Assembly: GCA_016748015.1 (NCBI GenBank)
Contig: JAAOMT010000445.1
Coordinates: 372,001 to 436,000, forward strand
Length of the DNA stretch: 64,000 nt
Origin: Geosiphon pyriformis uo1
Lineage: Eukaryota; Fungi; Glomeromycota
Reading direction: 5' to 3'
Shown here: positions 1 through 64,000 of the stretch, one piece after another
Layout of the letters: each line of letters begins with the position of its first letter
Position numbering within the stretch: the first letter of the stretch is position 1
The notes under the pieces: model-generated
What the model was told of the DNA's origin: nothing
The model's database searches: none
What the model saw: only the letters and a program-made list of their open reading frames with translations
Program-made: the position numbers and the translations under genes

Positions 1-3000
1 AAATCAATATTGAAATCCCAATTACCGGTTCTCAACTCCAAATCATTATTCGAATCAAAATCAATATCAATTTATTTACCTACCAATAATGCTACCACTA
101 ATCTATCAAACACCAATATATCAACCTCAAATATATCAACTGCAACCACCCATAATATATCAACCACAGCCACAAATAGTCTATTAACCACAACAATCAA
201 TTCAAACACTGCCACAAAACCCAGCTACAATAACATCTGGAAACCCCAGATTCAGAGTAACCCAAAACTGGAGATCGGCGATGGTGGTTTACCAACTGAT
301 CCTCAGTTCAACAAATCAACTATCAAGATCATGCCAGCAGAGTTCAAGAACTGGGTATAACCAAAACCTGAGTTCTCAGAACTACTTAAGTCTTCTGGTT
401 ACCCTAGAAGATGTGGCATCCAGCAAACAGAAAACCAATCAGAAGCCACTTATCTGCAACATTTCACCAGCTGCCAGCACCAAAGACAAATCACTTGCTG
501 CCATATTCCCATTTAAACTTGAGGAAATTATGTCAGTTCTATTGTTCAGTAGAGCTATTCTAGACACCAAACCAATAACCACAATGTATACTGATGTCAA
601 AGTTGATGGTTAGTATATTAAACTGATCCTAGATAGTAGATCAACTGGCAGCATTATCACCAAACAACTCATGGATCAATTAAGTTGCCGAGTTGACAGA
701 GCTGCCAGCGCAAAAATTATCACAGCTGATGGAGCAACCAAAACTTCTATTGGTGAGATTGATGACTTTTCTTTTGAAGTCAATGGCATTATAGTCCTTA
801 TCAAAGTTTTGATAATGGAAGCTACTCAATACCAAGCACTAATTGGTAATAACTGGCTCACTAAGACAAACACCATCTTTGATTGGACAATGCAAGAGCT
901 CTAACTCAGCCAAAATAGCTAACATACATGTGTACCAGCCATGTGTGGCCACTTCAAGACTATCAACACACCAGCACCACTCATCAAGTTTGAGGAAGAA
1001 GAGGAAAAACCTACCTGGGAAGCCTATCAAGTCTTGTGAACTAACAACTACCACCAATACTCTCCTGAGATGACAACAATAATAAAAAAAGAAAACAAAG
1101 AGAAGAACATACCTGGAGAACCACCATCAATGCTTGGACTGACAACAACCAAAGTGAGTTGCTACCAACAATAAGCTGGGAGGAAAAAAGGAAAGGGAAA
1201 GAAAAAGAAAAAAATGTACCTGGAGAAATCAAACCAACAGAAGACACAACCAAAGGATGGACAAGTTCATACTCCATTTGCCAGCTGCTACCACAGCCAC
1301 CATTTATTCCACTTAAATGCAAAGACTGTGGAAAAAAACTCTTGTCCATAAGAGCATAGATTGCACCAAATGAAGACCACTGGATGTGAACACATTATTA
1401 TTGCAAACCATGCCATCACAAATGCTACGGATATCCAAAGTGCCAAGGCAAGTGGAACAATGAACCATGTCTTGCTTGTGGTAAACAGCTATTCGACAAG
1501 GAGATATGGAATGACATTTCTGATCAAAGAAGAACATGCGACACTTCATACCAGTACACAATTCTTATTAGTAATTGAGTAAGTCGTGGCATGCCTATAA
1601 CAGCAGCTTGGCATAGAGTGATTAACCGATTGGATGACTACTTACATAATGAGAATGAGATCTGGTGAATGGCAAATGCCAAAGTCCAAGGAGCCACACC
1701 CAATAAAATTCTGGAAATTAAAAACAACCCACCTGAACAGATTGACATCATCTTTGTTCCAAATCTAGATGCTTTTCTCAACATAAAAACTAATCCAGAA
1801 GACTTCTATAAGCATTACCAAAACTTGGCACCTACAAGAAAAGAGCAGGAGCAGTAGCTAGCATAGTTAAATACTTGACTATGTGACTACTGTTTGATCC
1901 CATGTGACTTTCAATATTGTAATGAGTGTAACCTCATTTACAATCCACCAATCCGCATGATCTACATAATTCCAGAAAAAGAAAAACCAATCAGCAGCTG
2001 CACATCAGAATTGGAATCAATTTTCAATCCCGATTTAAACTCTAACAACGACAATGACAAAAACACCAGTTCCAGCTCTATTCAATATAGCAATGAAGAT
2101 AACAGCAATTTGGACTCAGATCCAAACTCCAAAACATTTATAGCACTTTTTGACCTTACCAAGGAGCAAGAACTAAAGTGGTTCAGTGACAATAATGAAG
2201 GTATTATGCCAGAGTATGCACATGATACTAATACAGGGTTTGATCTAAGATATCCTAGAAAAAATGCCATCAAATTGGAACCATATTTGCATACTTGCAT
2301 TGATCTGAAAATAGCACTGGAAATTCTAGCAACCACAATGGTTTAACTAGCATCTAGAAGTAGTCTAACAAAAAGAGAAATTAACATTAGAGGAGGAATA
2401 ATTAATGCAAGATATATGGGAAATATCATTGTTATGCTACAAAACAATTCAGAAAAGACTTATGTAATAGAGCCAAATGAAAAGATAGCACAGGCAATAT
2501 TCCTGCCTCTGGTTAAAATAGTTCAGTTAGTGTCAGTGGGAAACAGGGAAGAATTAGGGATCACAGCTAAAGGGATACAGAGATTTGGATCAATGGGTAG
2601 AGTAGATATACCAGTTAATATGGTGGAAAAAAAGATTATTGACAAGGAAGAAATTATCTCCACTGGTCAACCAATTTTCATTCTACCATATGATCAGTAT
2701 ATGGTAGTCATAGAAAGGAAAGTAAAAAATCAAAACCAGATTTTTGAAACAGAAGCAGCACATTGTGAATCAGGAGAAATTGGACTCATTAATCTTCACA
2801 TATCAGCCAGGAACTATAGCTACATCAAAATTCTCATTTACAACAACACTGGAAAAGTTATAGAAATACCAGAAGGAACTATCATAGAACATTTAACTAC
2901 TGAAATAGAAGACCAACCACCAAACCCCATTTCAGACTTTCCACAGCTTTGTGAATATGTTGACATCACATTACAAATGATATATAGACAAAATGAATGT

Positions 3001-4431
3001 TATTTGTTTCAACCAGAACAATTAAAACAAATGAACATGGGGAATCTAAACCCATTCCAATGCATGCAGCTAAAGATGTTGCTCAACAAGTTTAATGACA
3101 TCTTCGCCAGCAAGAATGAATTCAGCAAAACTGACATCATCCAGCATCAGATCAAAACTGAAGATGCTATGCCAATAAAACAATGAGCATACAGAGTACT
3201 ACCCACCAGCCATGAGATTATTCATCAAGAAATCAACCAGATGCTTGACAACAAACTAATTCAGTCATCAATGAGCCTATGGTCATCATCAATAGTACTC
3301 ATCCAGAAAAAGAATGAGAAAATCCACTTTTATATAGACTACAGAAAGCTTAATGAAGTCATGCATGAAGACAGCTATCCAACTCCATAGATTCAAGAAT
3401 TATTTGATGCTTTTGGAGGAAACAAATGGTTCTCAACATTGGATTTAGATAGTGGTTACTGGCAAGTAGCCATGGATCTAGTGGACAAAAAAAAAACCAC
3501 ATTTACAACACAGGAGGGAAATTTTAAATTCGAAGTGATGCCATTCAGCTTAACAAATGCTCCAGCCACATTTCAGTGGCTAATGGAAATAGTATATACT
3601 GGCTTATTGTGGAAATCAGTAGTCGTTTATTTAGATGACACCAATGTGTTTTTCAAAACATTTGATAATCATTTGCATCATCTATAATAAGTGTTTGAAA
3701 GACTATGACAAGCAGGGCTAAAGTTAAATGCCAATAAGTGCTTCTTTGGCAAAACAGAATTAAACTTTTTAGGGCACATAGTAAGCAAAGACAGCATCAA
3801 AACGGATCCAGAAAAGATAGAGATAGTCAAGAACTTTCCAGTACCAACCAATGTGACAGAGTTAAAGTTATTTTTGGGATTCACAGGCTATTATTAACGC
3901 TTTATCAAAAACTTTTCCAAGATAGCCCAACCACTCAATCATCTCCAAACCAAGAATGTGAAATATGAATGGACAAAAACACAACAAGAAGCTTTTGATA
4001 TTCTAAAAAGAAAGCTTATACAAGCTCCAGTACTGATCTATCCAGATCACAATAAACTATTTATCATTACCACCGATGCATCAGGCCAAGCATTGGGAGC
4101 AATAATATTACAGAGAAAACTGGATGAAAGAAAACATCCAGTTGCATATGCCAGCTGAGGTTTAACTTCAGCTGAAAAAAATTATAGAACACCAAAATTA
4201 GAACATTTAGCAATTTATTGAGCAGTCATGAAATGGAGTAAATACTTGAGCCAGAAGTTTGATGTATACATAGACTACAAAAGATTAACAGCACTTCATA
4301 AACAGGAATTTGGAGATGGAAAACAATCAAGATGGAAAATGGCACTATCACCATATACTTACACTATACATTATAAAAAGAGAAAAGACAATAGAAATAC
4401 TGATGGTTTATCACGAATGAGACAAATCTAA
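1..4431 (+). pseudogene. gag-pol (Gag C-term, aspartic protease ~580-960, Cys-rich block, dUTPase, RT ~3100-3800, RNase H ~4050-4431) of element A, many premature stops
   Basis: ORF fragments at 281, 671, 1894, 2416, 3439, 3958 and 4228 join into one polyprotein. Motifs: LDLDSGYWQV, FEVMPFSLTNAPATFQ, VYLDD, TTDASG, NTDGLSR. Stops are mostly TAA/TAG/TGA replacing Q, R or W codons. Confidence 0.93.
2179..2600 (+). pseudogene. dut: dUTPase domain within Pol of element A
   Basis: All five trimeric dUTPase motifs: TGFDL, ASRSSL, GGII(N)ARYMGNI, EKIAQAIF, TAKGIQRFGSMG. Confidence 0.9.
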
Positions 4432-4492
4432 AAACATCTCAACCCAAAAATATAACAAAACCAGAACAAACCCAATGAAAATATAACAAAAG

Positions 4493-5875
4493 ATGAACAT
4501 ACAAAAATATCAACAACTACAACATTATATAAAGACCCAATTGTTTAAGGAAAAATTATCTCAAAAGAAACAAAACAACATAAAACAACAATCAAAATAT
4601 TTTATCAATCATCAAAATATACTTTACTGGAAGAACAAAAGAAATCCAGATTAACTGACCAAGGTAATTACAGAACCAGAGAAAGAGACAATACTATTCA
4701 ACATATACTCAGATCTAACAGCAGGACATTTTCATAAAGAAGTGACCATAGAAAGAACCAGAAGAGGATATTATTGGCCATTAATGTATCCAGATATTAT
4801 CCAATATGTTCAAAATTGTGATGCTTGTCAAAGAAAAAGAGGAACAAGACCCAGTGAATCATTAAAACCAATCAAAATGGGACAATCATTTGATCACATT
4901 GGAATTGACTTAGTCAGACCACTAACAATCACCAGCGGAGACAACAGATATATCACAGTAGTCATGGACTATCTCACAAAATGGCCAGAAGCAAAAGCCA
5001 TTCAAAGAGCAGATACAGAATCTGTTGCCGAATTTGTTTATCAAGATTTGATTTGTTGACATAAATATCCAAAAGAACTATTATCAGATCAGGGAACTCA
5101 CTTTGTGAACAGAACATTAGCAGAATTAAGCCAAAGATTTGGAATAAAAAGACCATTATTATCACCATACTATTCACAAACGAATGGCTTAGTGAAAAGA
5201 TTTAATAAAACACTGTGTGAAGCAATTGCCAAAATCAGCCAAAAAAATCAAGACAAATAAGATTTGTTTATACCATTAGTATTATTTGCTTATCAGACAA
5301 TGAAGCAAGATACCACACAAGCAACACCATTTGAATTGGTATATGGTAGAACAGCAACATTACCAGTTGAGATAGAGATCAATACATATCCAGCTGAACC
5401 AATAACAGAAGATAATTTTCAAGAAACATTGTTGAAAAGAACATATAACTTAATAGAAATACTAGAAAACAGATGACAGAAAGCAGCTGATAATATCCAA
5501 AAGGCACAAGAAAAGCAAAAATAACAACACAATAACCAACTACTAGATAAACCAGTGGAATTCAAGATTGGAGACAAAGTACTATTACATCATACCAAAG
5601 TGGAAAAACAATGGAATGGAAAATTTGATCCCTAATGGGATGGACCATTTCACATAGAAAAAATTCTAAGAAATAAAGCTTATAAATTAAAATGAAACAA
5701 CAAAATCTTAGCCAAAGCAGTACATGGTGATTGACTAAAACCATATTACCAGATAGCATCATTATCCACCAATACCATTCCACAGTTGAGAGTACAAAGA
5801 ATAATAGTTCAACCAGATGAGATTCCATGAGATCTGGAACCAATCATAGTTATTGAACCAAACACATCAAATTGA
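4493..5875 (+). pseudogene. Stand-alone integrase ORF of element A (HHCC, DDE core, GPF motif; no chromodomain seen)
   Basis: ATG 4493 (MNIQKYQQL) is in frame with AGHFH..YYWP..CDACQ, GIDLV, DYLTKWPEA, SDQGTHF, QTNGLVKRFN and WDGPF; 460 codons to TGA at 5873-5875. Confidence 0.9.
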
Positions 5876-5930
5876 ACAACCAAAAGAGGATATAAAAACA
5901 CAGTACATGCAATAAAAGCAACCAAGAAAA

Positions 5931-6566
5931 ATGAAAATACCAGATCACATTCACATCATAGCTCAATAATTGTCTCAGGCACTAAGTCAACAACAGTTAA
6001 ACATGGAAATTGTCATCAACAACCAAACAATTTGCTATCAAAACACAAAAAAAAAGACAAAGAATACACCATATTAGTGGCCACCAAAGAATAATAAAAA
6101 CTGAACAGATAACTTAATAGAAAAAGTGAAGAACACTTTTGGGAAAATACCTATTATAGCACTAACAGAAGAGTTTATAAAAAAAAATTGGAAGCAATGG
6201 ACAGAACGACTTCCAATATCATATTGCTACTACCAGTTAGGTCAAAAGTTGAATATTCAAGAGTTGTATATTGACAAATCCAAGAGAATATTCAACCAAA
6301 ACATGATACAACAAATTGAAGAATTTATCGGAAAGAAAACTAATTCAACATTACATGTTAAAACAATGTACTGACTACACAACATATTTCAGAACTATTC
6401 AGAAATACTGTTACACTCTGACATGGAAACCATAACCATTAACCAATGAGGAAGAATAAACAATACACAAGTAGAAGATGTGAAAAACAGAATCGAACAA
6501 ACAATACTTGAAAAAAAAGTATTAGAATTAATTCAAAACAAAGATTTTGATGGAGCTTAATATTAA
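5931..6566 (+). pseudogene. Accessory ORF (211 codons) between integrase and PPT of element A, unknown function
   Basis: MKIPDHIHIIAQ...YCYYQLGQKL...DFDGA(Q)Y*; homologous ORFs lie in the same position in B, C, D and E. Confidence 0.8.
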
Positions 6567-6578
6567 AAGGAGGAGATA
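6564..6578 (+). other. Polypurine tract of element A
   Basis: TAAAAGGAGGAGATA immediately before the LTR start at 6580. Confidence 0.8.
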
Positions 6579-6579
6579 A

Positions 6580-7382
6580 TATTACTCATAAAAAGAAAAC
6601 AGATATAGAAAATAGCAGACCAATGAGAAAATAGTATTTAGCATGTAAGCACATTGCTTAGCAATGTGGAGCAATGTCAAAAATCATGGCACATTGCTCA
6701 GCAATGTAGAGCAATGTCAGAAAACACAGCATATTGCTCAAGAAATCATAGCACATCACTTGGAAATGTGAGCAATTTTATAGAACATCAATTATGTATA
6801 TATAGTGATAGTATTAAAAGTAAAAAAAGCAGAATCTTTTAGTTAGAAATCTCTCATTTACAAATATTGAAAAATAAATTATTTACCATCCAAATCCACT
6901 CTTCACTATCAACACTCCATGTTGATAGCAATTGATACTTAACTATACTGGAACAATAGCTCTTGATTATGGCTATTGACAGATACTAACTTGCACATTG
7001 TCTTGGCTTATTTCTTTATGTTATTTCTTTATTTTCTTGTCTTAATTGTTGTTATTACTAACTCTATTGAGGATTAACACATGGGGTACTGACATTAAGA
7101 TATAGTACTGGTAAAAGACCTAGAAATAAAAATAGAACACTTGATTGAGGTTAGCTTATCAGAAGAAACACTGGCCATCATGCTGAGAAAAAAATTGACA
7201 AAACTGCAGTTTCGGAAAGCTACGGATAAAACTATTACCACTGAATCTCTGTCCATTATACAAAGAATTCAACCAAAACCTTCAGATAAACACACCTTCA
7301 GATTTCCATTATTGACACTAGCTTTAAGCACCAAATTATGGGTTTGTTATTTACTTTAACAACCAAATAATCATTTGTAACA
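6580..7382 (+). repeat. 3' LTR of element A
   Basis: Ends T(A)TTAC...GTAACA; U3 tandem repeats 6648-6780; TATA-like TATATATAG ~6797; aligns with B LTR 13343-14206. Confidence 0.92.
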
Positions 7383-10300
7383 ACATGGACCGACAATGAT
7401 GACAATGAACCAACATCAAATTGGGAGTGGGAAGAAGATAAAGGAAGAGACAAAGGGAAAGAGAAAAAAAAAGACACCATTCAAGCCAATAACACTTATA
7501 TTCCAGCCACCTACACTTCATCACAACAGTCTATCTATTGCCGATCCAAACTAATATGCATCAATTGTGGCAAGAAATTGTCATTAATAGATGCTTGTTG
7601 TAGCAAAAATGAAGAATACACTTCGGCAACAAAATTCTACTGCTGCCTATGTGTTAGTGAACGCTTTGGAAGGCCAAAATGGGTTGAAAAATGAGACAAT
7701 AAACCATGCTTGGCTTGTGAAGAAACTTTTCTAGACAAAAAAATGTGGAACAACATTCCTGAGTGAAGAGGAATGTGTGACAAGTCATGTCAATACACAA
7801 TTTTCATAAGTGACTGGGTAAGAAAAAAAATGCCCATAGACACTGCCTGAAGATAAGTCATTAAACGTCTGGACGGGTGCCCACATGATGATGATGAAAT
7901 CTGGCAAATAGCACTCGCCAAAATCAAAGGAGTGATTCTAGAAGAAATAAAAATGATTAAAAATAACCCACTTAAACCTATAGAACTTAACTGAGACCCA
8001 AAACCAGTCATAAATTTCTTAGATCCAGAACAATTCCATGAACATTACCAAGAGCTAGTATCTATCAGGGAAGAACAAGAGCAGTATTTGGAGCAATTGA
8101 ATACTTAGTTATGTCAACATTGCTTAATTCTTTGTGACTTTCAATATTGTAATAAGTGTGACCTCATTTACAATCCACTACTATGCATAATCTACATGAT
8201 TCCAGAAGAAAAACCAATCAGTAGCTGCACATCAGAATCGAAATCAGTTTTCAATTCCAATTCAAACTCCAACAATGATGACAATAAAAACACCAGTTCT
8301 AGCTTCACGCAATATGACAACAAAAATATCAATGATTTGGACTCCAATTCAAATCCCAAAATATACATTGCACTTCCTGATCTCTCTAAGGAGCAAAAAC
8401 TCAAATGGTATAGTGATAATAATAAAGATATCATGCCAGAATGCACATATGATACCAATACAGAGTTTGATTTGAGATATTCCAGGAAAAATTCTATCAA
8501 ATTGAAACCACATTTGCATATATGTATTGATCTTAAAATAGCTCTGGAAATTCCAGCAACAATTATGATCTAATTAGGATCTAAAAGTAGTTTGGTGAAA
8601 AAGAGAATCAACATCAGAGGAGGAATAATTGATGCAGAATATGTAAGAAATATCATTGCCATGCTACAAAATAACTCAGAAAAGATCTATATTATAGAGC
8701 CAAATAAAAAAATAGCACAAACAATATTCTTACTTCTGGTGAAAATAGCTCAGTTAGTTTCAGTGGAAAAGAGAGAAAAATTAGGTATAACAGCAAGAGG
8801 GATACAGAGATTTGGATCAACGGATAGAATAAATATACCAGTCAATATGGCAGAGGAAAAAATTGTTGACAAAGAAAAAATTATTTCAACCCGTCAATTA
8901 ATTTCCATTCTATCATATGACCAGTATATGTTAACCATAAAAAGAGAAGTAAAAGATCAAGCTCAGTTGTTTGAAGCAGAAGCCACTATTTGTGAATTAG
9001 GAGAGATTGGACTCACTAATCTCTACATATCAGCCAAAAGCCCCAAAAACATCAAAATACCCATCTATAACACAACTGAAAAGGTTATCAAAATACCAAA
9101 GAGAACTATCATTGGATATTTAACCAAACTACGTTTCAGATTTTCCACAACTTTGCAAATATGTGGACATTACATCACAAACCATTTACGAATAAAACAA
9201 ATATTATCTGTTCCAACCAGAACAATTGGAACAGATGAACATAGAGAATCTAGACTCACTTCAACAGATATAACTAAAGATGTTACTCAACAATTTCAAT
9301 GACATCTTTGCAAGTGAAAATGAATTTGGCTGCACCAACATTATCCAGCATTAGATCAAAACTGGAGATGAAATGCCAATTAAACAAAAAGCATATAGAG
9401 TACCACCAGCTAGCCATAAAATCATTCATCAAGAAATTAACCAAATGCTTGACAATGGGCTAATTCAGTCATCAATGAGCCCATGGTCATCACCAGTGAT
9501 ACTAGTCTAGAAAAAGAATGGAAAGATTCATTTCTGTATGAATTATCAAAAACTGAATGGAGTAATTAAAGATGATAGTTATCTAACTCCAAAGATCCAA
9601 GAACTATTTGACACTTTTGGTGGAAATAAATAGTTCTCAACATTAGATCTAGATAGTAGATACTGGCAAGTAGCCATGGATCCAGCCGACAAAAAAAAAC
9701 AGCATTTATTACAAGAAAAGGAAATTTTGAATTTGAAGTCATGCTATTTGGCTTGATGAATGCTTCAGCAACATTCCAATGGTTTATGAAAATTGTCTAT
9801 ACTGGACTACTATGGAAATCAGTAGTTATATACTTGGATAACACCAATGTGTTTTCAAAAACATTTGATGATTATCTGTACCATCTCCAAGAAGTGTTCG
9901 AAAGATTAAAAAGAGCTGGATTGAAACTAAATACAACCAAATGTTTCTTTGGAAAAACTGAACTCAAGTTTTTGGGATATGTAATAAGCAAAGATGGAAT
10001 CAAAACAGATCCAGACAAGATCAAAGTAGTTAAAAACTTTCCAGTACCAACCAATTTAACAGAACTAAGAGCATTTTTGGAATTTGCAGGCTACTATTGT
10101 TGCTTTATCAAGGACTTTTCTAAACTAACTCAGCCACTTCACCATCTACAAACCAAAAATATAAAGTATGAATGGGCTGAAGCTCAACAAAAAGTTTTTG
10201 ACATATTGAGAAGAAAGCTTATCCAAGCTCCAGTATTGATGTATCCAGATTACAACAGACTATTCATCATTACTACTGATGCATTAGATCAAGTATTGGG

Positions 10301-10525
10301 AGCAATACTCTCACAGAAAAAACCCAATGGAAGGAGTACTTGAGTCAAAAGTTTGAAGTATACACTGATCACAAAGAATTGACTTCAATCCAGAAACAAG
10401 AATTTACAGATAATTACTATGTCAGATGGAAAATAGAACTTTTACCATTCACTTATACAATACATTATAAAAAGGAAAAAGACAATAGAAATGCTGATGG
10501 ATTGTCACAAATAAGACAAATCTAA
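7383..10525 (+). pseudogene. pol remnant of element B (Cys block, dUTPase, RT, RNase H with ~110-bp deletion)
   Basis: ORF fragments 8196, 8592, 9741 and 10340; ends NADGLSQIRQI*. Confidence 0.9.
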
Positions 10526-10555
10526 AAACATTTCAACCCAAAAATATAACAAAAA

Positions 10556-12637
10556 ATGAATACACAAAAATACCAACAATTTCAGCATTATATAAATACT
10601 CAATTGTTCAAGGAAAAATTATCTCAAAAAGAACAAACCAACATAAAACAGCAATCAAAATATTTCATTAATCATCAAAATATACTTTATTAGAAGAACA
10701 GAAGAAATTCAGATCAACCAACTAGAGTAATCACAGAACCAAAAAAAGAAACAATACTATTCAACATGCACTCAGATTCAACAGCAGAACATTTTCATAA
10801 AGAAGCGACCATAAAAAGAACCAGAAAAAGATATTATTGGCCATTAATATATCCAGACATCATCTAATATGTTCAAAATTGTGATGTTTGTCAAAGAAGA
10901 AAAGGAACAAGACCAAGTAAACCATTAAGACCAATCAAAGTGGGACAACCATTTGATCATATTAGAATTGACTTAGTCAGACCATTAACAATCACCAGTA
11001 GAGACAACAGATATATCACAGTAGCCATGGACTATCTCACTAAATGACCAGAAGCAAAAGCCATTGAAAGAGCAAATGCAGAATCTATTGCTGAATTTGT
11101 TTATCAAGATTTGATTTGTTGACATGAATTTTCAAAAGAACTATTATCAGATCAAGGAACCCACTTTGTAAACAGAACATTAGCAGAATTAAGTCAAAGA
11201 TTTGGAATCAAAAAACCATTATTATCACCATACCATCCACAAACAAATGGGTTAGTTGAGAGGTTTAACAGAACATTGTGTGAAGCAATCACCAAGATCA
11301 GTCAAAAAAATCAGGATGAATAGAATTTGTTTATACCATTAGTATTATTTGCTTATTGGACAATAAGACAAGATACTACACAAGCAATACCATTTGAATT
11401 AGTATATGATAGAACAGCAACATTACCAATTGAGATAGAAGTCAAAACTTATCCAACAGAACCAATAATTGAAGACAATTTTTAGGAAATGTTGCTAAGA
11501 AGAACATATGACTTGATAGAAACACTAGAAAACAGACAATGAAAAGCAGCTGACAACATCTAAAAGTTACAAGAAAAGCAAAAAGAACAACACAATAACC
11601 AATGTTACGGGATGGTTTTCTTGTTATATTTAATTGCTAATATTCTGCTTTAATTGCAATCAGTCTTTCGTGAGTTCCTTAATTCTATTTGTGTGATAAT
11701 GTCATTGTTACACTGAAGGCTTTCTTTTTACTGTTGCAATGTAAGTTATTCTTTAATTCTTGATTGTTGTGTGTGTTTATGTACTCCTTCTCAGAGGCTG
11801 AACTGAAATCTACCCACTGTNNNNNNNNNNNNNNNNNNNNNNNNNNNNNNNNNNNNNNNNNNNNNNNNNNNNNNNNNNNNNNNNNNNNNNNNNNNNNNNN
11901 NNNNNNNNNNNNNNNNNNNNNNNNNNNNNNNNNNNNNNNNNNNNNNNNNNNNNNNNNNNNNNNNNNNNNNNNNNNNNNNNNNNNNNNNNNNNNNNNNNNN
12001 NNNNNNNNNNNNNNTTTTATTACTTGATTGATTATTTCCCAATATTAAAACTACTGTATATATACATGTTTGTAGTTCTACGAGAAAATACTTTCTTTTT
12101 GATATTTCAATCTGGTGTTTGCTGCTATCACCAGTTGGTGTTGGCTGCTATTGTGAACTGGTGCTTGCCACTATTGCGAGATAGTGTTTGGTACTATGTT
12201 AATCATTACCTTTCTAAGATTATTACTGTGCTATATTATGATTGAATAGTTTGTATTATTTTTATGATTCTTTTTGCTAAATTCTTAAACCATAACACCA
12301 ACTACCAAATAAACCAGTTGAATTCCAGATTGGAGACAAAGTACTATTACATCATACCAAAGCAAAAAAACAATGGAGTAAAAAATTCAACCCCAAATGG
12401 GACGGACCATTTCACATAGAAGAAATTCTTGGAAATGGAGCTTATAAACTAAGATGGGACAACAAAATCTTAGCCAAAGCAGCATATAGTGATCAACTGA
12501 AACCATATCACCAGATAGCATTATTATCTACCAATAACATTCCACAACTGAAAGTACAAAGAATACTAGTTCAACCAGATAAGATTCCACAAGATCTGGA
12601 ACCAATCATAGTTATTGAACCAAACATGTCAAATTGA
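10556..12637 (+). pseudogene. Stand-alone integrase of element B, interrupted by LTR insertion 11603-12297
   Basis: ATG 10556 (MNTQK); colinear with A 4493-5875 once the insert is removed. Confidence 0.88.
11603..12297 (-). mobile_element. Solo LTR (family F), spanning assembly gap 11821-12014
   Basis: TGTTAC...ATAACA ends; 4-bp TSD CCAA (11599-11602 / 12298-12301); homologous to 46682-47497. Confidence 0.85.
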
Positions 12638-12692
12638 ACAACCAAAAAAATATATAAAAACACAGTACACATGACAAAAGCAACCAAAAAAA

Positions 12693-13328
12693 ATGAAAAT
12701 ACCAGATCATATCCACACTATAGCTTAACAATTGTTCCAGGCCTTAAGTAAACAACAGTTAGACATGGAAATTGTTATTAACAACCAAATAATTTGCTAT
12801 CGGAACACCCAAAGAAAAACAAAAAACACACCATATCAGTGACCACCAAAGAATGATAAAAACTGGTCAAATAACATAATAAGAAAAATAAAAAACACTT
12901 TTGGGAAAATATCTATTATGGCACTAACAGAAGAACTTACAAAAGAGAATTAGAAGCAATGGGCAGAACAACTTCCAATATCATATTGTTACTACCAGTT
13001 AGGTCAAAAGTTGAATATTCAAGAATTGTATATTGACAAATCCAAGAGAATATTTAACCAAAACATAATACAGCAAATTGAAGAATTTATTGGAAAAAAA
13101 ACAAACTCAACACTACATGTGAGAACAATTTATCGACTGCACAACATATTTCAGAACTATCCAAAAATACTGTTACACTCTAATATGGAAACCATAATCA
13201 TTAATCAATAGGAAAGAATAAACAATGTACAAATAGAAGACATGAAAAATAAAGTCAAACAAACAATACTAAAAAAAGAAGTATTAGAGCTAATTCAGAA
13301 TGAAGATTTCAATAGAGCTTAATATTAA
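12693..13328 (+). pseudogene. Accessory ORF of element B
   Basis: Same length (636 nt) as and colinear with A 5931-6566; ends DFNRA(Q)Y* at the PPT. Confidence 0.8.
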
Positions 13329-13342
13329 AAAGAAGGAGATAA

Positions 13343-14206
13343 TGTTACTCATAAAAAGAAAACAAATATAGGGAAATAGTAGACCAATAAGTGAATAGTA
13401 TGTAGTATGTAAGCACATTGCTCAGCAATATAAAGCAATAACAGAAATCATGGCACATTGCTTAGCAATGTAGAGCAATATCAGAAAACATGACACATTG
13501 CTCAGCAATATGGAGCAATGTTAGAAAATTAGGGCACATTGCTCAAGAAATCATAGCACATCACTCGGGAATATGAGCAATCTCATAGAACATTAATTAT
13601 GTCTATATAGCAGTAGTGATAAAAGTAGAAAGGGCAGAATTCTTTAGTTAGAAATCTTCTATCCACAAATATCAAATAAATAAATCATTTACCATTCAAA
13701 TCCACTCTTCATTATCAACACTTTATGTTAATAGTAATTGATACTTAACCATACTGGAACAATAGCTCTTGATCATGACTATTGATGGATACTAACTTGT
13801 GTATTGTCTTGGCTTATTTCTTTATTTTTCTTTTATTTTTCTTTTCTTGATTTTATTGTTGTATATTAACTAATTAAGGATTAAAAGCGCTGAGTAATTG
13901 ACGTCATGAATAGCCTGGTAAAAAACCCAGAAATAAGGATAAAATTATATATATATTAACAGATAGCTTACCAGAAGGGCACGAATGCCAAAATAAACCA
14001 GCCACCAAGCTAAAGACAAAAATTGGGAACACAACTTACCAACCAACTACCTTGTCATTGAATTTCTGTCTATTATACAAAGAACTCAACTCTAAAAAAC
14101 CTTCAGATATAACCAACATACCAATAACACCAGTATTGTTAAGATATTGAACACCAAGTTACAGATTTGTTATTTGATTTGAGACCCCAAATAATCATCT
14201 GTAATA
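13343..14206 (+). repeat. 3' LTR of element B
   Basis: TGTTAC...GTAATA; PPT AAAAAGAAGGAGA upstream; U3 has one more repeat unit than A. Confidence 0.92.
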
Positions 14207-14592
14207 TCACCTTTAGGGATAATGTTTGGATGGTTCATGCTAAACATTGTACCTATATGGAGAAAACTGGATTGATTCTATTGAATGGTTTGGTTTTTGT
14301 GTTGATTTTTGGTTTGGCATTAAGGTTTTCTACTGGTGTAATCAAATTGCTTGGCATTACCAAAGCTTTTGGTGTTCATTTTGGGTTCTGTAAATCTTGT
14401 TCATTTTTCTCAGATATAAGTAATTCAGTCTCGATTTATATAGCTGCATAGTGTTGTTCTGATCAGCCCAAGTGACTGGTCACATGTAGAAAGTGCATAA
14501 TTTATGCCTAGTTTAGATCATTTCTTTGATGTACAGCATTAGGTAGTGTTTGGATCTCACTCATTAAATAATAATAATAATAATAATAATAA
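14207..14592 (+). mobile_element. LINE 3' end (ORF2 C-terminus, 3' UTR, (TAA)n tail)
   Basis: FRDNVWMVHAKHCTYMEK...IAA* is homologous to the end of ORF 17607-18410; conserved 3' UTR; (TAA)n tail ~14568-14590. Confidence 0.88.
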
Positions 14593-14929
14593 AATAAATA
14601 TTTTAATTTTATAAAAAACTTATACTTAATTTTTTGTGTTAAATAAATTTGTTAAACAGTTTAAATTTGATTTACTAAATAATAATAAAATTTTTAATCT
14701 ATTTTTTTAAGTTTTTTGCATTTAATATTAATATTTTAATAATTATTAAAAAAAATTACAAAATAAATTAAACTTTATTAAAAAGCTTTTACTTTTTTAA
14801 AATTTTAAAAAATTATTTAATTAATATTTATTTTTAAATTAAGTTTGAACAAAGTTAAAAAATTGGCAATAAAAACAAAAAATTATTGTTAATATTAATT
14901 TAAAAAAAGTTAATACACATATAAATTAA

Positions 14930-15108
14930 TAGGGATGTGGTTTTAATTTGTATAGATGCTTAGTGTTGTCCTAATTGGCTCAAGTGGCTGGTTATGTGTA
15001 GAAAAAACATGATTTACACCTAGTTTAGATTAATTATTTGATGTATTATACTAGATAGTGTTTGGATCTCACTCGTTAAACATAAAAAAAATAAAAAAAA
15101 ATAAAAAT
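14930..15108 (+). mobile_element. LINE 3' UTR and A-rich tail (upstream part decayed)
   Basis: TAGTGTTGTCCTAATTGGCTCAAGTGGCTGG...GGATCTCACTCGTTAAA plus A-rich tail matches 18408-18548. Confidence 0.8.
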
Positions 15109-15295
15109 ATAATAATTAAAAAAATTTTAGTTGATCTTTTTAAGTTAATTATAAAATTAGCTTTTTTTAAGTTAGATAAAATATTGTTAATTAAGTTATA
15201 ATTTATTAATTTATAACAAAAAATTTTATTAATTAAAAAATCACAAAGTTTATAATATTTGAATAATTTATTTTAATTAAAAAAATTTAATATGT

Positions 15296-16150
15296 TGTTA
15301 TAAGTGATTATTTAGATATTAGAATAAATAATAAATTTGTAATTTAGTATTCAATGGCTAATTTTAATATTGATTCCTGAAGATTTTGGAATCTGAAAAT
15401 TTTGATTGAATTTTTTATATAATAAACAAAAATTTAATTAATGGTTTTTTTTCAAATTTTTTTTTTATATAAAGACTAATTTAATTTAACAATCATGTTT
15501 TTCTGGTAAACTATTCTTTATTTCAAGTTTTTATACTTGTTTTATAGATTTTTTACTAAGTTATCTTTGATGTTAATATCTTAGTATTTAATCTCTTAAT
15601 TAATTAATAAATAACAAAAAAAGCAAAAAAATAAAAAATAAAAAAAAATAAAAAAAAGTAAGAAAAAAAATAAAAAATTAATATTTTGTTAATAATTATA
15701 ATTAAAAACTATTGTTTTAATGTGATTTAAGTATTAAATATTATTAATATTAGTTGCAAATAGTATTAAATAATAAAAAATTTAATTCAATAATAATAAT
15801 AACAGAAATTAAATTATAAAATAATGATTTTATTTGATATTTAAATAATTTTACTTTAAGATATAGAAAACTAACTTTTAAAAAAAAAAAAAATTTTTAA
15901 ATACTTATTGCTAATTATTAGTTATTAAAAACTTGTTTATCTTTTCTTATTTTTAATGTTATTACTATATATATATTTTATATTCTGTTAAATAATATTA
16001 TTGTTTATATTTTTTAATATTTTAATATTTTAAAATAAAAAATTATGTATAATTAATTATAATTTAAAATTTTATATTATTTGAAATATATATTAATATA
16101 AATTTTAAAATTTTCAAAAGTTTTTGTTTATATAATTTTAGTTTTTAAAA
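15296..16150 (-). mobile_element. Heavily decayed LTR of the A/E group, reverse orientation (right end approximate)
   Basis: 15296-15360, 15490-15680 and ~15940-15975 are reverse-complement matches to U5, R and TATA of the A/E LTRs. Confidence 0.55.
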
Positions 16151-17224
16151 ATACAAATTTGCATTAAATTATTATAATATGTTTTAATTTTAATATTGTT
16201 TTATTGCTATTTTTGTTAATTTTTATAGATTTATATGTATTTTAGTTAATAATAATATCTTAATTAACTTAAGTAGCTGGTTATATATAAAAAAACATAA
16301 GTTTATTTATTTTAAAATCAAAAATAATTAAAATATAATAAAAAAGTTTTAAATATTATTTTTATAGTAATTAATAAATTTTCAACAAAAAAAAGTCTTT
16401 TTATTATTAAAACAACTAAACAAAATGTTTTAATAATATTTTTTTTTAAATATTAATAATAAAAAACTATCTTTAATAATTTTTAAAACATTTTTTATCT
16501 TTGACTAATGGTTTTATTAGTCAAAGTTTTTTTTAAAATACATATTAAAATTAGTTTTAATATTGTTTTTATTCTTTTTAAAAGTCATAAAGTTTTTAAT
16601 AATAGATTAGTTAACAAGCTGGTTTTTTCTATTTTTATTATTATTATTACTATTATTATTTTATAAATAGTTAAAAAGATTAAAGACTTCAAAAAACAGT
16701 AATAATTACTTATATTTGTTGTTATTATATTAAATCTCTTTATAATTTCAAATAAAATCTTAAATAAATTTTTTTAGCAGTATTTAATTTTTTTTAATAT
16801 AAATAATAACAATTATAACATATTTTTTAAGATAAACCAAAATTAATTACTGGTTATATTATTAAATATGATGTTTTTTAACAGATTTTTACTAATTTCT
16901 AAAACAAAACAATTTATTAAGTTATTTAATCTCAAAAATTAGATTAATTAAATAAACTAAATTATTATTATTTTTTGTTTTTTTGGTATTGTTTTTGGTA
17001 ATATTTGAAAAACAAATTTTAATTATTAAAAATTTTTTAAGTAAGTTGTTTTTATATTAGTTTTTAATACTATATTTAAAATTAAATTGGTATTGATTAG
17101 TTTTTTGTTTAAGTTACTATTTGATTTTATTAGATTTAAGTTAATTTTAAAAAACAATATAAAATTGTTTTATATAAACTTTGTTTTTAAGTTTTTTTTA
17201 TTGCTATTACCAAAATTGCTGTTG

Positions 17225-17621
17225 ATATTAACAAAAATTTGAGTTATTAATTAACATAAAATTATTTTTATAATTTTATCATTAATTAACATATATTATT
17301 ATTTTAAATTATTACTTATTATTACATTAAATTATTTAAATTATTATTTAATTAATAACTTAATTTGTGTAAAATACAAATATAATTAAATTGTAATAAT
17401 TAGATTATATAATATTTCAAATTATAAATTTGCTAAAATAATTAAATTTTGACAAAATATTTAACAACTTACTAAAATAATTAATAATTTACAGAAATAA
17501 CTTATAATTTAACAAAATATATTTTTAGTTTATTAGAATATTAAAAAAAAATACTAGATTATAAAATAATATTATAATAAATTATATAAAAAAAGAGTTT
17601 TTTTTTTTGAGAAAATATATT
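17225..17621 (+). mobile_element. Decayed 5' part of a C-family LTR, truncated by LINE insertion
   Basis: Aligns with 26928-27295 and 35831-36215. Confidence 0.65.
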
Positions 17622-18547
17622 TTTTGGTCAATTCATCGTGCACATTGGGAAATCAGTTGTAGTATGGGGGTGGTGACAGATAGTCTGCATACAGATATTG
17701 ATTGGTTTAGGTTGTCGCTGGTTTGGCATCCAGATTTTCACATGGCTGCTGGCTTCACTAGCAAGCGAACTGCTGGTTTCTGGACTTATTTTATAAAAGC
17801 ATTGCACCATTGGCTCTCTGTTGCCATGTGTAAGTGGCTTTATGATAAGCACTACCCCAGTGTGGTGTGTTTGTTTTGCAGTGATGTCGAGGTTTCAGAC
17901 CATGTGTTTTCTTGTTCATTTGATGCCAATGGTCGTGCTCAGTTGTTAGACGCTCATGCGGCAGTTTGGGATGTGTACTCCGGTTTGGATCATTTTTCCT
18001 CAGGTGTCTCACAGCTGATGTCTACTTGTGTATCTGACATTTCAGTTAGTACTGCTCTATGCAAAGGTTTTGTTTTTAAGAATTGGTTTTGTGAGTCTGT
18101 TTCTGTCTTTAAGGATTCCAGAATAGCAGGTCAGAATATTGTGGCCTTTGTGCATGAGTTTAGTTTGGCTTTTTGGAAAAATATTTGGTTGGTTCGTGCC
18201 AAGCACCGTGCTTTTATGGAAAAGAATGGGCTTATTCTGTGCGATGGGTCAGTTCTTGTCTCGATTTCTGGGCTTTCTTTAGGGCTGTCATCTAATGTGA
18301 CTTGGCTGCTGGGTGTTGTTGAGGCGATTGATATTGGTTTTGGATTCTGTAAGTTTTGTTTGTTTTTTTTAGGCACAGAAGGTGAGGTTTCTGTTTATAT
18401 AAGTGCTTAGTGTTGTCCTGATTGGTCCGAGTGGCTGGTCACGTGTAGATAAAACATGATTCACACTTAGTTTAGATCATTTGTATAATGTATTGTACTA
18501 GGCAGTATTTGGATTTCACTCATTAAATGTTAATAAAAAAAAAAAAC
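17622..18547 (+). mobile_element. 5'-truncated LINE copy: ORF2 C-terminal zinc-finger region, 3' UTR, poly(A)
   Basis: Open frame to TAG 18410 with VWHPD..., CLFC...DHVFSC (CCHC); UTR 18411-18530; A tail. The first codons of the tracked ORF (17607) come from the flanking LTR. Confidence 0.9.
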
Positions 18548-20609
18548 TAAGCTAAATTAAACTTATAAAAATAAACTTATTTAAAACAAATATTTTATAC
18601 ATAATTATAATTAAATTATTGTTAATAAAAACCAAATTAGCTAATTATATAACAATATTATTTGTATTAAATTTAATATAAAAATTTGTTCTAATAAAAT
18701 AAGATTCAAAAATTTTAAAATTAACAATAAACTTAAATAAAAACTTTAAAAAAAAAGTAAATATTTTGCAATTAAAAACCAAATAATTTAAAACTTAATA
18801 CTTAAAACAATATTAATATTTAAAAATTTTTTATTAAATATAAAATTTTTTTAATATATTAGTTTTAATAATAATAGTATTTAAATTAATCTTTAATTAA
18901 AAAATAACACTTGCATATTTTAAGCACTAATTAAATTTAATAGTATAAAAAATAAAACAAGTTTAATATTTACTTAAAAACTATATAGTTAAAAAAAAAT
19001 AACCAATTTGGTTTTAAAAATATTATATAAAATAATAACTTATCTTTAATTAAGCACAGAAAAAATTTTAATATTATTTTTTTATTAAAACTAATTAGCA
19101 AGTAAAAATAATTATAACAGCAATATAAGTTTTAAAATAAACAATAGCATATTATTAAATATTAGTAAATTTCAATTTAACATCAAAAATTTTACCAAAA
19201 ACACTAAGAATATTTTTAAAATTATTAATTAATGCATTTTTAAAAACATTTTTAAAAACATTTTATAAAACAATAACAATAAAAAAAATTAAATTCAAAA
19301 ACTACCAAAAACTTAGCAATTTTAAAAATGTAAAAAAATTTAACAAGTTTAACTTGTAAAACAATATTTAAAAAAACTAAATTACAAATTTTATATAGAA
19401 TAGTTTAATATTATTTTTAAAACCCAATTTTATATTAATAAAACTATATACAAACTAAAAAACAGTCTTAATATAAGCCAATTTAATTTTGAAAAATATA
19501 TTGAATATTAAAGAAAAACAATAATTAATTAAAGACCAACATATTAAATAACACAATCAAAAATTAATCCAAAACAAAATAGACTAATATTTTTTTATTG
19601 TTATTGTTTAAAACAAACAGCCAATTGCTGTTTATAATTATAAAGTAAAGCACTATAATTATTGTTAATATTACGAAACTAAAAAAAAACAGAAAAAATT
19701 AATGCTTTGGGTTTTTACAAAAGAAAAAATGGCTTTAAAACATAAAAATTAACACTAAAAACACCAAAAAAAAAATTTTTTACCATTTTAAAAGAGTTGT
19801 TATTAAATATAACAAAGATTTAAAAAGATTGCTTTTTGGTTGATTTGGCTTTTCTAGCTATTTAGACAATAGTAAAAAAAGAAAAGAAAAAGAAAGTAAT
19901 TTAATTATTGGCTTCTTATTAAATAATTTGAAGCTTTTGAAAAAAACAGAGACCACATCAAAATTACTTCAAATAAGTCTTTTTAAAAAAACTTTTAATT
20001 AAAGACAAAAATAGTGCTCTAAAACCAGTAAAAAATTGATTTATAACAACTTTATTTAAGAGTAGTGTTTCCACAGTGTGTTATTAAGTGGTCTTAATAG
20101 TTGCAAGTACTTTACTGATAAAAATACTACTAGTTGCTTCAGGAAAATAAAGAGGGTGCAAATTTTTTACTCTTTGCTCCAGTTGTGGTCATAACAATAT
20201 GAGAGAAAAAGAGTTTTTAATTAGTAATCAATAATTTTTTAAAATAAACTAATTAATAAATAATTATTAAAAATAATCGCTGATACTATCACTAACTCTC
20301 TGTATGGCAAAGCAAAAATAGGATCTCGAGCAACCAAAAGCAAAAAGAGGATCTCTTACTATTGATGTGCTACAATCGATAATGATATTTATTGATCGAG
20401 GATTTCCCTATCTAGTGCCACGATAGATAGAAACTTTTTATTTCCGCATGATGATTTCATATGTACATCATATTTGCTTAGAAATCCCAATATCACTGAT
20501 CAAATTTAACATAAATAGAACAGTTATAAATTTTTTTCCATTCAAAACCTACTGGACTTTTTTTAAGCTTTTTTAATTAAAAACTCTAAAACCCTTTTTA
20601 AAATAGAAA

Positions 20610-21352
20610 ATGGCTTTCGGGAACGATGATTCAACACTACAGTTTGCTACCGTGTTCATAATGTTCTTATTATGGTTCTTAACACTAATACCAGTTCGTA
20701 TAGCGCAGTCACGCATGCAGGATGGCTTGGATAATGCAAACCCGAGAGACCAGTATCGAAAATTGGTAAGTGGGAATAAAAGATCTGTTTTTTAAATTTA
20801 GAAGTAGAATATTTAAAGATGAAAGAATTTTTAAGATTGTATTTTTTTTGGATAATGGCCAAATGTAAATTATAAACAATTTAAACAATCTAAACTCTAT
20901 GAAAAAGTTCTACTTTTTTCTAGATAGTTAATTCCTTTTTATCTCTTTTCTGACTTGTCCTATTTATTTTTTCTAAAAGCCAGCCTGGGGTCAACGCGCA
21001 GTAGCCGTAACAAATAATACCTTTGAAGCATTCTGTTTCTTCTCTGTTGCTGTATTCACACATGCTTTTTCGGGGCCGCGAAGCATGAGTGTTGTTCATG
21101 CTGTAGATGCATTTTGTATCTTGTTCATTGTGATAAGAGTGGTAAGTGATGATAGAAATGAAAATGATATTTTATTATATTAGGAAAACGGGAAGTTTAA
21201 TTCTATTAATATTTTAATTAATTGCATATATATTTTATTCTCTATAGATATACCCATTCTTCTACTATTATAATCTCCCGACATTAAGAAGTTCGGTATG
21301 GTCAACTGGGATGTTGTGTATTTTTGCAATATTTCTCTTAGCTTTTATATAA
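20610..21352 (+). CDS. MAPEG-family membrane protein, 140 aa, 3 exons (20610-20765, 20980-21141, 21248-21352)
   Basis: Two GTAAGT...AG phase-0 introns; the spliced ORF is intact: MAFGNDDSTLQFATVFIMFLLWFLTLIPVRIAQSRMQDGLDNANPRDQYRKL|PAWGQRAVAVTNNTFEAFCFFSVAVF...LFIVIRV|IYPFFYYYNLPTLRSSVWSTGMLCIFAIFLLAFI*. MAPEG motifs DNxNPR, RA..N..E, R..Y..Y and LRS..W; about four hydrophobic helices. Confidence 0.9.
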
Positions 21353-23309
21353 TTCTAACGGAGATTAAGGCTATATAACTGGTTTACTTTTATAATAATT
21401 TCGTATTAGAACATATTAATAACAAGGTGTTTTTTAATTAGCAGTTATTCTACATTAAATTAAATAAATTGAAATATTTGTAAAAGCTTATTTAAATGAA
21501 ATGTTTTTATATAATTAATAGTCTATTAGGTAAGATCGTCAAATTCAATATGCGAATACATTTATAGGAAATAATCATCAAAAAGTGTAATTGGTCGAGA
21601 ATTCGTCTTAACAGATTTAACAGTTATAGTGTAAGTTTCAATTTTATAATTGTAATCAATTAAACTGAATTTGTTTTTTAAATTATTTTTGCATATGTTA
21701 AAAAATTTAAAAAAATATTGTATTTACTAATAAAATTGTTTAAGTTAAAATACAATATAAACTGAGCTTATAATTATTGGTTTATTTAATTAAAAAATTT
21801 GTTTAATAATAATAATAATTAGAAAAGTAAAAAAAACTTTTTTTCTTTCAGTAAAAGTTTTTTTCAAACAATTAACTAAGATTAGTTTTAATGTAATTAT
21901 TATTATTATAAAAAGTTCAAAAACTTTTAACAACAAATTAATAGCAAAATTATCTTACTTTTTTTCTTTAAAGTTTGTTTTTTATAAAAAAATAAAATAT
22001 TAATTTTATTTAGTTTTTTTGATATTATACCAACTTTATTACAACTATACAATTATAATATTTAATTTAAATTTAGTTATAAACAATAAATTTTTTTTTA
22101 TTTAAATAATAACAATATTAATATATTTATTAAAACTGGTTTTGATTAAAATATAATTAAATTACTTAATATATTAAGTTTTAGTTAATTTTTACTGGTT
22201 TTAAAAACAAAGCAAATTATATTTTTATATATATTTTAATTAACTAATTAGATTATTTATAATAATTATTTAATATTAAAAATTAGTAAAATTAAATAAA
22301 AAAAACTCTTTATTTTGTTAATTTTCTGATTATAATAAAAACATAAAATTGTCAAAAAAATAGCTTTTTCTATTCTTTTTTACTTTAAGTTATTTTTTTT
22401 AATCTACTTCTTTTTGTTGTAATAAAACTGACAAGCTTGTCTATTAGTGGTTTAGATTCTGATTTGGCTGGTTTGAAGATCTGCTTAAGCACAAAAAAAA
22501 AGTATATAGAAAGTGTCTACTCTTGCAATATATTTTACAAAAAACTGAAAAAACCTAAAGCTAATAGTGTTATAGTTGACTTTTTTGCTGACTTTATAAG
22601 TTTAAAAGATATTAAAAGCTCTGATGTTAAATCTGTAGTGTTTTGAAAAAGTAATATTAATAATATTACAAATAGTATTAGTAATCTTTTAGATATAGAG
22701 AATATAAAAAACATAATTGTAGAGAAAACCAGTTATGTAAATTTTAATACTTTTGTAAGCATTGAAAATATAAATAAAACTATGCCAAAAAAAACTTACA
22801 TTTGAACATATATATTAGGTTATCTATTAAAAGCTTTAATATTTGATAATATAAATAATAATAATAATGTTTTGGTTCTTTTATTTTCCAAGTTTGCTGG
22901 TTTTAAGTAGCTTTTTTTAGTCAAATTACATGTTCTGAAAAAGTGAAGTTTTGAGCCTATTAAATTTTTTGTATTAAACATCAAATTATTTACTATATTT
23001 AACAAAACCAATAGTAATAAATTAATTACAATTAAAAAAATTTTCTATTGTATTAATAGTTTTAAAAGAATGTTTACTTCTTTAAAATTTTCAGAGATTA
23101 TTAAGTCATCTTTCATACTTAAATTAAGTTTAAAAAAGACTAGGAAATTGGCTGTTAGTGAGAAAATTTTGGTTAATGTTGATGTTAAAAAAACAAACAG
23201 TCATATAAATTGAAAAGTAATTGTTAAAAAAATTCCAATTGATTTTTCCAAATTAGCTGTGAAGTCAGTGTTTTTTAAATTTGATAAGATTGTTTCAATT
23301 AAAATACAG

Positions 23310-24208
23310 TATTATAGGTAATTATTTGGAGTCTTAGATTAAATAACAAACCCGTAACTTGGTGCTTAATAGCTGATTTTGTTAGTAAGTATCTAAAGGG
23401 TTTTGGTTGTTTGAAGGGTTTTGGTTGAGTTCTTTGTATAATGAACAGAGAGTTAAGTGTTGTTTTTCTTTATTAATGTTTCTAGTATCAACTCTTAGAT
23501 TAGTGTGTTTTGTTATTTGTTACTTTCTAGAATCACAATTCTGTCAATTTTTTTCTTAGTGTGGTGGCCAGCAATCTTCTGGTAAGTTGTCTTTAAATCT
23601 GAATGTCTATTCTTATTCCTGAGTCTTTTATCAATGTTATATCTTAATGTTAGTAACTCAGTACTTAATCTTTAATCAATTAGTATACAACAATAAAAGA
23701 AAGAAAATAAAATAAAGAAAATAAGCCAAAACAATAAAAGTTAATATCCTATCAATAGCCATAATTAAGAGCTATTGTTCTTATATAGTTAGGTATCAGC
23801 AGTTATCAACATAAAGCATTGATAGTTTAAAGTTTGATGAATATTTTTTAATCAAATAATAACAACATGAATTAGATGTAGATAAGTATTTTATTAATAA
23901 TTTAATGATTTTATCTCAGCAAATATGAACTATTCTTGAAGTGATTAGAGACTAGATAGAAAACAAAGTTCAAACTAAGAAGTCTGTCTTTTTTGCTTTT
24001 AATGCTACTGTTATATATATATATTTGAGATTTCTCAATTTCTCAATTCTTTTTACTAAGAATTCTGCAATTTCTCATATAAAAATTTTGTAATTTCTGA
24101 AATTTTTTAATTTCTTTATGAAGAATCCTAGAATTTCATATTTTATTATATTTATTTCTGATTGATTAATATATATATTACTATAATTTTTATATTTTAT
24201 AAGTAACA
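23310..24208 (-). mobile_element. Solo LTR (E-like) in LINE ORF1
   Basis: T(A)TTA...GTAACA ends; TSD ACAG (23306-23309 / 24209-24212); reverse complement of the E-type LTR. Confidence 0.9.
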
Positions 24209-26927
24209 ACAGTTGATTGGTCTTTGGCAAAAAGCTCTAATAAAGTTTAAATCATCAGATGTTGTTAATATAGTTGTTTCCAAATAGTTAGTTTTTATGA
24301 ATAAGAATTCTGTGTATATGGTTTTAGCAATTAATAATAAATAATTGTGAGTATCAAAAAATTTTTATTAAGCTTTGTTGTATACTTTGCCAATTAGCAC
24401 TACTGTTTATAATCTTTCTGGTTTGTTAGAATTATATGGTGAGAAAACTTGCTTTATTGGTTATAATTTTAGTTTATATGTACATAACAGATATGTTATA
24501 GTTTGTTTTGTTAATAAAGCATTCAAAAAAGCTGTTATTGGTTTTATTCTAATTTTTAAGAATGTAAATTTGCATTGGGCTGGCCTCTTTTTGGTCTGTT
24601 ATGCTTAATATAAACAATTTGGTTATGTTTCTGGTATGTGTTTAGTAGATGAATATTTGAATAGACACAGTAAATAAGTAGTTAATTATCAAAATCAGAT
24701 TTATTTAGTAAACATATATAAAAAACAGACACTAATTGCTCATTTAATTTCATTTGATAGAAAAATTTGGGCTTAAATTGTTGGTAGTTTTACTTCTTAT
24801 ATAGTATTTTTAGTTTTTTTTAATGCTGATCTATCTTTAAATATTAAATTTTTCTTGTTGGTTTTTTTGAATAATAGATTTATTACTTGTGAACACAGTC
24901 TTACCAGTTTTACAAAGCAAGTTAACAAGCTGACTAAGAGATTGAATGCATTTGGGTCAATAGTTTCTCAGTTTAGCCCTAAATATTAACTATTGATAAC
25001 TTTTTTATTACAGAATCAAGAAATAAATATAGTAATTAATAAAAATTTAGGTGCAGCTACTAGTGATGAGACTGTTGTAAAAGCAATGTCTGTGAATTTA
25101 TTGGTGGTTTCTAAATTGGAAAACAGCTTGATGAGTTTCTTAAATATGGTTATAAGCTTTTTAGCCAAAGTTGATAATTTTGTTATGAGGTTTTGGTCTT
25201 ATTTTTCTCAATAACAGACCTGGTTTAAAAGATTGCTATATGTAATGTTCAGGATATTAATGTTTTTGCCAAGTATAAAGACATTGTTTATTGGTATATA
25301 AAATTAAAGAATATGATTTTAATCATTATAGAAACTAAATTAAGATTTAGCATTAGACTGTAGATTATAAATAAGTTTAATAGAGTTTCGATTTTTATTT
25401 TTGGTTTAAATATTGGTTTTCTTTGTGCTGACATGACTGTAATTATAAACAGTTCTTTGGTTTAACATGTTTCTAAAATAGATAAAATTCTGAGTTATTT
25501 AATTTCAATATAATTTTTGTTTAAAGACAAGTTTTTAATTATAATTTTAAGTTTATATGCTGGGACATCTGCTGATATGTGGTTTGATTAGACTTTTAAT
25601 ATTAACTCTGCTATTTTTAAAGCTGTTAATTTTAACTTTTTTGTGGTTTTAGGTGGTAATTTTAACAAGAATAATTTTAAGAAAAGTGCTTAGATATAGA
25701 CTTAGTTAATTTATTCAAAAGACACTTTTTGGCAAAAATTCTTACTTAAAATAATTTCAAAAGTGCCATAAAGATTATTGACTATGTCTTTGTTAATAAA
25801 ATTCTATTGTTAACAGTTATAATACAAAAAGTTAGCATTGTATCTGAGTTTTTTGATACAAATTATAATATAATTATAGTTTTAATTGACTTGAAAGAAC
25901 TTTTAAATGCACATCTGAACAGTATTTGCAAGCAAGCAAGCAAACAAAAATTGGTAAAAATTTAATATTAAGAGTGCAGATGATATCAAATAAACCTATT
26001 TTAAGAAATGTGTTTCAACCAAACTATTATTAATACTAGATAGATTTGTAGATGTAAAGACTTTTAACAAATTAGACAACATATAAAAGATTTTGAGGAG
26101 AGTAATAATAAACTCAACAGATGCTTCTTTTTTTAAACATTAGTTCAGTGTTTTTGAGTGCTCAAAGAATAAACAGTCTTTAAGATTTCTTGGTCTGAAG
26201 TTACTGGTTGTCAAGATTATAAAGAGATTAAGCACAGACAACAAATTTGAATATGATTGTCTCCTTACAAAATGGTCAATGTTTGATAATAGAAAGGCTT
26301 TCAAATTTAACATTTTGGTTTGGAATAGTACAAATTCAGTAGATGCTATTAAATATTTGTTATTGGTTAAAAAAAGTACAGAAAGTTCAAATATCATAAA
26401 TTAAAAATTGCCAGAAATTTAGTTATCAAAAAAGTGATTGAAAAGCAAATGAAAAACTTTAGTTTTGACAAGAAAAACATGATAAAAAGTGTTCTAGATT
26501 GGTTATTTTGTAAAATGGTTTTGAATTATTTGGTAATTAAAGAAAAGTTGGTTTTAGATTCAGAGGAGATAAAGCTTAAAGTTGATGAAATTATAATAGA
26601 TTAGACAAAGAAATACAAAGTGTTTTTAATGCTGCTTATTATTTAATTTTGACAATATACATCATTGGATTATGTAAAAAAAATGTTTTTTCTAAGGTTA
26701 TAAATAAACTTAGTATGCATAAATTGATTATAATAATTGATAGACTGCCTAATAACAAAACAGCTAATTTGTTAGGCATATTAATGAACTTTAAAAGCAT
26801 TATGGAAATAAGATGTTAAATTGCTTATTATGTTTGTTAAATTTTTGTTTAATACTTGAAAATATCTTAACTCTTTGAAAAAAAACATGGGTTTAATGAT
26901 TTCTAAACTATATAATAAGGTAAACAT

Positions 26928-27866
26928 TGTTATCAGTAGAATTTTAGTTATTAATTAACATAAAATTACCTTTATAATTTTTATTATTAATTAGTATATA
27001 TTATTATCATTGTAATTATTATTTATTATTTAAGCAAATTATTAAATATTATCATTTAATTAATAACCTGATTTGTACTATAGAAATTAAGATGATTAAA
27101 TTACACAATACTCTGAATTATTTAATATTTAAAAATTCGCCAAAATTAGTAAAAATTGGCCGAAATAATTAATAGTTTGTAAAAATAACTTGTAATTTGC
27201 TGAAATTGTAACAAAAGAAAAAAGTGCAATTCAAAGACTAGTATTATAACAAGTTGTATAAAAAAAAAGCTTTTCTCTTCAAAAAATGTATCTTATTATA
27301 GTATTTTACTTTAGATATCTTAATTAGAACAAATTATCTTTTACATATCTCAAATAAAAAAAAATTAAAATATTTGAAAACCAAATCTTTTAAATTATTA
27401 CACTTGAAATTCTCTTAATACAACCAATATTTTGAAATTAATTAGCTACCAATTTCAGTAATCTGTTAGTAACTTTAGGCCTGGATAAAAAATGTTTCTC
27501 TTGACAAAATTTTATTTTTTTTGCATTTATTTTATTTTTTTTTATTTTTTTATTATAATTATTAGAATAGCTTACAGACAAGATTTCTGTAAAAAAATTG
27601 AATTTCACAGCAAAGTAATTACATATTGTAGTGAGCTTCCAGATAAACAATTCCTAAGAAAAAATTGACATTACTATGACATAACTATACAAAATAAATG
27701 GCATAGAATTGGCTCTTTTACTTATAAGCCCAGCAGTTCAAATTATAAGAAATAATTTGAAGATAAATTCAGTTATTAGAGGTTTACTTGCTTCCAAAAA
27801 ATGTGAATTTACAACAAATAGGCATTAAAAACATTTAAAAAAAGAGACCAAAAATCTTCAATAATA
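26928..27866 (+). repeat. 5' LTR of element C
   Basis: Direct repeat of 35831-36796; followed by PBS. Confidence 0.9.
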
Positions 27867-30800
27867 TTTGGTGCTTTTTCACAAAAATAATACAGCAACA
27901 ATAACTTTAAAGTAACAATTATACCAAACACAACAACTTTAAAGTATTATTGGTCAATTTATATTTACTGTAAACAAAGATTTAACATCTAAGATGGAAT
28001 TAAAATTCTTAAGAAAACATTATACCAATACATTAAAAATCACATCAACAATTATTTTTTTGGAAATTACAATATTTTAGAAGTTAGAAGCAACTTCTAC
28101 AAAAATTTATTGCATTATTCTTACTTGAGAGCTGAAAATTTTAACAGTAAAACACTTGATACCTACTTTTACAAACTCAACTTTAATATTATCTAGTATT
28201 ATGAAGAAAAATACCCAGTATAGTCTAAATACTTTTTTGACTTTAAATCAAAACCAGAAAATAGTAACAGCAAAAAGCAGAAAAAAAAACATTGTAAATT
28301 AGCCATACAACTCACAACATACCAAAAACAACTGCTAAACACTTACAAATATCTAAACAAGAAATTAGTATCAAATTACCACTTTTTATTAGACTATTTC
28401 CAATTTTACTTGCTTAATCACAATCACCAAATTTATTTCTTATTTAATTTTCAAGACCAAAAGATTTTACATTACCAAAAAGTCTTATTCAATGACTAGA
28501 ATCTATATTTACTAGCACCAATCTTTTTGATTATCTAGCAGAAAACTCAAGCAATTGCTCTAATAATAATAAAAACATTTCTGAATTTATAGAGAAAAAA
28601 ACTGGTAAAAACAAAAATACAGAAGACATGACAGTCACTTATATTGCAAAAATTACTGAATTTACAGAAGAAAATGCTGACACTAGTTTTCAGGAATGGC
28701 TTAACAAAGTTCAGAAAATAGAAAATGTAAATGAATAAAATACAGCAAAAATGCTAAAAGCAATCTCATACTTCTTCCAAAAAACAGCAAAAAAATGTTT
28801 TAAAAACTTGGCCAACTCTTTTGAAAACTGGCAAGCATTCAAAAATGCTTTTTTAAAATAATTTACTAACAACAACACTTTAATTACTTTCCAAAATTAC
28901 TTCTGCAATATCAAACAAAAATTATCTAAAACTGTTATAATCTATTTTAGAAAATTCAACAAACTTTTCAAATGAATTTGACAATTGAATACCAATAACT
29001 ACTACTCTAATGCCCAGATTTTGGATCAGTTTATAGCAAAATTGAAAGATAAATTAATTAAGAAAGTTTATTTTCATGCTTTAACAGACTTAACTACAGC
29101 CATTTAACATATAAAAAACTATAAAATAGCTATAAAAGAAACAAATTGTACAAAGCTTGTAAATTTTGCTATAAAAAAAACCAGTTCAGTAGCCAAAGAG
29201 AAAATTGTCCAACTCACAAAAAAAGTTAAAAATTATTTTACCAATTAACAACAGCAACAACCACAAAGATATTAACCATCCCAATGATGCAATCAAAACA
29301 ATTACTTTTCACCATCCAACAACCAATTACAAAGCTGTTACTATTGTAGAATTTCAGGACATTGGAAATAAGATTGCAGAAAATTACAATAAAACTAATA
29401 AAACAGAAGTAATTAATATTATCTCCAACCTTAACAATTCTATTATCAACCTCTATTACAAACTTATTATTCACCAAGACTACAAAATTAAAACAGTTAC
29501 TATCAATCTGCTTTACAACCAATACAGCAGCAATATTAGCAATCTCTGCCAATTCAGCAATATTAACTACTACTCACTCAACAATATTAAGTATCTGCTT
29601 GAAAATCAGTTCAACAAAACCAATTTTTATCTCAAAATTACTTTCAAAGTAACAACCACAGAATCAACTTAAACAACTAGTTTGTTTCCCAAAATTCTGG
29701 TCAGTAAAAACCTAATTACTACTATACTTAACCCAGTTATTTAACAATGCCCAAAAAATTAGATTTTTAACAAACTATATTTTCTGAAGGTAAAACTGTA
29801 GTACCAAGATCAAATCTTTCCAACAATATTATCTTACCAGCCTAAATTGCCCAAAATGCCAATCTCTCAAATATCTTTTCATTTGAGTTTGAAGCCAATG
29901 AATTACCATTTTTGCTTAGTAATACAGTAGTCAATAAACAAAAAGCAATTACAGTTATATATATCAAAGCTGAAGTAAAAGAAAAACAAATCTGTTTAAT
30001 TTTAGATAATAGATTTGCCAGAAATATTATCATCTACTAGTTAATACAACAGCTTTAACAAACTGTTAACAGGCCTGCCCAGGCAGTTATTGTTATAGTA
30101 GATAATATGAAAAAAACTCCAGTAAGAAAAATTGACAATTTTTTCTTTACTATTGATAAAATTATCATTTCAATTAAAGTTTTTGTCATATATGTACTTC
30201 AATACTAAGCTTTTGTCAAAAACATTTGGCTTTTTAAGGCCAATGCAAAATTAGACTGAGAAACACAAAAATTAAAAATTTTATATCAAAAACAATATAT
30301 TTAAGTACTGGTTACATGTAGTACTTTTAATAAACAATCTAAAAAAGCCCCAGTATTCAAATTTGAAGAAGAGAAAGAAATGCCAATTACTAAAACATAC
30401 ATAGTTTTTGGAGCAATATTTAATTAGACTAAAAAAACAAAATAAGAAATCTTTAAGGAAACCAAAAAATAAAATATAGTTAAATATTTTACACCAAAAC
30501 TATGAAAACAACTATTTTATATTTTACTTAAATATAAAGATTACAAGAAAAAACTTTTATCAATAAGAGCATGCATATCTTCAGAAAAGAAATATGAAAC
30601 ACACATTTGTTATTTTTGCAAAACATGCCATAGAAAATGATTTGAATATTCTAAACAAAGTAGAAAATAGAACAATACTCCATGTCTTACATATAGAAAA
30701 ATACTATCAGAAGAATACAACTAGATTGATGTTGTAATAAGAGAAGTATGTGATCAAATCTGTCAATATGTACTTTCAATTGCAAAAAAAGTAAAAAGAG

Positions 30801-33583
30801 AAACCTTTTTTAATGTAGCATATAACAGTGCTTTTAATAAACTCTACTATTATCCATATAATGCTAAAATTATTTATGAATTGGCCATAGTTTTAATTAA
30901 TAGAGGAATCCAAAAAGATGTATGTCAAATAAAAAAAGCAGAATACATTAAATATACAATAGAATTAGCTGGATTTAATTATAAAAATAAAGTAGAAACT
31001 TATCATTAAATCACAAATTATGCTTATTTAACCAAAGAAACTTAAATTTAATGATTAGAGCAAATAAACATTCAGCTATATGAAAAATGTACTATGCCTT
31101 GTGATGACCAATAGTGTCTAGAATACTATACAATTAGCATTCTACTATTTAACAAAAATAATGAATTTAAAATTAAATTTAGAAAGCCTAAGCCAAAAAA
31201 AAAATTGCAACAACTTCAATCTACTTTACTAAAAATCAGTCAGCCATAAAACTTAAATATTTTAACAACAATGGCCAAGAAATTAAGCCAGAAAAAACAC
31301 ATAAAATACATGCTAAATACAATTTACAATACTCAGAAAAAAACACTTTGGTCTTTTAACCAAAATCTTTAACAAAAATCAACTTAAAAATTGCTCTTAA
31401 AATACTATCAAGAGCAATAATTCAAATTGTTTCCTGGTTATTATTAGCAAGCAAAGGAATCAATATTAGAAGAAGAGTTATAAATGCAGAATATACTGAA
31501 GATATTACTATTATGCTACAAAATAAAAACAAAAAACCATTCAAAATAGAACATGTTGAAAAAATTGGACAAGTTATTTATTTATTCTTATCAATATTTT
31601 AAGTCTGCAATTAGTTAACAACAAAAAACAACTAAAAAAAAGTGAAAGAAAAACCCAAGGTTTTGGTTTAACTAAACAATTTACAGTTTCAGTAAATATA
31701 GCTCTCAATATACAAAATAAATCTTACCAAATTCTTTGACTTTCCTAATCAATTACCATTTTATCTTTTGGAAAACATCATGAAATCTACATTTGTTTAA
31801 AGTCTACTACCACTTAACAAATCTTTGAATCAAATAAACAAATCTGTCTAAAGCATAAAATTTCAATTCCAAATGGCTATATTTCAAAAAAAATAAAGAA
31901 ATTTTGAGTTATATTTTACAATTTTAACAACTACTTTATCATTTTATTAAAAAAACTAGAAATTAGTATTATACATAGCAACATCTTCTAAAATAAAACA
32001 CTTCAAGTTGTCTTTAATTTCATCAAAATTATAAGACATATCTTACTTCTAAATCCAAATATTATTCTTATTACTAAAAACTACCATTTGTTAAAAGAAA
32101 AACTTTCTTAAATTAACATAGATTTTTTAAAACTCTAACAACAAAAACAAATAAAACAGTTAATAACTGAATTTGCTGATATATTTGCAAAAAATAACAA
32201 TAATTTAGGAAAAACAAATATTGTTCAACACCAAATCTATACAAAAGATGCTTCACCAAAATAGCAACAAACTTACTAAGTTTCATTTTTTAGTTACTAA
32301 TTCATCAGAAAAAAAGTTCAAAGAATGTTTAATAATAAATTAATTCAACCATTAAGAAGTTTATGGGCCTTAACCAGTGGTTTTTGTCAAAAAAAAAATA
32401 AGAAAATCAGATTTTGTATTAACTATTGTTAACAAAATAGTGTTACAACTGGAGATGTATATTTACTTCCAAAAATTAACAACATATTAGATGTTTTGAA
32501 AAAAGCCAAGTTTTTCTCAATATTAAACTTGGAAAGTGAATATTAACAAGTTAAAATAAATTCTAAGAACCACTTTAAAACAGCATTTACAACTTAAAAA
32601 GGAAACTATAAGTTTAATATTATATTATTCAGATTTTGCAATACACCAGCAATATTTCAGTGACTTATAGATGTTGTCTATAAAAGACTCTTATGACAAT
32701 CAGTAGTTGTCTATTTTGATAACATTAATATGTACTTTTTAAGCTTTAAAGTTTATTTAATTCACCTATAAGAAGTTTTTCAATAATTATGAAAAGCAAA
32801 ATTGAAATTAAACATTGAAAAATGTTACTTTGGAAAAACAAATTTGATTTTTTTTGGTTATATTGTTAGTAAAGATGGAGTGTTACCCAATCCAAAAACA
32901 ATTAGTGTTGTAAAAAACTTTAAAATTCTCCAAAATATCACAAAACTAAGAAAATTTGTTGGTCTAACTTCTTACTACCAAAAATTTATCAAAAAATTTT
33001 CAAAAATCACCAAATTTCTCAATCATCTCATCAACAAAAATATTAAATACCAATGGATGTTAACACAACAAACTGTATTTAACATCTTTAAAAAAAACTC
33101 ACAACAGTACCAATTTTTGCTTATTTAGACTTTAATAAATAATTTCAATTAGCCATTAATGCTTCACATATAGCTTTCAGTACTATTTTATTACAATTAG
33201 ATAATAATAACAATAAGCAAATAATTGTTTATGCCAATAAAACATTCAAACCAACAGAATTCAAATATAATTTAACAGAATTAAAAGCCATTGCAGTTAT
33301 TTGGGCTCTCAAATATTTTCAATAATATTTGAAAAATAGAAAAAAATTTGACATTATAACTAACAATATTGGCCTTAAATGGCTCAATAAAAAAAAATCT
33401 GAACAAAGTATTAAACAATCTTAATAGAATGATTTCTTAACAGACTAAAAATATATTGTACATTACAAACCAAGAAAACTACATACCAATATTGATAGTT
33501 TTTCAAAAATAAGACAAAATTAGCACCAAACAGCAATTTCACCACAATTTACCAATTTATTAATAAATAATAATCAAACAACA

Positions 33584-34967
33584 ATGAATTCCAAAGATTA
33601 CAACAATATTAAAAACTATTTGGAGACTCTTATTATGTCAGAAAATTGGTCTTTGAATGAAAACACTGATTACAATACCAAGTAAAATAATACTTTATTC
33701 ACCACAACAAAATCTACTATAAAAATTGTAGAAATCCAAACAAATTACTCAGATTAGTACAAAAAAACAAAAAAAAACAATCCTATATAATATGTACACA
33801 AATCTCTCTTCAGTATACTTGGGAAGAGATAGAACAATTTAAAAAACACTTGAACATTATTTTTGGCCTCAAATACAAAAAAACATTTAATAATATATAG
33901 AATCATATAATAGTTGTCAAAAAAGAAAAGAAATTTGACTTACTAAATCTCTAAATCCAATTAAAATTAGACAATTTTTTGACAAAATTGGTATCAATCT
34001 AGTTGGATTACTACTCATTACAAATCAAGAAAACTGTTATATTGTAGTTGCTGTAAACTATCTTACTAAATGGCCCAAAACCAGAGCCATCTAAAGAGCA
34101 GACACCAAATTAGTAGCAAATTTTATCTATAAAGACATCATTTGTAGACATAAATGCCCAATTGAACATTTATCTGATTAAAGAACACATTTTATAAACA
34201 ACTTGATTCAAGAAATTTGTGAATAGTTCAATGTTAAACAACTCTTATCTTCATTATATTATCCACAAATAAACAGATTAGTAAAACATTTTAACAGAAC
34301 ATTGTATAAATCATTAGCCAAAGTTTTAACTGATTTTAAGCAAGAATAGAATATTTTTATTCTATCAGTGTTACTAGCATATAGAACACTAAAACAAAAT
34401 ACTACAAAACACATATTTTTTGATTTAATCTATGAAAAAACAGCCATATTATCAATTAATTTTACAGTAGAAACATACTTAATACAACTAATTATTAAAG
34501 AAAACTTTCAAAAAATACTCCAATAAAGAGCCTATACACTTTTCAATACATTGGAAAAAAAATGATGAATTGCAGCAACTTATATTGAATACTCTCAAGT
34601 TCAATAAAAAGAATGATATGACAACAAATTATCACCAGTCACCAATAAATTTTAAATTAGAAACAAAGTTTTTTTACACAGAACTAAAACTGAAAAACAA
34701 TAAAGTGAAAAATTTGAACACAAATAGGATAGACCATTTTATATTTATAAAATTTTAGGCAATAGATTATACAAGTTAAGACTTAATAACAAAATTCTAG
34801 CAATAGTTGCACATAGAGATTGATTGAAACATTATCAGTTTAAAATTAATCCAGAACTATTAATTTCACAAATTGGTACTTATTTCTCTTTAATTAATTC
34901 TGAAAATATTCTTCAAAACTTAGAACCAATAATTATAATAGAATAACAACCAAACTTGAATATTTAA
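33584..34967 (+). pseudogene. Stand-alone integrase of element C
   Basis: ATG 33584 (MNSKDY) after the RNase H stop at 33521-33523; YFWP, GINLVG, NYLTKWP, HPQINRL, LEPIII. Confidence 0.85.
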
Positions 34968-35228
34968 TTTAACATTTTTTATAATAATCTCTTTAATAAT
35001 ACACAAAACATAAAACAAAAATAGTAAATAATTACAAAAAACACTTAAACCCAAAAACAAATAAAATCTTATATTCAAAAATAATTTTCTTTATTTTTTT
35101 TCAAATCTTTCTCAAATTTTCTTATTCAGTTAGTTATGTTATTATGATTATTTCTTAAAACATTTAACAATTATTCCAAAAATTAATGTTAGCTTTAAAA
35201 ATACTTCTTGACTTATCTATAATAATTA

Positions 35229-35819
35229 ATGGAAGTTAAATTAATTACATCCAAAAAAAAATTATGACACCAGTAGTAAATAATTCTCAGAATTATTATC
35301 TTTATAGAAAAAACACAAGAAGTTATTCTAGAAATCAATTATCAAAACTTTTGAAACAAGCTTTAAAAAAAACCTTTTAATTGCCTCTATTGATATTTCA
35401 CCAAATACCACAACCTAATAAAAACTTCTACTATTTTTTAATAAACAAAACAATAATTATATTCCTATCTATAGATATTTTCATATTGAAAGAACACTTT
35501 ATAAACAAAAACTAGAACTTAAAACAACAAATCTCACTCTTAAAGCTATACAAAAACAAATTTACAACAAATTTAAAACAGCAGCCAGACTAATAAATAC
35601 TTACTACAAACTTAGAAAAGCTTTTAAACTTTATAATTTGTTTAATACTTGTAAAAACGTCTTACAAAATCCAATACTGCAACCAATAAAAATTCAATAT
35701 ATTGGCAAACTCACAGAACTGAAATTTCAACAATTTTCAGACCAAATCATCATGATTATTTTGGACTACTATCTTAGTATTACAGATAGTGCTTGGACTT
35801 TAATAGAACTCAGTTTTGA
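35229..35819 (+). pseudogene. Accessory ORF of element C (frameshifted)
   Basis: MEVKLIT...YRYFHI(E)RTL...YKLRKAFKLYNLF...IQYIGKLT..F..F...LDFNRTQF* ending at the PPT. Confidence 0.72.
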
Positions 35820-35830
35820 AGAGAAAATTA

Positions 35831-36796
35831 TGTTACTAGTAGAATTTTAGCTATTAATTAGCATGAAATTACTCTTCTAATTTTTAGTATTAATTAGTAT
35901 ATATTATTATCATTTTAATTATTACTTATTAGTTAATCAAATTATCAAATATTATTATTCAATTAATAACTTGATTTGTATTATAGAAATTAAAATAATT
36001 AAATTACACAATATTTTGAATTATTTAATATTCAAAATTTGCTAAAATTGATAGAAATTAGTAGAAATAATCAATAATTCATAGAAATAACTTGTAGTTT
36101 GCCAAAATATATCTTTAATTCATCAAAATTATAGCAAAAAGAAAAGTGCAAGTTCAAAGACTAGTATTATAACAAGTTGTATAAAAGAAGAGCTTTTTTT
36201 TTTAAGAAAATATATTTTATCTCTTCTATTAAACATTTTAATTAAAAGCAATTATCTTTTATATATCTTTACAACTCAATAAAAATAAAAAATAAAATAT
36301 TTAAAAAACTTAATCTTTAATTATCTTACTTAAAATTTTCAAAGATCTAACTAATGTTTTGAAATTAATTAGTTACTAATTTCAATAATTTGTTAGTGCT
36401 TTTAAATTTGGATAAAAAACGTTTTTTTTGACAAAATTTTATTTCTTTTACATTTTTTTTTTCTTTTTTTTTTTTTTTTTTATTATAATCATTAGAGTAG
36501 CCTACAAACAAGATTTCTGTAGAAAAGTTGACTTTCACAACAAAGTAACTACATATTGTAGTGAGCTTTCAGATGAACAATTTTTGAAAAAGAGTTAATG
36601 TTACTATGATATAATTATACAAAGTAACTGGCATAAAATTGGTCTTTCCATTTATAAATTCAGCAGTTCAAATTATCTTCTATAATTTGAAGATAAATTC
36701 AGTTATTAAAAATTTATTTGCTTCCAGAAAATGTGAATTTACAACAAATAAGCATTAACAACATTCAAAAAAAGAGACCAAAAATCTTTAGTAACA
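35831..36796 (+). repeat. 3' LTR of element C
   Basis: TGTTAC...GTAACA; preceded by purine tract GAAGAGAAAA. Confidence 0.9.
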
Positions 36797-38651
36797 TTAA
36801 GAAAGCATTGTTTAATAAACAATTTTCTTATTTGGTTTTGGCAGTCTTGCAACTCATTATTAACTATCATATATAGTTCAGTTTTGTATTCAAAAATATA
36901 TGCCAAAAGTGAGATGTGTTGTTAAAAAAAAAGTTCAGATTTAAAGCCAATCTGTTAAAAAATTTTTCTGGTGAAACTTTGTACTATTTTTTTTTTATGA
37001 GCTAAAAACATTTGAACAAATACAAGTAAAAAGCAAAATTATCTTACTAGTTGGGTTTTTTAATATACTTAAAATTCTTAGTTATTTGTTTAAATATTGC
37101 TTTTTGGATTTGCAAGTTTTAAGATAAGCTCTAATAAATTTTCTGCAGTATCTTGTTAAATTAAAAGTTAGTTTTGTAAACAATTTTTTAATAAGTATTG
37201 TAAAAAATTTTTTGAATAACAAAATATCTTTGGCCAATAACTTGTTCAGTATATTTTATAATACTAATTACTTTTCTATGTATAAAATTCTGGGAAACTC
37301 TTTTTATTATGATGTGGTTTTTTTTAAAGTGTTTTGATGTTGTCTTTGACAACAGATTATTAAATTAACATGGGTCTGTGGTGAATTAGAAAACTTTTTA
37401 TTGTTAGAAGAAATTAAGTGCTAGAGGTCTGGTGTTTTTATGGTTTGAAAAGATTTCAGTTTACATAAATGTTTATCTAACTAAAACTAATAAGATTGCT
37501 CTTATCTCTGCCTGTTTAAATGTTATTTGTTTAGGTAAATTTTCTAATATTTGGGAGCATTTACATAAATTATAAACTGATGTTTTTAAAATTTATATAG
37601 ATGAATCTTTGAAACAGTTGAATACTATAAAAGTTGCTGATAGAGCAACAGCTTATTTTTCTGAAGTTGGATTGAATATAAGTATTAAAATATATGGATT
37701 TTTGTTTTTGATATTGATAAAACTTTACATAATTGTTTTGGTATTAGAATGTGTGCTTTTTTTTTGTTCAATAGTTATGCATACAGATAATTAGACTGCT
37801 TTGATTGCATGTACTTCAGAAATTGAATTACATTTGCCAAACTTTTGGAACAGATGCTAAGTAGAAAGACATTATATAGTTAATTTAATTAAAGTTAAGG
37901 ATATTTTAATTAAGTAAATAAAGATCAAAAAATATTTAAAAAATGCTACTAATAATAAAGCTGATGCTCTTATATATAATACTGCATATTCTGGTTTTGT
38001 TCTTTTTGAGAAAATTCATAAAAGATTTATTATAGCTAATAGAAAAGTTGTATTAAAAAATACTTACCACTTTGTTTAAAACATTTATAAAACTGTTTGT
38101 TGTGCTTAATAGAAAGCTGGTCTAAGTGCTAAGATAGTAAAAAAGCTATAATTGGTGATATAGATTGGGCTAATACTATCACAGTTTGGCATCCAGATTC
38201 ACATATGCTTTTAGAGTTCACAAGCAAAACTTTAGCCACTTTTTGTATATATTTAATAAAAACAGTTTACAAAAAGCTGTCTGTTGTTGTTAGAAAAAGA
38301 CTTTATAACAAAAGTTATTCTAAAATATTGTGCTTAATATGTGATAATATAAAATTATCTGATCATGTTTTAACTTGCTCAAAGAAGGCAAAAACACACT
38401 CTGAAATCTTGTTGGATTATATTGATTTGTAAAAGTTTTTGATAATATTATAAATGATTATTTAAGGTGTTAGAACAAATAACAAACTTATAATTTGGTG
38501 TTTAATAGCTGAGAATATTGGTAATTTTTAAAGGTTTTGAGTCTAAAAGTTTTGGTTAAGTTTTTTGTATAATGAACAGAAATTTAAATAATAATTACTT
38601 CTGTAAATTTTTTTCTTTAACATAATAACTAGTTTATTCTAACAGTTATAT

Positions 38652-39353
38652 TATTATAAATTAGAATAACAAGCTAATGAATAGCAAGAGAGAACAGTAT
38701 TGTAGGAATTAAAGAGGTTTTAATTTCAATAAGCAAATTAAATAAGTATGAATTCAATGTGTAAGATAAGTCTTATAAAATATTTCAGTTGCTATACTTT
38801 TCAAAAATAACTGGGGAATCTGAAAGTAGAAAAATAGTCCATATTGTCAACAAATAATCACACTTGATATAATTCTATGCCTCACATTAGTGCTTTTAGA
38901 ATTCAATATTAAGTATTAGATGTGCTCTTTAATCACGTTTATTCAATAATTTTCAAATGCTATACTTATACATTTTAGGAAAAGATAGAAAAATACCAAC
39001 AAGTGATCTTTTATCCCAAAATGTTTGAATACTTGAAGGTAGGAAAAGAGAAATTAGCGATAAAAGAATGATTGAAATAAAAGTTGTTATTTTATTTATT
39101 TTTTTTCTTTTGATTCTTATATTGATTCTTATATGCTTTTTTACAGCTAAAAAATTTATTGCTTATATAGCTATCAAAAGTGGTTAATGATTAAGTCAAT
39201 GACTAGGTCAATAATCAAGTCAATAATCAGATTAATAATCAGGTCAACAGTCAGGTCAATAATCACTTTCTAAAAATAGAGTGGCTAATTTATATGACAT
39301 CAGTGGCTAATACATGTGAGAATTAATAAAAAGTATAAGTTTTAACCATAACA
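38652..39353 (-). repeat. 3' LTR of element D
   Basis: Direct repeat of 45638-46387; adjacent PPT (reverse complement AGAAAGGATGA). Confidence 0.9.
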
Positions 39354-39362
39354 TCATCCTTT

Positions 39363-39979
39363 CTAAAGAAATTGAGCTCCAGCAAAATCAAGCTATTCAT
39401 GGAGTAATCTATTTAAAGAGTTTTATCTAACTTAAAGCTAACTAGTTTGTTGAAGTTTTTTGTAGATAAAGTGTATAGAACTTGAGGCAAAATGAGCTTT
39501 GTATCCAAGAAACCAAATCTTTGTATAAGAATTTTGGTTCTTCTTACAATGATTAAAACTCTTGAAACATCTAATTATATAATGCCCAAAATTTCTATTT
39601 GTATCTCAAAAATTGTTTTCTTCATGAGCTTCATGTCTTCTATGATTTCACCAAGGCAACTATAGAGTTTTAGTTGTCTTTTATATGACAAGTTTTTGTC
39701 TATAGGCAAGATTTCCTTAATTGTTTTTCCAATTGTAATGGAAAGTACAAGTATTGCTGTTGTTATGCTTTCTAGTAGATACTTATCTATTTTGTTACCA
39801 ATTTTTTCTCTTTTGGTAGTGGTTTTCTTGGGTCTAATAACAATATGTGTTTCACTATTATCAATTATGGTAGTCTGTTTTCTAATGGTTAGAGTAACAT
39901 TTGGATAATTTTTGATCTAATACTTATGGAGAGTATAGAAGACATTTTGAATGTTTTGATCCAGAAAATAATTGTTCAT
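39363..39979 (-). pseudogene. Accessory ORF of element D (frameshifted)
   Basis: MNNYFLDQ...LYSCLGEII...IVRRTKILIQRF...LSTKNFNKL...LDFAGAQFL* ending at the PPT. Confidence 0.7.
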
Positions 39980-40046
39980 GTTGATTAAAGATACCTCTGT
40001 TTTGGAAATAGTGCATTTATTTATACTTAATTTTTGCTGATTATTT

Positions 40047-41326
40047 AAGTTAATATTATTACAACAGGCAACCAATCAGGTTATTTATGGTATTTCTTAA
40101 GTCATGTACCATAAACAGAATAATTATTAAAGATTGTTCTGGATTGATCTTAAAGAATATAAAAACCATTGTTCAAAATTTTGTTGACTATAAAGGGTCC
40201 TTTTCACTGGTTAGAGAATTTATTACTATAGACATTGTCTCTGTTTAAACAGTATTCTAATACCAAATTACCAACACTTAAAGAAAATGTTTTATAGATT
40301 TTCTTTTTCTTAAGCTTTTCTTAGAACTGTTTTATTTTTTTAAAAGCAATTATTTATGCTTCTACTAAGGAGTCAAGAATGGTACCAAGTCTTTTTTGCA
40401 AAATGTCTTTGTAATTTTCTATTGTAATCTCTTCAAAGGGTATTGTCTTAATGTCAATTTCTATTGGTAATATTGTTATGCATCTATAGAGCAGATAAAA
40501 AGGTTCATAACTTGTTATGTCATAATTTACAGTTTTATAAGCAAACAAGACTGAAGGCAGTACTTTGTTTCATAAGTTTGTTTCTTCACTGGTTTTGGCT
40601 AAGGTTTCACATAATGTTCTACTAGGCTATTTGTTTAGGGGTAATAAGGAGAGAAAAATTTATGACATATTTCCATTTTTCTACAAAGTTCTTCAACCAG
40701 TGTACTGAGAAAAGCTCTTCTTTTATCAAATAAAAATTTTTTGAGACAGCCATAATGGCAGATAATATTTTCATAAATGAAATTGGCTATTAAGATTGCT
40801 GTTTGGTCTGAAGTGGCTTTTGCTTCTACCCACTTTGTAAGATAGTCAGTAGTTGTAATAATGTATTTGTTGCCATTAGGAGTTATTGTTAAAAATCCAA
40901 CAACATCTATACTAATTCTGTCAAATAGTTGACCAACAAAGATTGAATAGATATCTTTTTTATAATTGGGTTTGTCTCTTCTTTGGCAGATGTCACAGGT
41001 TTTGATGTATTCAGCAATGTTTTTTCTTAAGGTAGACTAATAATATCAAGCTAAAGTTTTCTGAATTGTTTTTGTTTTTCCAAAGTGTTTAGCTAATGAG
41101 TTAGTATACATATTGTATATTACAATTTCTCTTTCTTTAAATTTGATGACTCTCTGAAGCAGTCAGAATCTTTTCTATTTCTTTTATATAATTGGTTTTG
41201 GCAAATTAAATAGAAATTTAATTGTTTGCACAAATGTTCTCTTTGTTGTTGAGTGTATTCTGGTGGATATTGTCCTTTACCCAAAAATTCCATTAAGGCA
41301 GAGTAGTTGTTTAAGTCTATTATCAT
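40047..41326 (-). pseudogene. Stand-alone integrase of element D
   Basis: ATG 41326 (MIIDLNNY); CDICQ, DYLTKWVEA, KGPF, WLPVVII. Confidence 0.85.
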
Positions 41327-41387
41327 GTTTATTTGTAAAAAAGTTACTAATAATTAAGTTGGTTTGGTTTGAGAGATTGTACTATTA

Positions 41388-44300
41388 CTAAATAGTAAGT
41401 CTAGAAAAAGTGTCAGTGTTTTGATGATTTGCTTCTTTGCAGTGTTGAATATTATAGTCGAATTCATCCAAGTAGAGTATCCAGCAAGTTATTCATTTGT
41501 GTTCTAGTTTCTTTTTATTGTGTAGCCAAACCAAGGCTTGATGATCTGTTACCAATAAGAATTTTGCACCAAGAAGATATTGATCTCAGTAATTAGTAGT
41601 CCAAACTACTGCTAAACATTCTTGTTCAGTAACTGAATAATTCTTTTCTGCTGGTATAAGAGATCTACTGGCATATACTATGGCATGTTTTCTGCTATTT
41701 TCATTTTTCTGTAAAAGAACAGCACCAAGTTCATAGCCAGATGTATCAGTGTGGAGGATGAAAGGTTGGTTCAGATCAGGTTGCTTAAGAATTGGTTTAG
41801 TAACAAGTTTTTCCTTTAGAATTTCAAAAATTTTTTGTTGATAAATGCCCCAGTAATAATTGATATTTTTTCTGAATAGCTGATTAAAAAGAAAGGTAAT
41901 TTTGGAGAAATTTTTGATAAATTTGTGATAATAAGAGGCCAAACCAAGGAAAAAGCATAGTTCAGAAACATTCATTAGTTGTTTAATGTTCTGAACTTTT
42001 TTAACTTTAGCTGGGTCAGGGAAGATTCCATTTTTTATAATAAGATGACCAAAAAACTAGGTGGATTGGCATTCAAAAAAAGATTTGATTGGGTTGATTT
42101 TAAGGCCAGCATTTCTGAGCAGATCAAAAACTTTTTGCAAGTGTTCAAGATGTTTATTCTAGGTTTTTGAGTAAACCATTATGTTATCTAAGTAGACCAG
42201 AACTAAAGTTTTTTTTTACTGATTCAAACACTTTGTCCATTAGGCATTGAAAGATAGGAAGGGCATTGGTAAGACCAAAAGACATGACTGTGAATTTATA
42301 AGTGCCATAATTGGTAATAAAAGCAGTTTTCTTTCTGCTTTCTGGATTCATTTTTACTTGCCAGAATCTAGCAGTTAAGTCAATAGTTGAGAAGAAAGCA
42401 GCACTATTAAATTTGTCTAATATTGCATCAATTTTAGAGAGTAGGTATATGTCTCTTATAGTGATGGCATTTAGTTGGCAATAGTTAACACAGAAGCATA
42501 AGGTTCTATCTTTTTTGGATATCAGTACAACTGGGAAAGCCCATTTATTCTTGGTTTCTTGTATGAATCCAAGATTTTTCATCTGGTTTATCTCTTTCTT
42601 GATAAATTCATCATTGTATTAATTGGATTAATAAGACTTCAAATAGATGAAATGAGTTTCTTTTATGGTGATGGTATGTTGTATTACATGGGTTTGTCCA
42701 GAGACATTACTTTTTTTTGAAATAACTAGGTTATTTCTAGCCAACAGATTTTCAATGTCCACTTTTTTTCCTTTAAAGGAAGATTTTCTTTGTTCTACAA
42801 CTAATAATTAGATTTCAGGTAGTTTACTCTCAAAGAACTTCTGTATTTCTTTTAGTTTTTCTCTGGGTATCAAACTAATTGGTTTCCAATCTTTGTAATA
42901 GATCAGGCAGGACTTGTATTCATCACTAGAAGAATACAAAAGTTTATTGCACCAGTATCTGGCACAAAGGCCATGCTACCAATAACTGTATTTGGTTTTT
43001 TTGTCAGGCTTTCTATCAAAAGTTCTTCTGAGAATATCATAGTGGGCCAGCAGATCAGCTTGCCATTTACCATGATTTCTTCTTTGTCAGCTTTAATATT
43101 GTTTAGTGGCTTGCTATTACTGGTGAAGATAGTATAGACAAATTCAGCAGTTTCTTTTTGTTCTTCTTGATTTTTTTCTTTATCACTTTCATTATCATTT
43201 GATTTATCTGATTGTTCTTCTTTTTGGTTCTGTTTGGATACTGGAGAGGTTGTCCAATAGTGGCACTTAATCACAATAAGTTTCTTATCACATCTGATGG
43301 TTAGTTCACAAAGTTCATAATTAAGCAAGACTTTTGCTTTCTTGAGCCATTTATTGCCAACTATTATGGTGTATTTTTTTGCTTCAGATACTTCCATGTC
43401 AATTTCAATGCTAATGTTATTGATTCAGACAAGAATAGCTTTGGCTATATTCAGACTTTTTTTTATGTTATCATGTATTTTAGTCATTGGTTTTGTGGAT
43501 AGTTTATCAATTTTTCTGCGAATTGCTTCTAAAAAGTGTTTGGCAATAACACTAACAGATAATCTACTGTTCAAGATCAGATCAATGAAGTAACCAGCCA
43601 CTTGGGCTTTACAAATGAAAGGGGTAACATTGCTGTTATTAGCAAATCCAGCTTGGCATAGGTGTTTGTTAGTTTTTGGTGTCTTTTTCTTAGGAATCAA
43701 AGATTTGCAAAGGTTTTTTCTGAATTGGAAATAGGTCATTAACTGGCCAAAAGTAATGTGAGCAGATGTTTCCATGAGATTTTTGACAACAGAATAAAGA
43801 CCAGATTTTTGTACTATTTCTGGAGATTCTAACTTTGAAGAATTTTTGAAAACTTTGGCCTTTGGTGGCTTATTGTTATCAGCAGTTGATATAAAGACTT
43901 TCTTTAGATCTATAACGAAATCAATCTTGGTTTTCTTCTTCTTTCTTGTTAATTCAGAAATGTTAATTGCTAATTCATCCATGTTATGGTTATTATCAGT
44001 TAAATTAAAAGCATAAAAGGGGTTTTTTTCTGGTTGGCTTGCACTCTTACCCTTTGGAGATGTGCCTACCAGTTTAAAGACTAATAAATAGTGGCTTTAA
44101 CTAAGGAATTCTTTCCAAAAAAATTGATGTTGGCATGATTGGGTCTTTGGTTGAAAACATTGTTGTTTTAATTGTTATTGTTTCTAAGAACTGGAGGAGG
44201 TAAAGGAGGATTGTTGCAATTTTTGGAGAAATGTCTAGTTAATCCACAGTGATAACATACAAATAGGCCACAATTTTGTTGTCTTTGATAAGGGGGTTGC

Positions 44301-45570
44301 TGGAGTTAATTAAAACAGGGTTCAAATCTAAGTCTTTGGAGTTGTTGATTCTCTTTGACTGCTTGGGCTAAGGGTTTCAGTAACTGGACAAGATTAGCTG
44401 TGAGTCTATCTATTAACTGTTCATTTGGATCTTAAGTTTGAGCAGCAAAAGAGATAGCAGCCATTTGGGGAGCAGGAGCAAAAACTGAAAGTGTGGATTC
44501 CAAGTGCATCCTTTGGTTGTCTTCAATTTATTGGGCAAGTTCAATGGCCATGTCCATTGTGAGATTGTTTTTTAGGACCAGAAGAGGCCAAAAAGCATAG
44601 GACAGGTCTGTTCTCAATTTTTTTGTAAAGAAATAAATCTTTTGTTTTTCTGTTCAGTTTTTTCCAGAGTTTACTTTTTTAATTAACTTCCTGATGGCTT
44701 TGGCATATTCAATTACCACTTCACCAGGACTTTGGGTTCTTTTTTCTAGTTCCATGTGCTATTTAGATATCAAGATAGAAGTTCTAAATTTCATTTCAAA
44801 CTGGATAGTAAAAGAGGTGTTACCTTCTTTAGCATTTGCTGGTGCCCATTTAATAATTCTTTGCTAAGTATTGGCATTGGTTTCTTGTGAGAACCAAGTA
44901 GCAGAAGAGCTTTGAAAGTAGCCACCAACAATTTAAAACTTATATTCATTATCATATTGGTTGGTCATGATCACTCTTTCAAAGTCATCTAACTATTCAA
45001 TTAGATTTTGTGCATCATCTCTAAACAAAAGTAATAGAGTATTGTTTCTTCTTCCCAAAGCAGTTTGTATGCCTTGGAGGGCAATCAAAATGTTCTGTTT
45101 TATAGGATCATTAGCCATTGGTTTAGAAGTTACTGTTGAGTAGAATGATCTAATTTACTTGAAAAGAGATTAAAAACAAGAGCAGTTTGGTAGCTTTCTT
45201 CTTCTGTTTTAAAAGGAGTTTTAGTTAATTGATGGGCAGTAATCCAAGTATGAATTTGATGATTCAGATATTCGAAATCAGAGGACTGTTGTTCAAAGGT
45301 TGTGGAATATAAAAGCTAATTGATACTGTTGTTTTTTTCTTCAAAGTTGTTTTTAAAATAAGCTTGATCAAAGTAATAAGTTGTATAAGCTGTGTAGGTT
45401 TCAGCTAAATGCTCATTTAGAAACCAGTTCTAAAAGTTTTAAAATTGTCTGCTGGATTGTTCTTTAATGGGAAAGCAAATCAAGCAGAAGATCAAAAAAT
45501 CGAGTTCAATAAAATCTAAATTGTTTTTGTTATGTGCTTCAAAGTATTTTTCTGATTGTTATGGCAGATA
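41388..45570 (-). pseudogene. gag-pol (Gag, protease, RT, RNase H) of element D
   Basis: Minus-strand ORF fragments with first bases at 43982, 43397, 42582 and 41975; ends NTDTFSRLTI followed by TAG TAA TAG. Confidence 0.9.
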
Positions 45571-45637
45571 TAAATAATTACCCATATAATAAAAAACAAA
45601 GTGGATTTTGACAACCTTACAAAAAGCACTACTTTTA

Positions 45638-46387
45638 TGTTACAGATTGAAGTAACAAGTTAATAAATAGCAAGAGAAAACAGTATTGTAGAGTGATGAA
45701 AGGAATCAAAGAGGTTTCAACTTTAATAAGTGAATTGAATAAGTATGGATTTAATGTGCAAGATCAGTCTCATAAAATATCTTAGTTACTATATTTTTCA
45801 AAGATAACTGAAAAATCTAAAGGTAGAGGAATAGTCTGTACTGTCAACAAATAATTACACTTGGTATAATTCTATGCCTCATGTCAGCACTCTTAGAATT
45901 TAATATTAAGTATTAAATATGCTCTACAGTCACATTTTATTCAATAATCTTTAAATACTACACTTATATATTTCAGAAAAGGGTAAAAAAATACCAACAA
46001 GTAATCTTTTATTCCAAGATATTTAGATACTTGAAAGTAGGAAAAAGAAAATTAGCAATAAAAGAATGATTGAGATGAAAGTTGTTATTTTATTTATTTT
46101 CTTTCTTTTAATTCTTACATTGATTCTTACATGCTTTTCTACAGTTAAGAGATTTATTGCTTATATAGCTATTAAAAGTGGTCAATAATCAAGTCAATGA
46201 CTAGGTTAATAATCAAGTCAATAATCAAATCAATGATTAGGTCATTAATCAAGTCAATGATTAGATCAATGATCAGGTCAATAGTCAGGTCAATGATTAC
46301 TTTCTAAAAATAGAGTGGCTAATTTATATAAAATTAGTGGCTAATATATGTGAGAATTAATAAAAAGTATAAGTTTCAATCATAACA
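45638..46387 (-). repeat. 5' LTR of element D
   Basis: TGTTAC...ATAACA; 12-bp U3 repeats GGTCAATGATCA 46180-46298. Confidence 0.9.
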
Positions 46388-46681
46388 ATATTCATTTAAT
46401 AAGCTATCTTTAAGTTTTTTTATCCTTGTTCTTGGGTTTTTTATTAGACTATTCTTGACATTAAATACTTAGTACTTAATCTTTTTAATTAATTAGTAAA
46501 TAACAAAGAAATAAAACAAAAAAAAACAAAAAAAAATAACAAATTAGTATTTTGTCAATAGCTATAATCAAAAACTATTGATTTAGTATGATTAAATATC
46601 AGATTTTATTAACATAGAATATTGATAATAGGAAAAGTGATTAATATTTTTAATTAAATAACAATAATATGAATTAGATAA

Positions 46682-47497
46682 TGTTATGGGAGTGTTTTTT
46701 TGGTATATTTTAATTGTTGATATCCTGTTTTAATTACAATCAGTCTCTCATAAGTTTCTCTATTTTATGTGTTAAATATTAGTGATAATGTACTGAAGAT
46801 TTTTTTTTGATGTTGTGATGTAAGTCTTCTCTTTAATTCTAGTTGTCTTTGTATGTTGTGTATTCTTTTCCAAAGGCTAATCTGAAATCTACCCACTGTC
46901 TGGAGTTTTCTCTGAGGCTATTCTTGCAATTGCCTGATGTGTTTCTCTAATCTAGAAACACAGAATGTTAATGGTCTTTTTGCAATTTTTCTAAGTATAT
47001 AATAAAGCTTTTTCAATTTAATTAGTAATCATGTGAATAATTTTGATCAAATATTATTCTTCCAAAGAGTTCAAAGATGGAATAATAGTTTCATTTGCTA
47101 GAGAAGATATGTGAATTCTATTGTTAATTTCGTAATTGTGATGTTCATTCAATTTATTATTTTTATTAATTCTTTTTGAATAAGATTTTATTTAGATATT
47201 TGTTGCTTTGAGTTGAAGCTGTTTTTTTCTTCATTATTAAAAACTATTGTATATATATATAATTATTGTTTTACAAAATAATGTCTTGTAATATTCTATT
47301 TCTGTTATTTCTAAATAGTGTTTGCTGCTATTGTGAAATAGTGCTTGCTGCTTTTGCATGATAGTGCTTACTACTATTGTAAAATAGTGCTTGCTGTTAT
47401 TTGTAAATCATTTCTTTTTATAAATTGTTGCTGTGCTATTTTATGATTGGCTAATTTATATTATTTATAATTCTTATTAAATTCTTGAACTGTAACA
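46682..47497 (-). mobile_element. Solo LTR family F
   Basis: TGTTAT...GTAACA; TSD ATAA (46678-46681 / 47498-47501); 23-bp repeats 47316-47398; homologous to 11603-12297. Confidence 0.9.
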
Positions 47498-48581
47498 ATA
47501 ATAATTAAATATTTTATTAATATTAATGTAATTTTACTTTAAGTTATAAAAAACTATTTTTTAAAGAAAAAATAGGAATAAGTAGTTATTTTTAGCTCTT
47601 TTTTTGTCTGTATCAAATATTTTTTCTACTTTTAACATTTTTGCTATATATACATAATTTGTATTATATAAGATTCTTTAAAATTTTTCAATTTTTTTAA
47701 CAAAAATTTTGGAATTTTGGAATTTTGGAATCCTGTAATTTCTCAAGAAAAATTCTGGAATTCTTCTTTTTATTATGTCTATTTCTGATTGGCTATTTTA
47801 TCTACTATTATAATTTTTACTTTCTATAAGTAACAGTGGCTGAATGTTCTTTATTATTATTTTTAGTATTGCATATTTTCTTTTTTGGAATATTAAATAT
47901 TGGTATTTATACAGTTTTATGCAAAAATTTTGTTTTTAGAAATTAGATAAATAAGATAGTTATATTTTTTAGTGATAGAAAAAGAGCTGTTTTAATGATG
48001 ATTGATTTTGCTTAATGTTTGATTAAAAAACATTAGAGTGAGTTATGGTTATTTAGAGTGAAATTCAAAGTAGATATAGAAAAAAATAGTCTAGTTAATA
48101 ACATAAGAGTGGTTTTTGCTCTTTCTAATTATGTGTCTGATTGTTTGTTAATAAGTATTATTTGTCTTTTTAATATTAAGAAGTTATTTACTGTGAGTTT
48201 TGGTTTGTAAAAAACTTGTTTATTTTTTTTAGATATTTGTAATAGTATAAAAATATATATAGATATATAGTATAGTCTTAATTGGTCTAAGTAACTGATT
48301 ATATATAGTAAGAATATAAATTGTATTTGATTAAATTCACTTAGTTTGTTTCTGTATATTAAATAGTAATTGGGCCATATTTGTAAAATAATAATAATAA
48401 TAATAATAAATTAGTAGTCTTATAAAAATTTCTCAAATTAGACAATATATAAATATATTATTGCAAAAATAATTAATAAAATTAATATATAAATTAATAA
48501 AATTAAAATAATAACAAAAAATATCAATATTAAAAAATTTAAAATTAATAATAAATTTATATTAACTAAGATAATTAATAG

Positions 48582-49410
48582 TATTACTTATAGAATATAG
48601 GAAGTATATTAGCATATAAATTAGCCAATTAAAAGTAACCATAGTAAATGTAGAATTTTAGGATTCTTCTCAAAGGAATTGCAAGATTCCAGGAATTTCA
48701 GGATTCTCATATAAGGAATTGCAGGATTCCAGGAATTTCAAGATTCCTGGTGTAAAGAATTAAAGAATTGAGGAATCTCAATTATGTATATATAGCAGTA
48801 GCATTAGAAGTAGAAAAGACAGACCTCTCAGTTTAGATTTAATTTAAACACCCTTTTATTCACAACTATTAATAAATAATTATTCACTATTATAATCTAC
48901 TCTTCACTATCAATACTTCATGTTGATAGCAATTAATACTTAACTATACTAGAACAATAGCTCTTGATCATGACTATTGACAGGATACTAATATTCATTG
49001 TCTTGGCTTATTTTTTTATTTTTTTTTATTTTTTTATTTTTATTTTGCTTTGTTATTTTGTTGTTGACCAAATTAATTAAAAAGAGTAAAAACACTGAGT
49101 TATTGACATCAAGAATAAGCCTGGTAAAAAACTCCAAAGGAAAAATATAGTATTGAAAATTTCAGGATAGCTTACCAGAAGGACATCTTTGCCAGATTAC
49201 TGGCCATTATGCTAAGAAAAAAATTTGATGAAATTGTAATTCTAGGAGGCTATTGAGAAGACAACAAGTGAATCTCTGTCCATTATACAAAGAACTTCAT
49301 TAAAACATTCAGATTACAGAAATCTTTGGAAACCAATATTTTTACATCAATTGAATACCAAGTTATAGATTTGTTATTTGCTTTGAAATCCCAAATAATT
49401 ATCAGTAACA
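48582..49410 (+). repeat. 5' LTR of element E
   Basis: Direct repeat of 58701-59569; U3 GAATTGCAGGATTCCAG-type repeats. Confidence 0.93.
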
Positions 49411-49412
49411 TT

Positions 49413-49429
49413 TGGTGCTTCTTGTGAAG
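49413..49429 (+). other. Primer binding site of element E
   Basis: TGGTGCTTCTTGTGAAG, 2 nt after the LTR end; TGG complements the tRNA CCA end. Confidence 0.75.
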
Positions 49430-49472
49430 TATAATCCTACAAAGAACCAGCATCAACAACAATTATCCAAAA

Positions 49473-52400
49473 GTGACAGAATCAGAAATCATAGGAGCAA
49501 ACCATTTAGGATTTGCCAAATTTTTGTTTCAACAGTACAGCCAACAATTAGGATTAAACAATAACCATTTCTTAGCAGAATCAGCCTTTAACTTTTATGT
49601 CAATAATAAAATTACAGACTGCTTAGAAGGAACAGTTAACATTGAATTTGCAAGAAAAAATTTCTATACAGAATTGTTTTAACATACCAGCTTACCAAGA
49701 AACTACAGTTTCACACCAATTATTAGGGAGATCAATTAAACTATTGAAAAGTACACTCAACAACAATTCCCCATACCTATGTAAACAAAGGCAAAAGAAG
49801 ATTGCAAACACCAGCAGTAACATCCAAAAAGATACAACTACCCACTTGGAAGAAAACCAGAGTTGAATTACCAACCAATCCATCATACTATTATATGTCA
49901 GAAAGTGCCATCAATATTTCCTCAGCAGATGTATTCACATCAAACACAACATCAACTTTTGAATGATTCCTATTTTAAAGTAAACAAAAAAGAGCAGAAT
50001 TATTAAGACCATATGGCAAATATTTTGAAAGATTTAAATCACAATTACCAACATCATCAGAATTTTGATCATTACTACATCAACCAGATTTCAGAACTGC
50101 AAGTTTATGGAAAGTAACAGAATCAGAAGAAGAAGAAAAAGAAGAAAGTAAGGATTAGGAATTTACTTACCAAAACCTGATTCTAGAAAATCCAGAAGTT
50201 GAAACTTCAAACATTCAAATCCAGCCAACTCAAAACAATCCAAACTCCAAAACAATTAATCAGCAAAACTTATTTTCAGTAATCATTATTGATCAGCCAC
50301 TAATTAAACCAATTATTGAACTGATTCAACAGCAGCCACTTTAGCAACCTATTCAATAATCACTTCAACAACCACAACAACCACTTCAACAGCTGCAACA
50401 ACAACTTCAACTACCATCACCACAACAATAACAACAAATAGCATATGCACCAATCACAAAGCTGGAAAAGTTTTCAGGCAAAGAAGATGACGCCCAAGCA
50501 TGGATCAATGATGTTGCCAAAGCCATTACTATTAATAACTGAGATAATGCCAGGACAATACAAGTCATCCCATATTTTCTTAAGGATACTGTCAACTCAT
50601 GGTATCATAGCTTAGCACAGAAACCCCAAAACTTTGATGCATTCAAATTAGAATTTCTAAGATACTTCAATGATAATAACAGCATCAACTGTCTGATTAG
50701 TGCTTTTACTACTATAAAGCAAGAGGACACAGAAGCCATCACTATTTACTTAAGACACTTCCATAAAAATCTGCACCAAATTTAGGCAATTCAAGCCAAT
50801 TATTTCACAGTGCCACAAATTTTAAATCAATTCATCAGAGGCCTGCACAGTAGCATTCTTCAATATATATATCTATTGCATCCAGCAGGCCTTCAAGCCA
50901 CCATTACAAATGCCAGAGATTTTGAAGCCACTGAATTAGAAGCCAACCACATCCAAGCAGTAAATCTAGTAATAAACAGATTATCTGACTTGGACTCCAA
51001 ATAGAAGCAATTCAGTAAATCAATTAATCAGAAATTAGAGAAATACTTAGTTAACAACAATCAAGCCATCTATTAATCTCTACAATAATACAACAATCAG
51101 AGAAACAGAAATTGTTCCCAAAATTAACCACATCTATTATTGTCGACCAATCAACAGTGGCAACAAAAAATGCATGCTTGTCATTATTGTGGTAAACAAA
51201 GACATTTGCAATTTGACTGTTGAAAAAAAATAAGCAACCAATGATCAGAAAATCAATATCAAAACCCTAATTACTGGTTTTAAACTCCAAGTTACCAACC
51301 AAACTCAGAATTATATCAACCAAATTACCTACTTATAATGCAGCAACAAATCTATCAACCACCAATTTATTAGCCCCCAGTACCTGCAGTTTATCAACTG
51401 CAGCCCCAATCTATTTATCAGTCGCAGTCTCAAATAATATATCAATTACAACCAATTCCAACACTACCATCAAACTCAGCTCCAATAACATCAGGAAATC
51501 CCAGATCAAGGGTTACCCAAAACTGGAGATTGTCAATAGTTGTCTACCAACTGATCCCCAGTTCCTCCAACCAATTATCAGAATTATGACAGCAGAATTT
51601 GGAAACTGGATACACCCAAAACCCAAATTCTTAACACTGCTTAAGTCTCCTGATTATCTCAGAAGACACCTCATCCAACAATCAAAAAACCAACCAAAAC
51701 AAATCACTTACTAGCAATATACCTCCAGCCACCATAACCAATGACAAATTGCTAGCAGCAATCTTCTTATTTGAAGTTGAGGAACCATTGTTACTGGAGA
51801 TTTTTGGTCTCTTTTTTTGAATGTTGTTACTGTTGATTTGTTGTGAATTCATGTTTCAAGAAGTAGTTGAACCTCCAATAACTAAATTTATCTTCAAATT
51901 ATCTTCTATAATTTGAACTGCTGGGCTTATAAGTGAAATGACCAATTTCTTGCCAGTTATTTTATGTAGTTATGTTGTAGTAAACATCAACTCTTTCCCA
52001 GGAATTGCTCATCTGGAAGCTCACTAAAAATGTGTAATTACTTTGCTGTGAAAGTTAACTCTTCTACAGAAATCTCGTCTGTAGGCCATCCTAATGATTG
52101 TAATAAGAAAAGAAAAGAAAAATAAAAAAAATGTAAAAGAAATAGGATTTTATCAAGGGAAACGTTTTCTATTCAGGCCTGAAGTCACTAACAGTTTATT
52201 GAAATTGGTAGCTAATCAATTTCAAAACATTAGTGGGGTTTTGGGAATTTCCAAGTGCAATAATTAAGGAAGTTGATTTTTAAATTATTTGATTTTTATT
52301 TCGTTTTTGTGAGAATGATTCTAATTCACAAGTTTCAAGTAAGATATCTAAAGGTAAGGATACATTTTCTTGAAGAGAGAAGCTCTTCTTTTATATAATT

Positions 52401-55400
52401 TGTTGTAGTACTAGTCTATAAACTTGAACTATTTTCTTTACTATGGTTTTGACAAACTAAAAATACTTTTTGGTGAACTTATAAGTTATTTTTACAAACT
52501 ATTGAATATTTCGGTGAACTATTAATTATTTCAGTGAATTTCTACAAATTTCAAACTCTTGAATATTAAATGGTTTAGGGTATTGTGTAATTTGATTATC
52601 TTAATTTTTATAGTACAAATCAGGTTATTAATTAATTGATAATATTTGATAATTTGATTAAATAATAAGTGATAATTTGAATGATAATATATGCTAATTT
52701 AATGGTAGAAATTATAAGAATAATATTATGTTAATTAATATTTCAAGTTTTGGTTGGTAACACTGTCACAAACATTATTGTTTAGTGAAGCTGTGCTCGA
52801 GGAGAAACCTATTACTGCTATGTACACTGATGTTAAAGTTGATAGCCATTCTATTAAACTGATCCTAAACAGTAGATTAACTGGTAGCATTATTATGTGA
52901 CAACTTATGAATCAATTAGGTTACCAAGTTGATTAAACTGCCAGTGCATGAATTATCACTACTAATGGAATGACCAAAACTCTAATCAGTGAGATTGATG
53001 ACTTCCCTATAGAAGTAAACAGTATCATCATGCCAATCAAGGTATTAGTCATAAAAGCCACTTAATACTAAGCACTTATTGATAATGATTGGCTATCCAA
53101 AACCAACACAATGCTTGATTGGAACATGCAGAAGCTTCAATTTAGCCAGAATGGTCAACACATATGCATACCAGCCACATGTGACTATTTTAAAACCACT
53201 AACACACCAGTACCACTTATCGAGTTTGAGGAAGAAGAGAAGAAACCTACCTGAAAAGCCTATCAAGTATCATGAGCTGAAAATGACCACAATAAATTAT
53301 CACTGATACTCTTCTGGGATAACAATAGAAAAAGAAAACAAAAAGAAAAACTTACCTGGAATGCTAATCAAGCTTAAGGAACTGACAATGATCTGGACAA
53401 ATTATCAACTTGGGAATGGAAAAAAAATAACAAGAGAAAAAAAAAAGAGAAGAAAAAAAAGCCAGCACTAATCACTACTACTTATAATCCATATGCTTAT
53501 ATTTCACTACAATTATCTAATTATCACTGACCGAAATTAGTATGCATCAATTGTGGTAAAAAATTGTCATTAATGAGTGCATATTATGGTGACAATAAGG
53601 AATATGCCATGGCAACAAAATTTTATTGCTATTTATGTGTCATAGAACAGTTTGGAAGACCCAAGAGACAAGAAAAATAGGACAATGAACTCTGTCTAGC
53701 ATGTAAAACCATTTTGCCTGATGAAAAAATGTGAAATGACATTCCTGGGCATAGAGGGACATGTGATAAGACATATTAGTATACCATTCTGATAAATGAC
53801 TGGGTATATAAAAGAACTCCAATTGACAATACCTAGAAAAAAGCATTGTAACAGTTGGAAGGATATCTTTATGACAAACATGAGATCTGAAGAATGGTGA
53901 GTGCAAAAGCAGAAGATGCCACTACCAATAAGTTACTAGAAATTAAAAATAACTCACTTTTACTGTCTGAACAGAAATACATCCCCATCTTCGACATTTT
54001 TGGCAATATTGAGGATAATCTGGAAGAATTTTATAAACATTACCAGTGATTAGCATCCATTAGAGAAAAACAGGAGCAGCATTTAGAGCAGTTAAATACT
54101 TAATTATGTCAACATTGCTTAATTTTCTGTGACTTTCAATATTGTAATGAGTGTAATCTCATTTACAATCTACTACTATACATGATCTACACAATTCCAA
54201 AAGAAAAAAAACCAATCAGCAGCTGTGAATTGGAATCAGAGTCACTGTTTAATTCTGATTCAAATTCTAACAACAATAATGACAAAAATAATGGTTCCAG
54301 CTCCAACCAAAATGACAATAAAAATTATAATAATTCAAACTCTGATTCAAACCCTGAACAATACATCATGCTTTCTGACTTTTCTAAGGAACAGAAACTA
54401 AAATGGTTTAATGACAATGATGAAAGCATCATGTCAGAATGTGCATATGATACTGATGCAGAATTTGATCTAAGATATTCAGAAAAAAACATCATCAAAT
54501 TGGAACCACATTCATGCACATTCATTGATCTCAAAATAGCATTAGATATTCTAACAACAACAATAGTTCAATTAGCATTAAGGAATAGTTTAGTAAAAAA
54601 AGAAATTAACATCAGAGGAGGAATAATTAATGCAGAATATGTAAGAAACATCATTGCAATGCTACAGAATGACTTTGAAAAGACCTATATCATAAAGCCA
54701 AATGAAAAAATAACACAAGCAATATTTCTACTTCTGGTAAAAATAATTCAGCTAGTGCCAGTAGGAAATAGAAAAGAATTAGGAATTACAGCAAGAGGAA
54801 TACAAGAATTTGGATCAACAGGTAGAATAGATGTACTAGTTAATATGATGGAAGAAGAAGTTATTAACAAGAGAGAAATTATTTTCATCTGTTAATCAAT
54901 TTTCATTCTATTATATAACCAATACATATTAGTTATAGAAAGAAAAGTAAAAGATCAGGTTCAAATTTTTGAGGCAAAAGCATTACTTTGTGAATCAGAA
55001 GAAATTAGATTAGTCAATCTACACATATCAGCCAAGAATCATAGTCACATAAAAATTTTTATTTACAACAACATGAGAAACATTATTGAGATACCAGAAG
55101 GAACTATCATTAGATATTTAACCACCAAAATTGAAGAACAATCACCAAACCCCATTCCAGATTTTCTACAATTGTGTGAATATATGGATATTACATTGCA
55201 AACAATATATGGATGAAAAAAATGTTATCTGCTCTAACCAGAACAATTGAAACAGATAAACTTGAGAAATTTAGACCCACTACAATATATGCAGCTTAAG
55301 ATATTACTTAACAACTTCAATAACATCTTTGCCAGTAAAAATGAATTTGGTAGAACTAACATAATTCAGCATCAGATCAAAATTGAAAATGCAATGCCAA

Positions 55401-56656
55401 TCAAACAGAGAGCATACAGAGTACTATCTACCAGCCATAAGATCATTTGTCAAAAAATCAATTGGATGCTTGACAATGGATTGATTCAACTATTAATAAG
55501 CTCATGGTTGTTACCAGTAGTACTAGTCCATAAGAAGAATGGAAAAATCTGCTTCTGTGTGGATTACCAAAAACTGAATAAAGTAACAAAAAGAAACAGC
55601 TACCCAACTTCAAAGATCCAAGAACTGTTTGATGCTTTTGGAGGAAAAAAATGGTTCTCAACTTTGAACTTAGACAGTGGTTATTGGCAAGTAGCCATAA
55701 AACCAAAAGATAAAGAGAAGACAGTTTTCACAATACAGGAAGGAAATTCTAAGTTCGAAATAATGCCATTTGGCTTGAAGAATGCTTTAACAACATTCCA
55801 ATGACTTATGGAAATTGTCTATACTAGACTACTATGGAAATCAATAGTTGTTTATTTAGATAACACCAATGTATTCTCCAAGACATTTGATGACCATCTA
55901 TATCATCTTCAACAAGTGTTTGAAAGATTGAGAAGAGCAAAATTGAAATTAAATGTGACCAAGTGTTTTTTTGACAAAACAGAGTTGAAATTTTTGGGAC
56001 ATATTATAAGCAAAGATAGCATTAAAATGAATCCAGATAAAATTGCAATAATAAAAAACTTTTCAGTACCAACCAACTTGATGGAACTAAGAGCATTTTT
56101 GGGATTTACAGGCTATTATTGCCATTTTATTAAGGACTTTTCTAAACTGGCTCAGTCATTTCACCAGCTGCAAACCAAAAATGTAAAATATAAATGAACA
56201 GAAGCTCAACAAAAAGCTTTCGATATATTAAGGAAAAAGCTTATTTAAGCTCCAATATTGATGTATTTAGATTACAGCAAACCATTCATCATTACCACAA
56301 ATGTATCAGGTTAAGTATTGGAAGCAGTATTATCACAAAAAAAACCAGATGGAAGAGAACATCTGGTAACATACGCCAGTCATAGCTTGAGTCTAGCAGA
56401 AAAGAACTATAGAACACTAGCATTAGAACACTTAGCAATCTATTAGACAGTCATGAAATAGAAAGAATACTTGAGTCAAAAATTTGATGTATATACTGAT
56501 CATAAAGGACTGATTTCAATTCAGAAACAAGAATTTGGAGATAATCATCATGCTAGATAAAAAATAGAACTTTCACCATTCAATTATACAGTATATTATA
56601 AAAAAGGAAAAGAAAATAGAAATACCAACAGTCTGTCGTGAATAAGACAAATTTAA
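49473..56656 (+). pseudogene. gag-pol of element E (N-extension, capsid-like core ~50440, CCHC ~51180, protease ~52820, Cys block, dUTPase 54403-54823, RT, RNase H), interrupted by solo LTR
   Basis: KLEKFSGKEDDAQAWI, CHYCGKQRHLQFDC, DAEFDLRY...ARGIQEFGSTG, LDSGYWQV, VYLDN; ends IRQI*. Confidence 0.92.
51789..52762 (-). mobile_element. Solo LTR of C family inserted in element E
   Basis: Reverse complement of 35831-36796; TGTTAC...GTAACA; flanks CCAT / CTGT (TSD inferred CCGT). Confidence 0.9.
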
Positions 56657-56687
56657 AAACATTTCAACCCAAAAATACAACAAAAAA

Positions 56688-57999
56688 ATGAATATACAAA
56701 AATACTAACAACTCTAACATTATATAAATACTCAATTGTTTAAGGAGAAATTATCTCAAAAGGAACAAAACAACATAAAACAACAATCAAAATATTTTAT
56801 CAATCACCAAAATATACTTTACCAGAAAAACAAAAAGAATTCAGATCAACCAACCAGAATAATTACAAAACCAGAAAAAGAGACAATATTGTTCAACATG
56901 CACTCAAATCCAACAGCAGAACATTTCCATAAAGAAGCAACAATAAAAAGAACCAGAAAAAGATACTATTGACCATTAATGTATTCAGACATTATCTAAT
57001 ATGTTCAAAATTGTGATGCTTGTCAGAAAAGAGGAAAAACAAAACCCAGTAAACTATTGAGACCAATTAAAGTGTGACAACTATTTGACTATATCGGAAT
57101 TGACTTAATTAGACCATTAACAATTACCAGCAGAGACAACAGATATATCACAGTAGCCATAGATTATCTCACAAAATGACCAGAAGCAAAAGCCATTCAA
57201 AGAGCAGATGCAGAATCCATTGTCAAATTTGTTTATTAAGATTTGATCTGTTAATACAGATGTTCAAAAGAACTATTATTAGATCAAAAAACTTATTTTG
57301 TGAATAAAACATTGGCAGAATTAAGCCAAAGATTTGGGATAAAAAGACTATTATTATCATCATACTATCCATAAACAAATGAGCTAGTTGAAAAGTTTAA
57401 CAGAACATTGTGTGAAGCCATTGCCAAAATCAGCCAAAAAAACCAGAACAAATGGAATTTGATTATACTATCAGTATTATTTGCTTATTGGACAATAAAG
57501 CAAGACACTATATAAGCAATACTATTCAAATTAGTATATAGTAGAACAGCAACATTACGAATTGAGAAGAACATATGACTTAATGGAGACACTAAAAAAC
57601 ACATGGCGAAAAGTAGCTGATAACATCCAAAAGTCACAAAAAAAACAAAAAGAAAAACACAATAACCAACTATCAGAGAAACCAGTTAAATTCAAGATTG
57701 GAGACAAAGTACTTCTACATTGTACTAAAGTGGAAAAACAATAGAATGAAAAATTTGACCCCAAATGGAACAGACTATTTTACATAAAAGAAATTCTTGG
57801 AAATAGAGCTTATAAATTAAAGTTAAACAACAAAATCTTAATCAAAACAGCACATAGTAATTGACTGAAACAATATTACCATATAACATCATTATCTACC
57901 AGTAATATTTCACAATTAGAAATACAGAGAATACTGATCAAACCAGATAAAATTCTACAAGATCTAGAACCAATTATAATTATTGAACCAAACATGTAA
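56688..57999 (+). pseudogene. Stand-alone integrase of element E (~65-bp internal deletion)
   Basis: ATG 56688 (MNIQK); colinear with the A integrase. Confidence 0.88.
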
Positions 58000-58057
58000 G
58001 ATTAAACAACCAAGGAGTATATAAAGACACAGTATATGCAACAAAAAACAGCAAAAA

Positions 58058-58686
58058 ATAGAGATTACTGACAGCATTCACTTACTAACACAACAACTTT
58101 TTCAACTGATTCAACAATAAGAAATGGAAATTACAATCAACCAACAAACTATCAAATACATAAACACCAGAAAAAACCATGAGAGAAATTACAAAAAAAA
58201 ACAGAAAACACTGTTGACAAGATAATTACAAAAGTGAATTTGGCAATAGAAACACAACCAAAAGTCATTCAATATTAAGAATTGACTATAAAAACTTGGA
58301 ATTGGTGAATACAACAATTTTCAAGAAACTTTTGTTACTTTTATTTGGAACAACACTTGAATATTCAGGGCTTGTACATAGATAAAATGAAATGATTATT
58401 TAACACAACAATACTACAACAACTGAAACAATTTGTGGGAAAGAATAATTTGACTACACAAGCAAAAACCATTTATTGGCTACACACCAGATTTCAAGAT
58501 CGACCAGAAATTTTACTCAATTCAGAAATAAACTCCATTACCATTAACCAAATAGAAAAAATAACCAATGCTCAATTTGAAAAATTACAGAACAAGATAG
58601 CACAAGTAATTCTTAAAAAAAAAATTCAAAAAATACTTAAAAATAGAGAATTAGAATTAAGTGATCTTGATGGAGCTCAATATTAA
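58058..58686 (+). pseudogene. Accessory ORF of element E
   Basis: (M)EITDSIHLL...MEITINQQ...FCYFYLEQHLNIQGLYIDK...SDLDGAQY* ending at the PPT. Confidence 0.8.
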
Positions 58687-58700
58687 AAAGTAGAGAATAA

Positions 58701-59569
58701 TATTACTCATAAAATATAAAAAATATATTAGCATATAAATTAGCCAATTAAAAATAATCATAATAAATATAGAATTCCAGAATTCCTTTCAGAAGAATTA
58801 TAAGATTCCAGGAATTTCAGAATTCTCATACAAAGAATTGCAGGATTCCAGAATTCCAGAATTCCTTTCAAAAAAATTACAGGATTCCAGAAATTTCAAG
58901 ATTCTTGATGTAAAGAATTGAAGAATTGAAGAATCTCAACTATGTATATATAGTGATAGCATTAAAAGTAGAAAAGACAGACCTTTCAGTTTAGATTTAA
59001 TTTAAACACACTTCTATTTACAATTATCAATAAATAATTATTTATTATTACAATCTATTCTCTATTATCAACACTCTATGTTGATAGCAATTGATACTTA
59101 ATTACACTGGAACAATAGCTCTTGATCATGACTATTGATAAGATACTAACATTTATTGTCTTAGCTTATTTTTTTATTTTTTTTTATTTTCTTTCTTTTA
59201 TTTTGCTTTGTTATTTTGTTGTTGACCAAATTGATTAAAAAGAGTAAAAATACTGAGTTATTGATATCAAAGATAAGCCTGGTAAAAGACCCCAAAAGAA
59301 GGATATAGCATTAAGAATTTCAGAATAGCTTACCAAAAAAGCATCCCTGCCAGATTACTGATCATTACATTGAGAAAAAAATTTGATGAAATTGTGATTC
59401 CAGGAGGCTACTGAGAAAACAACAAGTGAATCTCTGTCTATTATACAAAGAACTCCACTAAAACCTTCAGATTACAGAAATCTTTGAAAACCAACATTTT
59501 TACATCAATTTGAGCACCAAGTTATGGATTTGTTATTTGCTTTGAAACCCCAAATAATCATCAGTAACA
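58701..59569 (+). repeat. 3' LTR of element E
   Basis: Direct repeat of the 5' LTR with one extra U3 repeat unit (869 vs 829 bp). Confidence 0.93.
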
Positions 59570-62097
59570 ATAGTTAAATAATAAAACCAATTGTTTTTTT
59601 TTCTATTTTTAGTTTTTATAGTTGGTTTAAACAAAAATGTTTTTTTAATAAATTTGTTATTTTTGTATTATAAAAAATTTAATTCTATGTAATTTTAAAA
59701 ACAATCATAAAAGTTAAAATTTTTTTCAAATAAGCTTTTATATTAGTTTTAATAACAAACTTAATATTAATTTTATTGTTATATAAACTTTATGTTTTTT
59801 AATTTTATACAAAAAAAAATCATAAAATTTTTTTTAAAATAATTATAAAAAACTTTATTTTAATTCAAATTATTATGTATTTTATTATTATTTAATAAAT
59901 AATAATAATATTATTATCAAATATAATATGCTAATAAATAACAAAAAAAAATAATATTATATAACAATAAAAATAATTAAAAAGTAATTTAACTTTAATA
60001 AACCAATTAAATTAATAAAAATTTAATATATAATTAGTCTTATAAATATCTTAATTGCTATTTTTTCCAAAAAATAACAAAAAAATTTGAATAATTTGTA
60101 TTAATAACATATTAGTATAATTTTATGTTTTATATTAGCATTTTTAAAATTTAATTAAGTATTAGTTGTATTTTTTAGTAAATATTTATTTAATATATTT
60201 TATAAAAACTAATAATTATATAAATCAAAAAAAAAAAATAATAATAATAATAATAAAAAGAAAAAGTTACTATTATTATATTAATTTTGTTTTAAATAAA
60301 TTTTAATTTAAGTGTAAATAAATTTTTACAGTTTTAAAAAGTTTTACTTATATATTATTAAAAAAATTAATGATTAAGTTAATAATTATATTAACAACTA
60401 TTTTAAAAAATAAATGACCAATTAATAATATTAGTAATTAATACATATAATTAGCTATAATTAACTATTAAATAAAATTAAAAAGTAAAAGTTTTAACTA
60501 TAATAACATTAATGAAATAGAATTTAAATTTTAATAATTAAAAATTTTTTACCAAATATAATTTTTTCTTAAAATATTAATTTTAATAACAATAATATTT
60601 AAATTAGTTTAAAAATAAAATATAATAATTGTATATTTTTATTGTTAAAATAAATTAAGAAATTAAGAAATAAAACAAATATAATTATAAATTTAAAAAT
60701 AATATAATTAGAAAAATAATTAATTAATTTGATTTTAAACATAATATAAAATACAATAATTTTTTATTAATTAAAATTGAAAAACATCTTAATATTAACT
60801 AATAAACAAAAGTTATTTTAATAGTTTTAAGACTTTTAAAATACATAATAGTATATTATTATTAATCAACAAACTTTAAATTAATTTTAAAAATTTTATT
60901 AAAAATACTTATAATATTTTTAATATTTTAACAAAAACAAAAAACAGTAATAAATATTACAGAAGATTTGATAATCTTTAAAGTAATAAAAAATAAGAAA
61001 TTAACAAACTAAATTTAAATAGCAATATTTAAAAAAACTTAAAATACAAACTCTATACAGAACAATTTTATATTATTTTCAAATATTAATTTTGTATCAA
61101 TAAAATCATACACAAATTAAAAAGTAATCTTAATATAAACCAATTTAAATTTAAAAAAGATATTAAGCATTAAAATAAAAATTAGTTGTTTAAATTTTTT
61201 TTATAAAAGATTTAATATTTAAAAATAAGTTATAATTAATAATACATATTTTCTTATAATATATATTGAATTTTTTTATAATTTTTAGATTAGTAATTTT
61301 AATTTTAATTTTTTATTATATTCTAATAAACTGTATTTTAAATAATATTCCTTAATTAAACTTGAAAAAAGTGGATTTTACAGTTATTTTAAGAATAATA
61401 ATAAAAATTTTCTTAATAATTACGGTTTTAATTTATATGAATATTTATATATTTAAAATTAGTATTTAAAATAATAATATTTTTTTAGTCAATGTTTTTG
61501 TTTAATTTAAGCTTGATTTGAATGTAAATATAAATTTAATAATTTTTTAAAACCAATTATTAATAGAATTTTGATTTTAAATTACCTACAACTTTTTTTA
61601 AAAGATTTTTTCTTTATTTTTAAAAAGTTAATATTCAAAGCAAACAATTATTAAACTCATGTTTAGTAATGTTTTTTTTTTGATATCAAAATGGGTTCTT
61701 TTTTTATCTATTTTTTAATTAAATTAAATAATTTTATTGATAATATTTAAAAATTAAATCAAAAAATTGATTATTATTTTTTTTTTGAAATAAAGTATTT
61801 TCTTTCAAAAAATTATCATTCAATTAGTTTTTCCATTTTCATTTTAAAAGTTTATAATTAAGATAAAATAATATAAAAAATTTTTTTAAAAATTTATATT
61901 GCATAATAAAAGTATTTATTAATGAAATTTAAGGGTTGTAGATTTAATAAGTAATTAATTTTTATTTTAAATAATCAAAATATTTATAATAATTGTAATT
62001 ATTTAAGTATCTTTTAAAAAATTAAATTTTCTTTTTTATATGATTAGGGAATTTAGTTTTAATAAAGCCATAAAAACTTTTTATAAATGATGTTTTT

Positions 62098-62132
<35 letters not shown>

Positions 62133-62488
62133 TTATGATTTTTATAGTGACTTTTCAATAAACTAAAAAATATCTTAAATCAAAGATACCGATTATAACC
62201 ATTTGATGTTATATAGTATCTATTATCTATTATCTAATTCTTTACCCTCTTTTAATATTTTTTGATTATGTACTTGAAATTTTACACAATCAACAAAAAG
62301 ATATGTTTACTTGATCTGGGAGATGAGATTTTTTTTAAAATAAAAGAAGGTGTAAAATCCTAATAGGTCGAAAGCTTTTACAATTTAATAAGCGTGAGTG
62401 TGGGGTAAATTGTGCATAATTGAAAAAAGTAGGGAGTAAGGGTATTACTTGAAATAAATGGGTATGAGAATAAGATGAAGTAAAGTTA

Positions 62489-62668
62489 AGAGTTTTTCCG
62501 TTGTTTATTTATTTTTAACTCGATTCAATTTTGACCAAGATAAAGACTATAATTGAATGGATTCAATTAGTAAAATGAAATTACTTTAAATAAGATTGAA
62601 TAAAATTATGAGTTTTTCCGGTGTTTATTTATTATAAACTCGTACCAAGATAAAGACTATAATTGAAT
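62489..62668. repeat. Imperfect direct repeat pair (~60-70 bp)
   Basis: GAGTTTTTCCG(T/G)TGTTTATTTATT...AACTCG...ACCAAGATAAAGACTATAATTGAAT at ~62490-62558 and ~62610-62668. Confidence 0.85.
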
Positions 62669-62930
62669 ATTTATATAAACAAAATGAAATTTGAAATACA
62701 TTCAACTAACAATGGCAATGAATCTATCCTACCTTTAAACAATAGTGTTAAGCAAATATCATTTAAGTGCATTTTCTAACTCAAAAGATTAAAAGTAATG
62801 TAAAGAGAATGAGGCTTATACTTTTTTGGCCATTTTTGAAAATAAGAAACGTGTAATAAAAGTGTGGGGGTAAAAAAAGAAGAAGCCTAAACCATTGTAA
62901 ATCGCACTGTCTATACCATCTTCTGCAGGT

Positions 62931-62961
62931 ATACTACTACTACTATTACTACTACTATTAC

Positions 62962-63015
<54 letters not shown>

Positions 63016-63027
63016 TACTATTATTAT
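62931..63027. repeat. Compound (TAC)n/(TAT)n microsatellite
   Basis: Directly visible; similar (TAA)n at 62101-62131 and (TAT)n at 63889-63939. Confidence 0.95.
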
Positions 63028-63888
63028 TTTTGAGCTTTTTCAAGTTTAGACTTAATTGGATATAAAAATCTCTTTCCATTTAAATTTATTTTATTTTTAG
63101 GATTTCATATTGTACAAAATCTAAATTTTTGAATGAGGAATTTTCGGGATTCACTTGATGATTTATTTATATGTATATAAGTATGAGTAAATAGAATTTC
63201 TAAATTTAATTCTACCAAAAAAATTGAAAAATATTAGAATAAGGAAAAATAATGGGCTTAGGTAAATTTAGAAATATTCTATAAGGGATTTTTAATAGAG
63301 GAAAAGACTTTTTTCTGAAATGAATGTGTGAGCGGAAACATTTTGTGGGAAAAAATTTTAATCTGCATTAAAAATTAATCATTAGATACTCCTTTTTTAA
63401 AGTTTATAAAGATATTAAAAGAAAAAATTACATGAGATTTCTTTTTTGAAATCTCGGAAAAAGTGAATTCTCAATAGTATTTTTGTACAAGTTTCAATAA
63501 GTATTTGTTTTTTAAAAAAAAAATCACATACAGGGAAAAAAAATTACTAAAATTTAAATTTGGGCTGAAAAATCAAACATGCAAAGGCATGCAGTGGAAA
63601 AATTGTGCCCTATGACCGTGAAAAAATAGAAAGCAAACAGGCATATATAGAATTTCGCATGAATCAATGATTCCATGAACAGCTGATCTTTAATTAGAAT
63701 CAGTCATAATAGATCAACTTTTTTTTTCTTTACCCATTAAAAACAGTATCATTCATAGCGACAATAGAGAACAATGAGTATAAACCACCACATTTTTGTT
63801 AAAAAGGCTTAGAAATAGAAATTTTTTTATTTGTTATCGGATAATATTAAAATCTTTTAAGAAAATTATTTTTCATTTAGAATAGTTC

Positions 63889-63940
<52 letters not shown>

Positions 63941-64000
63941 TTATATTATAATATAAAGATGTGACGAATAAGAAATTCGGAAAGTCTTCCGGAATACTAA

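Follow-up and report, generated by a model that had tools for sequence, protein, structure and literature searches.

LTR retrotransposons may carry additional ORFs downstream of pol and ahead of the 3′ LTR, a class already described, with roles that are mostly unknown, and what the non-envelope ones do is regarded as an open question (PMC7264820). The plant aORF-3S, also called 'env-like' (Vicient and Casacuberta, 2020, PMC7264820), resemble the gene described here, ORF3, in position, in sense orientation, in being present in most copies of a family and in having no known function; ORF3 differs from them in the lack of a TM segment, in its fungal host and in the separate integrase ORF that precedes it. 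Gene23 of the maize element Grande (PMC7264820) also occupies the 3′ internal region, has its own promoter and encodes a nuclear product, and provides the model for an activator reading of ORF3, although it is antisense, comes from a plant and is compared by description only. In fungi, the available text of Novikova et al. (2010, PMC2864245) mentions Gypsy elements with an 'additional ORF of unknown function' and with a dUTPase between PR and RT, both as in the elements studied here, but the rows in question are for chromoviruses of Ascomycota and Basidiomycota and the likeness is again by description only. The element Boty of Botrytis, as cited in PMC7264820, carries in brtn an extra ORF of a fungal Gypsy element which, unlike ORF3, is antisense.

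More distant systems share part of this layout. The third ORFs of bdelloid rotifer elements (Rodriguez et al., 2017, PMC5408684, in the portion available) are also non-envelope genes of Gypsy-like elements, some of which have a dUTPase, but their products can be recognised as enzymes (a GDSL esterase, a DEDDy exonuclease) or are TM proteins, whereas ORF3 has no family match. Likewise, in the sections available of PMC7828637 and PMC5902531, foamy virus tas/bel-2 and TAV/P6 are the last gene(s) before the terminal repeat, with an internal promoter and an action in trans on their own expression; ORF3 has no Pfam match above cut-off, and the analogy is one of layout only. Neither the ORF3 family nor a stand-alone Gypsy integrase was described in the articles surveyed, which did not extend to those on the Geosiphon genome or to Repbase; this includes, for the ORF3 family, the available text of PMC3248453, PMC13465315, PMC6696364 and PMC13524379. 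The gene described here is a third gene under selection in Gypsy elements with three cistrons; it is not an envelope gene, and its product belongs to no recognised family or fold.

The window, that is, the whole stretch of 64,000 nt of Geosiphon pyriformis DNA that was analysed, contains a cluster of five decayed Ty3/Gypsy elements (A to E), whose relevant features are as follows:

188–4431, forward strand: degraded protease, dUTPase, RT and RNase H region of element A, with a TAA at 4429–4431 (Pfam gag-asp_proteas, dUTPase, RVT_1 and RT_RNaseH)
4429–4495, 10523–10558, 33521–33585, 41325–41390 (reverse strand) and 56654–56692: RNase H–integrase junctions, with a further one at 772–801 of the metagenome element L001
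4493–5875, forward strand: integrase of element A, a separate ORF with its own ATG and with zinc-binding, core and SH3-like parts
5891–5897, forward strand: TATA-like box TATAAAA, a candidate internal promoter in the 55-nt spacer, 40 nt upstream of the ORF3 ATG of element A
5931–6566, forward strand: ORF3 of element A, a dead copy of 211 codons and a stop codon, interrupted by six premature stops
6552–6560, forward strand: GGAGCTCAA-type DNA motif adjoining the PPT, translated as GAQ in A, whereas the ORFs of C, D and L001 read it as ELN
6565–6579, forward strand: PPT of element A
6580: start of the 3′ LTR of element A; the TGTTAC LTR start is visible in element B
12693–13328, forward strand: ORF3 of element B, with five premature stops
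26928–27868 and 35831–36798: 5′ and 3′ LTRs of element C
35144–35850, forward strand: ORF3 of element C, with a frameshift near 35440, crossing the PPT and running 20 nt into the 3′ LTR
39323–39979, reverse strand: ORF3 of element D, 218 codons, crossing the PPT into the 3′ LTR, with homology to the A type that is suggestive only
39353, reverse strand: start of the 3′ LTR of element D
about 48577–49410 and 58700–59569: LTRs of element E
58058–58686, forward strand: ORF3 of element E, with the start codon lost and one frameshift, 40% identical in amino acids to that of A

The assignment to Ty3/Gypsy follows from the domain order in element A (protease, dUTPase, RT, RNase H and integrase by Pfam, hence PR-RT-RH-IN), and from the LTR pairs in C, D and E, which are 85–88% identical; additionally, TGGTGC, taken as the PBS, follows the 5′ LTR in C and E. 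The dUTPase domain of A lies at 2200–2560, between protease and RT, and has homologous regions in B, C and E, while none was found in the corresponding translation of D. CpG is strongly depleted in the window (o/e 0.14), and CG methylation of TEs has been reported for R. irregularis. The nine listed stops in the ORF3 copies of A and B pair with CAA, CAG, CGA, TGG or a stop in the other copy, and this pattern, together with the CpG depletion, indicates that the copies are dead.

The 3′ LTR of A (6580–7400) abuts directly on B's internal region, where gag is missing (see also 13345–14100); the junction is a tandem array with a single LTR in common, and junctions resembling it account for the chimeras found among Geosiphon gene models, P0010 and P0011 for example. 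Element B also contains a run of N at about 11820–12015, flanked by a duplicated or inserted block, and a solo LTR of the C family (51789–52740, reverse strand) is inserted in reverse within element E. Fragments of another repeat occur at 17565–18410, 14143–14451 and 38133–38432 and end in a Cys/His-rich region, which we take to resemble the C-terminus of non-LTR element proteins; the longest fragment had no match in Pfam. The synonymous distance between A (3661–6566) and E (55886–58686) is mosaic, with 1.15 in RNase H, 0.34 in integrase and 1.10 in ORF3, which suggests that modules may have been swapped between families.

The integrase is encoded outside the Pol polyprotein in the five elements and in L001, departing from the usual Ty3/Gypsy arrangement. 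The RNase H stop is followed by a C/A-rich spacer of 24–63 nt and by the integrase ATG in A, B, C, D and L001, and element E shows the same spacing with a mutated integrase start. The three-cistron layout with a separate integrase proposed in the initial annotation is supported. The integrases of A and L001 match H2C2, rve and, weakly, SH3_Tf2-1, with no Pfam match in either to the chromodomain that would mark a chromovirus. In L001 the order is RNase H stop, 24-nt spacer, integrase (with its own ATG and one internal stop), 316-nt spacer, ORF3, PPT and LTR start. The interruption of the L001 integrase is an in-frame TGA (L001:1564–1566), which also terminates two further database proteins, P0195 and P0196, at that residue; this family may either propagate a broken integrase or recode the TGA.

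ORF3 occupies the slot downstream of integrase, where env would be expected. In A it starts at its own ATG, 55 nt past the integrase stop, and the A and B copies are colinear frames of 211 codons with 77% amino acid identity. The Geosiphon protein P0006 is an uninterrupted relative of 211 aa, also 77% identical to ORF3 of A, and L001 carries an intact ORF3 of 230 aa in the same slot, which is about 25% identical to P0006. Among 1.84 billion representatives searched, 54 relatives were retrieved at E ≤ 0.001; ten of them were looked up, eight being Geosiphon gene models and two metagenome proteins, and every named ORF3 relative is from the glomeromycete Geosiphon pyriformis. Six gene-caller chimeras (among P0013–P0063, and P0197) have integrase sequence immediately upstream of ORF3, indicating that the gene sits in the same slot elsewhere in the genome. 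A profile from which element C was left out detects its ORF3 (hhalign probability 95.2, E 2.8e-8), and seven lineage representatives share 20–39% identity over 136–201 columns, with invariant columns along the full length. Both queries have as their best cluster in ESM Atlas a Mucoromycota-dominated one of 98 members and 190 aa (0.94), a lead to a wider distribution; scans of viral contigs gave no loci, and Rfam gave no matches on L001.

The ungapped comparison of ORF3 from A and B spans 627 nt with 90 differences, 80 of them transitions, and 34 of its codons changed synonymously. Permuting the changes under an unaltered mutation spectrum predicts 20.7 ± 4.0 and 20.3 ± 3.9, and the observed value was reached in only 4 and 2 of 5000 of them. 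The integrase core shows a like excess (46 synonymous changes versus 29 expected), and no excess was seen between A and B in the control comparisons, which were the shifted frames and three LTR frames. Between A and B, ORF3 has a dN/dS of 0.22 and integrase one of 0.27, below the value near 1 that the initial annotation had named as an argument against a gene. We placed the weight on this ungapped test because distant pairs rely on protein-guided alignment and have a saturated dS. Trees of ORF3, RNase H and integrase, with few rows and with D omitted from the first, agree in separating A, B and E from C and L001, a pattern that fits vertical inheritance. ORF3 is thus, like the members of the described class of extra ORFs, a separate sense ORF that follows pol and precedes the 3′ LTR, is conserved from copy to copy and evolves under selection. 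The intact copies in P0006 and L001 and the frame-specific selection bear out the proposal that an accessory gene is conserved at the position of env, and we consider it almost certain that ORF3 is a real gene, under purifying selection like integrase.

The 3′ end of the gene required several corrections. The claim that the ORF ends exactly at the PPT stands for A, B and E, where the native stop overlaps the first PPT bases, and fails for C, D and L001, where the ORF crosses the PPT and stops about 20–35 nt inside the LTR; the C frame, previously placed at 35229–35819, extends from the ATG at 35144 to 35850, and the D frame ends at 39323 instead of 39363. Similarly, the shared DF.G(A/T)Q(Y/F)* end that had been proposed is not a feature of the protein: A, B and E have the GGAGCTCAA motif in frame 0 of the ORF, whereas C, D and L001 have it in frame 2. 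A GAQ-type tail is present in 18 A-type proteins, while among the 120 D-type matches listed none has it and 57 read ELN(L/F)F. The caveat, voiced from the start, that GAQ could be a signal at the DNA level was therefore well placed. A GGAGCTCAA-type motif is conserved just 5′ of the PPT, in any frame, across families with unalignable LTRs (L001:3091–3099), and it is probably a cis signal, possibly for plus-strand priming or an RNA structure. A motif upstream of the PPT may also be present in chromoviruses.

The homology of the ORFs of the five elements, as initially proposed, is upheld for A, B, E and C by the identities and the profile match given above, while for D it is suggestive only. The D-type ORF3 is itself a family, with 125 matches, of which the 120 listed are all from Geosiphon and include 22 uninterrupted proteins of 210–220 aa. 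D and A-type sequences were not significantly similar by hhalign (probability 0.1–0.2) or local alignment (z 0.7–1.7), and hmmsearch profiles of the two types did not detect each other. These results would agree with two unrelated genes occupying the slot, one in A, B, C, E and L001 and the other in D, alike only in size, position and the PPT-adjacent DNA motif. Conversely, end-to-end alignment after removing the PPT tails is colinear (z 2.1–3.7; 0–9 of 300 block shuffles), the D end-to-end score was matched by 1 of 400 shuffles, and five D copies outscored most of 209 natural decoys, with 1–10 decoys reaching the lowest D score and none the highest. Additionally, D is the most distant element in the pol trees, which have few rows, so a weak similarity of its ORF3 is to be expected. 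Together, the comparisons make it probable that ORF3 of D is homologous to the A type, a judgement that we keep at this level because the end-to-end test was picked after the local tests had failed, and they leave two unrelated genes as an unlikely reading; this question is independent of function.

A helical protein without a TM segment, and therefore not Env, had been anticipated for ORF3, and both points were supported. In six of six proteins, a simple window scan found no TM-strength segment (maximum 19-residue Kyte-Doolittle values of 0.44–1.32), no signal-like N-terminus (N-terminal maximum 0.85) and no R-x-K/R-R furin site. The AF2 model of L001 ORF3, from a 20-row alignment, is all helical, with a mean pLDDT of 79 and of about 90 over residues 81–200, and with a low-confidence basic linker at residues 31–50; the fold of P0006 from its single sequence has a pLDDT of 36. 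The linker has a net charge of +4 to +7 in all six lineages that cover it and the helical core one of +1 to +12 in seven of seven, while the pI of the whole protein ranges from 5.4 to 9.7.

No known family was recognised for this protein. There was no family above the curated cut-off in Pfam (13 query proteins) or NCBIfam, no significant family in PHROGs (best E 0.0012, function unknown), no match at E ≤ 10 in PDB sequence searches with both profiles, and none at E ≤ 0.001 with Foldseek on PDB and BFVD. The VIA-align fold search gave best Z values of 4.5 and 3.7, none above background, and no chain at Z ≥ 5 among 48,161; this search barely covers residues 1–70, and a weak fold match does not amount to a new fold. 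The suggested similarity to KorB-like domains gained no clear support: 1r71 (KorB; Z 3.2, rmsd 5.2, 97 aligned) and 1vz0 (Spo0J; Z 4.2, rmsd 5.2, 87 aligned) are within background, tie with unrelated helical proteins and fall below the typical best Z of the background; SigmaF (Z 3.6, rmsd 2.4, 57 aligned) is among the tied unrelated helical matches. The resemblance to DUF1016_N/YhcG-N was not supported, with no match to PF17761, an hhalign probability of 1.4 (E 0.037) and z of 1.1–2.0, for a profile that aligned the diverse proteins from locus L026 on and five close ones, out of 77 of 80 loci that gave a protein. Closterovirus coat protein came up as an Atlas lead (score 0.93, 156 of 256 features), with recognition below threshold and neither a Pfam match nor a significant fold match. 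A similar helical domain may occur in Rhizophagus hypothetical proteins. The ORF3 core is thus predicted to be all-helical, and lacks a recognised family or fold.

The TATA-like box in the integrase–ORF3 spacer of A has counterparts at −42 and −40 from the ORF3 ATG in B and E and at −46 in D, against a background of 0.06–0.12 per 50 nt. Such a box is absent from all six RNase H–integrase spacers and from the 183-nt integrase–ORF3 spacer of C, and the only one in L001 is at −126; as A, B and E are related, the coincidence amounts to about two independent cases. A sigma-70 scan found nothing, this factor being bacterial and the host eukaryotic. Internal promoters have precedents in Grande gene23 (PMC7264820) and, in the parts available of the respective sources, in foamy virus (PMC7828637) and in the CaMV 19S unit, with its promoter in the RT–TAV spacer (PMC5902531). 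Transcription would start at the spacer TATA box and end in the 3′ LTR, and a short mRNA of this kind would be the simplest route to express a third cistron; judging from box positions and these analogies, we lean slightly towards ORF3 being made from its own short mRNA.

As for function, the reading that we tentatively prefer, at somewhat less than even confidence, is that ORF3 could be a nucleic-acid-binding activator of its own element. Carried into the nucleus by its basic linker, the protein would use its basic helical core to transactivate the cognate LTR or to counter silencing there, and nucleic-acid binding by this helical product of 210–230 residues would raise the expression of the element that encodes it. 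In the A–E comparison, dN is 0.40 for ORF3 and 0.12 for integrase, that is, ORF3 evolves about three times faster, and both ORF3 (0.57–0.69) and the LTR start (0.65) are more diverged than integrase (0.82–0.87). The basic linker and core, the rapid evolution and the joint divergence of ORF3 and LTR fit, if weakly, a family-specific nuclear factor in a methylating host; ORF3 and the LTR start may nonetheless have diverged together through nothing more than their adjacency in recombination modules.

A cytoplasmic translation transactivator or RNA-binding factor similar to caulimovirus TAV, which would favour reinitiation at the integrase ORF and perhaps blunt RNAi, is less probable than that activator, although the integrase does have its own ATG shortly after the RNase H stop (mutated in E), in spacers devoid of TATA boxes. 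TAV is about 520 aa long and ORF3 is much shorter, nor did any of the 13 query proteins reach a Pfam cut-off, which leaves TAV/P6 without a sequence match; the parallel lies in CaMV, whose last gene, in the available text of PMC5902531, also has a TATA box in the post-RT spacer and transactivates reinitiation. It appears still more doubtful that ORF3 is a particle or pre-integration-complex cofactor, for nuclear import, target-site choice or internuclear movement in coenocytic hyphae, replacing the missing chromodomain. The absence of a chromodomain match in the integrase and a basic linker that could serve as NLS would suit this role, and similar ones have been proposed for plant aORFs (PMC7264820), but the threefold faster evolution of ORF3 suggests that tight binding to integrase is unlikely. 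Functions outside the readings considered here hold a small remaining share of the probability. The occupied env slot and the conservation of the last 9 nt of the motif as DNA would agree with a membrane or Env-like protein, with an extended tail of the integrase or with DNA conserved for non-coding reasons, but these readings are largely refuted and very improbable: the hallmarks of Env are missing from the six proteins scanned, the integrase stop lies 55–316 nt upstream of ORF3 in all six elements, so ORF3 is not its tail, and selection is confined to one frame in a gene with intact ORFs.

LTR elements make up 41% of the G. pyriformis genome, according to the available part of PMC11952901. 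A far-reaching and rather unlikely scenario is that a widespread Gypsy lineage of Glomeromycotina independently evolved a 'complex retrovirus' design, in which three cistrons include a separate integrase and a rapidly evolving trans-activator of new fold, expressed from an internal promoter and acting on the cognate LTR or on integrase translation, and that this design helped it to spread through a large part of the Geosiphon genome in spite of CpG methylation. Because ORF3 offers a defined family, intact copies, a confident model without a fold match and a candidate promoter, the role of such a gene becomes testable here. The 'hypothetical protein' models of Geosiphon and their relatives that are transposon genes or chimeras with them number at least 170 (54 + 125), and orphan-gene counts in these fungi are therefore affected.
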